Source: a virus. From it: 43,041 nt of DNA. Below the pieces are notes generated by a model that did not search any database, was not told where the DNA came from, and was given only the letters and a program-made list of their open reading frames with translations. Of this stretch, positions 1 through 43,041 are shown in pieces; position 1 is the first letter of the stretch, and each line of letters begins with the position of its first letter. The stretch lies in IMG/VR virus record IMGVR_UViG_3300045988_104271; one strand, 5' to 3'. The position numbers and the translations under genes were made by a program.

Positions 1-99
1 CAGCGTATCTTCGTTCCTGTGGGCAAGTGGTCATTAGCACCGTTTACATATAATCTAATACCATTAAAAATATTATTATAATCGTCATAAAATGTTGCC
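1..99. repeat. Terminal overlap, identical to 42943-43041 (circular-assembly overlap)
   Basis: Base-by-base comparison gives a 99/99 match. The repeat lies inside a coding frame that stays open across the junction. Confidence 0.95.
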
Positions 100-659
100 G
101 CACCAGTTGCGCCAGAAACAAATATCGCACGATTAGACCCGGCATACAAAAAATTGAAAGTTCTGGTAATAGTTTTCCAGCCAGCGACGGTTATTATAGT
201 ACGAACCCCACTGGCCAGGTAATTGTCGGACATCGGGTACACCCAGATGTTTCCATTAGCTGATGTTTGCGTACTATCTGCCGGAATCATAAAGCACAGC
301 ACCATTGCAAGCGCGTGATATCCGGATATCGGCCGGCCATTTTTGTCGGCAGATATAACCAAATCGTTCACATCCTCCGTAGTTTCCATGTTGATAACCT
401 CGTACCACTCTACACCTCCGCTCGGCATATCCACCGCCTCCCATTCCGTGGGCTTGCCATCCTGCACGGTCTTGACCTTGATTATCTGGCCGACCGTGGC
501 GGCAGTCAGGCCGAGAGATATAGCCGTATCAGCCTTGGCAGGTGTCAAATACAGTTCATCGTCACTCAGCTCGCCCGCTGCTTTCTTAGCATCGTATACG
601 CTCTGCGGCATGCGGTTGATGATTAAGTTGGATAGTGTCTTGTCTGTTGATTGTGCCAT
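1..659 (-). CDS. Tail-fibre/receptor-binding-like protein; 5' 659 nt of a 229-aa ORF that continues across the circular junction to a stop at 42912
   Basis: ATG at 659 lies 6 nt downstream of GGAGG. I checked all codons in this frame to base 1 and found no stop. The N-terminus MAQSTDKTLSNLIINRMPQSVYDAKKAAGELSDDELYLTP resembles fibre N-termini. The 3' third (about 1-260) is visibly AT-richer. Confidence 0.7.
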   Translation of the reverse strand, partial: MAQSTDKTLSNLIINRMPQSVYDAKKAAGELSDDELYLTPAKADTAISLGLTAATVGQIIKVKTVQDGKPTEWEAVDMPSGGVEWYEVINMETTEDVNDLVISADKNGRPISGYHALAMVLCFMIPADSTQTSANGNIWVYPMSDNYLASGVRTIITVAGWKTITRTFNFLYAGSNRAIFVSGATGAATFYDDYNNIFNGIRLYVNGANDHLPTGTKIR

Positions 660-670
660 ATGCCGCCTCC

Positions 671-1141
671 TTAATTCCCCAATTCAAAATGTGCTGCCAC
701 CTGTGAAGGCGGGTATAGAAGCGGGTCTATATCGCGGGTACAGACGTACACGTTATCGCCTTCGCGCACCCTCATGCCCACGCTTGCCGCCATGTTGTAC
801 ACATACGGATACACGCCGTTATCATCGGGCGCAGGGCGAACGCCGTAAATCGCTTCCATACCCGTGCTGAACGGCGGCTGGTGCGCAGCAGATGTGACCG
901 CCTGACGGCAGAATCCAACCATGCCGTTATATAAAAAAAGGTCATACTGCTTGTATGCCTTCCCCACCTCCCATGGTGCAAACCCGTCTACAAACATACC
1001 CACCGTTGCAATGGGAGCAGCCTTAGCCGCCTGCGCCTGTGCGGCTCCTGCGGCTATGTACTCCGCTTCCCGCCTATCCTCGTTTGCACGCCAAGCTCTC
1101 GCCGCCGTAAGCCTGTCCTGCAACGTGTCTCTTGCTATCAT
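671..1141 (-). CDS. Hypothetical virion-module protein (156 aa)
   Basis: ORF sits in the late operon. Its start has an ATGA overlap with the upstream stop (1138-1141). Confidence 0.65.
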   Translation of the reverse strand: MIARDTLQDRLTAARAWRANEDRREAEYIAAGAAQAQAAKAAPIATVGMFVDGFAPWEVGKAYKQYDLFLYNGMVGFCRQAVTSAAHQPPFSTGMEAIYGVRPAPDDNGVYPYVYNMAASVGMRVREGDNVYVCTRDIDPLLYPPSQVAAHFELGN

Positions 1142-1413
1142 TCTTCCGTCACCTCCGTACCTTTGAGTGCTGCTTCAAGCGTGGCTATGTATGCCACCAA
1201 CTCGTCATATGTCGCGTTTTCGGTCAGGGTTATTTGTTCCCCGTCCTGATTCCGCGTCCAGTTAGTGCCTACGCGCATATCGCCTATCTGTAGGCTAAAT
1301 TGAGACGCATCAACCAGTTCGGCATTTAACGAAGCTTCAAGTTCGTCCTTCTGCGCCACATCAGCGACCAGTACATTTGTCACAAAATTGTCTTTTACTA
1401 CTGCGTATTTCAT
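1138..1413 (-). CDS. Hypothetical acidic protein (91 aa), possible fibre chaperone
   Basis: Compact ORF between fibre genes, translationally coupled to the downstream gene. Confidence 0.6.
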   Translation of the reverse strand: MKYAVVKDNFVTNVLVADVAQKDELEASLNAELVDASQFSLQIGDMRVGTNWTRNQDGEQITLTENATYDELVAYIATLEAALKGTEVTEE

Positions 1414-1427
1414 CCCTTATCCTCCTT

Positions 1428-2222
1428 TTATTGGTTTACTGGTATGCGGGCATATACTATACCTTGATAGCCTGAACCACCAGAGCCATAAGACTTTTCA
1501 TAAGTGCCGCCACCCCCAGCACCCGATCCATAATACGAACCAGAAACACCTGAATGATCCGCGTTCCAGTTGGAGGGGCCACCATTTCCACCACCATATA
1601 GACCACCTGCACCTTGATAGGGAGTACCAGGAATATAATTGCCACCATTTGCTCCATTTGAGCCACCATTTCCACCACCGAAAGTAGAATCATCAACATT
1701 ATAGCCTCCTCCGGCACCACCAGCGCAATGCGGTTTACCAAGCCAAAGTTCATATGAATCATCACCAAAAGGATACTTAGACAGCCCGTCGCCCTTACCA
1801 CCACTGTTGATTTGTGCGCCACCACCACCGGTTCCACCATTTCTCCCAGATACAGCAGCAACGCTTACACCGGCAATGGAAGAAACACCTTGCGCAGCGC
1901 CAACAACAACTGCACCACCCTCAAAGGCTTCAATAACTTGATTTTTCATGTAAGCACCTGCACCACCAACACCAAGAGCATTACCAGCAGCTCCATTAGC
2001 GCCACCACCGACGACGCAGACTTCGATGTTAACAGGTTCGGTGAGCACAAGATTACCAGACTGTGTTATAGCCAGCAGCCTATAATCGTTGCCATTACCC
2101 ATTGTGACAACGCCGTAATCGGTAAATGTGCAAGAGCCTTGAATCAGCATATTTGCTACATCGACGCCGCCTTGTGCAGCCATCATCATGCGTCTGCGCA
2201 TAGCCCATTGCATAGGTATCAT
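1428..2222 (-). CDS. Glycine-rich tail-fibre-like protein (264 aa)
   Basis: Long GGxGG/GxGGxG runs. I prefer the start at 2222 (GGAGGTG 8 nt upstream, ATGA overlap with the stop at 2219) over the track start at 2249. Confidence 0.75.
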   Translation of the reverse strand: MIPMQWAMRRRMMMAAQGGVDVANMLIQGSCTFTDYGVVTMGNGNDYRLLAITQSGNLVLTEPVNIEVCVVGGGANGAAGNALGVGGAGAYMKNQVIEAFEGGAVVVGAAQGVSSIAGVSVAAVSGRNGGTGGGGAQINSGGKGDGLSKYPFGDDSYELWLGKPHCAGGAGGGYNVDDSTFGGGNGGSNGANGGNYIPGTPYQGAGGLYGGGNGGPSNWNADHSGVSGSYYGSGAGGGGTYEKSYGSGGSGYQGIVYARIPVNQ

Positions 2223-2911
2223 TGTGCCGTCACCTCCTGCACTATCCAAGCGCCCTTATACACGTCAAATTCATAAATCTTGTTTGCCGCAAAAGTCGGG
2301 AGCTTGCCGATTATCCTTCCAGTGAAAGAGATGGACGGGGAGGAACCCGTTATGAAGGTTCCGTGTACCCAGCCGTTTGAAGCAGGAGGTTCGAAGGCGT
2401 AGGTGTTGACTGTGCCCATGACGCTATATATGGTGTTGTCGGTTAATGCCGTGCCGGAAGCGGGGAGGGAAACAGCCGTGTTGACCACCGGAGGTATTGT
2501 TATACTCTGTGCCGCGCTGCCGTCATACGTCTTAGCCGTTCCGCCTTCCGTTATGCTTAACACATATGGGTTCTTCAGGGCTGTAGGTACAGTCGGTATG
2601 TTAACTGTCTTTGCTGCGCTGCCGTCATAACTCCCGGTAACACTGCCCGTGAAGGTCAATGCGTTTGGATTTTTCAAAGCCGTAGGAACCGTGGGTATAT
2701 TAACCGTTTTAGCCGCACTACCGTCATAGCTGCCTGTTGCCGCGCCTGTGAAGGTCAATGACTGAGGGTTCTTTAATGCCGTGGGGACAGTAGGTATATC
2801 TGCTTCGTCCGCAGGAGTATAGCCAAGGGCTGTTTTTATATCGTCAGCGGTTACCACAGGAGGCACGCCGCTTGCCGCGCTTACTTCGTTGTTCCCAAGA
2901 TATAGTGCCAT
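2219..2911 (-). CDS. Tail-fibre protein with three tandem 33-aa repeats
   Basis: IPTVPTALKNPxxLTFTGxxTGSYDGSAAKTVN occurs three times in the translation. Confidence 0.8.
   Translation of the reverse strand: MALYLGNNEVSAASGVPPVVTADDIKTALGYTPADEADIPTVPTALKNPQSLTFTGAATGSYDGSAAKTVNIPTVPTALKNPNALTFTGSVTGSYDGSAAKTVNIPTVPTALKNPYVLSITEGGTAKTYDGSAAQSITIPPVVNTAVSLPASGTALTDNTIYSVMGTVNTYAFEPPASNGWVHGTFITGSSPSISFTGRIIGKLPTFAANKIYEFDVYKGAWIVQEVTAQ
2501..2797 (-). repeat. 3 x 99-nt in-frame tandem repeat inside the fibre gene
   Basis: Corresponds to aa 39-137. The copies are diverged mostly at synonymous positions. Confidence 0.8.
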
Positions 2912-2921
2912 ATTCTCCCTC

Positions 2922-3683
2922 CTATTCCGTCCATGTCCTTAAAACGGTAGTGCTGTTGCCGCCGCCGCTGCCGGAAGGTATTGTGAACTCAAAGTTCTTA
3001 TGCCCGTTCACATCAGAAAGCTGTACGCCCGCAGGGCTTCCCGTCTTTGATGTTGCAGTAGCGTTCTCCCATTTCTCCATTGCAGCATTACGCGCGGTTT
3101 CGGCATTTACCCTTGCCGTTTCAGCGGTTGCACGGGCAGTCTCAGCCGCCGCCCTTGCCGTCTCAGCCGATGCTCTTTCGGCTTCAGCGGATACACGGGC
3201 ATTCTCATTGGCCACGCGCTGGTTCTCAGCAGCAACGCGGGCAGCTTCGGTCGAAACAATGTTGTTTACCTTGCTGATTGCCTCTGTGAGCTCTGTGTAC
3301 TCGCCTGTACTCTCTACAGCCGTGTCGCTGTAAAGGTAGTCCTCAACGATAATGTCAAACTGCGGAGAATACAAAAGCTCGTTGTTCGTGCCGTAGATAC
3401 TCAGTTCGCACCTTACCGTGCCGAGAGCCGCAACCGTCTGGGTGGTAAGCTCAACGGTTACAACGTTGTCGGTGATGGTAGTCGAGTTGAACAGTTTTTT
3501 ATTGTCAGGCTTTATGGCGCGAAAAGCGGCGGTTGTTCCTGCATCTGCCATATACGGCACGGAATGCATATACAACGCAATAGCCAGCCGCCGTGCGCCG
3601 TTCTCCCCGCGTTTCACGCGGATATAGCCCTGATTGCCGCCTCTCAGCAGGTCAAGGCGTAGCCTGTGTTCTACTTTTCGCAT
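2922..3683 (-). CDS. Fibre/baseplate-upper-protein-like (BppU N-domain-like) protein with coiled-coil stalk
   Basis: The N-terminal domain (RLRLDLLRGGNQGYIRVKRGENGAR...) resembles BppU_N-type fibre anchors. It is followed by heptad AETARxA repeats. Confidence 0.65.
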   Translation of the reverse strand: MRKVEHRLRLDLLRGGNQGYIRVKRGENGARRLAIALYMHSVPYMADAGTTAAFRAIKPDNKKLFNSTTITDNVVTVELTTQTVAALGTVRCELSIYGTNNELLYSPQFDIIVEDYLYSDTAVESTGEYTELTEAISKVNNIVSTEAARVAAENQRVANENARVSAEAERASAETARAAAETARATAETARVNAETARNAAMEKWENATATSKTGSPAGVQLSDVNGHKNFEFTIPSGSGGGNSTTVLRTWTE

Positions 3684-3761
3684 ATTAGGTCACTCCTTTC
3701 AGAAAATGCTTGACTTTTAGCCTCCAAAATGGGAGGATTATAAAAAAAGGTGGTACATATC

Positions 3762-4277
3762 ATGGAAGACTATCTTATCGATGAGCAAATTCTACACAAA
3801 GATGTTGTATCGTTTATTGTGATTATCTCTTTGGTTCGCATCTGTGTTGTTAGTGCATTGTCATACTTGGTGCTATTCCTGCTCAGTAAGTTATTTGCCG
3901 TAATCGGGATAGCATCAGTTCTTGACTTTTTACTCAACGCAATTACAACAATCTCTTTTGGTTTGATAAGCACCCTTGACGATGTTGCAGGGATGATATC
4001 TGCCATAATAGGTTGTAACTCAGCGATAAAATTTTTGATTGTGCAAACAGATATTGCCAAAAACCGCATAGAAGACAGGCGATTTTCTGCAAAAATCATA
4101 GGCATTATAGTCATTGTCGGTTTTCTTGCAGCCGCTATCATAAGTGTGTTAGTAAACGGCCCATTTTCTATGCTTTATTCTTCAATCACTTGCTACGGCG
4201 GTTGGAGGTTCCTAGAAATTAGTCATGCAAGCAAGAAAGCGCTGAAACAACTCGCCGATACACAGTCAGAACAGTAG
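3762..4277 (+). CDS. Multi-pass membrane protein, opposite-strand moron (171 aa)
   Basis: Four to five hydrophobic segments, AGGTGG upstream of the ATG at 3762, and a visibly lower GC than the flanking sequence. It is the only plus-strand gene inside the late operon. Confidence 0.7.
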   Translation: MEDYLIDEQILHKDVVSFIVIISLVRICVVSALSYLVLFLLSKLFAVIGIASVLDFLLNAITTISFGLISTLDDVAGMISAIIGCNSAIKFLIVQTDIAKNRIEDRRFSAKIIGIIVIVGFLAAAIISVLVNGPFSMLYSSITCYGGWRFLEISHASKKALKQLADTQSEQ

Positions 4278-4292
4278 ACACCAAGCTAATAA

Positions 4293-4320
4293 ATACTAGG
4301 CCTCATAAGAGGCCTAGTAT
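4293..4320. terminator. Bidirectional hairpin terminator (12-bp perfect stem, ATAA loop)
   Basis: ATACTAGGCCTC-ATAA-GAGGCCTAGTAT is flanked by A/T-rich runs. It lies between convergent stops at 4277 and 4325. Confidence 0.7.
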
Positions 4321-4324
4321 TTTA

Positions 4325-7300
4325 CTATCTCCACGGTGCTTCATCCAACGTGCTTTCCTTGTACCCGCAAGCAAGCCACAAAGCATCCTTCTGTGCTTTT
4401 GTAAGGCGTTGCTTGTTGATATAATCAGCGACCTTATCTCGTTTCGAGTTTCGTATGCTGTTCCCGTTCTTATCCTTATCAGCTTTCGCGCTTCCATTGA
4501 ACTTGTAAACATCATAAAACAGAGTTTTATCAATGTTCGCAGGCTTTGCATATTCAAAGTATTTTGCCGCAAGTGTTTCGGTACCGTCCTCAATGCTCGT
4601 GTCGTGGGCTTCGGGATAATCGCGCCAGAAGTCCCACTTTGTTATCATGGCTTCTGCATCGTCCATCTTATAGCCGCACCTCACCAGTATGCGCTTCGCG
4701 TCTCCGGCCTTTACCTCTCCGGCATCAAAATATTGCCTTACAGCAGCCCTAACGGTTTCGCGGGCTTTCTTGGTCGGGTCAGTTGTAGTATCGCGCTCCA
4801 CCATGGTCTTGAACTGTTTATCAAGCCGCGTGTAATCGCCCGTAGTTATAGCCTTATCTACGCCCTTGTATAATTCAAGCTCCTGCTTTACGCCAAGCCC
4901 TTCGCGTATCTCGTACATTATATTGCCGCTAAGTTCAGGTTCATTTCCGCTTATCGCTTTATAAGCTTCCTTGACTACGCCGAGCCAGTCCTTTATAAAC
5001 GCATCAAGCGGTATGCCGAACATTTGTGATGTAGCTTTTGCCATCCTCAGCAGACGCTCATCAAGTCCCTTTTTCTCATTGTCAAGGTCGCCAGCGGCGT
5101 TAATCAAGTCTTGTATAACCTTCAACTCAGAACGCGAAGAAGTATAGCCTTGTAACATTGACAATACTTCATTCACGAGTGGGAGTGAACCAAGAGTATC
5201 TAATTCGCCGCCAAGATAGATGTATTCGCCAATGTAAGGGACTTTCTTAAGCGGAGTGCCAACCAGATTGCCGACCAATGCTTCAACGTACTTGTCAACG
5301 TAGTTCTGGTTTTCATCATCATCGCGTATTGCGGTTATGACTGATTTCAGTATGGCGTTAAAAACGCCCGCGCCTATAATAGAAGCAGCAGTGCGCAGCA
5401 ATCTTGCCTTGCCGCCCTTCTCGTCCATGTGTTTCAGCGCGTACCAGTACATATTATAGCTTACCGTAGGCTCAGCCTTGAATGAGGTAAAAAGCTTAGC
5501 TCCCGCGCTCTTTGAGCGCATATACTCACTTCGGGATATCACGCTATCATACACCTGCGTATACTCTATGACATCATCAAACCTATGACCAACGGCCTTG
5601 TAGAACTCCTCGCTTCCGCGTTCAAAGGCGGTTGTGTCTGCTATTTCGTTTTCACACGCCTTCCATATCCTGCACCAAGTTATTTCGTCCATCTTCTGTG
5701 GCGCCCAGCCTGCAACGGCATCTCTGACATTCCTGAAATTGAGCTTGTTGTTGTCGGCCATCCATTGCACAAGCCCTTTGCCCGTGTAGGCATCGAAGCC
5801 GCCAACTTCCTTTATAACCGCTGTGCCGGAATACTTCTTAGCAGTATCGTATGTGTTCTTACTCACATGACCAAAGAAGTATTTAGGGTCTACCAACGCA
5901 GTAGCGCGGACAATCGCGGATGGCTGCTGTATTGCAACCGAGAGCTTACCCGAAATAGCATTGCGTCTGAATGCGGATATCATTTTGGAGGCCATACTGT
6001 CACGCGGGTCAACGGTAATATTTCCGCTGATATCATTGATAAAGGTCTTTATATACTTGCTCGTATGCTGACCGTATGCCTTGTCAAGCTCTGCCCTTAT
6101 ATAGGTATTCGCGCCGCCGTCCTCGCCCCACTGCTTGTAGTTATAAACTTTAGCCATAGTGTCTTGAGGTATTGCCATAGCGTTATATGTAGCCATATCC
6201 GCCATGTGCTGCAATGCCTTTTGTGTAATGCCGGTTATCACAATCGGGTTTCTTGCGCCTGCAACGGTATTCTTCGTGAAGCCCTTATTCATCCAGCTCA
6301 TGGCTTCGGGAACCCTGCCGTTAAAGGCGGTTTCAATGAACTGCCGAGCGGACATTATAGGAATGTAATAGCTTTCTGCAAAGCGGTTTATGCCATACAT
6401 CTGCATAGTAACCTCGTTGCCAAGCTCTGCGCCCTTGGTGCTCATAAGCTCCACCAGCGCATCAGCATACCCTTTCTGCTCCTTCGTAAGCCAATCGGAT
6501 ATCTCAGCTATGGTTTCCTCACTCAACGGCTTATTGACATTATCGTTTGTTGCCGTCTCTATAAGCTTACCGTTTTTCTGCACAACGTCTTTATTGAACA
6601 CAAAGCCATCTTTGGTTAGATGCTGAGTGCCTATAAGCTTTTCGCGCTTTGCGGTTGCATAGATATCAAGAGCCTGTTCCCTTGTAATGCTTACATTGCT
6701 GCCGCCCTTTATCTGGATGGTGAGCAAGTCGCCCGACTTGTCTGCCCATTCCTTGTAACGATATTTGTCCTTGATTTGCGCGTATTCCTCGCGTATGGCG
6801 TTTGCCGTAAGCGCAGCCTTATACGATGCCTGACGCACATCGTTGAACAAGGTTTTCATCTCTCCGCCTATGTTGTCGAAGAAGTATATGGGCTTGACGT
6901 TGCCTGAATTGAAAAATCCCGAAACAGCCGAAGCCATTTTATAAGCATAAGGGTGCTTGCGCATAAACTCGCGCGCCTTAGGCCGCTGCACTTGAGCCGT
7001 TTTGATTATGTTCCCGCCGATATCGTCTATATACTGCCGCCTGCCGTCCGCTATGACGGTGTTGGCGGTAGTGACGGTATGTTTTACCGCTGCAACGATA
7101 TTGTTCAGCTCCTTGAGTTTGTCTAAGGGCATATCGCTTATGTTGTTGTACTTGCTTGCGCTGTCCAACAGGCTTTGCATGTTGTCTATAAGGTCAGGGG
7201 CATATTCTATCAGCGGGTTATCAATATCGGGATTTGTCTTTGCCCTGTCCACCTGCTGCATCCACGTTTGCAGATTGCGCATAGCGTCCTTCCACATATA

Positions 7301-10300
7301 GCCTTTCTTGCCGTCAAACTCCAACGTTTTGAGCAGGTCAGCCGTCTTGTTGCGCAGGGCTTCCGGCACATGCTTACTGTTGTTGGGCTTGGTAAGCCAG
7401 CTATAGAGCGACTTGGCGTTCTTCTCTATGCTCGTCTTGTACTTGGTAATGTCCCTCTGGTCGCGCAGCTTCTCATACTTGGCCTTAGCCTGTTCCCTCT
7501 GCTGCTCCATGAGCGTGTTATACCGCGCCCGCTGCATTTCAAGCTTCTTCTGTTGCTTGTCGGCAAAAGTCTTGCGTTCAGGCATTGCCATATACTCGCC
7601 ATATAACCGCATAGCAAGGTCGGCGGCGTATTCCTTCATGCCGTAGCCATAGGGATTCTCTATTGGGCGGTCATACATATTCACCACTTCATCGTGTAAA
7701 AGTATAGGCATATCAACATCGGGAGTATCGGGGTCGAACGTGTCGGGGAACATGCCGGACAGGTCGCGCCACGCCTGTTCAAGGGATATGCCCTCGGTCT
7801 TAGAGAACTTAGCCTTGTTGTACAACTCCCGCCTAAATTCGGTGTATGAGCCGAAGGCGCTCTGCACTTCTGCAAGCTGCTTCTCGTTTAGCTTTATGGT
7901 GTTGTTTTTCAGAAACTCCCGCGCGGGCTTGGTGTTGTCGTACCACTCCGTGTTACGCTTGGAGGACTGGTCAAGCACGTTCAGGGCAATGTTCATTGCA
8001 CCAGCCTGTACCTCATCCCACACAACGTTCTCACCATTGCCTATGTAGTCAAACAGTTCGGTTATGTTGCTGACCAGTTCGGCCTTATCCATCTTACTGC
8101 TATATTCTTTCAGTAAACTGCCCGCCAATCGTTCAACAGCGGATGCTTTGACGTGGTGGCCGTCCGAAAGCTTTATTTCCTGTTTTGCGACTTCCAACGC
8201 TTGTTTCAGCTTGTCGTTCTGCTTTTGCAGCTTCTTAGCATCTTCAGGAGTGACGGATACATCATCCTTGCGGGAGAAACGGAAACGTTCGGTAAACTCA
8301 GAATTAAGTTTGCTCAATCGTTCACCTTCAACATCCGGATTATATGTTTCAACTGGAATACCACGGCTTTCAAGTGCGGTTTGTAAATCCTCGTACTTGC
8401 CCTCAGGCATAATAACTGCCCTAACTTCATCAAAGCTGACCGCTCGCTGGGGTTTGGCTTCAAAGTACTCCGTAGGCATCTTCGCAATATCCTGTGTTAG
8501 GGAAATAAGGCTGTCTACAATATCATAGGAGGCTTTATACACCTGAGGCCACTGATTCAGATAGTTGTATATGCCGGTTCGGGTTTTACGCAGAGCAACG
8601 GCTTCGCACAGCGTGTTCGCAGCATCCCACCAATCCTTGTTCCCCGCATAGGTATCAACAATTTCGCGGAACCTATTGCTGTAGGTTTCTTTTATCGCCG
8701 CATATTGTTCTTCGTTGAGAGTTTGCAGACGGCTGCTGTCAGCCTTGATATCTGCAATAGATTCGTATTCCCTTGCTGAAGAACCGAATATACTCTTTGT
8801 GCCAAGCCCAGAAGCTCCCTTTTCATCCTGCGACTTCATGGCCTTGACAATGTTCTCAAGATTAAACTCCCAGTATAGCGTTTCAAAGCTTCTGCGATTA
8901 CCGGAATTTGTAAACGTGTCTTTATCGTTGCGTATTCCTTTCTTTGAAACAATTCCAGAAAAAGTGTTTTCCAGCCATGCTTTGTATTCGGAAGGGTTTA
9001 CCGCTTCCTTAATCGCTTTCTGCGTTGCTGCAATGTCAGGTTGCGTCCTCACCATCCTTGGGCCATTCTGCATGTAACTGCGAACTTTGAGGGCATCTGT
9101 GAGAACATCGCCGCGGCTAAAACCGTCAGCAACAACAGACGCAGCGGCTTCGGAATCTATCCCAGCATCAATCAACTGTTGTTTAAGTGCCTCACGGTAC
9201 GATTCACCATATTTTTCATACCATGTTGCTCTGCTCTTGCCCGTGCCCATGGCTTCAAAAGCGTCCTTCCCAAGCTTATTCAGTATGAAGTCGTACCTTT
9301 CCTTTTCAGGCTCTCCGATTTCGGTTACAACTTCGCGCTGAATGGTCTCGATTGGCTGTTTACCTTGGTCAACAAGATAGGCTTGCATCATATCGGTGTT
9401 GTCGGCAAAACTCTTTACTATAGCCTGTTCGCTACCGCCATACCGCGCTATTGCTTCCCCGGCATCGTCTACACCGAAAGCATATAAGGGGTACGCAATA
9501 TCGCTTCCCGCCTTCTCATATACCTTGTAATACAAGTCTCTTAACCGTTTAATGCTTTTCTCGTTCGGTTTGTATCCAATTTGAGGGAATGTAGGCGTGT
9601 ATGCATCGGCATTATACACCTTGTTGCCGCTACGTTTTGGGTCAATCGTATCCTTGCCGAATATAAGCGATATATCTCCAAACTCGCTATGGCCAAGTTC
9701 GGGTTTTGTTATTGCTATTGATGGCATCGGGAATCCGCCAAGTTCGATATCTGCTTCAAGCTCGGCACCCTTCAGATTATGAACCGCTATAAGGTCGCGG
9801 GTTTCCTCGACAGTATCTTTCATAGAGAAACGAATATCTGGATTGTTGGGGTCAAACGTGCCTATGTTGTCCGTTGCACTCTTGATTTGGTTGCTGTTGA
9901 AAACGACTGTCTCTGTGTCAAGAATCAGACCGTCAAAGTCCGTCCCGTTGACTTCGTTGAACAGTTCCACCGCCGCCACCATGTCGCCGATTGCGGTCTG
10001 GTTCACATCATTCAGCATGGCAAAATCGTTCTTCCCGTACACATCTTTCAGTACGCTGTCAACTGTTGCACCGGATCCGTAGTTTTCCAGTCCGTAATCT
10101 TCGTTTTCCGCTACCGCTTCAAGGAAATTGCGCATCTGCTTCTTCGTAATGGTTCGCTCCTGCATAGGTACCGGATGTTTCACATCCAGATAATATGCAC
10201 GGGCATCTCCATATTGTCGGGCATGGCTTTCGCTGTCTGTGAAATAGAATCCACGGCCATACAGATTGGAATATTTGGATTTCTTCCGGTCAAAGATGTT

Positions 10301-13300
10301 GAACGTTTCATTTCCGCCACGATACATCACCTTCGGCGTTCCATCCGCATTAACTACCTTGCTGGCTTTCGCGGGATTGTTCTGCCAATCGCCGAACCAA
10401 CGCTTGAATTGTTGCGATTCTTCGACAGCATTTTTCATGGAAAAACGCACCTGCTTATCAAGTGGTTTGCCGAGATTCTCAAAATTGAGTTCATCTTCGC
10501 GCACAAGCAGGTCGCGTGCTTCTTTGGGGATTATGCCATCTTCGTACAGTTCATCGGCTATTCGCGCCCGTTCTTCGTCTCCGGTCGCATCAAGAAGCGG
10601 CTGTATTTCCTCACTCATGGGTATAACCACGGACGGCACATCTACACCAGCCTCCCGTGCGGCAAGTATTCTATGAGAGCCGGTCAGAGCCTGATATCCA
10701 TCGTTCCCGTTCTCAACAAGCACAACTCTGCGCCCATTGTAGCCGTTGTTCTCAAACTCGTTTATGAGGTAATGGTATTTGCTGCTGCTTGTAACTCTGT
10801 TGGGCGGCGTTATCTCCATCGGATTGACTTCTCGGATATCTGCGCCGCTATCTTTCGCAGAAAGCTTGACATTTCCATCCGATTTTTCCTTGTAATCAAA
10901 TACTTTTTGTAGTATACTAATTACGGAAGGTGTATCTGCGCTGGGAGCGCCGATTTTATTGGCCCCAGTCTTGAACGTAGATACGCCTTCTATTTTTATT
11001 TCGTGCAGATAGAAGTCATCGTTTATACTTTTCTTTCTGAGTATTACACCCTCTACAGCATTTTGCCCAGAAAAGACAACAGGTGCGGCAACAATGACCG
11101 TGTCATATCCGCGACCTTTCCAATTGTATTGAACATCAAGTATTTTACCCTTCTTTATAACATCAGGGACAGCAACAAATGCAGCAGCCTTATTTCTTCC
11201 TATACCGTGGGCTATATCATCCTTAACCCCGTTTCTGTCGAGAATTATTCGTCCAAGGTCTGGGCTTATAACTTCCCCACCAATTTCCTCAAAGAAATTT
11301 GAAACTTGCGTTATCAAGTCAACTTCGCCCTTTGCGAACTCAGTTCCCTTCACTTTAGCCACAGGCTGCATATTGGCTACGGCTCTATAATTCTTCTCAA
11401 TATCGACACTGCTTCCAAAATTGGGGTCAAGGCGCGGCGAAAAGCTAACTTTGCCATCTTCATTAGCCGCTTTACCCTTTGTCCCTTCCATCCCCTCAAA
11501 GTAATAATCGGCTATCATGTCAAGGGTCTGCTTGTTGTTGCGGATAAGCTCCATCTGTTCCCAGCTCTTTTGGCCTTTGAGAATGTTATATGCCTTATCC
11601 AGTATCGCACGAAGGTCTTTTATAAGCTGTTCAAACCACGCCCTGACCTTCCCGCTCGACTTCATAACTTTATCGGCAAAGCGTTTGCCCTGCTGCTCAT
11701 CGGTAAGGATAACAGGAACGGTGTTGGCTACCACTTCGGTAACGGCTTCGGAGCGGCTCAGGCCGTTCTTATCTATCTGGTACTGCACCATCTTTTCAAA
11801 CTCGGCCTTGGCTTCGTCAAACGTCATGCCCTTCTGGTTCATCAACTCGCCTTCGATAGCTGCTTCAACGACCTCAGACAGCGCGCTAAAGCCTTCTTTG
11901 TTCTTGACCTCCATCTCATGGATGCTCTCATGCGCGACAACGTAAGCATACGCCTGTCCAGTACTATCAAGCGAAAGGTGATAGGTGTCCGTCTTGGCGT
12001 CATAGTATGCGTTCGCATCACTCCTGCTGAACGTTACGCTGTTGCCGTCAGTGCCTATGGCATCGTGTATTACAAGTTTCTTCCCAGCGGCCTTGAACAC
12101 CTCGTCCAGCGCCCTTATCTGCTTGCGCTGTGAACTGGTGAGCTTCTGGTCTGAATATTCGCGGTTCACGCCCGCCTCGTACTCTGCCTTGGCTTGCGGC
12201 CTTACGTTGTTGCCCTGCTGTCCGGCAATGGAGTTTGCGCGGCTGGACTGATACGCGGCCTGTCCTGCACGGAATGCGGCCATTCTTGCGTTGTCGTTGA
12301 GATAATGACGCGCATACACGCTATCGCCTACGGCCTTTGCATATTCATAGCCCTGCTTACCGCTTAGATAAACGGAATTAAACCCACGGAGATAGTTATC
12401 AACGCTCGTTTCGCCCGTGTAGTTGTTTACCAATGCATTTGCCGTATTAGCATCGAAGGACGCGGCACGCTCATACAGCACGTTTATGTTCGGGTCGTCA
12501 AAGTCCACATCGGACAACTGCGCCGTAGTGCCATCGGAGAGCCTCACATTCAGGCCATTATCGGTATCGACTATGCTCCCTACGCTAACAGCATTGCCAT
12601 TGCTTGTAGTTGCCGTATGGCGCGTTGCAACGCCGTTCTGCGCGGTTTTAGCGGGTGCGGCGGCATTGTTGCTTGTCTGCCTTTCAAGAGGTCTCTGCGC
12701 GGCTTTTTCGGCGGCTTGTGCGGCGGCCTCCTGAATGTTCGTGGGCGGCTGTGTCTGCGCGGCCTTGGCCGCGGCTTCTGCAACGCGGTTTATATCCTCA
12801 TTAGCGGGAGTTCTGTTTACGGCGGCAGGAGGTTCTACTTCATTTCCGGCTACGCCCTGAGCGGCTTTACGTTGTATATCCACGGGAGATTGTTCCTGCA
12901 CGCTTTGCGCGGCTGTGCTTTCTCGCTGCATAGAATTGAGAGCAGCATTGAACTCCCGTTCCGCATATCTTGCTACGCCTATGTCGAGCGCAAGGTTGGG
13001 TGCTTCGAACAATCCTGCGGTGAGCGCGCCCATAAGACCGGAATAAAGCGCTTCCTCGTCAAGCGGGTTAAATTCGTTCTGTTCACCCGCTACTACGTTT
13101 TTGAACACAGGCTCAAGGAGGGATTGGAGGTATTCTTCCGTGGCTTCCGAGCCCATGTTTGCAATGTATCTGCCTATGGCATCAGTAACGCCTTTGTTCT
13201 TTATCACTTTGCCAAGCGCACGACTTATAGCACCGCCCGCAGCTTCTTCAGTTATACCAAGGCCAAGGCTGGATATACCACCAAGAACGGCTTGCAATCC

Positions 13301-14509
13301 GGCTTCGGACGCGCCAACAAGTGTACCATATGTAAGAGCTTGTTTGTGTGTATAACCGCTATCGCGGCCTTCTTTATAGGCATTGCCGCCAGCAGAAACA
13401 CCAAGCGTAGATGCGCCTAATGCTGAAGCAAGCTTCGAGGGAACATCAAGCCCGCCGAGGGCGGCAGACGCAGCAATCGACGGGAGCATATTGCCGCCAG
13501 TATAAGCAACATCGTTTATAGCCCCGCGCACTGGGTTTAATCCTTCCCTCCATGCCTTATACTCATACTGTAATGGAGAAGTTGGAACCATGGGGCCGTC
13601 AAATACACCACTAATAGCATTTGTCATACCGGCAAAAGCGTTATCAACACCGGCAACAAAAGGCAATATGCCGGCAGTTCCGACTTTTTTATTAAGACCA
13701 GCTTCCTTAGTGCCTATTCTATAATTCAGAGATTCTTGAAGAAGGCTTCTAAACTTTTCTGCTTCGCTATCTCCGCGTGTTCCAAGCAGGTAGTAATAAA
13801 TGTCGCGTTCATCGTCAGTCATTGCGTCAACGCTGGCTATCGTGTCGGCGCGTTGGAAGTCTTCTGCCTGTTTGCTCGTTATAATTGCATTTCCACTGCC
13901 CATGGCACCATTAAATATATCCCAAAAGCCCGGAGTGGATTCGCGTTCGCGTTTGTTGGCGGCTTCATATTTATGCTGCCCTACGGCTACTCCGCTTTTG
14001 AAGTCGCTCGCGCTAAAATACTTGCCGTAACCCGCTATTTCATTGTCTCTTTCCTGTAAGCGTTGTTTGCGCTCTGCTGCAAGCTTGTCCTTCCCCATCT
14101 GTACAGAAGCTTTTTCTGCCTGTCTGCGTTCGGTCAATTCTTTCTGCCAGTTCGGGTTATAGTAAGAACTGCGGGGATTGCGGGACTGTGGGGGTTGCGG
14201 TCTTTGCCGCCGACTGTTTGTGACATACGCATTGGCAGCGTTGCGGTAGTCCTCGGTGGTAAGAGTGGGGGACTGATTCTGCCGATATGCGCTTCCTTCT
14301 GGTGTAGAGCGCGAATACCGCTGAGATTCATATGTGCGGGGGATAGTGGATATTTCGTTTTTCTCCCGCAAGGACTGATAGGGGGTTTTGTCCCTGTATT
14401 TATAAGTCGCGCTGTTCGGGTCGTACCTCGCTGCTATTTCGCTTGCAAGGCGTTCCTTATCGTCCGCAACATTCTTACCGCTTTTCTTCGTGTTGTTGAG
14501 TTTTGCCAT
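4325..14509 (-). CDS. Giant 3,394-aa polyvalent virion/ejection protein (zincin, ParB-like and ART-like modules plus large uncharacterised domains)
   Basis: A single uninterrupted ORF of 10.2 kb. Recognisable modules are listed as separate entries. Recurrent (V/I)RFS(M/R)K linkers and Gly/Ala-rich hydrophobic segments occur at aa 280-500. Confidence 0.9.
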   Translation of the reverse strand: MAKLNNTKKSGKNVADDKERLASEIAARYDPNSATYKYRDKTPYQSLREKNEISTIPRTYESQRYSRSTPEGSAYRQNQSPTLTTEDYRNAANAYVTNSRRQRPQPPQSRNPRSSYYNPNWQKELTERRQAEKASVQMGKDKLAAERKQRLQERDNEIAGYGKYFSASDFKSGVAVGQHKYEAANKRERESTPGFWDIFNGAMGSGNAIITSKQAEDFQRADTIASVDAMTDDERDIYYYLLGTRGDSEAEKFRSLLQESLNYRIGTKEAGLNKKVGTAGILPFVAGVDNAFAGMTNAISGVFDGPMVPTSPLQYEYKAWREGLNPVRGAINDVAYTGGNMLPSIAASAALGGLDVPSKLASALGASTLGVSAGGNAYKEGRDSGYTHKQALTYGTLVGASEAGLQAVLGGISSLGLGITEEAAGGAISRALGKVIKNKGVTDAIGRYIANMGSEATEEYLQSLLEPVFKNVVAGEQNEFNPLDEEALYSGLMGALTAGLFEAPNLALDIGVARYAEREFNAALNSMQRESTAAQSVQEQSPVDIQRKAAQGVAGNEVEPPAAVNRTPANEDINRVAEAAAKAAQTQPPTNIQEAAAQAAEKAAQRPLERQTSNNAAAPAKTAQNGVATRHTATTSNGNAVSVGSIVDTDNGLNVRLSDGTTAQLSDVDFDDPNINVLYERAASFDANTANALVNNYTGETSVDNYLRGFNSVYLSGKQGYEYAKAVGDSVYARHYLNDNARMAAFRAGQAAYQSSRANSIAGQQGNNVRPQAKAEYEAGVNREYSDQKLTSSQRKQIRALDEVFKAAGKKLVIHDAIGTDGNSVTFSRSDANAYYDAKTDTYHLSLDSTGQAYAYVVAHESIHEMEVKNKEGFSALSEVVEAAIEGELMNQKGMTFDEAKAEFEKMVQYQIDKNGLSRSEAVTEVVANTVPVILTDEQQGKRFADKVMKSSGKVRAWFEQLIKDLRAILDKAYNILKGQKSWEQMELIRNNKQTLDMIADYYFEGMEGTKGKAANEDGKVSFSPRLDPNFGSSVDIEKNYRAVANMQPVAKVKGTEFAKGEVDLITQVSNFFEEIGGEVISPDLGRIILDRNGVKDDIAHGIGRNKAAAFVAVPDVIKKGKILDVQYNWKGRGYDTVIVAAPVVFSGQNAVEGVILRKKSINDDFYLHEIKIEGVSTFKTGANKIGAPSADTPSVISILQKVFDYKEKSDGNVKLSAKDSGADIREVNPMEITPPNRVTSSSKYHYLINEFENNGYNGRRVVLVENGNDGYQALTGSHRILAAREAGVDVPSVVIPMSEEIQPLLDATGDEERARIADELYEDGIIPKEARDLLVREDELNFENLGKPLDKQVRFSMKNAVEESQQFKRWFGDWQNNPAKASKVVNADGTPKVMYRGGNETFNIFDRKKSKYSNLYGRGFYFTDSESHARQYGDARAYYLDVKHPVPMQERTITKKQMRNFLEAVAENEDYGLENYGSGATVDSVLKDVYGKNDFAMLNDVNQTAIGDMVAAVELFNEVNGTDFDGLILDTETVVFNSNQIKSATDNIGTFDPNNPDIRFSMKDTVEETRDLIAVHNLKGAELEADIELGGFPMPSIAITKPELGHSEFGDISLIFGKDTIDPKRSGNKVYNADAYTPTFPQIGYKPNEKSIKRLRDLYYKVYEKAGSDIAYPLYAFGVDDAGEAIARYGGSEQAIVKSFADNTDMMQAYLVDQGKQPIETIQREVVTEIGEPEKERYDFILNKLGKDAFEAMGTGKSRATWYEKYGESYREALKQQLIDAGIDSEAAASVVADGFSRGDVLTDALKVRSYMQNGPRMVRTQPDIAATQKAIKEAVNPSEYKAWLENTFSGIVSKKGIRNDKDTFTNSGNRRSFETLYWEFNLENIVKAMKSQDEKGASGLGTKSIFGSSAREYESIADIKADSSRLQTLNEEQYAAIKETYSNRFREIVDTYAGNKDWWDAANTLCEAVALRKTRTGIYNYLNQWPQVYKASYDIVDSLISLTQDIAKMPTEYFEAKPQRAVSFDEVRAVIMPEGKYEDLQTALESRGIPVETYNPDVEGERLSKLNSEFTERFRFSRKDDVSVTPEDAKKLQKQNDKLKQALEVAKQEIKLSDGHHVKASAVERLAGSLLKEYSSKMDKAELVSNITELFDYIGNGENVVWDEVQAGAMNIALNVLDQSSKRNTEWYDNTKPAREFLKNNTIKLNEKQLAEVQSAFGSYTEFRRELYNKAKFSKTEGISLEQAWRDLSGMFPDTFDPDTPDVDMPILLHDEVVNMYDRPIENPYGYGMKEYAADLAMRLYGEYMAMPERKTFADKQQKKLEMQRARYNTLMEQQREQAKAKYEKLRDQRDITKYKTSIEKNAKSLYSWLTKPNNSKHVPEALRNKTADLLKTLEFDGKKGYMWKDAMRNLQTWMQQVDRAKTNPDIDNPLIEYAPDLIDNMQSLLDSASKYNNISDMPLDKLKELNNIVAAVKHTVTTANTVIADGRRQYIDDIGGNIIKTAQVQRPKAREFMRKHPYAYKMASAVSGFFNSGNVKPIYFFDNIGGEMKTLFNDVRQASYKAALTANAIREEYAQIKDKYRYKEWADKSGDLLTIQIKGGSNVSITREQALDIYATAKREKLIGTQHLTKDGFVFNKDVVQKNGKLIETATNDNVNKPLSEETIAEISDWLTKEQKGYADALVELMSTKGAELGNEVTMQMYGINRFAESYYIPIMSARQFIETAFNGRVPEAMSWMNKGFTKNTVAGARNPIVITGITQKALQHMADMATYNAMAIPQDTMAKVYNYKQWGEDGGANTYIRAELDKAYGQHTSKYIKTFINDISGNITVDPRDSMASKMISAFRRNAISGKLSVAIQQPSAIVRATALVDPKYFFGHVSKNTYDTAKKYSGTAVIKEVGGFDAYTGKGLVQWMADNNKLNFRNVRDAVAGWAPQKMDEITWCRIWKACENEIADTTAFERGSEEFYKAVGHRFDDVIEYTQVYDSVISRSEYMRSKSAGAKLFTSFKAEPTVSYNMYWYALKHMDEKGGKARLLRTAASIIGAGVFNAILKSVITAIRDDDENQNYVDKYVEALVGNLVGTPLKKVPYIGEYIYLGGELDTLGSLPLVNEVLSMLQGYTSSRSELKVIQDLINAAGDLDNEKKGLDERLLRMAKATSQMFGIPLDAFIKDWLGVVKEAYKAISGNEPELSGNIMYEIREGLGVKQELELYKGVDKAITTGDYTRLDKQFKTMVERDTTTDPTKKARETVRAAVRQYFDAGEVKAGDAKRILVRCGYKMDDAEAMITKWDFWRDYPEAHDTSIEDGTETLAAKYFEYAKPANIDKTLFYDVYKFNGSAKADKDKNGNSIRNSKRDKVADYINKQRLTKAQKDALWLACGYKESTLDEAPWR
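9830..10414 (-). other. ADP-ribosyltransferase-like module of the polyvalent-protein type (aa about 1366-1560)
   Basis: FKRWFGDW...KVMYRGG...GRGFYFTDS...AYYLDV...VVFNSNQIKSATDNIGTFD is the pattern I associate with ART-PolyVal domains. Confidence 0.55.
10610..10828 (-). other. ParB/sulfiredoxin-like nuclease-type domain (aa about 1228-1300)
   Basis: YQALTGSHRILAAREAGVDVPSVVI matches the ParB N-domain GxHR...G signature. Confidence 0.65.
11918..11932 (-). other. HExxH zincin metallopeptidase motif (aa 860-864, AHESIHEM)
   Basis: Motif read directly: VVAHESIHEM. Confidence 0.6.
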
Positions 14510-14513
14510 AGTA

Positions 14514-15758
14514 TCACCTACCGCTACGCTGTATGCCTCTCAGCTTGTTCTTGTTCTCTTCGCTGCTTGTGAGAATGCCAGCCCTAACATAGTCATTATA
14601 CGCATCCTGTGCGGCATACTTACCCTGATTGTTAGCTACATTCTCGATGGTTTGCCATGCAGTAGCCGAAGCTTTTGCATTACCAATAGCTTTATATGCA
14701 GGAGTGTTGGTGACTTTTATCATAGGGCCAGCACCGCCGAAGATTGAGCCAGTTTTCCGCCCATTTGTATAAGTTGACCCAGAATATGTCTTTTTGTTTG
14801 TCGTGCTTGTCGGGGTGCTTTTACCTTTACCAGAGCTGCCGCCACTACGGCCTGAGCCCAACGAAGCTGCCGCCGCTGCCGCAGCAGCCATAGCCGTCTT
14901 GTAATTGAATTCCTGCTCCCACTGCCATTTATTGAACCAGTAGTCGCGGTCTTTCTCCCATGCGGATGCATCGTTGAGATAGCGGTTGTATTCACGGTCA
15001 GACATATCGCCGAACCTGTTGTAGTAATAATTCAGTTCGTCCTTGTAATCCCCAACAGTATCGCGGTAACGGGCATAATCGCTCTCATCAAGTCCCTGTA
15101 AGGTTGAAAGATTGGAGCGAATCCTGTCTCCCTCGTTAAGCCATGCGTTGTACGCAAAATCGCGTAAGTCGGGGATACGGTCGTTAAGCCCCTGCAAATA
15201 AGACTGGTAAGCCTGTTGCCCTGCTGTAGCCGCGTAGGAATTGCCGTAGCCGCCCGTGAGTGCGGCAGCGTCGCCCATAGTGTCTTGCATTGCCATTCTG
15301 CCCTGCTGCAAATACCTGTCCTTATACATCTGGTACATGGGGTCGGCGTTAAAGTCATACTTAAACGGGTCGCGGTTGAGTATCTTGTCAAGCAAAGCCT
15401 GTATCTGGTCGCCGTACTTGCTGACGTAATCGCCGGGCTTAGAGCCTTCGAGGTCTTTGACCTTGTTCCATGCGTCCGTTACGTCCTGAGATTGGCTGTA
15501 CTTAGGGCGCGAGTTTTCATAGCCCGCCAGTTTTCCGGCTGTATCCGGATTGGCATAGCTGCCGGAGCTTGAATAATTGTATGAATATCCGCTGCCTGTC
15601 GGGCTGGAATAGTCATTCCTTGCCGATGTCAACGGGGTTTTGCGGTTACCGAGATTGTCATACGCGGCATCAACGTCCTCTATCGGGCCCCACCCGCCGG
15701 TATAGTTCGGCGTGCCGTCAAGCATACTGTTCCATTGCATTTTTTTGCGTTCTGCCAT
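14514..15758 (-). CDS. Virion/ejection-type protein (414 aa) with poly-Ala and Ser/Gly/Thr-rich tract
   Basis: ORF immediately upstream of the giant gene. It contains AAAAAAAASLGSGRSGGSSGKGKS. Confidence 0.7.
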   Translation of the reverse strand: MAERKKMQWNSMLDGTPNYTGGWGPIEDVDAAYDNLGNRKTPLTSARNDYSSPTGSGYSYNYSSSGSYANPDTAGKLAGYENSRPKYSQSQDVTDAWNKVKDLEGSKPGDYVSKYGDQIQALLDKILNRDPFKYDFNADPMYQMYKDRYLQQGRMAMQDTMGDAAALTGGYGNSYAATAGQQAYQSYLQGLNDRIPDLRDFAYNAWLNEGDRIRSNLSTLQGLDESDYARYRDTVGDYKDELNYYYNRFGDMSDREYNRYLNDASAWEKDRDYWFNKWQWEQEFNYKTAMAAAAAAAASLGSGRSGGSSGKGKSTPTSTTNKKTYSGSTYTNGRKTGSIFGGAGPMIKVTNTPAYKAIGNAKASATAWQTIENVANNQGKYAAQDAYNDYVRAGILTSSEENKNKLRGIQRSGR

Positions 15759-15760
15759 AA

Positions 15761-16393
15761 TTAGCCTCCTTCTGCGGGCGAATAGGCTTCTGCCGCCTTG
15801 ATTAGTTCGCCGTTGCTTTTTATGTAAACAGGGTAGTAGGTCTCCCCGTCCTGCGCCGTAGCTACTCCGGTAGCAAACAGCTTGGCGGATGCAACGTGGC
15901 TCCCGTCAAGCTGTGTGCTTCCCGAAGCGGAGGAAAGAGATGAAAACGTGCCTGTGGCACCCGTTATTTTTGATACGCCGTTTTGCTCAAGCTCCGTATC
16001 TGTCACATAGCCTTTCTGTTCGAGTTGCGTATCTGTAACAAAATTGCCCGTAAACTGTATCGTCACCCTTGCAAGTTCAGAATCAGCCATTTTCAGCACA
16101 AGGATGCAGGAACGCTCACGATTCTCAGCATTAAGGCCGAGTTGTGTTGCGTTCTTCTCTACCTTCGATATTGCACCGCCTATGTCGCGCAAGTCTTGCG
16201 ACACCTTGGTTACCGCTGCACCGTTGTCGGATATGGACTTAGAAAGACCTGACGACAAGTTTTCAACGTCAATGTTGTTAAGGATATATTTTAGCTGCCT
16301 TGTGAGCAAAACGAGGTATTCCTTTATCTGCTTGCGCTCCTTGGCATCGTCAAGCTGATTATCATTAAAGTTTGGGAGTTTGAAATCTATCAT
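15761..16393 (-). CDS. Virion protein (210 aa), possible plug/needle
   Basis: Called from position in the operon. Its start overlaps the upstream stop (16390-16393). Confidence 0.65.
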   Translation of the reverse strand: MIDFKLPNFNDNQLDDAKERKQIKEYLVLLTRQLKYILNNIDVENLSSGLSKSISDNGAAVTKVSQDLRDIGGAISKVEKNATQLGLNAENRERSCILVLKMADSELARVTIQFTGNFVTDTQLEQKGYVTDTELEQNGVSKITGATGTFSSLSSASGSTQLDGSHVASAKLFATGVATAQDGETYYPVYIKSNGELIKAAEAYSPAEGG

Positions 16394-18183
16394 ATATCGC
16401 TGCCCTCCTCTACCGTTCGAGTGAACGAATATATCTTACAATCACCAACGCCGCTTATACGTACCTTCATATGGTCACACCTTCGCGGTATTATGGGTAC
16501 GGTAAAAGACCGCAAGCGCGTTGCGTTTATGCGGTACTTCTCTGTCCATTGTCCATCGCTGTCATATTGCAGCTCTATCTTGACCATTGAGCCTTCCGGC
16601 ACTTCAAGGCGGAATTGCAGCTTAGATATATACTTGTTGTTGGGTATGCCCATGCCGATATCGCCAGTTTCGACGTACCATTCGACAGGGGGTTCAAGCT
16701 TCTTCTGGCCTTCAAAATTTTGCAGAAACGTACCGTTCACGGAATATATATCGTCTTTAGTCATAAAGTATAGGTCTTTGTCGTATGTAGCAAACATCTC
16801 AATATTTATCTTATCGATTTTATGCCAAATACCGAGCTTATCATCATACGAAAACAACCAGCGTTCTCCTGAATCATCTTCCATTGAGATATAATATAAA
16901 GAGCCGATTGAGCCAGCAACAGCATTTTTATAATGCACATTGCCCAAGGCATCTGAAACGGGCGTAGGCTGTGTAGCGCCGTATGCGCAGATATCATAAG
17001 CAGACTTATAATAAAGCGTTTCGTTGACAACACAAAGGCTTCTTTCGCTGCCTTTCTCCACACCGCGACAACGAGCATAATCAAGCTGGAAGTTTGACGG
17101 CTTATTGCCGTGCAAGGTTATTACTTCGTTCTCTTTGAAGAACAATACATAACCGCCATGGGATATACAACCTGTAAAATCGCCTGTTGAACCAATCGTA
17201 GCAGAATAACTCGCTGTAGCTTGGTCGGTGAAGTAATTCCAGTTGGTAGGGTCTCCTAACTTGCAAGCATATATTTCATGTTTACCGGAAGAACAGCCCC
17301 ATATGCGGTTGTTGTGTTCGCACAAGAAATCCATATCGGGCACTTTGCGTTCTATTGTCACCGCAGACGATTCAGTTCCGGCTTTGTCGAGCGTGCCAGT
17401 TATCACAATGTAATCATCTGTTACGCCATAAAGAATAAAATCGCCATTAAGTATGGAATTGGACGCTCCGCTTATCGTCACAGCATCATATACCTTGAAG
17501 CCTACGCCTATACCGGTCTTTGACATCTTAATGTATGTCGTTGGTATAGACTGCCAAGAAAGATATAGCACTGAATACTGCATAAGGACGTGCGGAGTTA
17601 CGGAAGTGTTCATCCACAGTTGCCCGTCAGTGGGGTCGCTTGGTGCTGTGTCGCTTGTGGTATATGCCTGATAATCAGTTGCATCTACCTTGCAAAGCTG
17701 CAAGGTAATATCGCCCGATGTAGTGACGGTATTCTCAAGGTTTTCATGAGTATCGGTTATAGTGTCATATACTATTTTATCAGGCCAAATGAATATCTTC
17801 GAGCCCATATTAACAAGCGTTTTCTTGGCTTTTGACAGGGGCATTTTGGGCTTCAACGAAGTTTCGTTGTAGCCGCCAGCCAGTTTGCCATCGTAAAACA
17901 TGAAAACTGCGCGCATGGTTCCAGACCCTTCAGACCCGCCAATCCAACCTACGGTTACTTCCTGCACGGTACAAAATTTTTCATGTGCGTGGATACTATA
18001 CAAATCGTTTATTTTTTGTATCCCGCGCTGCACCCTTGGAGACAAAGCGGGATAGTTCCTACCAGACATATTTTTCATGTCGTAAAATTCCTTACCGCTT
18101 ACGCGGTAGGTATGATTATAGCCGCGAAACTCCGTTGCGCTTTCCCGCGAGGACTGTATGTTATCAAGTTTAGGCAGATACAT
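16390..18183 (-). CDS. Large tail/nozzle-type structural protein (597 aa)
   Basis: Called from size and position between the connector-sized gene and the ejection proteins. Confidence 0.65.
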   Translation of the reverse strand: MYLPKLDNIQSSRESATEFRGYNHTYRVSGKEFYDMKNMSGRNYPALSPRVQRGIQKINDLYSIHAHEKFCTVQEVTVGWIGGSEGSGTMRAVFMFYDGKLAGGYNETSLKPKMPLSKAKKTLVNMGSKIFIWPDKIVYDTITDTHENLENTVTTSGDITLQLCKVDATDYQAYTTSDTAPSDPTDGQLWMNTSVTPHVLMQYSVLYLSWQSIPTTYIKMSKTGIGVGFKVYDAVTISGASNSILNGDFILYGVTDDYIVITGTLDKAGTESSAVTIERKVPDMDFLCEHNNRIWGCSSGKHEIYACKLGDPTNWNYFTDQATASYSATIGSTGDFTGCISHGGYVLFFKENEVITLHGNKPSNFQLDYARCRGVEKGSERSLCVVNETLYYKSAYDICAYGATQPTPVSDALGNVHYKNAVAGSIGSLYYISMEDDSGERWLFSYDDKLGIWHKIDKINIEMFATYDKDLYFMTKDDIYSVNGTFLQNFEGQKKLEPPVEWYVETGDIGMGIPNNKYISKLQFRLEVPEGSMVKIELQYDSDGQWTEKYRINATRLRSFTVPIIPRRCDHMKVRISGVGDCKIYSFTRTVEEGSDI

Positions 18184-18186
18184 ATG

Positions 18187-18558
18187 TCATATCCTCACAT
18201 AATTAGGCTGCAAGGGCATATTATTGCGGTTGTACCAGCCCGAGAACGCATCAAGGGCCACGTTATACATTATCATGCTGTTGGTGTACCTTTGCATCTC
18301 GGCATTGTGATAGTCCACCTGCGCCATAAGGTATTTTATATAGATATCGGAATAAGGTTCGGGAACCATAAGGACGGTATCCATGTCCGTATCAACGCTG
18401 TATCTGCCGTGCGGTATATCTTCGCTGCCTTCGTGGTTCTTCACTACATCTTCATAGAGAATACCTTCAAGGTCTGATATCCAGCGGACAAGGGTTTCAT
18501 CGTCATACTGGTTTTCCTTCACGGCCTGTAGCTGTGTAATGGCTTCGCTTGTAGTCAT
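18187..18558 (-). CDS. Head-tail adaptor-sized protein (123 aa)
   Basis: Called from position after the capsid genes. GGAGGT lies upstream of the start. Confidence 0.6.
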   Translation of the reverse strand: MTTSEAITQLQAVKENQYDDETLVRWISDLEGILYEDVVKNHEGSEDIPHGRYSVDTDMDTVLMVPEPYSDIYIKYLMAQVDYHNAEMQRYTNSMIMYNVALDAFSGWYNRNNMPLQPNYVRI

Positions 18559-18651
18559 GGTCTACCTCCTGTGATTAGAGTTGCGGACTGGCGGAGTTGC
18601 GCCGCCATGCAGGGAACTGCCCGCCCACATGATGAGAGGGGCTTGCGCCCC

Positions 18652-18897
18652 TCAGTAATTCGAACTGTTTTCCAATTCCATTATCCTGTTTGCCGTTATA
18701 TCGTCCTGCTCTGTGGAGTGGTCAAGCACCTCAGCAACACAGCGGGGAATCATAACAGTCTGCGCGTAGGGTACAAACAGCCGCAGCTTATTAACTCCGA
18801 CATATACGCCACGCTCATTCTTTTTGCGCGGGTCGCGGGGAAGCTTGTACGGTATGTATTCCATAGGGTCAATGGTGTTTTCAGGCACTTTGCTCAT
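18652..18897 (-). CDS. Small head-associated protein (81 aa)
   Basis: Lies directly downstream of the major capsid gene. AGGAGG lies upstream of the start. Confidence 0.6.
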   Translation of the reverse strand: MSKVPENTIDPMEYIPYKLPRDPRKKNERGVYVGVNKLRLFVPYAQTVMIPRCVAEVLDHSTEQDDITANRIMELENSSNY

Positions 18898-18909
18898 TTT
18901 CTTTCCTCC

Positions 18910-20166
18910 TTAGTTGGCATCCGCGAAAGGCTCGGTCGCGGAGCAATGTTCTATCCTTATCATGTTCTCTTCGACAAGACGCTCAGCGACCTTGAGGGCT
19001 TTCCAGCCGGTGGTTGCACGCTGGTTCAGGGGGTCAGCAGAACCGGCAGAGCCGAGCTGCTTGACAATGTGCTGCAAGCCGCCGCCGCTTACATCGGTCA
19101 CGCCATAGGCATTGGCGCCAATTATCATAGTAGCGTATACGGATTCGCCGCTGTTGGTCGCGCCCTTGCCGCTTATCTTAGCACCGGCAGCCAGAGAGGT
19201 TACGGCAGTACCAAGGGTTATGGTCGTTGCACCGCCGGTGGTAGCTATGGCGGTTATGGTATTGGCCGTGCCATTGATTACAACGGGGATGTTAAGCCCT
19301 GAAGCGGCAGTAAGTACCTCGTTTATAGCCACACTGGTAGTGCTGGCAGATATGGCAGTCTTGACGGTCAGGCGGCTCTTGTTATCGGATATAACGGCGG
19401 GGCCGAATATCTTAGCCTCGGTAGTCTCGACAAAGCGAACGCCCGCCAGCTTGCCGATTTCGCCCTGATAGATGTTTTCGGGGTTGGCATACTGATGCAC
19501 GCCTATCCACTTATCGGACAGCATCAGGTCGCAAGCCACGTTGGGATGGACGATAGCTACAAAGCTATCACCGACAGGGTTGGCATTCATACTCTTAAGC
19601 TTCGCCACGGCCTTGAATATCAGCTCATAGGTCAACTGGGCAGTCTTGTCCAGCGCAGAGCGGGACAGTACCTCAGTTACGGTGCTGCCGGACACCTTGG
19701 GCGCATACATAACATTAGTACCGGCGGTTATGATATCGCGGGTTATAGTGTCAAGAGTGCGTCCGGCCTGAGAGCCGAGCAGCTTGGTGGCCTGTTCTAT
19801 CTGCGGGTCAATGTGGGTCAGTTCGAGTACATCAGAGCAGGTAACATAGTCGCCGTACTGAGACACAGTAGCCTCTATGGTGGACATGTTAAGGCTGTTG
19901 CCGTCAGGGGTTACACCTTCGGTGAGGGCGGTGAGAGCCTTGGACAGCGGGCTGTACTTGCGGAACTGTATGGTTTTACCGTTGTGCTTAGGTATGGGAT
20001 ACTTGTCGCCGAACTGGTCATGCACAAGGTAAGGCTCGGCGTTGTCTATGAGCCTGTCCTCGTAGTAGGTATGCATGCCAGGGGTAAGGCCCTCGGAGGC
20101 AGTAGTCTGCGTGTTGGGGTTAGCAAACAGGCAGAGATTTATAGTGGTGTAGAGTTCAGTAATCAT
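18910..20166 (-). CDS. Major capsid protein, HK97-fold (resembles the N4-gp56 type family)
   Basis: LTEGVTPDGNSLNMSTIEATVSQYGDYVTCSDVLELTHIDPQIEQATKLLGSQAGRTLDTITRD is the pattern I recall for this capsid family. It follows the scaffold gene. Confidence 0.8.
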   Translation of the reverse strand: MITELYTTINLCLFANPNTQTTASEGLTPGMHTYYEDRLIDNAEPYLVHDQFGDKYPIPKHNGKTIQFRKYSPLSKALTALTEGVTPDGNSLNMSTIEATVSQYGDYVTCSDVLELTHIDPQIEQATKLLGSQAGRTLDTITRDIITAGTNVMYAPKVSGSTVTEVLSRSALDKTAQLTYELIFKAVAKLKSMNANPVGDSFVAIVHPNVACDLMLSDKWIGVHQYANPENIYQGEIGKLAGVRFVETTEAKIFGPAVISDNKSRLTVKTAISASTTSVAINEVLTAASGLNIPVVINGTANTITAIATTGGATTITLGTAVTSLAAGAKISGKGATNSGESVYATMIIGANAYGVTDVSGGGLQHIVKQLGSAGSADPLNQRATTGWKALKVAERLVEENMIRIEHCSATEPFADAN

Positions 20167-20198
20167 GCGTTCTCCTTTCAGAATAAAAAGAAGGCCGC

Positions 20199-21140
20199 TT
20201 AATCGAATGTGATTGTGCGGTCTCCCCTAAGTACTCGCCGCGAGATTTCTTCGCGGTCTTTGCGTGTAAGTTTTGCGGGGTCTGTCTTAACGATTTGCGC
20301 GGGCGCACTTCCGCTCGTGCCGTTCTCGGCAGGGCGCATGCCCCGTGCGCGTATGTCGTTTACCGTCTTTTTGTGTACCTGCTCGGCGGTGTACTGCATC
20401 GCGCCGCCTATGATATCGTCCTTGTGTATCAGCTCGTAGGCATCTTTTACGGATATGCCAGCCCCAAGCAACTCCATGAAACGCCTGCCCGTTTCGGGGT
20501 TCTGCGCTTCCGTGTCAAAATTGAAGTTGGGGTATATCTGAGTACACTCGGCGGATTCGCTGTCCCAACGGGAAAATACCTCGCGCTGGGCATTCATGCG
20601 CTGCTGCTCTTCCATTGCCCGCCTAAAGTCAGCGTTCTCGCGCTCTATGCGCTTCATGTGCTTAAGCTGCTCCACGGTCAAACCGCGCTCCATGGCTTCA
20701 TCCTCATAGAAGCTGTTATCTTCTTCGATGGCCTTGAGGATTGCCTGAGGGTCTGAGCCGCTTACGCCGTACTTCGATGCAAGCGCATCCATCATGGGCG
20801 CGTAGGAATCAAGCTGTGCAGCCTTTTCTTTCAGCGCATTCACGTCCCTAAAGCGATTAGAGAGTATTTTCTGCACGCGGGCATCGAACTCAGCTTTGTA
20901 CTCGCCTTTTATCAGCCCATCAAATGCCGCAGCCCTATCAACCTGCGTGTCGCTTTTGACAATGGTCTCGCTCTGCTGCTGTCCGCCTGTGCCATACTGC
21001 ACATCAGCCAGCGGGTTTTTGCTTGCTTTGGCAGGTGTGCTGCCACCTTCGGGCGCACCCGTGCCGGCATCTCCGCCGCCTTCGCCGCCGCCATCGGCAA
21101 ACAGCATCAAGTCAAGCTCGGTAAACAACTTTGTTTTCAT
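20199..21140 (-). CDS. Scaffolding protein (313 aa)
   Basis: Acidic and helix-rich, positioned between the protease and the capsid gene. N-terminal leader ELDLMLFADGG. Confidence 0.75.
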   Translation of the reverse strand: MKTKLFTELDLMLFADGGGEGGGDAGTGAPEGGSTPAKASKNPLADVQYGTGGQQQSETIVKSDTQVDRAAAFDGLIKGEYKAEFDARVQKILSNRFRDVNALKEKAAQLDSYAPMMDALASKYGVSGSDPQAILKAIEEDNSFYEDEAMERGLTVEQLKHMKRIERENADFRRAMEEQQRMNAQREVFSRWDSESAECTQIYPNFNFDTEAQNPETGRRFMELLGAGISVKDAYELIHKDDIIGGAMQYTAEQVHKKTVNDIRARGMRPAENGTSGSAPAQIVKTDPAKLTRKDREEISRRVLRGDRTITFD

Positions 21141-21520
21141 GGTTTTCTCCTTCTGCCGTCTTTCCGGCGTGTCTTTTTAGTCTTGGGTCTGTCCCCAGCG
21201 TCCTTGGGTCTATCCCCAGCGTCTGTATGCAATGCAACGTTGTCGGGGTACTTGGCAGCCAAAAGCGCGAATCCTTGACTAATGGTGTCAAATATCGCGG
21301 CTACCTTGTCCCCTCCATTGCTAATGCGCATAAAAAAAGAACCATCATCGGTTCTGTAATCGAAGTCGCAGCCCGTGGTGAAACAGGACTGCAAGAGCGT
21401 GTATGTCAACGTTGAGCAAGCTGCACATACAATATCGGGGCAGTCAACGGAATATCCCGCATGCCCCGATATATCGGCAACATAGTCGTTACCGTCCTTA
21501 TATAACCTTGCCGTTGTCAT
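21137..21520 (-). CDS. prp: Prp-family (ribosomal-processing cysteine protease-like) prohead protease
   Basis: DISGHAGYSVDCPDIVCAACSTL matches the Prp GHA...DIVCAAVS His/Cys signature. I prefer the start at 21520 (GAGGA upstream), just after the portal stop. The C-terminus carries a DAGDRPK x2 repeat. Confidence 0.7.
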   Translation of the reverse strand: MTTARLYKDGNDYVADISGHAGYSVDCPDIVCAACSTLTYTLLQSCFTTGCDFDYRTDDGSFFMRISNGGDKVAAIFDTISQGFALLAAKYPDNVALHTDAGDRPKDAGDRPKTKKTRRKDGRRRKP

Positions 21521-21524
21521 TGGT

Positions 21525-23426
21525 CTATGTCCTCGGTGTCGATACAGCCGCAGCCCTTTGCCGTGCCGCGCCCGCCGTGCTGTTGCGTGCATCGTTAAGC
21601 GCGTCACCCAAGGCATTAACGCTTGTCTCGTTCGCGGGATTGCCCTGAGGTGTCTCCTGCTGCTGTTGGCCTATCATTTGCGCCACCTGATCCCCGTACT
21701 GCGTGCCTTGTGTTGCATCAAGGCGCATCGACATAGCCGCTACAAGCTGTTGCAACTGCTGTATTTGCTGATACATGGTGCCGTTCTTAGCGATATTCTG
21801 CCGCACCTGCTCAATGCCATCGAACGACATCATATCCAACGCCGCAAGTGCTTGGTCTGACAAATCAGGCCGGAAGAATCCCATGCCGTACAGCTCCTTA
21901 GCGCGCTCATTTTGCGCTACCGTGGAGAACGGCGAAGCCTTCTGCGCCGTCACTTCGATATCGAATATAGGCACGCGATAGCCAAGGTCAAGGCCGTAAT
22001 CGGTTCCCTGCGGTTTCTGGGCTATCTGTCTGCCTGTGAACTGGACGAACTCCATCTCCCCTTGTGCGCCTATCACCCTAAACCAGCGTTCCTCTGCGTA
22101 GAACTGGCGCATGAGCTCAATACACAAATAATTGACCTGCACAAAAGCACGATAACTGGACTTAATCATGTCGCGGGACAGCTTTGAGCCCGCTTCCTGC
22201 AACGCCGCAATGGCAGATGCAGCAGTAACGCCCGAAGTCGTGCCGCCCTGAGAGAAGTCGCGGTTGCCGCTTGTCTCCTTGAGTTCCTCGATTTTCAGCG
22301 TCCTAACATCAACGCAAATCGGCGACAGCGGGGGAATTTCCAGCGGGATTATGTTCTCAGCGGGATTGCCCGAGCCGGAGTAATGTATGAAGTCATTCTT
22401 ATCCCACTCGGCGTATTCCTTTTCGTTCACGCTGCCGTCCTGCCGCACCCAAAAACGCGGCCTTGCGGACATAATTGCGTGCTTTAATATCACTTGGTCG
22501 AGCTTGTCTACAAAGAGTTGTGGGCTTTTGCACACGTCAATGTACCCAAAACCGGCAGGAGAACCCGCCACAGGGAACAGCGTATCGAATACAACGGGAT
22601 ACTTGCCGTGGTCATAAAACCCGCGCTCTGCATACTCGGGGTCGTTTTCGGACGCATACAGCACTTCGCCGTTGCAAAACTTGCAGTAATGCAGCACGTC
22701 CTTGCCATTACGCTGTACTTTGTAGTACCAGTCAATCACGGCCGCTTTGTCGGTCGTGTCTACGGTATCATCATATATGTACTTTGCCGTATCCACCGTG
22801 GGCGATGATAGCTTGCCCTTCAATTCGGGGTAATTTTCCTCCACGAGGTCGCGGTCAACCAACTCCACCGTGAAAAGGTTGCGGGATTTCTGAATGTCCA
22901 TAATGCCAGGCTCCCAGAAAAGATTGAGAAGGTCAAGCTCCCGCACGTCTATATCGCCCAGGCCGTTGTTTTTGCGCGAATCCCAGTACACGCCAAGCAC
23001 GCCAGTACCGCTTTTAAGCTTGTACCACCACATATCGCTATAAGTCTGCTCAAAATCATTCTGCTCAAGGATTACAGGCAAGATATCGGACAGGATTTTG
23101 GCATCGTCCTTATCTCCTTCCTCGCGCGGCAGCACGTTGGGTTCGGGGTAGTTGTCCATTGCGTCAGCGTGTTTATTTGCAATGCAGTTAAACAGCCATG
23201 CAGATGTCGGGCGGGGGTCACCAGGATTCCGGCTCAAAAGCAGCTCGTTGTGCCGCAGCTTGTACCATTGCTCGTTTTCAATAATACGTTGCTCAAGCAT
23301 TGCCTTGCCCTGCTTGTACTTTTGCAATATCTGCTCGGCTTCCCTTATCTCTTCTTTCCCTATCGCCTGATATGTCACAGGGGCGGTGTCCTCCACCGGC
23401 GTGTTGTTAAGTATAATGTCATCCAT
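21525..23426 (-). CDS. Portal protein (633 aa)
   Basis: Called from size and position directly after TerL. I prefer the start at 23426 (GGAGGTG 8 nt upstream). Confidence 0.75.
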   Translation of the reverse strand: MDDIILNNTPVEDTAPVTYQAIGKEEIREAEQILQKYKQGKAMLEQRIIENEQWYKLRHNELLLSRNPGDPRPTSAWLFNCIANKHADAMDNYPEPNVLPREEGDKDDAKILSDILPVILEQNDFEQTYSDMWWYKLKSGTGVLGVYWDSRKNNGLGDIDVRELDLLNLFWEPGIMDIQKSRNLFTVELVDRDLVEENYPELKGKLSSPTVDTAKYIYDDTVDTTDKAAVIDWYYKVQRNGKDVLHYCKFCNGEVLYASENDPEYAERGFYDHGKYPVVFDTLFPVAGSPAGFGYIDVCKSPQLFVDKLDQVILKHAIMSARPRFWVRQDGSVNEKEYAEWDKNDFIHYSGSGNPAENIIPLEIPPLSPICVDVRTLKIEELKETSGNRDFSQGGTTSGVTAASAIAALQEAGSKLSRDMIKSSYRAFVQVNYLCIELMRQFYAEERWFRVIGAQGEMEFVQFTGRQIAQKPQGTDYGLDLGYRVPIFDIEVTAQKASPFSTVAQNERAKELYGMGFFRPDLSDQALAALDMMSFDGIEQVRQNIAKNGTMYQQIQQLQQLVAAMSMRLDATQGTQYGDQVAQMIGQQQQETPQGNPANETSVNALGDALNDARNSTAGAARQRAAAVSTPRT

Positions 23427-23430
23427 GGGG

Positions 23431-24885
23431 TTACACCTCCACCTTGTATAATGCGTATGGGTCGTACCCGTGATTGTCCTTGTCCCTATCGAGCGGGTCA
23501 TACTCTGTGGGCTTTTGCAGTACGTTTTGACGCGGTGCTATGGGATGCTCCATCAGCACATAGCGGCATTCATCGTAAATGTGGTCTTCTTGCGTGGTGT
23601 CCACGTCCTCCACGTGCTTTTCATCGTACACCAGCGTGGGCAGCGTGCGGATGAAGTTTTTGCAAGTGTTGAAGATATACAGCATTGCTTTGCCTTCGCT
23701 GTCAAAAGCAAAGCGGTAATGATACTGCATCTTGCCCGCTATGCGCGAATTATCGCCCTTACCCCAGTAAACGAAGTTAGGGGAACGCGCCATCATAGCC
23801 GCTATGCTTTCGCCCCTGCTTTCTTCAAATATTGCGGGGTCTGCAATGCCGCGTATCTGTCTGCCTTTAAGATTGGGGTCTTCGGCTTCAATGCGCTTAA
23901 TTTCCGCCGCTATACCCGTGGGGTCAAGCTTAATGCCCGTATCTGGCGTGCCGTTGTAGCCGTAATACTCGGCAATGCGATAGATAACACCGTCACCGTC
24001 CACAGCATACCAGCCCACGGAAAAGGGCTTACTGTATCCAAAGTCAAAGCCCCTGTATATAGGCCACCATGACGGGACGCGGAAAGGTGAAATGACGTGC
24101 GTAAACCTTTGGTCGTCATAATGGTCAGGGTCATCACGCCACTCGCGGAAAACCTGCCCGTCAAAGCTGTCCCAGCTGCCGTAAAGCAGGGCTTTCTTTT
24201 CGGCTTCCGGCATCATGGCGAGGTTGGCTATGTATGTCGGGTCATTTGTCAGCAGCTTCTGATTGTCAAAAACGGTCGCAGGGACAAAAATCCGCGACCG
24301 CTTGACTTTAAGGGCTGTACCATCAGGGGCGACTACCGTATACTCGCCTACAATGGGCGTTAAGGGCTTTGCCGCCGTGATAAATCTATCCTTCACCCAG
24401 CCGTGGCCTTTGCCGCCGGGGTTAGTGGTAGCCCGTATATACACCCGCGTACCGGGGCCGCCGGGACGATTACGGGACATGAGATAGCTATACTCCGCCC
24501 AGCTAAAGTGCGTCAGCTCGTCAAAGCCGACAAAGTCGTATCGTTTGCCCTGATACTGTGTCTTATCACCCTCCCGCTGCATCGAGCCAAAGTATATCTT
24601 TGCGCCCGATGGGAACACCCAGACGTGGGATGTAGAGTTGTACCGTGCATCGGGGAATGCGGGCTGGTATATCTCGCGGGAGCGGTCGATAAGCTCTGAA
24701 AGTTGGGGGAAAGTTTTACGCAGTATGATAGCGCGATAGTGCGGTATATGCACCTGCCGCAGGGCTTCGGCGAGTAATGCGTCACTTTTACCCCCTCCCG
24801 CTGCACCGCCGTACAGGGCTTCGTACTCAGGCCGCTCCAAAAACGCCTTCTGCTTGGGCTGTGGCGACCACACTACATCAGGCAT
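23431..24885 (-). CDS. terL: Terminase large subunit
   Basis: Walker A-like YGGAAGGGKS near the N-terminus, 484 aa, downstream of TerS. The start at 24885 has GGAGGTG upstream. Confidence 0.9.
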   Translation of the reverse strand: MPDVVWSPQPKQKAFLERPEYEALYGGAAGGGKSDALLAEALRQVHIPHYRAIILRKTFPQLSELIDRSREIYQPAFPDARYNSTSHVWVFPSGAKIYFGSMQREGDKTQYQGKRYDFVGFDELTHFSWAEYSYLMSRNRPGGPGTRVYIRATTNPGGKGHGWVKDRFITAAKPLTPIVGEYTVVAPDGTALKVKRSRIFVPATVFDNQKLLTNDPTYIANLAMMPEAEKKALLYGSWDSFDGQVFREWRDDPDHYDDQRFTHVISPFRVPSWWPIYRGFDFGYSKPFSVGWYAVDGDGVIYRIAEYYGYNGTPDTGIKLDPTGIAAEIKRIEAEDPNLKGRQIRGIADPAIFEESRGESIAAMMARSPNFVYWGKGDNSRIAGKMQYHYRFAFDSEGKAMLYIFNTCKNFIRTLPTLVYDEKHVEDVDTTQEDHIYDECRYVLMEHPIAPRQNVLQKPTEYDPLDRDKDNHGYDPYALYKVEV

Positions 24886-25309
24886 CGTCCCCACCTCCTG
24901 CCACAGGCGGCAGTATCACCACGCCGGCGGTATCTTCGTCCGTGTCCTTTGGGCGGCTTTCTGCGACCTGCAAGCGGCGCATAAGGGCATCAGCGGCCTT
25001 TATGCGGTCGGCAAGCGATGCATCGAGGTCAAAGCTGTCTTTGACTTCGCCACGCATCACCGCGCTGTAAAATTGCATGACTTCTTGCGCGTCCGCTATG
25101 CGCTTTTCTTCGTCCGGCGCGGTAAGTTTAGCTATATATGCACGGACGTTCGGCTTTGTCAAGTTTTCACAGCCTATGCTTTTTGCGCTTTTTTCTGGAT
25201 ACCCAGCTTTACGTGCTGCCTCGGTTGCATTACCGCACTGTATATAAAATTCTGCAAAGGCTTTTTGTTTTGGGGTAAGCGTAAGCTTGTCTGTCTTAGG
25301 CTTAGGCAT
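24878..25309 (-). CDS. terS: Terminase small subunit (Terminase_2/P27-like)
   Basis: LTPKQKAFAEFYIQCGNATEAARKAGYPEKSA is the typical TerS HTH motif. Confidence 0.85.
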   Translation of the reverse strand: MPKPKTDKLTLTPKQKAFAEFYIQCGNATEAARKAGYPEKSAKSIGCENLTKPNVRAYIAKLTAPDEEKRIADAQEVMQFYSAVMRGEVKDSFDLDASLADRIKAADALMRRLQVAESRPKDTDEDTAGVVILPPVAGGGDDA

Positions 25310-25589
25310 CCTTGTACAGTCCTGCAAGCAGCTTTACTACTTCTGCAAGTTGATAGGATTCAAGTAGCGTGGTATTTTTATTTCTGCCATCCATCTGCTT
25401 TTCAGTCTGGATTATCACGTATTTATTCACCATCCTTTCAGCCTTTTCAGAGTAGCTTTGTACTTGATTTATTTTTACCCTTATCCCCTTTGCGCATAAA
25501 GCTTGCTGCAACCTATGTGCTACACGCCTTAAATTCACCTCGTGCGGCCCCCTCGCCTTGCGGGGTATCTGCACCGGCTTAGGCTGCAC
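25302..25589 (-). CDS. Hypothetical protein upstream of terS (start uncertain)
   Basis: ORF with a GTG start. Its stop overlaps the terS start (ATGCCTAA). There is no convincing RBS. Confidence 0.35.
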   Translation of the reverse strand: MQPKPVQIPRKARGPHEVNLRRVAHRLQQALCAKGIRVKINQVQSYSEKAERMVNKYVIIQTEKQMDGRNKNTTLLESYQLAEVVKLLAGLYKDA

Positions 25590-25666
25590 CGCTTTTTGGT
25601 ACTGTCATAGTGTCGGCACTCCGTGCAGCTCTTTGGTGTCTGGTTCCATACAATGGCTTCACTCAT
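25535..25666 (-). CDS. Small Cys-rich (CxxC...CxxxxC) protein, 43 aa
   Basis: GGGAGGTG lies 5 nt upstream of the ATG at 25666. This is the first ORF after the putative late promoter. Confidence 0.4.
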   Translation of the reverse strand: MSEAIVWNQTPKSCTECRHYDSTKKRCSLSRCRYPARRGGRTR

Positions 25667-25733
25667 GCCATCACCTCCCGTGATATATAAAAAATCCGCC
25701 TGCCTTGGGCAGGAGGTACATATCCATGGTAGC

Positions 25734-25766
25734 ATTATATAGCGGACAAAGCGGACAAAACGGACA
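25734..25766 (-). promoter_or_regulatory. Putative activator-dependent late promoter: consensus -10 TATAAT preceded by 3 direct repeats TTTGTCCG(C)
   Basis: The minus strand reads ATGTCCGTTTTGTCCGCTTTGTCCGCTATATAATGC. There is no -35 match; the 9-nt-spaced repeats occupy that position. Confidence 0.5.
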
Positions 25767-25804
25767 TTTCAAAAAAATTTTTTGCAGATAGCGCATTTAC
25801 CCTA

Positions 25805-25833
25805 TTGACATACTGGACACAGTATGCTAAAAT
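25805..25833 (+). promoter_or_regulatory. Near-consensus sigma-A/70 promoter with operator-like inverted repeat in the spacer
   Basis: TTGACA, a 17-nt spacer with an extended TG, then TAAAAT. The spacer contains TACTG-GACA-CAGTA. Confidence 0.75.
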
Positions 25834-25883
25834 AGGTCATACGATAAAGCAAGGGCGAAAAGCCCAGAAGGGAGTTAGAAATT

Positions 25884-26996
25884 ATGAAGTACGATGTAAC
25901 ATTTTCCTGCGGACACACTGCAACTGTAAGCCTGTTTGGCCCCACCAAAGACCGCGAGCGCAAAATCAGTTGGTATGAGACGCACGGCGAATGCCCCGAA
26001 TGCTACCAGGCACGCAAACAGGCGGAGCGGGAAGAGGCCAACGCGCGGGCAGCGCTGGAAGCCGAAAAGAACCAGTGGCCGGAGCTGGTTGGGACACCGA
26101 AGCAAATTGCATGGGCGAATACAATCCGGAAAGAAAAAATAGATGAGCTAATGACGCTTGAGCCAACCGAGAAAGGAAAGCGCTACATAACTTGGATTGT
26201 ACAGACCTTCACCGCCGCGAAATACTGGATAGACCGCCGTGACGAATCATTGCGCTACGAATGGAAATGGGGACAAGACGTATTCAATGCTTACGAGGCA
26301 ACACGAAATAAGGAGGAAGCCATGAAGTACAAAATGGAGTATGCCTGCGGGCACACTACTACAGTAGACTGCACGATTGCAGAACGCGACCATATGCGCG
26401 AGCTGATAGGCCGCACATACTGCCCTGATTGCTGGGCAAAGCAAACCGCAACGGGGAAATTCACCGAGCTGCACCTGAGCCGTGCGGAACATGATGCAAA
26501 CTATTGGTCTTGCAAGATTAAGCCCGACAGCTACGACAGCAAAACCGACACCGTGGTGGTCAATGTGTTTAACGATTTGCTGGCCGAAAGAACCAAAATC
26601 GCCGAATTGGTGGCACAGAGCGCAACCATAGAGGGTATGGATGAGCTACGCGCAATCAGAAAGGTTTGGAGTGACTACAGAGCCGCCTTTAACCGTTGGC
26701 GCGAGGAAGGCTGTGAAGGCAATCCCCCAGCGGCTCCCGCCGTTGCTATCACGGACATAGCGGCAAAGTACCCTCGTGCGGCGGCATTTGTAGAAGCGGA
26801 AGATTTTTCGCGGGGAGCTGACGACACAGTATGTACCATGTGTCGCAAAGCAATGGAGAAAATCTTGCGCGGTGAGGACTACACAAAGGCTATCGAGGAA
26901 ATGCACCGAGAATGGAATAACTGGAACCCGCTTGAAGAAGCGCGCAAGTGGATACTGGCGGAGGGGCAGAAGAAATCAGCAGGAGGAACAGAATGA
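25884..26996 (+). CDS. Unknown 370-aa protein built from two paralogous zinc-ribbon-like modules
   Basis: MKYDVTFSCGHTATV...CPEC (aa 1-40) recurs as MKYKMEYACGHTTTV...CPDC (aa 147-186). The second copy keeps its own AGGAGG and ATG at 26322. Confidence 0.8.
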   Translation: MKYDVTFSCGHTATVSLFGPTKDRERKISWYETHGECPECYQARKQAEREEANARAALEAEKNQWPELVGTPKQIAWANTIRKEKIDELMTLEPTEKGKRYITWIVQTFTAAKYWIDRRDESLRYEWKWGQDVFNAYEATRNKEEAMKYKMEYACGHTTTVDCTIAERDHMRELIGRTYCPDCWAKQTATGKFTELHLSRAEHDANYWSCKIKPDSYDSKTDTVVVNVFNDLLAERTKIAELVAQSATIEGMDELRAIRKVWSDYRAAFNRWREEGCEGNPPAAPAVAITDIAAKYPRAAAFVEAEDFSRGADDTVCTMCRKAMEKILRGEDYTKAIEEMHREWNNWNPLEEARKWILAEGQKKSAGGTE

Positions 26997-27172
26997 GCAA
27001 GACCAGCACACAGGCCAAAACCCGGTGGAATACCGAGAACTATAAGCGGCTATCAATCTACATTGACAAAGAGGACGCGGAGCGGTACATAGCAAAGTGC
27101 GCAGCCGAGGGCAAGACACTAAGCGATATTCCCAAGCAGGCCATACTGAGCTACATAAACCAAAATTCATAA
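26993..27172 (+). CDS. Ribbon-helix-helix (CopG/Arc-like) DNA-binding protein, 59 aa
   Basis: KRLSIYIDKEDAERYIAKCAAEGKTLSDIPKQAILSYI fits a strand-helix-helix pattern. AGGAGG lies upstream, with an ATGA overlap to the upstream stop. Confidence 0.7.
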   Translation: MSKTSTQAKTRWNTENYKRLSIYIDKEDAERYIAKCAAEGKTLSDIPKQAILSYINQNS

Positions 27173-27215
27173 TGACGTGGAGGACAAGGGGCGGCAATGC
27201 CGCCCCAAAGGAGAG

Positions 27216-27244
27216 AAAAAAAGATGCGCTATTGCGCATCTTTT
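27216..27244 (-). terminator. Intrinsic terminator, strongest on the minus strand (stem AGATGCGC/GCGCATCT followed by T7)
   Basis: The plus strand reads A7-stem-TATT-stem-TTTT, so the minus strand has the stem followed by seven T. A second GC hairpin lies at 27188-27206. Confidence 0.7.
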
Positions 27245-27269
27245 CCGGTCTGAAAACCTAAAATCAAAT

Positions 27270-27362
27270 GTTTCAATCCACACCCGCAAGCGGGTGACAT
27301 GCGTCCCAGACGCAAAAACGTAAGAATAGATATTTCAATCCACATCCGTTGCCGGATGACAT
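27270..27362 (-). CRISPR. Orphan repeat-spacer-repeat unit with type I-C-like repeats (no cas genes in the genome)
   Basis: Repeats lie at 27270-27300 and 27332-27362 (62-nt period). The minus strand reads ATGTCACCCGCTTGCGGGTGTGGATTGAAAC and ATGTCATCCGGCAACGGATGTGGATTGAAAT. The GTGGATTGAAA(C/T) tail matches known I-C repeats, and the stem is kept by a compensatory change. Confidence 0.75.
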
Positions 27363-27366
27363 TATT

Positions 27367-27395
27367 AAAGTACCACAGCATCAGGCATATGTCAA
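27367..27395 (-). promoter_or_regulatory. Near-consensus promoter driving the repeat unit
   Basis: The minus strand reads TTGACA-TATGCCTGATGCTGTGG-TACTTT (17-nt spacer, extended TG). The predicted start falls about 27359-27362, at the first repeat. Confidence 0.7.
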
Positions 27396-27453
27396 GCATT
27401 TTGTAGAACAAAAAATAAAAAATGGTTCCCGCCAAATGCCCTATAAACTCCCT

Positions 27454-27483
27454 CCCCGCGCCCTGAGCGCGGGGCTTATTTTA
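27454..27483 (+). terminator. Plus-strand intrinsic terminator (CCCCGCGC-CCTGA-GCGCGGGG then CTTATTTTAT)
   Basis: An 8-bp GC stem followed by a T-rich tail. It insulates the repeat-unit promoter region from the next cassette. Confidence 0.65.
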
Positions 27484-27499
27484 TGCGAAAATTAAGACA

Positions 27500-27511
27500 G
27501 GATAGCTATCC
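27500..27511. promoter_or_regulatory. Perfect 12-bp palindrome GGATAGCTATCC upstream of the 27539 gene (operator candidate)
   Basis: Self-complementary sequence read directly, 28 nt upstream of the start codon. Confidence 0.45.
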
Positions 27512-27538
27512 AAAATATCAAAAAAGGAGACAATAAAA

Positions 27539-27976
27539 ATGGCAGAATTTGCATCAAAGGGAGTGGCTAATACCGGGCTCGGCTTTGGCATAGCCGGAAC
27601 TGCAATTAGTTTGCTTGACGGTCTTAGCGGCCTGATGACCAATCACCGCAACAGCGACGATGCCCCCGTAAGCCGCTACGAGCTGTCGCTCGTGCAGGAA
27701 AACGCGATTCTCAAGGCACAGGCGGACGTGGACAAGAAGCTTGTCGAGGTCTACAACGCCATAAACGACAAGGCCAACGCCAATCGTGAGCGCTTCACGG
27801 CGTTTGAAAAGGAGCAGCTTGTATATAACGGCGTTAACTCCGCGACAATCGGTTGCTTGCAGCAGCAGGTCAACGCCCTGCTGGGCATGACCAAGATGGT
27901 TATACCCAACAGCTCCGTCTGTCCCGGTTGGGGCGAAGCTAAAGTGACCGTATCTACCGGCACGGCCACGGCTTGA
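27539..27976 (+). CDS. Unknown protein with N-terminal glycine-zipper/hydrophobic segment and coiled-coil (145 aa)
   Basis: AAGGAGA RBS. Contains GVANTGLGFGIAGTAISLLDGLSGLM. Confidence 0.7.
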   Translation: MAEFASKGVANTGLGFGIAGTAISLLDGLSGLMTNHRNSDDAPVSRYELSLVQENAILKAQADVDKKLVEVYNAINDKANANRERFTAFEKEQLVYNGVNSATIGCLQQQVNALLGMTKMVIPNSSVCPGWGEAKVTVSTGTATA

Positions 27977-27989
27977 AGGGCAGCGGCAA

Positions 27990-28331
27990 ATGATAAGCGT
28001 ACAGCAAGCCGAAAGAGGGCTAATGCGCTACATAGATAGCGAGATAATGCCTAAGCTTACGGGCTGGCGCAAAGTGGGCATGGGGGCGTATATCGCCCTC
28101 GCCGCCCGCAATGCCGGAGGCCTGATAACAAAGTACAAAGACCACCCCGCCGTGGCCGTGCTGAATGTCACGGACGGCGAAAACATAGACATTGACGCGG
28201 TATATAATGCCGTCCTGCCATACGCGGACGATGCAATCAAGATAGATATCCCCGCCATCGGGGAAATATCACTTAACCGCGAAGATATAGACAAGATATA
28301 CCGCTATATGAAGGGAGACGCAGAACAATGA
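27990..28331 (+). CDS. Unknown protein (113 aa)
   Basis: ORF in the same cassette, with an ATGA overlap to the next gene. Confidence 0.65.
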   Translation: MISVQQAERGLMRYIDSEIMPKLTGWRKVGMGAYIALAARNAGGLITKYKDHPAVAVLNVTDGENIDIDAVYNAVLPYADDAIKIDIPAIGEISLNREDIDKIYRYMKGDAEQ

Positions 28332-28636
28332 AGCTGATAAACGACTTAGCCGACCAGATTTGCGAAGAAATCGCGGACGCTGAAAAGTATGCTAAGTGGG
28401 CGCTTGCGGTCAAGGACGATATGCCGACCGTGGCGCAGACCCTGTACACCATATCGGGGCAGGAGCTAACCCACGCATCCATGCTGCACGACCTTGTAGT
28501 CCGCGCCATATCGGACTACAAGGCCAAGCATGGCGAGCCGCCCGCCGATATGCTGACACTGTATAACTATTTACACGGCAAGCAGATAGACAAGACGGAA
28601 CGTGTAAAAAGGTATCAGGAGATGTATAAGGCGTAA
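28328..28636 (+). CDS. Small helical protein with ferritin/rubrerythrin-like E...ExxH pattern (102 aa)
   Basis: EEIADAEKY and GQELTHASML resemble half of a di-iron four-helix motif. This is a weak call. Confidence 0.55.
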   Translation: MKLINDLADQICEEIADAEKYAKWALAVKDDMPTVAQTLYTISGQELTHASMLHDLVVRAISDYKAKHGEPPADMLTLYNYLHGKQIDKTERVKRYQEMYKA

Positions 28637-28795
28637 CCTATTTACACCAACCTCCGGCAACTTTACGGCAACTTTTTATTGCCCGCTTGCGCTAACGACT
28701 TTTTGCAAAAACGCCTAAATATCTATGTTTTTCAGCGCAATAGCGTACTTTGGTGGGCAAAAAATCTAAGTAGCTGCCGGATACCAAAGAAGAAA

Positions 28796-28824
28796 AGCAC
28801 TCATAAAAATGGGTGCTTTTTCTT
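28796..28824. terminator. Bidirectional terminator between the accessory cassette and the integrase
   Basis: AGCACTCA-TAAAAA-TGGGTGCT, followed by TTTTTCTT and preceded by an A-rich run. Confidence 0.6.
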
Positions 28825-28841
28825 AGCAAATTAGGCATTTT

Positions 28842-29984
28842 TTAATCGCCGCCGTTGCCGTGCGCTTTGGGGCTGGCAACTTTGCGGCAACTTTTTTCAA
28901 ATGCGCCCTGTAACTGTTCTGCACTGTATTTTTCCTTCTGCGCCGAAAGGTGTGAATATATTTCAAGCGTGATTTTCGCGTTGGCGTGGCCTAAATATCG
29001 CTGCGCCGAAAGCACGTCCACGCCCGCGTTATATAGCACGCTGGCGTAATTGTGCCGAAGGTAATGCGGGGTTATGACTGATATCATCCGCCCGCCCTTT
29101 TCAATCGCGTCAATCTCCGGCGCGATATCGTACAGCCGCGCCATTAAATCGTCCCATAGGCGGTATCGCGTTGCATTGCGGTGATATGACCCTGTGGACG
29201 ACGGCACTACATACGACTGCGGCAATCCGCGCACGGGGCGCAGCTTGTCAGCCAGTTCGCGCGGCATGGGGATTGTCCGCACAGACTTATCAGTTTTGGG
29301 TGCATCTATCTCACCCGTCTTGCCGGCCGCTTGCTGCTCGACGCGGATTGTCCCCGCCTTGAAGTCAACGTGCCGCCATTGCAGGCCGCAAGCCTCGCCG
29401 TAGCGCATACCTGTGTAATATAGCAGCGCAAGCATTAGCGTGCCGTCCTCGTCCATCAGGCGCAGAACCGCATCCGTCTCCGCGTCCGTCAATGCCCTGC
29501 GCGTCTCCTTGGGCTTGGACGGGATTGTAAGCCCGACAGTGATGTCACGCGGGATAAGTCCTTGACTATACGCGCGCTGAAATACCCCGCGCAGGATTGT
29601 AGATATGTTGCCTATTATGGCCGCGCACGTGTCGGCCTTGGCGTTCAGCAGCCGCTGCAAATCCTCCGTGGTGATTGCCGTCAGCCTTCGCCCCGCCAAC
29701 GCGGGGAAGATATGCTTATATAGTGCCGTGCGGTATGACATCTGCGCGGACACGCCTATACGCGGCTGCTTATACACCTCATACCAGCTTAGCGCGTATC
29801 GGTCAAAAAGTATTCCCTCCGGCACGGCATTCGCCCCCGTGACGTACTTTTCACGCGCCGCCGCCTTAGCCGCTTCAAGCTCCTTTTTAGTCCGGCCTGA
29901 CACATACTTGACTATGCTTTTCCCGTTCGCGTCCGTGCCAACTGTGATTTTTGCACGGTAGCGCCCATCTTTTTGCTTTGCCAT
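28842..29984 (-). CDS. int: Tyrosine recombinase / phage integrase
   Basis: The C-terminal catalytic region HYLRHNYASVLYNAGVDVLSAQRYLGHANAKITLEIYSH fits H-x-x-R ... H ... Y. An N-terminal SAM-like domain is present. The start is 29984 or 29990. Confidence 0.9.
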   Translation of the reverse strand: MAKQKDGRYRAKITVGTDANGKSIVKYVSGRTKKELEAAKAAAREKYVTGANAVPEGILFDRYALSWYEVYKQPRIGVSAQMSYRTALYKHIFPALAGRRLTAITTEDLQRLLNAKADTCAAIIGNISTILRGVFQRAYSQGLIPRDITVGLTIPSKPKETRRALTDAETDAVLRLMDEDGTLMLALLYYTGMRYGEACGLQWRHVDFKAGTIRVEQQAAGKTGEIDAPKTDKSVRTIPMPRELADKLRPVRGLPQSYVVPSSTGSYHRNATRYRLWDDLMARLYDIAPEIDAIEKGGRMISVITPHYLRHNYASVLYNAGVDVLSAQRYLGHANAKITLEIYSHLSAQKEKYSAEQLQGAFEKSCRKVASPKAHGNGGD

Positions 29985-30057
29985 TTTCATTGCCCCCTTT
30001 GTGATTTTATGCTATAATAGGGGCGAGAGATCCTCATTTCTCGCTCCATTTCCTTCG

Positions 30058-30088
30058 TTCCGCACGGCGGCAACCGTGCGGAATTTTT
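30058..30088 (+). terminator. Plus-strand hairpin terminator overlapping the stop of the 30087 gene
   Basis: TTCCGCACGG-CGGCAA-CCGTGCGGAA followed by TTTTT. Confidence 0.55.
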
Positions 30089-30572
30089 AAGGCCGCCTAA
30101 GCCATCCCACGGCGGGGTTAAGCACGTCGTATATACACCCCCCTATCAATAATCCAGTCACGCTTACGCTGTATATCACCGCCCGCCGGAGCCATTTACT
30201 AAGCTGCTGTATGCGCCTGTCCTTTTCGGCAAGCAGCAGCCTGACGGCGGTGGTGTACCTCTGTGTATGCTCTTCGGCCTCCTGCGGCACGGCCCCGTAA
30301 ATCTCGTCCACAAATTCATGCATTGTCGCGCCTAAGCCTTGTGTAACAAGCATTTCATACGTCGCCATGGGCGTACCTGTTTCGCCCTGCAAAGTGCGTT
30401 TGAGCGTGGATAGCGGGATTTTACTTCTTCGCGCCACGTCCTGAATCGTCACGCCGTGTTTTTCCCGCAGTCTTGCAAAAGCATCGGCATACTTTTGGTT
30501 ACATTCGGTGATTGTGTCCACATTTTCGCCCTCTTTCTTCTGTTTTCCATTTCTGATACCCAAAAGGCTCAT
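30087..30572 (-). CDS. Membrane-anchored HTH protein (XRE-like N-domain, C-terminal TM helix)
   Basis: VTIQDVARRSKIPLSTLKRTLQG is an HTH, and AVIYSVSVTGLLIGGCIYDVL is a TM helix. A GTG at 30521 with AGAGGG upstream is a plausible alternative start. Confidence 0.65.
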   Translation of the reverse strand: MSLLGIRNGKQKKEGENVDTITECNQKYADAFARLREKHGVTIQDVARRSKIPLSTLKRTLQGETGTPMATYEMLVTQGLGATMHEFVDEIYGAVPQEAEEHTQRYTTAVRLLLAEKDRRIQQLSKWLRRAVIYSVSVTGLLIGGCIYDVLNPAVGWLRRP

Positions 30573-30842
30573 TTTTTTACCAATATTTTGTCGAAAGGCT
30601 CATTTTTAGCCCTATAAATTGCTCCCGATATGCGGTACGCTTGATATGCGCATAGGGGCGCACCCACGGGGGCGGCGCATCCTACCTTGCTTCTCCGCCG
30701 CCCCCTCCACCCACCATAGATTATATGATGTATGGTGTCTGTGATATGGTATCATATCTTAACAATTTTTTCACGGAGGATAAAACAATGACACCGAAAG
30801 AAACCCTGCTCGCCATGCTCGATAGCCTTACCCCCGAAGATA

Positions 30843-31157
30843 TCACTTTGATGCTTTCGCTGCTCGGAAAGCGGCCAGAAGAAGCGCAGCCTGTTCCTCA
30901 GACATGTTCTCAATCTCTGCTTTAAGCAGAGCCTTGCTTGACGTGTAATCTTTATCTTCTTCCCACCCCATAAGATAGGCGGGGGTGGTGGACAGAGCTT
31001 GCGCAAGCTCATCGATACGGGAGAGGGGCAAATTGGTCACAATGCCCTGCTCATACTTACCTATTGTTTGCTTAGTAGTGTGGAGCTTTTCGGCAAGCTC
31101 CTGTTGGGTCATGCCTCGCGCCTTGCGCAAGTACCGTATTTTTTCGCCCAGAGTCAT
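30843..31157 (-). CDS. CI-like XRE-family repressor
   Basis: LGEKIRYLRKARGMTQQELAEKLHTTKQTIGKYEQG is an XRE-type HTH. The gene is divergent from the Cro-like gene. The ATG at 31157 has GAGGTG upstream. Confidence 0.85.
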   Translation of the reverse strand: MTLGEKIRYLRKARGMTQQELAEKLHTTKQTIGKYEQGIVTNLPLSRIDELAQALSTTPAYLMGWEEDKDYTSSKALLKAEIENMSEEQAALLLAAFRAAKASK

Positions 31158-31177
31158 TATTATCACCTCGCATATCT

Positions 31178-31206
31178 ATTTTACCACGGCACTTGTAAAT
31201 ATACAA
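31178..31206 (-). promoter_or_regulatory. Repressor (maintenance-type) promoter
   Basis: The minus strand reads TTGTAT, a 17-nt spacer with an extended TG, then TAAAAT. Confidence 0.55.
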
Positions 31207-31273
31207 TATTTTTTTTGAAAAACACTTGACAAGTTGTAAGAAAGCGCATATAATAAAATCACTTGATAAGTTA
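31190..31273. promoter_or_regulatory. Operator array: three CACTTG-box sites (31190, 31223, 31260)
   Basis: The sites are CACTTGTAAATATACAA, CACTTGACAAGTTG and CACTTGATAAGTTA. The second overlaps the -35 and the third overlaps the start site of the early promoter. Confidence 0.65.
31226..31254 (+). promoter_or_regulatory. Consensus early promoter (TTGACA-17-TATAAT)
   Basis: Perfect -35 and -10 hexamers with 17-nt spacing, read directly. Confidence 0.85.
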
Positions 31274-31305
31274 CCGCAAAGGAGGGAACTAAAATTAACA
31301 AGAAT

Positions 31306-31488
31306 TTGTACAGGGCGGCTTTGGCTAAGCGCGGAATGTCCCAACAAGATTTGGCGAAAGAACTTGGAATCGCGGAATCCACATTGATATCAAGGGTCAA
31401 AAAAGGCACATTGACCGTAGGCGATGCCAACAAAATGATTGCGCTGCTTGACATTGATAACCCGGCAGAACTTTTTTTTACCCATTAA
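31306..31488 (+). CDS. Cro-like HTH regulator (about 60 aa; start codon uncertain, TTG 31306 or upstream ATT 31294)
   Basis: RGMSQQDLAKELGIAESTLISRVKKG is an HTH. GGAGGG lies at 31281-31286. Confidence 0.75.
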   Translation: MYRAALAKRGMSQQDLAKELGIAESTLISRVKKGTLTVGDANKMIALLDIDNPAELFFTH

Positions 31489-31506
31489 GTCACTTAACAA
31501 GTGACT
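31488..31506. promoter_or_regulatory. Distal operator-like palindrome AGTCACTT-AAC-AAGTGACT
   Basis: Perfect 8-bp arms sharing the CACTT/AAGTG core of the switch operators. It overlaps the stop of the Cro-like gene. Confidence 0.55.
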
Positions 31507-31539
31507 AATAAAGAAAGGGACATAAGGAGGAAAGAGGAA

Positions 31540-31923
31540 ATGAGGAAATGTGAAAATTGCGGAGCGAACCTTGACAGCGGAGAGCGCTGCGACTGTGAGC
31601 GCGAGAGCGACAGGGAGAAGCTTGATAGGGCGTGCCGGATGATAGCGGATGCCATATCCACCATGCGCGCGGCTGACGGGCTGCTGAGGGAGTGCGGGAT
31701 TGAACTCTGCGGGGCCCTCGACTATGACTACGATATCACGGACATAACGTATGGGCAGCACATTCAGCTCCTATCGGGCAGGAAAGCCTTTGAGCGCATC
31801 ACCGGAGAGAAGTGGAAGGAAGAGCAAGAGCCGGTGGGCGAGAAGTGGAAGCGGGTAGCGACCATATACCGTGGAATAAAGACCATGGAGCTACAATGGG
31901 AGGGCGAGAGCAGTGGATTTTGA
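31540..31923 (+). CDS. Unknown protein with N-terminal CxxC...CxC zinc-ribbon (127 aa)
   Basis: AAGGAGG lies upstream of the ATG at 31540. N-terminus MRKCENCGANLDSGERCDCE. Confidence 0.7.
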   Translation: MRKCENCGANLDSGERCDCERESDREKLDRACRMIADAISTMRAADGLLRECGIELCGALDYDYDITDITYGQHIQLLSGRKAFERITGEKWKEEQEPVGEKWKRVATIYRGIKTMELQWEGESSGF

Positions 31924-32212
31924 AAAGATGCTGCGGGAGATGATACAGCAAGCCGTGGACGAGCGTATAAACGATGCCGCGGCGGTGGAAGATCGCATGG
32001 TACACGCGCACGGAGAATACGTCCCCACCACGCGGGCCGCTGAACTGCTTAATGTCAGCCCCGTTACCGTGCGGCGGATGCTGGCCGACGGGCGGCTGAC
32101 AGGCACAGGCGGAGAAAAGCCGCTGGTGATGGTGCGTAGCATGGCGCACATGGCAGAGACGGGTAAGACGCGCAAGCAGAAATATCCCGATTTTGCCATT
32201 ATAGGGAGGTAA
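31913..32212 (+). CDS. Excisionase-family/MerR-like HTH DNA-binding protein
   Basis: TTRAAELLNVSPVTVRRMLADGRL matches the excisionase-type (HTH_17-like) helix-turn-helix. Confidence 0.65.
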   Translation: MDFEKMLREMIQQAVDERINDAAAVEDRMVHAHGEYVPTTRAAELLNVSPVTVRRMLADGRLTGTGGEKPLVMVRSMAHMAETGKTRKQKYPDFAIIGR

Positions 32213-32215
32213 GCT

Positions 32216-32350
32216 ATGGCGAAGCTGACAAGAGCCGAATTTATCGCCCGCGCCGTGGCGGACAGAATGAAGGACAAACTGCGCGGGCAGAAAGAAGCGT
32301 ATTGGGTGCGGTCGGCACACATAGACGCAGAAAGGCGTAAGAAAAGATGA
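32216..32350 (+). CDS. Small basic protein (44 aa), absent from the ORF track
   Basis: GGGAGG lies 6 nt upstream of the ATG. I translated it by hand as MAKLTRAEFIARAVADRMKDKLRGQKEAYWVRSAHIDAERRKKR. Confidence 0.55.
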   Translation: MAKLTRAEFIARAVADRMKDKLRGQKEAYWVRSAHIDAERRKKR

Positions 32351-32484
32351 ACGTATGGTATATCGCATTATGGGTGTACATGCTGGCTGGCGAGGCTATA
32401 CTGCTGGCGATTGCCTTTGACATCTGCCGCAAGCAAGTTAAAAAAGCCCCGCAATCGGGGGAAAAGCGCACCCACAAGGCGTAA
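32347..32484 (+). CDS. Small single-pass membrane protein (45 aa), absent from the ORF track
   Basis: ATGA overlap with the previous ORF. Hand translation MNVWYIALWVYMLAGEAILLAIAFDICRKQVKKAPQSGEKRTHKA. Confidence 0.5.
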   Translation: MNVWYIALWVYMLAGEAILLAIAFDICRKQVKKAPQSGEKRTHKA

Positions 32485-32486
32485 AA

Positions 32487-32508
32487 GCAAGTTAGTCGCA
32501 AGTTAGTC
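32487..32508 (+). repeat. Tandem 11-nt repeat GCAAGTTAGTC x2 upstream of the 32528 gene
   Basis: Read directly. A partial third unit follows. Confidence 0.7.
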
Positions 32509-32527
32509 GCAAAGCAAGGAGGACAAA

Positions 32528-33055
32528 ATGGAAGCAAAGAAAAGGCCCACCGAGGGAGTTAACATCAGCGAGCCAGATAAAGCAGCAGCCGAAGCTGCTA
32601 CACAAAGTATATCACGCCGACTGCCTTACGGTCAAGCAGTACCGTTTGTGGCCTACGAAAAAGTCGCGGGCGGGGCTAAAGGGCTGGTAAGGCTTGGACA
32701 AGAGGTTTGCCCGAAGTTTGACAAAAGCAATTACAGCAAGGCCAAGAAGCCGGACGAGACGGGTGTGACGCTGTATAAACCCATCATCAAGGCATGGCAA
32801 GGCGCATACCCCGAAATAGCCGCCAAACAGCCCCGCAGGCATGAGGCAGCGGACAGGCCGCATAAAATCACGCTGAGGGTATCAAACGACCTATACGCGC
32901 AGTTGCAACAAGCCCAGAAGGGGCGCACGATGCAAGGCACCATCATGGATATGATTATGGATTGCGTCACAAATCCGACCAAAACCCGATTGGAGCTGTG
33001 GGCAGAAAACATTGTTCTGAAAGCCCAGATTTTAAGTTTGAGAGAGGAGATATAA
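32528..33055 (+). CDS. Unknown early protein (175 aa), possible C-terminal RHH-like segment
   Basis: AAGGAGG RBS. Contains HKITLRVSNDLYAQLQQAQKGRTMQGTIMDMI. Confidence 0.7.
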   Translation: MEAKKRPTEGVNISEPDKAAAEAATQSISRRLPYGQAVPFVAYEKVAGGAKGLVRLGQEVCPKFDKSNYSKAKKPDETGVTLYKPIIKAWQGAYPEIAAKQPRRHEAADRPHKITLRVSNDLYAQLQQAQKGRTMQGTIMDMIMDCVTNPTKTRLELWAENIVLKAQILSLREEI

Positions 33056-33057
33056 AG

Positions 33058-33978
33058 ATGCTTACCAAGGTTAAAACCGCCGATATGTCCCGTGTGGATT
33101 GGCTCAAACTGCGCCGTCATAGCATAGGCGGTTCAGACGCGGCTGCCATAGTAGGGCTTAATGATTACGCTTCACCTTTTTCGGTATGGTCGGACAAGCA
33201 GGGACTTGTCGAGGACAAGCCCGACAACGAGGCCATGCGGCAAGGGCGCGATCTCGAGGATTATGTTGCACGGCGGTTTTGCGCTGAGACTGGCAAGCGC
33301 GTTAAGAGGTGCAACTACACGCTGTATAACACGCTGTATCCGTTTGCCCATGCCAACATTGACCGCAGCATTGTGGGCGAAAACGCAGGGCTTGAGTGCA
33401 AAACAACATCCGCCCTTAACACTCGCAAGTTCAAAAACGGCGATTTCCCCGCGAACTACTATGTGCAATGTATGCACTACATGGCGGTAACAGGTTGCGA
33501 TAAATGGTATTTAGCCGTACTTGTCCTTAACAAGGCGTTCATGGTCTTCGAAATAGCGCGGGACGAAGGCGAAATAGCCGCCCTGATGGAAGCCGAAAGG
33601 GACTTCTGGGCGCACGTTGAAGCCGGAGTGCCGCCCACGCCGGACGGTAGCAAGGCCACGACCGACACCCTGACCGCGCTATATGACGCGCCGCAGCCCG
33701 ATGAAATAAGCCTGAGCGACTGTATGCAGAACTTTTATGAGCTGAACGCGATACAAGACCAGCTCAAAACGCTGGAGGGCCGTAAGGCCGAGCTGCAAAA
33801 CATCATCAAGGCGCGTATGGGCAACGCCGAGCGCGGGGTTTGCGGAGATTTTACCGTGTCGTGGCGACCGCAGCAGCGCACCAGCTACGATATGCGGCGT
33901 TTAACCGCTGATTATCCCAATATTGACTGGGCAGCATATGCCCGTGTCACACAGTCACGAGTTTTCAAAGTCAACTAA
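33058..33978 (+). CDS. YqaJ-type viral recombinase exonuclease (PD-(D/E)xK)
   Basis: WLKLRRHSIGGSDAAAIVGLNDYASPFSVW plus a GLECKT motif, immediately upstream of recT. The ATG at 33058 has a GGAG upstream. Confidence 0.85.
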   Translation: MLTKVKTADMSRVDWLKLRRHSIGGSDAAAIVGLNDYASPFSVWSDKQGLVEDKPDNEAMRQGRDLEDYVARRFCAETGKRVKRCNYTLYNTLYPFAHANIDRSIVGENAGLECKTTSALNTRKFKNGDFPANYYVQCMHYMAVTGCDKWYLAVLVLNKAFMVFEIARDEGEIAALMEAERDFWAHVEAGVPPTPDGSKATTDTLTALYDAPQPDEISLSDCMQNFYELNAIQDQLKTLEGRKAELQNIIKARMGNAERGVCGDFTVSWRPQQRTSYDMRRLTADYPNIDWAAYARVTQSRVFKVN

Positions 33979-34002
33979 CAAGGCAAAGGAGATACAAACA
34001 AG

Positions 34003-34863
34003 ATGGAAGCAAACAAGATTCAGAAGGCCACAGCCACAGCAGCCCCCGCCGCCAAGGCATCACAGACGGTAAACCAGCTAATGAACAGCATACTCGATGG
34101 CGAAGGCATGCGCAAGCGTTTCAACGACCTGCTGGGCAAACGCGCCCCGCAGTTTGTCAGCAGCGTTGTGTCTATGGTCAACGCGGATAAGACAATGCAG
34201 ATGGCATTTTATGAGGCCCCTATGACCGTGATACAGGCCGCCCTGAAGGCCGCAAGCTTCGACCTGCCCATAGACCAGAACTTAGGCTATGCCTACATAG
34301 TCCCGTTTAAGAACTACAAAAAGGACATAGGCAAATCCGTATATGAAGCCACGTTTATACTTGGCTGGAAGGGTATGCACCAGCTTGCGTTACGCACGGG
34401 CGCATATAAGACCATCAACGTTATAGACGTGCGCGAGGGCGAACTCGAAAGTTACAACCGCCTTACAGAGGAAGTGAAGATAAACTTCATCGAGGACGAG
34501 GAAGAACGCGAGAGCAAGCCCGTTATAGGCTATCTGGGCTATTATCGCCTGGTCAACGGCGCGGAGAAAACAATCTATATGTCCATAAAGCAGATAGAAG
34601 CCCACGAACAGAAGTTCCGCAAAGGGCAGAACATGGGCAAGGGTTGGCGCGAGGACTTTGACGCTATGGCGCGTAAGACCGTGTACCGCAAGCTAATCGG
34701 CAAATGGGGCGTTATGTCCATAGACTACCGCACCGTAGGCGAAGGGCAGCAGATAGCGGACGCGCTTGCAGCTGACGCGGAGCAGGAAAAGGCATTGGAC
34801 AACGCCATAGATATAACGCCGCCCGAAAGCATAGACGCAGAGACGGGCGAAATCAAGGAATAA
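34003..34863 (+). CDS. recT: RecT-family single-strand annealing protein
   Basis: GYAYIVPFKN...ATFILGWKGMHQLALRTGAYK is the pattern typical of RecT. Confidence 0.85.
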   Translation: MEANKIQKATATAAPAAKASQTVNQLMNSILDGEGMRKRFNDLLGKRAPQFVSSVVSMVNADKTMQMAFYEAPMTVIQAALKAASFDLPIDQNLGYAYIVPFKNYKKDIGKSVYEATFILGWKGMHQLALRTGAYKTINVIDVREGELESYNRLTEEVKINFIEDEEERESKPVIGYLGYYRLVNGAEKTIYMSIKQIEAHEQKFRKGQNMGKGWREDFDAMARKTVYRKLIGKWGVMSIDYRTVGEGQQIADALAADAEQEKALDNAIDITPPESIDAETGEIKE

Positions 34864-34918
34864 TCGGCAGAGTACAAGCTGGGGCGGTGCAAACGCCGCC
34901 CCGCAGAAAGGATGAAGC

Positions 34919-35305
34919 ATGAACCGAGTAGAGTTTATTGGGAACTTGTCAAAGGCTCCCGATGTCAAGCAGACCACCAGCGGCAAGACCGTATGCAGCC
35001 TTACGATAGCCGTCAATCGCCGCTACAAGGACGCAGACGGTAAGACCACGGCAGACTTTTTCAGCGTGCAGGTGTGGGGCAAATTAGCGGAAGTATGCGC
35101 CCGTTATCTGGACAAGGGTAAAAAGATATATGTGGCGGGTGAACTGCGCAACCGCAGCTATGATGCTAAGGACGGCACAAAGCGGTACGTCACGGAAGTA
35201 ATCGCCAACGAGGTGGAGTTTTTGTCGCCCAAGACAGACAGCGCCTCGACCATCCCGCCGCAAGACGAATGGCCGGATGTAAATGACAGCGATTTGCCGT
35301 TTTAA
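34919..35305 (+). CDS. ssb: Single-stranded DNA-binding protein
   Basis: OB-fold N-terminus MNRVEFIGNLSKAPDVKQTTSGKTVCSLTIAVNR and an acidic DSDLPF tail. Confidence 0.9.
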   Translation: MNRVEFIGNLSKAPDVKQTTSGKTVCSLTIAVNRRYKDADGKTTADFFSVQVWGKLAEVCARYLDKGKKIYVAGELRNRSYDAKDGTKRYVTEVIANEVEFLSPKTDSASTIPPQDEWPDVNDSDLPF

Positions 35306-35314
35306 GGAGGGCAT

Positions 35315-36127
35315 ATGGCACGGCGCAGAATGATAGACCCTGCCATGTGGCAGAGCGAAGATTTCTCCCGTTGCTCCTTCCTCGCACGCCTAATTTTCGT
35401 CGGGCTTATATCACAGGCAGACGACGAGGGACGAGGCAAAGCATCACCAGCATACATCAAGTCGACTTTGTTCCCTTATGAAGATGGAATACGGCTCATC
35501 GACATAGAGAAAGCCCTATCGGAGATAGGTCAGCACTTGTCCGTGACGTACTACTCCACGATTGACGGAAAGCAGTATTACAGCCTTGATAGCTGGATGG
35601 ATTGGCAAACATTGGATAAACCCAAGCCCTCAAAATTCCCCGCGCCGCCTGAAAAAAACGAAGTCGCCGACGAATCGCCGACGAATCCCCGACAAATCGC
35701 CGACGAATCGCCGACGAATCCCCGACAAATCCCGCCAGAGGGTGCGCTAAGAGGAATAGGAAGTAGAAATAGAAATAATATACCCCCTATATCTCCTAAC
35801 GGAGATATTGCCCCCCTTGAGGGTGGCAGCCCTCGCAAGCATAAATACGGGGAATATAAAAACGTGCTGCTTACGGATGACGAACTCAACAAGCTGAAGG
35901 CAGATTATGCGGACTATCTTGACCGCATAGAGCGGCTATCATCCTATATCGCAAGCACGGGCAAGGCGTACAAGTCGCATTATGCGACAATCAGAAATTG
36001 GGCGAGGGCAGATGCAGCACAGCAGAAAACCCAGCGCCCGAACCGGCAGCGGGATTTCGGGAACAGCCGCGTATACAGCGCGGCAGAGCTTGACAGGATG
36101 GGGCACGACCTTTTGGGAGGTGATTAG
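35315..36127 (+). CDS. Phage replisome organiser / DnaD-like replication initiator
   Basis: The N-terminus RRRMIDPAMWQSEDFSRCSFLARLIFVGLISQADDEGRG is typical of the replisome-organiser N-domain. The C-terminus has the DnaD-like HYATIRNWAR. Confidence 0.75.
   Translation: MARRRMIDPAMWQSEDFSRCSFLARLIFVGLISQADDEGRGKASPAYIKSTLFPYEDGIRLIDIEKALSEIGQHLSVTYYSTIDGKQYYSLDSWMDWQTLDKPKPSKFPAPPEKNEVADESPTNPRQIADESPTNPRQIPPEGALRGIGSRNRNNIPPISPNGDIAPLEGGSPRKHKYGEYKNVLLTDDELNKLKADYADYLDRIERLSSYIASTGKAYKSHYATIRNWARADAAQQKTQRPNRQRDFGNSRVYSAAELDRMGHDLLGGD
35665..35730 (+). repeat. Iteron block: 2 x 33 nt, each made of three 11-nt units (CGCCGACGAAT, CGCCGACGAAT, CCCCGACAAAT)
   Basis: Read directly. It encodes ADESPTNPRQI x2 within the replisome-organiser gene. 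Confidence 0.85.
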
Positions 36128-36129
36128 GT

Positions 36130-36342
36130 ATGCCGACACTTGAAATTATCCAGATAACCAATGGCGCAACGAAGGTTTTGCGCACGGCGAAAAGCTACCC
36201 CGAGCTTTACAAGGCGTATCGGCGCATGCAAGCCGACGGCGCATTTGTCCGGATGCGGATAGACGGCGAGGTGTTGCCGATTTATCAGGCGGACAGCCGC
36301 GCGTCGAATGTCGACCGGTCTGCGGCATGGAGGAATTTATGA
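36130..36342 (+). CDS. Unknown protein (70 aa)
   Basis: ORF with GGGAGGTGA upstream. Confidence 0.6.
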   Translation: MPTLEIIQITNGATKVLRTAKSYPELYKAYRRMQADGAFVRMRIDGEVLPIYQADSRASNVDRSAAWRNL

Positions 36343-36731
36343 AGCGCACATACACCCCACCAACCGTGCCGCTTGAGGACGCAGAGCAGCGAATTATTTT
36401 TCAATGGGCGGCAATGGAGACCGCCGCCCGCCCCGAGCTGGGGCTGCTGTACGCCATACCCAACGGCGGCAAGCGGGCAATTAAGACCGCAATCGCATTA
36501 AAGGCGCAGGGTGTTAAGTCAGGCGTGCCTGATATGTGCTTGCCCGTGGCGCGTAACGGGTATCACGGGCTATACATCGAGCTAAAGCGGCAAAAAGGCG
36601 GCACGGTGAGCGAGACGCAAAAAAGCTGGATAACCGCGCTTGCGGGGCAAGGCTATAAGGCCGTTGTTTGCAAGGGCGCGGAGGAAGCGATAGGGACGAT
36701 AAAAAACTATTTGGGGGAACGAAAGGCATGA
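36339..36731 (+). CDS. VRR-NUC domain nuclease
   Basis: GVPDMCL...GLYIELKRQKG is a PD-(D/E)xK motif. Its start has an ATGA overlap with the upstream stop. Confidence 0.8.
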   Translation: MKRTYTPPTVPLEDAEQRIIFQWAAMETAARPELGLLYAIPNGGKRAIKTAIALKAQGVKSGVPDMCLPVARNGYHGLYIELKRQKGGTVSETQKSWITALAGQGYKAVVCKGAEEAIGTIKNYLGERKA

Positions 36732-36946
36732 AATTATATTTTTGCACGGACGATTTGTGGGGGTTAGAGCTATGTGTTGCAGCGGAATCGCGGAGGAAGG
36801 CGAAGAGCATGTACTGCGATTATTACGATCCTTCGCTGGATTTTACCATGGTACACACATACATAATGTGCCGCGATTATGAAGGCCCTGCGGGCGCGTA
36901 TGAGGTGCCAAGTCAGGCGTGCCGCGCTTGCGGAGCAAGGCTATAA
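36728..36946 (+). CDS. Unknown small protein (72 aa); its 3' end runs into a VRR-NUC remnant
   Basis: ATGA overlap with the VRR-NUC stop. Confidence 0.5.
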   Translation: MKLYFCTDDLWGLELCVAAESRRKAKSMYCDYYDPSLDFTMVHTYIMCRDYEGPAGAYEVPSQACRACGARL

Positions 36947-36998
36947 GGCCGTGGTTTGCAAGGGTGCAGAAGAAGCGATAGGGACAATAAAGGAGTAT
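36910..36998 (+). pseudogene. Decayed duplicate of the VRR-NUC gene 3' end
   Basis: 36910-36923 equals 36516-36529. 36924-36998 matches 36636-36710 at 66 of 75 positions. The two pieces are joined by a 106-nt deletion, which is out of frame. Confidence 0.75.
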
Positions 36999-37000
36999 CT

Positions 37001-37441
37001 ATGGGAGCATACATCAACAAGGACTTGAAGGAGCTTATCATCACCCTTGCATCGGTAATCGGCTTTGGCGACGTGCTGGTCAAGACCGGCCGGCTGCACC
37101 AAGAGGACGAGGACGCAGCAAAACTGATGATGGGCGCAGCCACCACGATATCACAGCACCTCTTGCAGGGGCGGGACGCGGAGCAAGTGACGGCCTTGCA
37201 GCGTCAGGCGGGATTTTACGAGATTATCGCCGTACCTAAGACTTCGGCACAGATAGACAAAGAATTTTATATCTGCCCGCGAGAGGACTTTGAATCACTG
37301 GTGATAGACGATTTCTCGAACCCTTGCCCCTTCTGCGAGCTGGAGGGCAAGGAGGTGCGCAAATGTGGCCGCCGCAGGGCGTTGATACGGTGCGGCGTGG
37401 CCGGAAGCACAGAGGGCGAATGCCCGTATAAGGGAGTATAA
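37001..37441 (+). CDS. Unknown protein with C-terminal Cys cluster (146 aa)
   Basis: AAGGAG RBS. Contains CPFCELEGKEVRKCGRRRALIRCGVAGSTEGECP. Confidence 0.7.
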   Translation: MGAYINKDLKELIITLASVIGFGDVLVKTGRLHQEDEDAAKLMMGAATTISQHLLQGRDAEQVTALQRQAGFYEIIAVPKTSAQIDKEFYICPREDFESLVIDDFSNPCPFCELEGKEVRKCGRRRALIRCGVAGSTEGECPYKGV

Positions 37442-37483
37442 AAATAACGGCGAGAAAAAACGCGTAGAAAGGGAGAATTAAAA

Positions 37484-37801
37484 ATGGATTGGATAAGCGT
37501 TAAAGAGAGATTGCCGGAGTGTGAAAAAGAAGTGCTGATATGGTGTAACCGCAATGACTATCGTTTTGTTTGTCCAGCGATTTATGAAGATGGGACGATG
37601 CTGACGCAAGATAGTACGTGGAATTGGTATGAGATAGACTGTTACGGCACTTATAGCGAAGATAATGATGATTATTTCGTCCCGCAAGGTTGGTGGGAGA
37701 ATCGACAGTTTACACCTGATGACGTATACAACAATCCGGTAGATTGCGAGGTTACTCACTGGATGCCAATGCCAGAGCCGCCGAAGGAGGAAAAGCAATG
37801 A
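37484..37801 (+). CDS. DUF551-like protein
   Basis: N-terminal WISVKERLPE and C-terminal VTHWMPMPEPP are the DUF551 hallmarks. Confidence 0.7.
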   Translation: MDWISVKERLPECEKEVLIWCNRNDYRFVCPAIYEDGTMLTQDSTWNWYEIDCYGTYSEDNDDYFVPQGWWENRQFTPDDVYNNPVDCEVTHWMPMPEPPKEEKQ

Positions 37802-38121
37802 GTAAGTATATAGACGTTGACGCATTCGTTGAGAAATTTCGCATGACGCAGCTTTTGCTGAAAGTGTGGGCTGGTCCCGATTTAACACCGGAGCAGGAAA
37901 TAGTTATTCAGAGCGGTGAAGCAATAATTAAAGATTTAATTAAGTTCCCCGCCGCCGATGTTGCGCCGGTAGTGCATGGGCAGTGGATTGAAAAGACAGC
38001 ACATGATAGGCGGCAGTATTTTGAATGCTCGAATTGCGGGAAGCAAGAGAATAAACATACTGCTATTAGAGGCGGTTTTTGTTGGAATTGCGGGGCGAAA
38101 ATGGACGAAACGAAGCAGTAA
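37798..38121 (+). CDS. Unknown protein with C-terminal zinc ribbon (107 aa)
   Basis: AAGGAGG RBS with an ATGA overlap. Contains CSNCG...CWNCGAKM. Confidence 0.7.
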   Translation: MSKYIDVDAFVEKFRMTQLLLKVWAGPDLTPEQEIVIQSGEAIIKDLIKFPAADVAPVVHGQWIEKTAHDRRQYFECSNCGKQENKHTAIRGGFCWNCGAKMDETKQ

Positions 38122-38141
38122 GGCGGAGGAAAAGGACGAGC

Positions 38142-39083
38142 ATGATAAAAGCAACAACGATAATCGATGACCCTAATTGGGAGCATTGGCCTGAGATACT
38201 GCGGCTACGCAAGACAGGCGTACCCATCAAACGCGTAGCAGATATGTATGGTATGACAGATAATTTCCTAATTCGCCACGCAAGACGAGCGGGCATAGAA
38301 TTAACCGAACCGGCGAAAAGGCGCACAAACAATAAGCCATCGCTTATGGCAAGCGCGGACTGGGAAGGTTGGGCTGGTGTTAGAGAAATGCGGAAGAAAG
38401 GCATGAGTTGGCTGAAAATAGCCGTCTACTATAACGTTGACGAGATATGCCTACGCAAGTATGCAAAGCTAATGGGCATGGAGACACAAAAGCGCAAGCA
38501 GCCTGACGTTATGCTTTCGCCTGACTGGGAAGGCTGGAAAACCGTTATTCAAATGCGCCTTGAAGGCGCACATTGGAAGGAAATAGACGCGCTTTATGGG
38601 CTGTGTGTAGGCGCAACGCAACAAAAAGCCCGTAAAGCCGGAATCGAACTGCCGCAAGTAAGGCGAGGCCACACGCCCAACCCCATGTACGACCCTGAAT
38701 GGGAGGATTGGGAGAAGATAAAGCGGCAAAAGGAAAGCGGCATAACGTGGGACAAAATCGGCGAAGCGTATGGATTAACCGGTCAAACCATGTCACGCAT
38801 TGCAATAGCAGCAGGATATGAGTTCGCGCGGATATCGAGCAACGGCAAGGTGTATAAAAAACGCGCTGAAGCCAACCGCCCCAACTACTCAATATGCTGG
38901 GAGTGTGCAAACTCTGTGCCGAACCCGTACACGGGGCGCGGTTGTCCATGGAGTAAACACTTTAAGCCAGTTGACGGCTGGGACGCAACCGAAACAACGC
39001 TGTATGCGGCTAAAAGCTATTGCAGCAAATCATGCCAAAAATCATATTGCGTGCGGAGTTGCCCGTTATTTGTGGAGGGATAA
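38142..39083 (+). CDS. Protein with four tandem HTH-like repeats plus Cys-rich C-terminal domain (313 aa)
   Basis: The module (D/P)xWExWxxIxxxRxxGxxWxxIAxxYGxxxxxxxxxARxAGIEL occurs four times. It is followed by CWECANSVPNPYTGRGCPWSKHF... Confidence 0.75.
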   Translation: MIKATTIIDDPNWEHWPEILRLRKTGVPIKRVADMYGMTDNFLIRHARRAGIELTEPAKRRTNNKPSLMASADWEGWAGVREMRKKGMSWLKIAVYYNVDEICLRKYAKLMGMETQKRKQPDVMLSPDWEGWKTVIQMRLEGAHWKEIDALYGLCVGATQQKARKAGIELPQVRRGHTPNPMYDPEWEDWEKIKRQKESGITWDKIGEAYGLTGQTMSRIAIAAGYEFARISSNGKVYKKRAEANRPNYSICWECANSVPNPYTGRGCPWSKHFKPVDGWDATETTLYAAKSYCSKSCQKSYCVRSCPLFVEG

Positions 39084-39085
39084 TA

Positions 39086-39796
39086 ATGATAAAGATTGAA
39101 AACGCAGAAACCCACGGCTGGGAAGCCGCTATTCGTGGAATGCGGAACCCAATGAACAGCTGGGACAGGAGCGACAGCGCACCCGCCGTGGACTGTCAGA
39201 AATGCGGGAGAATCGAGCTTTTGGGCGAATGCACCGCAGAAGGCCGCGACTGCTCGGGGTATCAGTACCTTGAAATTGGCCCCAACGACCTTAGCCTTAT
39301 GACACGCCTACGCAACGCGGGCGCAGACCACCGCAAATATATGCGGATGATTACCGTATATCTTGATATTACTGCTCCGTTGTACTGGTGGAAAGAGTTC
39401 GATACGTACAAAGTAGGTACAGTTGCAAATTCTTGCTCCACGATGCATAAAATTCATGCTACAGAGTTTACTGTAAATGATTTTAGCCATGAGCATGTTG
39501 AAGAATTAAAAGGCGTTGATTACAATACTTTGTATGGATATTTGCTTTGCACTGTTGATATGCTGAATTATTGCCGTACAAAATATCTTGAAACCAAAGA
39601 TAAAAAATATTGGTGGCAAATGATTCAGTTTTTACCAACCTCGTACAATCAACGCCGCACGGTGATGCTAAATTATGAAGTCTTAGCTAACATATATCAT
39701 AGCCGTAAGGAGCATAAACTTGACGAGTGGCGCATCTTCTGTAAATGGGCAGAAACGTTGCCGTATCCAGAGCTGATTACGGGGAAGGAGAAATAA
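39086..39796 (+). CDS. ThyX (Thy1)-like fold protein lacking the canonical RHRxxS...SQRY residues
   Basis: ADHRKYMRMITVYLDITAPLYWWKEFDTYKVGTVANSCSTMH aligns by eye to the ThyX core, but the Arg/His positions are substituted. This is a weak call. Confidence 0.45.
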   Translation: MIKIENAETHGWEAAIRGMRNPMNSWDRSDSAPAVDCQKCGRIELLGECTAEGRDCSGYQYLEIGPNDLSLMTRLRNAGADHRKYMRMITVYLDITAPLYWWKEFDTYKVGTVANSCSTMHKIHATEFTVNDFSHEHVEELKGVDYNTLYGYLLCTVDMLNYCRTKYLETKDKKYWWQMIQFLPTSYNQRRTVMLNYEVLANIYHSRKEHKLDEWRIFCKWAETLPYPELITGKEK

Positions 39797-40218
39797 TGAC
39801 CACGGACAAGCTTGAGCAGTACCGTTCGCTGATTGACGAGTTGGCAACATTAGAAGCGCGGCAGCGCAAGACAGCAGCGAAAAAGCCCGATATCGTCACG
39901 GATACCGTGCGCGGCTCGTCCCCATACTTTCCCTACACCAGCCACACAATAAGCATCACGGGCGAGGATACGCGGCATAACGCAACGCTCCTGCGCATAG
40001 AGCGGGCGCGGAATGTCAGGATAAAGAAGGCGCACAAGCTGTTAGCCGAAATTGAGGAATTTATTGCCACGCTGGAAGATGCAAAGCTCAGACGCATTAT
40101 AGAGGTGCATTACATAGACGGCAAAACATGGCGGCAAACCGCAACGATTGTATACGGCTCACCGCAATACGAAGATGCAGCGCGAAAGCGCGTGAAAAGG
40201 TTCTTGCAGAAGGATTGA
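39796..40218 (+). CDS. Sigma-70 region-4-like late transcriptional activator (DUF1492/RinA/ArpU-type)
   Basis: The C-terminus LRRIIEVHYIDGKTWRQTATIVYGS is a region-4-type HTH. This is the last gene of the early operon. Confidence 0.6.
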   Translation: MTTDKLEQYRSLIDELATLEARQRKTAAKKPDIVTDTVRGSSPYFPYTSHTISITGEDTRHNATLLRIERARNVRIKKAHKLLAEIEEFIATLEDAKLRRIIEVHYIDGKTWRQTATIVYGSPQYEDAARKRVKRFLQKD

Positions 40219-40230
40219 CAAATAAAAAAA

Positions 40231-40246
40231 GCCCCCATTAGGGGGC
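40231..40246. terminator. Bidirectional terminator (GCCCCC-ATTA-GGGGGC flanked by A7 and T-rich runs)
   Basis: Read directly. It lies between convergent gene ends. Confidence 0.75.
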
Positions 40247-40477
40247 ATATTTTATAAGGATTCTTTCTGCCGCCTTGTATCGGCGGCGAATTTGGTCATA
40301 CTCTAACGGCGCATCGGTGTACCGCGCCTGATACTCCGCCGTCAAGCGGTCATACGGCACGCCATCCAGCAGGTGCCGCGCCACAAGCCAGCGGTCGCGC
40401 TCACTAAAAATCCGCTGATAGATTATCCCTTCCCACTCCGCGCGGGATAGGGTCTGCAAAATGTTTTTGTCCACCAC
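40238..40477 (-). CDS. Small sigma-r4/HTH-like protein (79 aa), weak RBS
   Basis: FSERDRWLVARHLLDGVPYDRLTAEY resembles a region-4 HTH. It has a GTG start. Confidence 0.5.
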   Translation of the reverse strand: MVDKNILQTLSRAEWEGIIYQRIFSERDRWLVARHLLDGVPYDRLTAEYQARYTDAPLEYDQIRRRYKAAERILIKYAP

Positions 40478-40544
40478 ACAGGCCGGCTTCTCATCGGCCT
40501 ATCACCTCCGGCCTTTTTTGTGTCGCAGAGGGGCGGCGGCAATT

Positions 40545-40823
40545 TTATTTCTTGTCGCGGGCTATCGCATCATATGCGCCATTGGCAGCAAGGGACACTA
40601 CCACGGCATTTATCACGCACAGCGCCCCCGCCTCAAGGGTCAAGCCGCCGGTGAAAAAGGTCGCGGCTATAAGCACCACAAGCGCGATTACATAGCTGGT
40701 CAGGCGCGTAGGTATCTTGTCGATAAAGCCCACACCCTTGATAAGCTGGGTTACAAGGCTGGTAGCGAGGGTAGCCCCCGCGTAAGTCAAAAGCACCGCC
40801 CAAGTAAAAAATTCGTTCGTCAT
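40545..40823 (-). CDS. Holin (92 aa, 3 predicted TM segments)
   Basis: Hydrophobic segments FFTWAVLLTYAGATLATSLV, SYVIALVVLIAATFFTGGL and ALCVINAVVVSLAANGAY with a charged C-terminus. It lies adjacent to the endolysin. Confidence 0.75.
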   Translation of the reverse strand: MTNEFFTWAVLLTYAGATLATSLVTQLIKGVGFIDKIPTRLTSYVIALVVLIAATFFTGGLTLEAGALCVINAVVVSLAANGAYDAIARDKK

Positions 40824-40825
40824 TT

Positions 40826-41140
40826 TTATCTCCTTTCGATTATGTGTTGCAAAAGCTCCGCACGGGCGTTTTTCAGCCCGTCAATTCCATTACCGTCAAT
40901 CTCATGGTTTATCAATGCCACAAAGCCGGTTATAATAGCCTGATTTGTGGCTTCCTGCCGTGCAAATTTTGTGTTGATTTCATCAAATCTTTTCAAATCG
41001 TTTGAATCATGCTCAATCACCTTGTCAAGCTTCTCCCGCATAGATAATGCAGGGGCTATTATTTCCCTTATCGCCTTTATGCCCTGCGCGATAAGGACGA
41101 TAGCCCCCAGTATTGATGCACACCATCCCCACCATTCCAC
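40826..41140 (-). CDS. Single-pass membrane/coiled-coil lysis-associated protein (BhlA/UviB-like architecture)
   Basis: N-terminal TM WWGWCASILGAIVLIAQGI followed by a coiled-coil. It lies between the endolysin and the holin. Confidence 0.6.
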   Translation of the reverse strand: MEWWGWCASILGAIVLIAQGIKAIREIIAPALSMREKLDKVIEHDSNDLKRFDEINTKFARQEATNQAIITGFVALINHEIDGNGIDGLKNARAELLQHIIERR

Positions 41141-41143
41141 GGG

Positions 41144-41821
41144 CTACACCTCCGCGTGGGCTGTTGCAAAGGCCTTTACAGCCGCCATTGTGGCTTTGCC
41201 GCATATTCCATCGGCGTTGCCGCAATCGTAGCCGCAAGCATTCAGCGCGGTCTGCATAGCCTTGACAGCTTCGCCGCGCATCATGGGCGATGTCAGCCTA
41301 AAGACAGTTGGAGCGGTATCCTCGGCCAGCGCGGGGTGTCTGCCCTGATGCGTCCAGCCGCCGCAAGACAGATGGCGCATCACTACACCAGCATCACGGC
41401 CTTGCGCCTCTATCACCATGCCGTTGTCGACATATACGCCAACGTGTCCCATTTTGCCTTTGGCGAAGCTGTACCTAAATACAAGGTCGCCAGGCTGCAT
41501 CTGCCACGCGGCAAGCTTGCCCTTTTGGGTGCATTGTCTGTACAGCCCTGCGGCACTTGTATCACCGTCAATCAGCCCCTTAATATCGCGAAGCCAATGA
41601 ATGATAAGACCGCTGCAATCAAAGGCGTACAGCGGCGTTTTGGTGGCTTTTTTGATGTACGCAAGCGCGCGTTCGGTCTCGCGGCGTGAGGTTTCCTTGC
41701 GCCGCACCCATTTTTCAAGGTCGACGCGGTTGTCTACCCTTTCGCCCTGTGCGCCCCAGACGTAAGCGTCCCCGATGTGGCTTTCAAGGTAAGCCAAAAA
41801 TTCCTTCACCTTTTCGCCCAT
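41144..41821 (-). CDS. Endolysin: NlpC/P60 peptidase plus PG_binding_1 domain
   Basis: AFDCSGLIIHW (Cys) and GHVGVYVDNG (His) fit NlpC/P60. The C-terminus EAVKAMQTALNACGYDCGNADGICGKATMAAVKAF is a peptidoglycan-binding repeat. Confidence 0.85.
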   Translation of the reverse strand: MGEKVKEFLAYLESHIGDAYVWGAQGERVDNRVDLEKWVRRKETSRRETERALAYIKKATKTPLYAFDCSGLIIHWLRDIKGLIDGDTSAAGLYRQCTQKGKLAAWQMQPGDLVFRYSFAKGKMGHVGVYVDNGMVIEAQGRDAGVVMRHLSCGGWTHQGRHPALAEDTAPTVFRLTSPMMRGEAVKAMQTALNACGYDCGNADGICGKATMAAVKAFATAHAEV

Positions 41822-42552
41822 ACTCTTACTCCCACCAAGGCCAGCGCGGCCAGTATCATCACAAATCCCACATACACGGGGGCGGAGCCGGTCTGCGGCA
41901 AGTCGGGCGTGCGCACTACCACGCCATCAGCACCCCAAACTGCCGTGGCCTCGGCTTTGATGTGCTGCCCGAGATTCGCCACAAGCGCGGCATCGTCCAT
42001 GTATATCTTGCCCGCGTAGATATCGTCCAGCGTCATGCTCAGCGCATTCAACTCGCGGGTCAGGTCGCTAAGGCCGCCCGCTATGGACACATCTACCGCC
42101 ACGCCATTGCGGCGGGTGAAGGTCAAGCTGCCTATGGTCACGGTATCCCCACTTATGGTCACGGGCTTGCCATCATAGGCCAGCTCCGCCAATGGGGTAG
42201 TATACTTGTATACCGCCCGCACAGCGGGGTATGCGCCTGTGACTATCGCGGCGACTACATCGCCATCAAGATACAGCACGTCCATATCCGTAAGATTGAT
42301 GGTGCCCTGCACGGGGTTGCCTTCGGCATCTGCAAATTTTGCTGTAAAGTACACCACCGTGCCCACCGTTGCAGCCTTACCCGGCGCAGGGGTATAGGCC
42401 GCGCCGCTGGTGGTCGCCACCTTGTCCAGTTTGGTGACAGTCACGGTGTAAGTCGGGGGCGGATTATCCGTGCGTCCCCAGCCCATTGCTACTGCGCCCG
42501 TGCATATGCACAGCAGCACAACGGCAAGCAACATTGCAAAGTATCTTTTCAT
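41806..42552 (-). CDS. Secreted LPXTG cell-wall-anchored surface protein
   Basis: N-terminal signal peptide MKRYFAMLLAVVLLCICTGAVA. The C-terminus has LPQTG (nt 41887-41901), a hydrophobic stretch and RVWAKR. Confidence 0.8.
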   Translation of the reverse strand: MKRYFAMLLAVVLLCICTGAVAMGWGRTDNPPPTYTVTVTKLDKVATTSGAAYTPAPGKAATVGTVVYFTAKFADAEGNPVQGTINLTDMDVLYLDGDVVAAIVTGAYPAVRAVYKYTTPLAELAYDGKPVTISGDTVTIGSLTFTRRNGVAVDVSIAGGLSDLTRELNALSMTLDDIYAGKIYMDDAALVANLGQHIKAEATAVWGADGVVVRTPDLPQTGSAPVYVGFVMILAALALVGVRVWAKR

Positions 42553-42556
42553 TATT

Positions 42557-42754
42557 TTAGCCCTCCTTTGGCTTTATAATCTCTCTGATGGTCTCTAAAA
42601 AGGCCGCCAGCTTTGATACGCTCGGCAGCCCCGTCATGTCATCCACTGCCTCGCGGATACGGTCAAGCTTGGCTTGCAGCTCGTCCCGCTCCGCGCGGTC
42701 AGCCTTTATCCTGCGGTTGTACGCAAGGATTTTTTTGCGCAGCTCGTCTGTCAT
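42557..42754 (-). CDS. Small coiled-coil protein (65 aa)
   Basis: ORF with an ATGA overlap to the upstream stop. Confidence 0.55.
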   Translation of the reverse strand: MTDELRKKILAYNRRIKADRAERDELQAKLDRIREAVDDMTGLPSVSKLAAFLETIREIIKPKEG

Positions 42755-42915
42755 TCCGTCACCCCCGATAGCAGCATATTCAACGCTTCTTCAAGCACCG
42801 CTATTCTTTCTTCCGGCGTGGGTTCAGGCGCGGGCTGGTCTGCCGCAAGCCGCTCAAGTTCTGCTATTTCTGCCGCGGTCATGTCGCGGTATATGCCATT
42901 TTCACAAATTTTCAT
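42751..42915 (-). CDS. Small acidic protein (54 aa), absent from the ORF track
   Basis: Hand translation MKICENGIYRDMTAAEIAELERLAADQPAPEPTPEERIAVLEEALNMLLSGVTE. It has ATGA overlaps at both ends. Confidence 0.5.
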   Translation of the reverse strand: MKICENGIYRDMTAAEIAELERLAADQPAPEPTPEERIAVLEEALNMLLSGVTE

Positions 42916-43041
42916 GCCGTCCATCCTTTCGATAAAACCAAGCAGCGTATCTTCGTTCCTGTGGGCAAGTGGTCATTAGCACCGTTTACATATAATCTAA
43001 TACCATTAAAAATATTATTATAATCGTCATAAAATGTTGCC
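42912..43041 (-). CDS. 3' end of the junction-spanning fibre-like gene (same gene as 1-659)
   Basis: The frame continues from base 1 into 42942 and stops at TGA 42912-42914. The C-terminus reads ...KIRCLVLSKGWTA. Confidence 0.7.
   Translation of the reverse strand, partial: ATFYDDYNNIFNGIRLYVNGANDHLPTGTKIRCLVLSKGWTA
42943..43041. repeat. Terminal overlap, identical to 1-99
   Basis: 99/99 identity. Confidence 0.95.

Follow-up and report, generated by a model that had tools for sequence, protein, structure and literature searches.

We found that the largest gene of a phage genome, contained in a window of 43,041 nucleotides, probably encodes a phage-type polyvalent effector polyprotein with an N-terminal delivery part and an injected payload, a reading to which we assign a probability of about 0.7. 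The giant gene (4325..14509, (-) strand) begins with ATG and specifies 3,394 aa followed by a stop codon; a preliminary description of this DNA had noted an uninterrupted 10.2-kb ORF making up 24% of the genome, and the exact share is 23.7%. The product combines in one chain four unrelated effector domains (LPD3, ParB/Srx-like, ART-PolyVal, and PBECR5) and a zincin-like domain, within the range of 2 to 15 by which polyvalent proteins are recognized, and it is encoded among the virion and late genes of a portal-terminase phage, with TerS, TerL, a P22-like portal, and the MCP upstream and a BppU_N gene downstream. In both respects it belongs to the class of phage polyvalent proteins already described by Iyer, Burroughs, Anand, de Souza, and Aravind (J Bacteriol, 2017; PMC5512222), for which packaging in the capsid was predicted. 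The earlier designation as a polyvalent protein is thus upheld by its domain content.

The ends of the window carry identical 99-bp sequences, and it is therefore a circular assembly of about 42.9 kb. The genome is that of a temperate, podovirus-like gut phage: it encodes an integrase, an HTH repressor-like protein, and RecT/YqaJ, in agreement with the temperate lifestyle proposed before, and the nearest cultured capsids to its own are those of podoviruses. The (-) strand order is TerS, TerL, P22-like portal, Prp protease, a 313-aa protein, and MCP, followed by three or four small or medium-sized genes, including one for an "internal virion protein," and then by the giant gene and the BppU_N receptor-binding gene. 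The location of the giant gene in the virion module, as first suggested, is accordingly clear: it lies between the head and internal-virion genes and the receptor-binding gene. Only 4 nt separate the stop of an upstream 414-aa gene from its start. Two genes upstream, a 597-aa protein (16390..18183, (-) strand) matches PHROG 511, annotated as an internal virion protein; downstream, a 123-aa ORF has no matches, and the gap there differs from that of the sister phage L012 (see below). A scan of the late ORFs retrieved no tail-tube, chaperone, or tape-measure match and no second long gene, in agreement with the earlier remark that a tape-measure gene is missing, and neither the giant protein nor its neighbors matched NCBIfam. 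A full-length homologue (P0001) is 99% identical to the giant protein. Near-identity DNA searches recovered no cultured relative and no Escherichia coli match, and the integrase led only to short contigs with no host flank. We also considered tmRNA as the attachment site and discarded it: the integrase remnant in L006 is unrelated to the window integrase, and the window has no tmRNA-like stretch.

The N-terminal module (aa 1 to 639; 12593..14509, (-) strand) begins with a charged low-complexity stretch and continues as a Gly/Ala-rich helical region, in which Gly plus Ala peaks at 28 to 30% across aa 300 to 600. Segments of this region had been called Gly/Ala rich and membrane-like; the former holds, but the latter is unsupported because the highest Kyte-Doolittle mean (19-residue window) in the N-terminal region is only 1.2. 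The AF2 model of the first ~630 aa is helical and of low confidence, and the N-terminal ~640 aa have no Pfam match and retrieved nothing from the PDB with phmmer. Residues 1 to 639 are the sole part that the protein has in common with helicase-type giant proteins of 3.7 to 3.8 kaa, to which they are 69 to 90% identical. The same division is seen at the DNA level in phage L012, whose identity of 92 to 96% extends from TerL into the giant gene, ends there at about aa 596, and resumes with the fiber gene. Between these points, the body of the L012 giant gene codes for an unrelated MTase/SNF2/LPD38 protein without the zincin, the linkers, or the C-terminal core described below. This conservation of the N terminus alone suggests that the N-terminal module is probably the virion anchor or delivery part and the remainder an exchangeable payload. 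It also weakens the earlier proposal of an ejection or channel role for the bulk of the protein, as L012 keeps only aa 1 to ~596 and has everything else, C-terminal core included, replaced. More generally, 100 homologue clusters (~88 to 100% identity over aligned segments) display 38 cassette architectures, and the length of the giant protein ranges from 2,380 to 3,394 aa across phages that are ~88 to 100% identical. Judging from these alignments, near-identical phages swap modules like cassettes at a recurring linker motif.

The next segment (aa 640 to 1020; 11450..12592, (-) strand) consists of a small beta domain, a helical region, and a zincin-like metallopeptidase domain. The HExxH motif reported at aa 860 to 864 is indeed found there as HESIH (nucleotides 11918 to 11932, (-) strand); a motif of this form arises in 1.7% of shuffles of the giant protein. 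Across 19 to 30 homologues, down to ~20% identity, H860, E861, H864, and the downstream glutamate E925 (nucleotides 11735 to 11737, (-) strand) are invariant, which gives the family a conserved HExxH together with a third zinc ligand (H860, H864, and E925). The window's own domain does not match Pfam MPTase-PolyVal (PF18818); of the 19 zincin homologues, 7 weakly match DUF6782, a putative metallopeptidase family (best E value, 3e-4), and 1 matches MPTase-PolyVal (E value, 0.04). In the AF2 model, whose pLDDT over aa 630 to 940 is mostly ~80 to 96 with two short dips, a beta-sheet is followed by the HExxH helix and then by the helix bearing E925. A Foldseek search of the PDB with the model of aa 1 to 1048, left uncropped and thus including 630 low-confidence residues, gave nothing significant, and a zincin profile run against PDB sequences retrieved helical and coiled-coil noise only. 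Taken together, the invariant HExxH...E pattern, the weak matches of homologues, and the model topology support the presence of a zincin-like metallopeptidase domain in aa 640 to 1020.

Downstream of the zincin-like domain lie the cassette modules, which we analysed by profile searches against a 2025 copy of Pfam-A with the Pfam gathering cutoffs. This domain-by-domain check, recommended in the preliminary description, placed ART-PolyVal, PBECR5, and LPD3 above their cutoffs. The first slot (aa 1027 to 1213; 10871..11431, (-) strand) holds the LPD3 module (PF18798), with a marginal match at aa ~1067 to 1167 (28.7 bits versus a cutoff of 27); the nuclease-like module tentatively assigned to aa 1080 to 1170 is not borne out, this segment being LPD3. 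In relatives, the slot is occupied by another LPD3, PBECR3, MuF_C, or one of two uncharacterized modules, or it is empty. The second module (aa 1220 to 1353; 10451..10852, (-) strand) is ParB/Srx-like and contains GSHRILAAREAG at aa 1276 to 1287, with the GxxR active-site motif, here GSHR (aa 1277 to 1280), invariant in our alignment of the module (A4). The window's version falls below the threshold for ParB_N (PF02195; 12.4 bits versus a cutoff of 26.3; E value, 0.17), but homologues at 40 to 46% identity do carry PF02195, and in the PDB the profile aligns best, across the GxHR core, with the ParB/Srx domain of SbnI (E value, ~0.1). These observations support a divergent ParB/Srx module, so that the ParB-type assignment made at first sight survives through its homologues, the SbnI match, and the GSHR motif, though not by the window's own Pfam score.

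The third slot (aa 1360 to 1558; 9836..10432, (-) strand) contains an ART-PolyVal domain (PF18760; Tox-ART-HYD2 clade) at aa 1388 to 1552, matching positions 2 to 140 of the 140-position model with 73.1 bits against a cutoff of 31.2. The ART-like module recognized from its motifs is thereby corroborated, with MYRGG at aa 1395, GFYFTDS at aa 1420, and NQIKSATDN at aa 1540. Its H-Y-D active site is incomplete: the strand 1 histidine is replaced by R1397, the strand 2 tyrosine is present as Y1422, and the strand 5 acidic residue has no confident assignment. The arginine in place of the common histidine had been pointed out before; among ART-like stretches retrieved from the proteins that we collected, 12 have R and 50 have H, and the R form is kept within a subclade down to 46% identity. 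An ART without the canonical histidine may be inactive or have a different activity. Relatives have an H-type ART in this slot or leave it empty. The fourth slot (8285..9817, (-) strand) comprises a PBECR5 RNase-like domain (PF18814; aa ~1559 to 1778) and an uncharacterized extension to aa 2075. PBECR5 scores 187 bits (cutoff, 25; E value, 6e-55) and is the largest recognizable module of the protein; it had been missed in the earlier reading of the sequence; phmmer retrieved nothing for it from the PDB. The slot is empty or filled by an uncharacterized 151-aa module in relatives.

The protein ends in a conserved, mostly helical core (aa 2082 to 3394; 4328..8266, (-) strand). The ~1,300-aa C-terminal region had been described as uncharacterized, and indeed it matches nothing in Pfam, NCBIfam, or the PDB; it is a strongly conserved module nonetheless. 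About 30 residues are invariant, many of them polar, and a conserved hydrophobic helix (aa 3043 to 3061) is followed by RDDDEN. The core is found in 3,949 representative clusters (E value of ≤1e-3), a family of about 4,000 clusters at 50% identity that are almost all from uncultured sources, and nearly all of these are giant proteins with the module at the C terminus. Its AF2 model (pLDDT, 73; pTM, 0.66) has no Foldseek match in the PDB at an E value of ≤1e-3, the best (E value, 0.02) being unrelated helical proteins, and the named ones among 79 matches in BFVD are nearly all chunks of proteins from uncultured phages. A scan of contigs of species-representative genomes with the core found no prophage. 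The conservation of so many polar residues suggests that the C-terminal core has a function of its own, which the payload model does not account for.

Modules are separated by a short motif of the general type (V/I)(R/K)(F/L)S-x-(K/R). Its copies are VSFSPR (aa 1021 to 1026; 11432..11449), VKLSAK (aa 1214 to 1219; 10853..10870), VRFSMK (aa 1354 to 1359; 10433..10450), IRFSMK (aa 1559 to 1564; 9818..9835), and FRFSRK (aa 2076 to 2081; 8267..8284), all on the (-) strand. Under the strict pattern [VIFLM][KR][FLY]Sx[KR], four copies are found against 0.12 expected, the one at aa 1021 being degenerate. Linkers lie at or near most mosaic breakpoints among 100 near-identical homologues, with the breakpoints near the degenerate copy at aa 1023 to 1048, and the earlier impression that recurring RFS-type linkers delimit modules is thus confirmed. 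In 144 diverse giant homologues, we counted 97 copies against 17 expected, clustered at 40 to 60% of protein length, with the consensus D-[IV]-[RK]-[YF]-S-L-[KR]-D. Linkers are four times as dense in proteins with this zincin as in those without it (0.27 versus 0.065 per 1,000 aa), and in the zincin-bearing proteins the linkers are mostly 0 to 1,000 aa downstream of the zincin; this association is confounded by common ancestry.

Iyer et al. proposed that polyvalent proteins are autoprocessed into functional units by their MPTase domains; the word "linker" does not occur in the main text of their article (PMC5512222). Cleavage at the linkers is not a given, because the N4 vRNAP and ArdC, which bear such peptidases, travel unprocessed (PMC5512222). 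Alternatively, the linker could have a structural role, e.g., as an amphipathic beta-strand opening each module, and not be cleaved. A second protease is encoded in the head module, where a Prp-family cysteine protease (21137..21616, (-) strand; Pfam Peptidase_Prp; E value, 4.7e-12) is a candidate prohead protease and a less well supported candidate for cutting the giant protein. The MCP starts with INLCLFA and the 313-aa scaffold-like protein with LDLMLFA, an xNLxLFA motif that resembles the site for Prp in L27 and in phage 80alpha. As the cutter of the linkers, a Prp-like head protease is not favored, since the linkers are basic where xNLxLFA is hydrophobic and acidic where it has Leu.

Comparison with known systems places the protein within the polyvalent class while setting its constant parts apart. 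The number of architectures recalls the Helicobacter prophage protein jhp1044, for which comparable mosaicism with about 50 domain combinations is on record (PMC5512222), against 38 architectures here. It differs from the described class in that its zincin and ParB modules are below the Pfam family thresholds and no Pfam family covers its constant parts, namely the N-terminal ~640 aa and the C-terminal core of ~1,300 aa. Experimental support for a virion location comes by analogy from a partial homologue, H66_0060 (3,787 aa) of Pseudomonas phage H66, an F116-like Hollowayvirus, whose record carries the statement "verified by mass spectrometry as part of the virion." Both are giant proteins of temperate podoviruses, encoded at the end of the structural operon, and their zincin (HExxH) plus LPD3 stretches are homologous (24% identity; BLASTP E value, 2.6e-18) with the HExxH motifs aligned; LPD3 is clearer at the aligned place of H66_0060 (47.6 bits). 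H66_0060 has LPD and methyltransferase-type domains and lacks a detectable ART, PBECR5, ParB module, N-terminal module, or C-terminal core. It also has no strict linker motif and instead possesses PLxRFG, which is absent from the protein studied here. BLAST and local profile searches found no similarity of the N-terminal module or of the C-terminal core to H66_0060 or to gp20 of Bacillus phage Page.

Among characterized injected proteins, the phage P1 Dar proteins (DarB and DdrB) are large, capsid-packaged antirestriction factors, and DdrB, in which a ParB-like domain is joined to a zincin, undergoes proteolytic processing (PMC5512222). The alternative giant body of phage L012 resembles DarB in being a methylase-helicase; the Dar proteins, however, are products of separate genes rather than one polyprotein, and the likeness is one of domain description, with no sequence relationship detected. 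The coliphage N4 vRNAP (~3,500 aa) is likewise packaged and injected and has a zincin in its N-terminal region (PMC5512222), but it is unprocessed, and the giant protein has no polymerase domain or fold. T4 Alt, an ADP-ribosyltransferase, is also packaged and injected, and it reprograms the host (PMC5512222); it is a single-domain enzyme of the R-S-E clade, whereas the module here has R in place of H and belongs to the H-Y-D (Tox-ART-HYD2) family. By analogy with H66_0060, the protein is probably carried in the particle and injected with the DNA.

A mainly structural role, as an ejectosome, channel, or tape-measure analogue in which the N-terminal module and the C-terminal core form a conduit through the Gram-positive envelope and the enzymes are decorative, would fit the place of the gene, which follows that for the internal virion protein and immediately precedes the BppU_N receptor-binding gene. 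It would likewise agree with the lack of another long gene and of tail-tube or tape-measure matches among the late ORFs scanned, and with a long, mostly helical product that has a Gly/Ala-rich N-terminal region and a single conserved hydrophobic helix (aa 3043 to 3061). We nevertheless consider it unlikely. The zincin, cassettes, and C-terminal core can be no obligatory conduit of the virion because a 92 to 96% identical phage lacks all three, and the length varies between 2,380 and 3,394 aa even among ~88 to 100% identical phages. The portal and capsid are of podovirus type, the C-core model has no fold match to solved ejection proteins, and the N-terminal segments are below transmembrane hydrophobicity. 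A tape measure proper is rejected, given the absence of tube and chaperone matches among the late ORFs scanned, the variable length, and the replacement of the body in near-identical phages.

A virion RNA polymerase of N4-like or crAss-like type with accessory domains, its C-terminal core being the polymerase, is highly improbable. The size is near that of the N4 vRNAP, N4-like vRNAPs also bear a zincin and sometimes an ART (PMC5512222), one record labels an F116-group homologue "putative internal virion polymerase," and the core combines an acidic RDDDxD cluster with many invariant polar residues. Against this, neither Pfam nor NCBIfam gives an RNAP match, the core model (pTM, 0.66) has no PDB match by Foldseek at an E value of ≤1e-3, and the surroundings of its acidic cluster are almost entirely helical, with neither double-psi barrels nor a palm sheet. 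Moreover, a phage with an integrase and a repressor-like gene is expected to use the host RNAP, and phage L012 dispenses with the core altogether. With neither an RNAP domain nor a fold match, we reject this reading. Toxins for competition rather than against host defense, deployed in the manner of MuF-type polymorphic toxins, which would kill or arrest cells and owe their diversity to toxin-immunity turnover, are a quite unlikely explanation. PBECR, ART, and ParB-like domains also occur in polymorphic toxin systems (PMC5512222), MuF_C is present in one variant, and host chromosomes retain cargo-only pieces of the gene whose ORFs are intact. However, no candidate immunity gene is recognized beside the giant gene, where the downstream 123-aa ORF has no matches, and the cassettes are internal, in contrast to the C-terminal tips of polymorphic toxins.

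Under the favored reading of an injected polyvalent polyprotein, we infer packaging, injection, linker processing, the enzyme targets, and an anti-defense role. The phage-specific N-terminal ~600 to 640 aa would load the protein into the particle and probably bring it out again with the DNA. The payload would then consist of the zincin-like peptidase, up to four cassette slots, and the conserved ~1,300-aa core. In this phage, the slots would provide LPD3, an NTPase or nickase of the ParB/Srx type, an ADP-ribosyltransferase of the R-variant ART-PolyVal form, and an RNase-like PBECR5 domain, which are predicted to act early in infection on host nucleic acids and proteins, ahead of phage gene expression. 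The intermodule linkers would be the likeliest cut sites for the release of separate effectors, with the zincin domain in cis as the first candidate protease. With linker-flanked boundaries at or near most cassette recombination points among related phages, cassette exchange could yield a rapidly diversifying arsenal in a host population rich in CRISPR spacers against the phage.

A bolder reading, which we regard as rather doubtful, is that the motif D-[IV]-[RK]-[FY]-S-x-[KR]-D is a dedicated boundary element serving both as zincin cut site and as frame-preserving exchange junction. The C-terminal core would then be a new enzyme or translocation device, the chromosomal cargo-only copies, one of them at a type I-C CRISPR trailer end, would join in the exchange or in host counterdefense, and the giant phage protein family that carries the motif (about 4,000 clusters) would be one so far undescribed.

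Polyvalent proteins are the predicted first phage proteins active in the infected cell, and almost none have been studied experimentally. The present family is abundant in human-gut metagenomes and amounts to a natural experiment, with dozens of near-isogenic phages that differ mainly in cassette content and many host CRISPR spacers against them. Its linker motif offers a testable prediction on how polyproteins are cleaved and a design rule for payload swaps into phage particles, and its C-terminal core is a large module without structural precedent in the PDB that occurs in thousands of phage lineages.

As to the host, type I-C CRISPR arrays of a Christensenellaceae host target the phage: 26 unique spacers from the host locus match the window, 16 of them with a TTC PAM, and Christensenellaceae are the candidate host group. 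We considered whether the left end of a captured fragment of the giant gene carries a degenerate terminal CRISPR repeat and found this unconvincing, with about 38% identity to the repeat by eye. The fragment itself, with a 546-aa ORF, lies at the trailer end of these type I-C arrays, and cargo-only fragments of the giant gene are found as intact ORFs in host chromosomes.

The giant gene is a single minus-strand ORF of 3,394 codons that runs from an ATG at 14509 down to 4325 and starts 4 nt past the stop of an upstream 414-aa gene. Positions 1 to 99 of the window are identical to 42943 to 43041, and therefore the window is a circular assembly; such 99-bp ends mark the assembly of a complete genome, circular or circularly permuted, of ~42.9 kb, and this ORF takes up 23.7% of it. 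Its product matches phage-type polyvalent proteins (Iyer et al. 2017; PMC5512222) in domain repertoire, context, and mosaicism, and we assign a probability of roughly 0.7 to its membership in this class and to a payload architecture. In such an architecture, the N-terminal module (aa 1 to 639) would anchor and deliver the protein, the payload would consist of a zincin-like domain, a set of cassettes, and a conserved C-terminal module, the C core (aa 2082 to 3394), and most cassette exchange would occur at or near boundaries formed by short linkers. This kind of protein is already known, and the class itself will not surprise a specialist; the window protein is a new, well-resolved member.

Every motif quoted in the preliminary description was found at its position in the giant protein, namely, HESIH (aa 860 to 864), GSHRILAAREAG (aa 1276 to 1287), MYRGG (aa 1395), GFYFTDS (aa 1420), and NQIKSATDN (aa 1540). 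A Pfam run on the entire protein and ten overlapping pieces bore out the ART-like module as ART-PolyVal (aa 1388 to 1552; 73 bits, cutoff of 31) and revealed a previously unnoticed PBECR5 domain (aa 1559 to 1778; E = 6e-55). The module at aa 1080 to 1170 is present but matches LPD3 (aa ~1067 to 1167; 28.7 bits, cutoff of 27), and its former label, nuclease-like, is not supported. The proposed ParB domain has a weak direct match to ParB_N (aa 1237 to 1301; E = 0.17), yet in a dedicated search, homologues at 40 to 46% identity carry PF02195, GSHR is invariant in the alignment of the module's homologues, and its profile finds its best PDB match in the ParB/Srx domain of SbnI, over the GSHR motif. 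These observations identify it as a divergent ParB/Srx module.

As to the zincin proposal, no Pfam family is matched by the HExxH region of the giant protein, yet H860, E861, H864, and E925, a glutamate 61 residues downstream of HExxH, are invariant in 19 to 30 homologues down to ~20% identity. The motif turns up in just 1.7% of shuffles of the protein. Among 19 homologues of the region, 7 match DUF6782, a putative metallopeptidase family, and 1 matches MPTase-PolyVal weakly; in the AlphaFold model, HExxH and E925 lie on helices after a small β sheet, mostly at a pLDDT of ~80 to 96. Conservation and model together suggest a zincin-like domain with a gluzincin pattern rather than a demonstrated PF18818 member. 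The active site of the ART family was defined as H-Y-D by Iyer et al. (PMC5512222). The window module has R1397 in place of the strand 1 histidine, a column with 12 R and 50 H across the ART-like stretches that the collected proteins yielded. This R form (MYRGG/MYRGD ... GRGFYFTDS) is kept in relatives as far as 46% identity, which argues for a maintained variant rather than decay.

Over 100 homologue clusters from ~42- to 43-kb contigs are ~88 to 100% identical to the giant protein over the aligned segments, and in BLAST segment maps, individual blocks may be present, missing, or exchanged for others. Breakpoints fall at aa 1023 to 1048, 1204 to 1213, 1360 to 1368, 1547 to 1570, and 2073 to 2076, most of them no more than about 20 residues from a copy of [VIFLM][KR][FLY]S-x-[KR], in agreement with the earlier view of recurring linkers as module boundaries; a further recurrent breakpoint lies at aa 2017, 59 residues ahead of the last linker. 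The giant protein has four strict copies, VKLSAK (aa 1214), VRFSMK (aa 1354), IRFSMK (aa 1559), and FRFSRK (aa 2076), versus 0.12 expected, and one degenerate copy, VSFSPR (aa 1021). Of the four slots between these linkers, the first may be empty or hold LPD3a, LPD3b, PBECR3, MuF_C, or either of two unknown modules; the second nearly constantly holds ParB; the third holds an R-type ART, an H-type ART, or nothing; and the fourth holds a 151-aa unknown module, PBECR5, or nothing. Block classification distinguishes 38 architectures in 100 clusters, with the complete cassette set of the window found in one cluster only.

More widely, 144 diverse giant homologues contain 97 copies of the motif versus 17 expected, concentrated at 40 to 60% of protein length, with the extended consensus D-[IV]-[RK]-[YF]-S-L-[KR]-D. 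Linker density is four times higher in proteins with the zincin of the giant protein, mostly ≤1,000 aa downstream of it, and the motif is absent from helicase-type giant proteins. Iyer et al. 2017 (PMC5512222) proposed capsid packaging, injection, and zincin-mediated processing of polyvalent proteins into functional units. That the linkers are the processing sites is a tentative suggestion, because N4 vRNAP and ArdC travel uncut (PMC5512222) and the motif could be structural instead. Through the linker prediction and the cassette series of near-isogenic phages, this old hypothesis becomes directly testable.

The N-terminal 639 aa are the sole part common, at 69 to 90% identity, to a second kind of giant protein (3.7 to 3.8 kaa) with a methyltransferase-like region, an SNF2-type helicase (AAA_34 plus Helicase_C_4), and LPD38. 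A sister phage (L012/L013) is 92 to 96% identical to the window in DNA from TerL as far as aa ~596 of the giant gene, and identity resumes at the fiber gene (window 3093 to 3704 and 12713 to 24193). Between these points it encodes a helicase-type body without zincin, linkers, or C core; following the shared first ~596 codons, its 3,792-aa giant protein (MTase-like, SNF2 helicase, LPD38) is unrelated to that of the window. This body swap is our strongest argument that the N-terminal module is tied to the virion and the rest is exchangeable payload. The N terminus, earlier described as Gly/Ala rich and membrane-like, retains the first attribute (28 to 30%) but not the second, as its highest 19-residue mean hydrophobicity, 1.2, never reaches transmembrane values; AlphaFold models it as low-confidence helices. 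Of the sister fiber gene, only the initial ~610 nt (BppU_N) have a counterpart in the window, and the ~620-bp gap between giant and fiber genes (3704 to 4325, weak ORFs only) lies outside the homology.

The minus-strand late operon encodes TerS, TerL, a P22-like portal, a Prp-family cysteine protease, a 313-aa protein, MCP, and small genes, followed by a 597-aa "internal virion protein" (PHROG 511), 210-aa and 414-aa genes, the giant gene, and a BppU_N receptor-binding gene. Among cultured phages, the closest capsids belong to podoviruses (Bacillus Page-like phages and Paenibacillus phage API480), with further matches in Streptomyces and Alteromonas phages; the presence of RecT/YqaJ, an integrase, and an HTH repressor-like gene speaks for a temperate lifestyle. 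In the head module, the protease (21137 to 21616, minus strand; Pfam E = 4.7e-12) precedes the 313-aa scaffold-like protein (20199 to 21140, minus strand) and MCP (18910 to 20166, minus strand), both of which begin with an xNLxLFA-type sequence (LDLMLFA in the 313-aa protein, INLCLFA in MCP). These starts resemble the sequences at which Prp cleaves ribosomal protein L27 and the head proteins of staphylococcal phage 80alpha.

Among the late ORFs scanned, nothing matched a tail tube, sheath, chaperone, or tape measure, as the preliminary description had held for the last of these. A giant protein that is mainly a structural ejection or tape-measure component is nevertheless unlikely in our estimation, given the exchange of its entire body in the sister phage. 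The zincin-plus-LPD3 stretch aligns, HExxH included, with H66_0060 (E = 2.6e-18), a 3,787-aa protein of the temperate podovirus H66 whose record describes it as verified by mass spectrometry as part of the virion; this partial homology is the only experimental link, and one by analogy. We consider a competition-toxin role quite improbable.

The C-terminal ~1,300 aa, called uncharacterized before, indeed match nothing in Pfam, NCBIfam, or the PDB sequences, yet the module recurs in 3,949 clusters at E ≤ 1e-3 (full HMMER scan, 1.84 billion representatives), nearly all of them 2.3- to 4.6-kaa proteins with the C core at the C terminus. Its alignments have about 30 invariant residues, many polar. 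The AlphaFold model (pLDDT, 73; pTM, 0.66) is mostly helical, and its fold finds no PDB match at E ≤ 1e-3; 79 BFVD models match at that threshold, the named ones being nearly all chunks of uncultured-phage giant proteins labeled nuclease, PolyVal ART, or LPD. Sequence, fold, and BFVD results thus lend no support to an RNA polymerase, and a virion RNA polymerase is scarcely credible. In the literature searched, we found no description of the linker motif, the widespread fold-orphan C core, or the whole-body swap behind a constant N terminus. At aa 3043 to 3067 (nt about 5309 to 5383), the C core has its only strongly hydrophobic stretch, SIIGAGVFNAILKSVITAI (Kyte-Doolittle mean, 1.71), and after it a conserved acidic cluster whose consensus in the family is RDDDxD.

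Proteins of ~550 aa that are 96 to 97% identical to the cargo part come from bacterial chromosome contigs that bear a type I-C cas operon plus a CRISPR array of 60 to 99 repeats (L003, L004, and L009, about 11.3 to 18.4 kb; repeat GTCGCTCCCCCTCGTGGGGAGCGTGGATTGAAAT). Among 229 unique spacers, 26 match the window with ≤5 mismatches (TTC PAM in 16); these and the GTDB representative "Christensenellaceae bacterium Phil1," which has this repeat and locus at 97% identity, provide the host assignment. All but one of the matches, at 900 to 932, lie in the early/lysogeny half (25.8 to 42.6 kb; 25847 to 42598), and none of the 26 lies in the structural operon, giant gene included (1400 to 25800), a skew that may stem from biased acquisition, either from one DNA end or from early modules that are shared.

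In the host chromosome, L003 (9971 to 11589) and L009 (9971 to 11304) carry an in-frame fragment, 1.3 to 1.6 kb long, in which the giant gene extends from aa ~939 up to aa 2205 or about aa 1584, respectively (window 10439 to 11695, 7914 to 8281, and 9757 to 9832). Its left junction is the same in both strains, where the reference MAG has 46 nt instead, and its right end directly abuts the trailer-most CRISPR repeat. In the phage, GAA (the PAM) comes next after the point at which the L003 copy stops, which gives the fragment an end like that on the PAM-proximal side of a normal spacer; recombination of an old spacer with phage DNA or aberrant long integration is a possible origin. Three further contigs (L006 to L008; about 9980 to 11650 in L006) have, at an unrelated chromosomal locus (smpB, tmRNA, integrase remnant, fragment, proS), a 550-aa ORF from a related giant gene that joins aa ~916 to 1026, PBECR3, and aa 2048 to 2329. 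They keep nearly the same part of the giant gene as L003/L009, as independent remnants with the cargo region and short arms.

Follow-up and report, generated by a model that had tools for sequence, protein, structure and literature searches.

Why should a phage carry two CRISPR-like repeats between a promoter and a terminator of their own? The window, by which we mean the whole 43,041-nt stretch of DNA analysed here (IMG/VR record IMGVR_UViG_3300045988_104271), is a temperate phage with genes for small and large terminase, portal, capsid, YqaJ/RecT and integrase, and with HTH repressor-like genes. None of the ORFs tested matched a Cas family; they gave capsid, portal, terminase, integrase, YqaJ, RecT and some HTH/RHH-type matches or no match, and the neighbouring proteins gave no Acr or Aca assignment, only a weak RHH match and one unknown PHROG. 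The first-pass annotation of this DNA had described a self-contained transcription unit in a phage without cas genes, a description that is borne out among these ORFs. It took the product to be an RNA derived from a type I-C CRISPR system that would exploit or block the I-C system of the host, either as a crRNA aimed at competing viruses or as a repeat decoy. We argue below that the general idea was right and that the specific mechanisms were right only in part.

Layout, folding and recurrence of the cassette

Two 29-nt type I-C-like repeats, R1 and R2, are present on the minus strand between the promoter and the terminator (Table 1); they are the direct repeats, 62 nt apart, that the annotation had located. 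Transcription is predicted to start at the first base of R1 or at one adjoining it, with six bases between TACTTT and R1. A simple consensus scan left this promoter unflagged because TACTTT matches TATAAT at only three of six positions. All relatives possess the promoter in the form TTGAC(A/G), a 17-nt spacer and, mostly, TATTTT. The terminator, found by scan, closes an RNA of ∼150 nt, and the annotated promoter and terminator are both confirmed. Within S1, the sequence separating the repeats, the 3′ 20 nt contain a GCGTC-TGG-GACGC hairpin and are near-invariant in the cassette family. R2 is followed by a tail beginning ATTTGATTTTAGGTTTTCAGACC, which runs for ∼23 nt before the terminator and has no downstream repeat. 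In a repeat search, the similarity of the two units extended 17 nt past each repeat, giving 48-nt units with 75% identity; the 5′ part of S1 and the sequence after R2 are therefore related to each other. This was the first sign that S1 is not an ordinary spacer.

Table 1. Features of the cassette and related sites, in window coordinates.
Feature	Position	Strand	Sequence and remarks
Promoter	27367..27395	minus	TTGACA (27395..27390), 17-nt spacer ending TGG, TACTTT (27372..27367); kept in relatives
R1	27332..27360	minus	GTCATCCGGCAACGGATGTGGATTGAAAT, read from GTC; 6-bp stem, GCAA loop
Putative guide 1 (S1)	27299..27331	minus	33 nt, ATCTATTCTTACGTTTTTGCGTCTGGGACGCAT; 5′ 17 nt resemble host site A
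R2	27270..27298	minus	GTCACCCGCTTGCGGGTGTGGATTGAAAC, type I-C-like; stem CACCCG/CGGGTG
Putative guide 2 (tail)	27253..27269	minus	ATTTGATTTTAGGTTTT, directly 3′ of the R2 handle; allele of host site A
Anti-handle	27247..27255	minus	TTTCAGACC; predicted pairing with GG.UUGAAA of the repeat handle
Intrinsic terminator	27214..27246	minus	GGAAAAGATGCGC-AATA-GCGCATCTTTTTT and T run; scan called 27246..27217
Protospacer for host I-C spacers	27319..27285; PAM position 27322..27320	minus	Overlaps 3′ part of S1 and R2
Self-site	32351..32316		TTC followed by ATCTTTTCTTACG; junction of two small early genes

When the transcript was folded, the R1 hairpin, the R2 hairpin, the terminator and the small GCGTC/GACGC hairpin that the annotation had noticed all formed; the fold energy was −52.3 kcal/mol (z = −4.6) and none of 200 shuffled sequences folded as well. 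The repeat stems are of 6 bp each; a C:G pair in one is replaced by T:A in the other, a compensated change. This change had been taken as covariation for a selected RNA structure. The stems and the compensated difference between the two copies stand, but 13 aligned alleles gave no two-sided covariation, either in the repeat hairpins or in the helix described next. In these alleles both repeat hairpins and the small hairpin are mostly unchanged, as the annotation had expected of homologous phages, the exceptions being a few changes to G-U and, in relatives L014 and L033, two C-A breaks. We regard the structural case as one of conservation, not of proof.

The consensus fold added a further helix, in which GG.UUGAAA of the R2 handle pairs with a downstream anti-handle, UUUCARRCC. 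Its eight pairs are kept in 13/13 alleles, with a loop between the two strands that differs in length and sequence among them, and the anti-handle is also present behind a different, longer type of tail. As modelled, the helix may be a new way to end or mask a crRNA-like guide that lacks a 3′ repeat. Neither the regulator-mimic (Cracr) model nor the decoy model considered below accounts for this helix or for the near-invariant 3′ 20 nt of S1. The 68-aa ORF that overlaps the unit (27229..27435) has no Pfam match, and T-run indels of 1–2 nt disrupt its frame in relatives; the annotation had noted it as low-complexity and without an RBS.

The cassette is not peculiar to the window. We found 17 distinct cassettes in 31 loci, all in human-gut viral or metagenomic data (IMG/VR and metagenome scans), with promoter, repeats, hairpins, handles and terminator kept across the 17 alleles in differing phage backgrounds. 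The genes flanking the window copy are unlike those flanking most relatives, and in MT835524.1 it is a protein gene that is driven by a homologous promoter with its upstream hairpin. The behaviour of the unit is therefore that of exchangeable cargo. Guide alleles are reshuffled among cassettes. In the relative L026 there is only one repeat, an R1/R2 hybrid, and after it come tail and terminator; this is the layout of CreR, the host regulatory RNA discussed below.

Type I-C kin of the repeats and the hosts of the phage

Nothing in the window reaches an Rfam gathering threshold; the CRISPR-DR9 model scores 24.9 bits on R2 and 13.9 bits on R1, as against a gathering score of 45. The repeats do have the features of type I-C repeats: a 5′ GTC, a G+C-rich hairpin and a 3′ tail (U/A)GGAUUGAAA(C/U). 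A search with stem and tail, one genome per species, recovered genuine arrays with the 6-bp stem base and the tail GTGGATTGAAA(C/T), of R1 type in Lachnotalea sp. AF33-28 and of R2 type in Brevibacillus fluminis, several Phycisphaerae and Metarhizobium album. The Lachnotalea repeat, GTCATCCGTTGCGAAACGGATGTGGATTGAAAT, is the closest true array repeat to R1, and its locus (L054) showed no cas genes within the stretch examined, which left it without use for typing the system. The R2 stem, CACCCG/CGGGTG, and tail are identical to those of the B. fluminis array, which lies directly downstream of cas3-cas5c-cas8c-cas7-cas4-cas1c-cas2; these genes (cas7 being Csd2) score above NCBIfam cut-offs, bar a truncated cas3. 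The array repeats are 32–34 nt long against 29 nt in the phage, the phage stem-loop being 3–5 nt shorter. The near-identical I-C repeats that the annotation had expected in genomes were found as far as stem base and tail go, in repeats 3–5 nt longer, and its type I-C assignment is upheld by the array beside I-C cas genes and by the handle tail, which the phage repeats share with the arrays of the phage's own hosts. The same scan returned no prophage copy and no host CreR bearing these repeats. The spacers of the Lachnotalea, Brevibacillus, Phycisphaerae and Metarhizobium arrays do not match the phage.

The hosts came to light in a metagenome scan with the conserved S1 core as query, which returned cassettes, host spacers and unrelated coding matches. 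This brought out at least 14 bacterial arrays whose CRISPR repeat is GTCGCTCCCCCTCGTGGGGAGCGTGGATTGAAAT; each has a spacer like GTTTTTGCGTCTGGGACGCATGTCACCCGCTTGCG, spanning the 3′ part of S1 and running on through the first half of R2. Published work on this repeat led no further than similar ones, in Roseburia hominis and Bifidobacterium. Seven spacer alleles, differing in length and sequence, address this one protospacer in 14 host array loci, and two of them match the window perfectly. We read the seven alleles as several separate acquisitions; the arrays were selected by their match to the cassette, and hence we make no claim of a hot spot.

The arrays reach 204 repeats. From the 14 I-C array loci we collected 739 distinct spacers, 300 of which match the fetched phage loci at ≥85%; 81 distinct spacers match the window, nine of them perfectly, and TTC is the commonest triplet upstream of the window protospacers (34/81). 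Cas3, Cas5d, Csd1 and Cas7 families are encoded in the host loci, four of which include a full cas3-cas5-cas8c-cas7-cas4-cas1-cas2 operon. Judged from these sequences, the phage group infects gut bacteria that possess type I-C systems. At the cassette protospacer the PAM is TTC in most loci, TAC in the window, L167 and L175, and TTA in three others; we read TAC and TTA as probable PAM-escape changes. Spacer matches and PAM changes together therefore place the phage group and its I-C hosts in active conflict, in which the cassette itself is targeted.

The host CreR-like regulator and the putative phage guides

Between cas3 and cas5, on the strand opposite the cas genes, 28 host loci carry a degenerate mini-array (29 parser hits, of which one, L184, was spurious). 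CreR, a Cas-regulating RNA, has been reported in type I-C among other subtypes (bioRxiv 10.1101/2023.03.10.532045), and the arrangement found here, as read from the sequence, is the CreR layout. In these loci the cas3–cas5 intergenic stretch measures ∼205–230 nt. It holds a degenerate repeat, ΨR (GTCGAGTTTTGCCTCGGGGATTGAAAT; general form GTCGAGTTTTGCCTCGGGGATTGAAA(T/C)), and directly 3′ of this a pseudo-spacer, ΨS (ATTTATTTTTATGTTTT; the commonest allele begins ATTTATTTTTATGTTTTAGC), followed by a hairpin that starts with GTC and also closes cas3. Seventeen nucleotides of ΨS recur ∼90 nt away, at what we call site A, preceded by TTC or TTT, and this PAM is one base from the TTGACA of the cas5-cas8c-cas7 promoter (TTGACA-17-TAATAT). 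Four site-A alleles were sampled: ATTTATTTTTATGTTTT and ATTTGTCTTTATGTTTT after TTC, and ATTTAACTTTATGTTTT and ATTTAGCTTTATGTTTT after TTT. In about half of the sampled host loci (28/57) cas3 and cas5 are only 21 nt apart, and neither CreR nor the promoter target is present.

Both phage segments that follow a handle read ATTT(G/A)(A/T/C)(T/C)TTT(A/T).GTTTT, and alleles of both resemble site A. The best tail/host pairs come from relatives: ATTTAACTTTAGGTTTT agrees with host ATTTAACTTTATGTTTT at 16/17 positions and ATTTGACTTTAGGTTTT with host ATTTGTCTTTATGTTTT at 15/17, the mismatches of the two pairs being confined to positions 6 and 12. In type I Cascade the guide bases at positions 6 and 12 are flipped out and unpaired. 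The S1 alleles ATTTGTCTTT and ATTTAACTTT equal host alleles over their first 10 nt and differ at positions 11–12. Another type of tail, ATTATTTATCTTTGGTGGGG, agrees at 17/20 positions with a second site, ATTATTTATCATTGGTGTGT, in the cas5 5′UTR, where one host allele has TTC as PAM and another TAC; the tail of L037 matches ATTATCGTTATG, preceded by TTT, in other host loci. Some cassettes therefore have guides to both sides of the cas5 promoter, one to each.

The window copy is less exact. Its S1 agrees with host ATTTATTTTTATGTTTT at 14/17, with mismatches at 3, 8 and 12, of which two (3 and 8) are effective. Its tail likewise reaches 14/17, with mismatches at 6, 7 and 12 to the GTC allele or at 5, 6 and 12 to the ATT allele, and hence with one effective mismatch, at position 5 or 7 by allele. 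Only four of the ∼86,000 17-mers of the window reach at least 14/17 to a site-A allele, and two of these are the starts of S1 and the tail. Guide alleles and host alleles vary at shared positions, 5 to 7. Seeds that start ATTTGATTTT and ATCTA recur in many cassettes, and host alleles matching such window-type seeds probably exist outside the four sampled; further look-ups of host cas loci by exact protein matches gave no new allele that fits the window guides.

Phage RNAs that mimic the CreR or CreA of a host have recently been described under the name Cracr; they vie with crRNAs for Cas proteins and steer the effector to cas or toxin promoters, which it then represses (bioRxiv 10.1101/2024.10.29.618823). 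Liu et al. tested type V-A, I-E and I-F examples, those of type I-C, including nine two-spacer arrays, being predicted only (bioRxiv 10.1101/2024.10.29.618823). Several of the properties by which they are recognized are found here: the cassette is encoded on a mobile element outside any CRISPR-Cas locus (among the ORFs tested), the cognate host locus has a CreR-like ΨS that matches a PAM-flanked site at the cas promoter, and complementarity is partial, with no match of a guide to site A extending beyond position 17. Cracrs are further expected to agree with the spacer or target of the host CreR over at least nine PAM-proximal nucleotides (bioRxiv 10.1101/2024.10.29.618823). The two S1 alleles with 10 contiguous nucleotides exceed this, whereas the window copy falls short of it against the four host alleles sampled, its tail matching site A at positions 1–5 and mismatching it at 6 and 7.

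On this comparison of sequences we consider it likely, though by a long way not certain, that what the phage carries here is a Cracr array of type I-C with two guides, a phage copy of the host CreR regulating RNA. By analogy with CreR and with the tested I-E, I-F and V-A Cracrs, host Cas5c would cut 3′ of each repeat hairpin. Cleavage of R1 would leave its 3′ UGGAUUGAAAU as the 5′ handle of guide 1, and R2 would do double duty, its hairpin closing guide 1 at the 3′ end and its handle opening guide 2 at the 5′ end. The products would be an RNA of ∼62 nt, consisting of the 11-nt handle, S1 and the R2 hairpin, and a second one consisting of handle, tail and terminator hairpin; the latter may act as the 3′ hairpin of guide 2. 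Both guides would be loaded into host Cascade, displacing immune crRNAs, and would lead it to the cas5 promoter, where pairing over 10–17 PAM-proximal bp would give binding without Cas3 cleavage. Synthesis of the effector would then drop, and the infecting phage or the resident prophage would be shielded from matching host spacers. It is from these analogies that we infer processing, Cascade loading and repression of cas5 by the cassette. Part of the likeness between guides and targets could be a legacy of a captured host CreR and not a sign of present function. The evidence favours the view that the first-pass annotation missed both the CreR mimicry and a second guide, after R2, that would be aimed at the host cas5 promoter.

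Other readings, implications and known systems

The strongest competitor to CreR mimicry is a pure repeat decoy of the Racr kind, the hairpins of which would tie up Cas5c and Cas7 in aberrant complexes while the flanks would hold no guide information. In its favour, the repeats retain a hairpin and a handle exactly of the host type; a solitary-repeat RNA of type I-C, RacrIC1, has been validated experimentally (PMC10651486); the window guides carry seed mismatches; and in the half of host loci that lack the promoter target only competition could work. Against this, the segments after both repeats are clear alleles of the host CreR target, varying at positions 5 to 7, which a decoy would not need, and competition for Cas proteins is already covered by the Cracr model. 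We therefore hold a pure decoy to be unlikely. What survives of the annotation's decoy idea is an anti-CRISPR RNA role, which is the best reading, with CreR mimicry by two guides as the favoured mechanism.

Virus-borne mini-arrays against competing viruses are known, and the annotation's other proposal, in which S1 would guide host Cascade and Cas3 to a competitor, accords with the repeat–spacer–repeat layout and the typical spacer length of 33 nt. This proposal fared badly. No protospacer for the 3′ 20 nt of S1 was found among the 2.9 million viral contigs of IMG/VR, where only 16 cassettes themselves matched; S1 as a whole had no meaningful match in 50,697 phage records; the metagenome scan gave nothing beyond the three classes of match listed above; and TTC joined to the commonest seed of the family gave 89 scattered chance matches in IMG/VR, none of which extends. 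The spacer is also inherited and conserved, not turned over, and we regard inter-phage warfare as an extremely improbable function.

A target within the phage itself was also considered. If the window-type S1 sent host Cascade to the phage's own early operon (Table 1, self-site), the complex could act there as a roadblock: the site has a TTC PAM and 12/13 seed matches, a match of a kind that none of 3000 Markov simulations of the window produced, and pairing of the guide would be to the non-template strand of the early genes. Guide and site do not co-vary, however. L155 has an identical site and a different S1, L167 has the window-type S1 and an 11/13 site, and relatives have no such self-sites within the DNA available. 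Self-regulation is therefore very unlikely, and there is little more than a slender chance that the window-type guide 1 (ATCTATTCTTACG...) was retargeted from the host cas promoter to the early operon; if it was, a prophage would be keeping its own lytic genes in check with host Cascade as a programmable repressor. We give just as little credence to the idea that a captured host CreR or array is decaying here, now devoid of function. The C-A stem mismatches in L014 and L033 and the imperfect window guides would fit decay, but promoter, hairpins, handles and terminator have been kept over 17 alleles in different phage backgrounds, guide alleles have been reshuffled between cassettes, and the host-targeted protospacer shows PAM-escape changes.

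If the two-guide Cracr reading is correct, the cassette is a natural type I-C case of a phage turning the CRISPR autoregulation of its host against that host, in an abundant human-gut pair. The layers of this conflict would be readable in sequence: host spacers against the phage, CreR, the two-guide mimic, host spacers against the mimic, PAM changes and, on the host side, loci that have lost both the regulator and its target. With type I-C Cracrs so far predicted only, the cassette family supplies ready pairs of guide and target alleles for testing, and its short repeats and repeat-less second guide could inform compact guide designs for I-C tools.

The cassette differs in instructive ways from the systems it resembles. 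Virus-borne mini-arrays share its repeat–spacer–repeat layout without cas genes and differ from it in that no viral target was found for S1, which is conserved across relatives rather than variable. SRUFinder assigns full repeat matches within 100 bp to an array and requires for a mini-array a nearby partial match at least 90% identical (PMC10651486); R1 and R2 are less alike than that limit. Nor is the cassette a solitary repeat unit, having two repeats 62 nt apart. Like RacrIC1 (Camara-Wilpert et al. 2023, PMC10651486), it is a phage-borne type I-C repeat mimic with its own transcription unit, in a phage in which no cas genes were found. Racrs, in contrast, are single repeats that act by sequestration alone, whereas the cassette has guide segments matched to a host promoter.

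The cassette also resembles host CreR (bioRxiv 10.1101/2023.03.10.532045). The handle GGATTGAAA(C/T) and the guide motif ATTT..(T/C)TTTA.GTTTT are common to both, as are a promoter of their own ∼7 nt upstream of the repeat, a guide followed by a hairpin, and 17-nt partial complementarity to a PAM-flanked site at an effector-gene promoter. CreR, however, lies inside the cas locus, between cas3 and cas5, and is autoregulatory, whereas the phage copy occupies a moron-like slot in a temperate phage, has repeat hairpins better formed than the host ΨR and carries two guides. We would class the element as a new addition to the Cracrs, a group described only recently, with the reservation that the window copy misses the nine-nucleotide criterion, having seed mismatches to all four sampled host alleles. 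Unlike described Cracrs, it has a second guide without a downstream repeat, which ends in the predicted anti-handle helix and the terminator. In common with them, it is phage-encoded outside a CRISPR-Cas locus, combines degenerate repeats with short guides that copy the PAM-proximal part of CreR or its promoter target, and places two guides in one transcription unit, as do the nine predicted type I-C arrays.

Host type I-C loci and the putatively targeted cas5 promoter

The host type I-C loci fall into two forms, split by the interval between cas3 and cas5 (see table). Insensitivity of a host to the phage mimic might be one outcome of loss of the regulator. The two sites targeted by the phage at the host cas5 promoter, site A by the -35 box and site C in the cas5 5'UTR, carry PAMs that alternate across host alleles (for example, at 5154-5240 of host locus L179): alleles have either TTC at site A together with TAC at site C, or TTT at site A together with TTC at site C. 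This alternation could represent host-side escape from the phage guides.

Self-matching site and mosaicism of the window

An S1-like site within the window's own early genes is identical at 12 of 13 positions to the first 13 nt of the window S1, and falls where the stop of one small early ORF overlaps the start of the next. No such self-site match arose in any of 3000 simulated windows; among the relatives, co-variation of the site with guide type was absent. Host spacers that match the window are concentrated at 27-32, 35-37 and 40-42 kb (window 27000-42500), while the 25-kb structural module (window 1-25000) is matched by only one. This clustering suggests a mosaic make-up for the window phage, with structural genes that the phages met by these hosts do not share. 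A single ORF in that module presumably encodes a giant tail or host-interaction protein.

Features of the window and of host type I-C loci
Feature	Position or loci	Strand	Remarks
ORF, 3394 aa	window 4325-14509	-	single ORF in structural module
S1-like site	32316-32351	-	TTC-flanked: TTC, then ATCTTTTCTTACG
Small early ORF	32216-32350	+	first of overlapping pair
Small early ORF	32347-32484	+	second of overlapping pair
CxxC-repeat protein, PHROG 16123			unknown function; cluster convergent with cassette
RHH-like protein, 74 aa			same cluster, window version
Small acidic and HTH proteins			same cluster, versions in relatives
Host form whose cas3-cas5 interval holds a CreR-like mini-array and an internal cas5 promoter	L177, L179, L187, L201-L205, L216-L230		
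Host form without either	L184, L206-L215, L231-L242		cas3-cas5 gap only 21 nt

Type I-C-like repeats outside the cassette family

In several Planctomycetota MAGs (L048-L051, L055, L058-L060), ordinary-looking genes are closely preceded by solitary repeats of I-C-like type, GTCACCCGC...GCGGGTGTGGATTGAAAC, and Paenibacillus aceti (L041) has one solitary copy with promoter-like and terminator-like flanks. Other solitary repeats, GTCACCCGGGAACGGGTGTGGATTGAAAT and GTCTCCCGGAAACGGGTGTGGATTGAAAC, preceded by promoter-like boxes, lie in two unrelated IMG/VR gut viral contigs (L019, ~733-749; L030, ~8499-8515) and are possible further RNA anti-CRISPR units. A viral contig (L036 6461-8990 and L027, IMG/VR 3300044798) carries the full-length I-C repeat GTCACCCGCTTCACGCGGGTGTGGATTGAAAC three times in an array and twice more as isolated copies.

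Genomic setting of the cassette

The related gut phage MT835524.1 (L001; 2500-3100, minus strand) has in common with window 27390-27492 the promoter and its upstream G+C hairpin; behind this shared promoter, a gene for a protein of ~140 aa, of unknown function, replaces the RNA cassette, whose position thus serves as a slot for interchangeable cargo. A small gene cluster common to the window (25884-27172, plus strand) and relatives (L006 10008-11642, minus strand) runs convergent to the cassette. Although it resembles an anti-defence island, this cluster yielded no known Acr or Aca.
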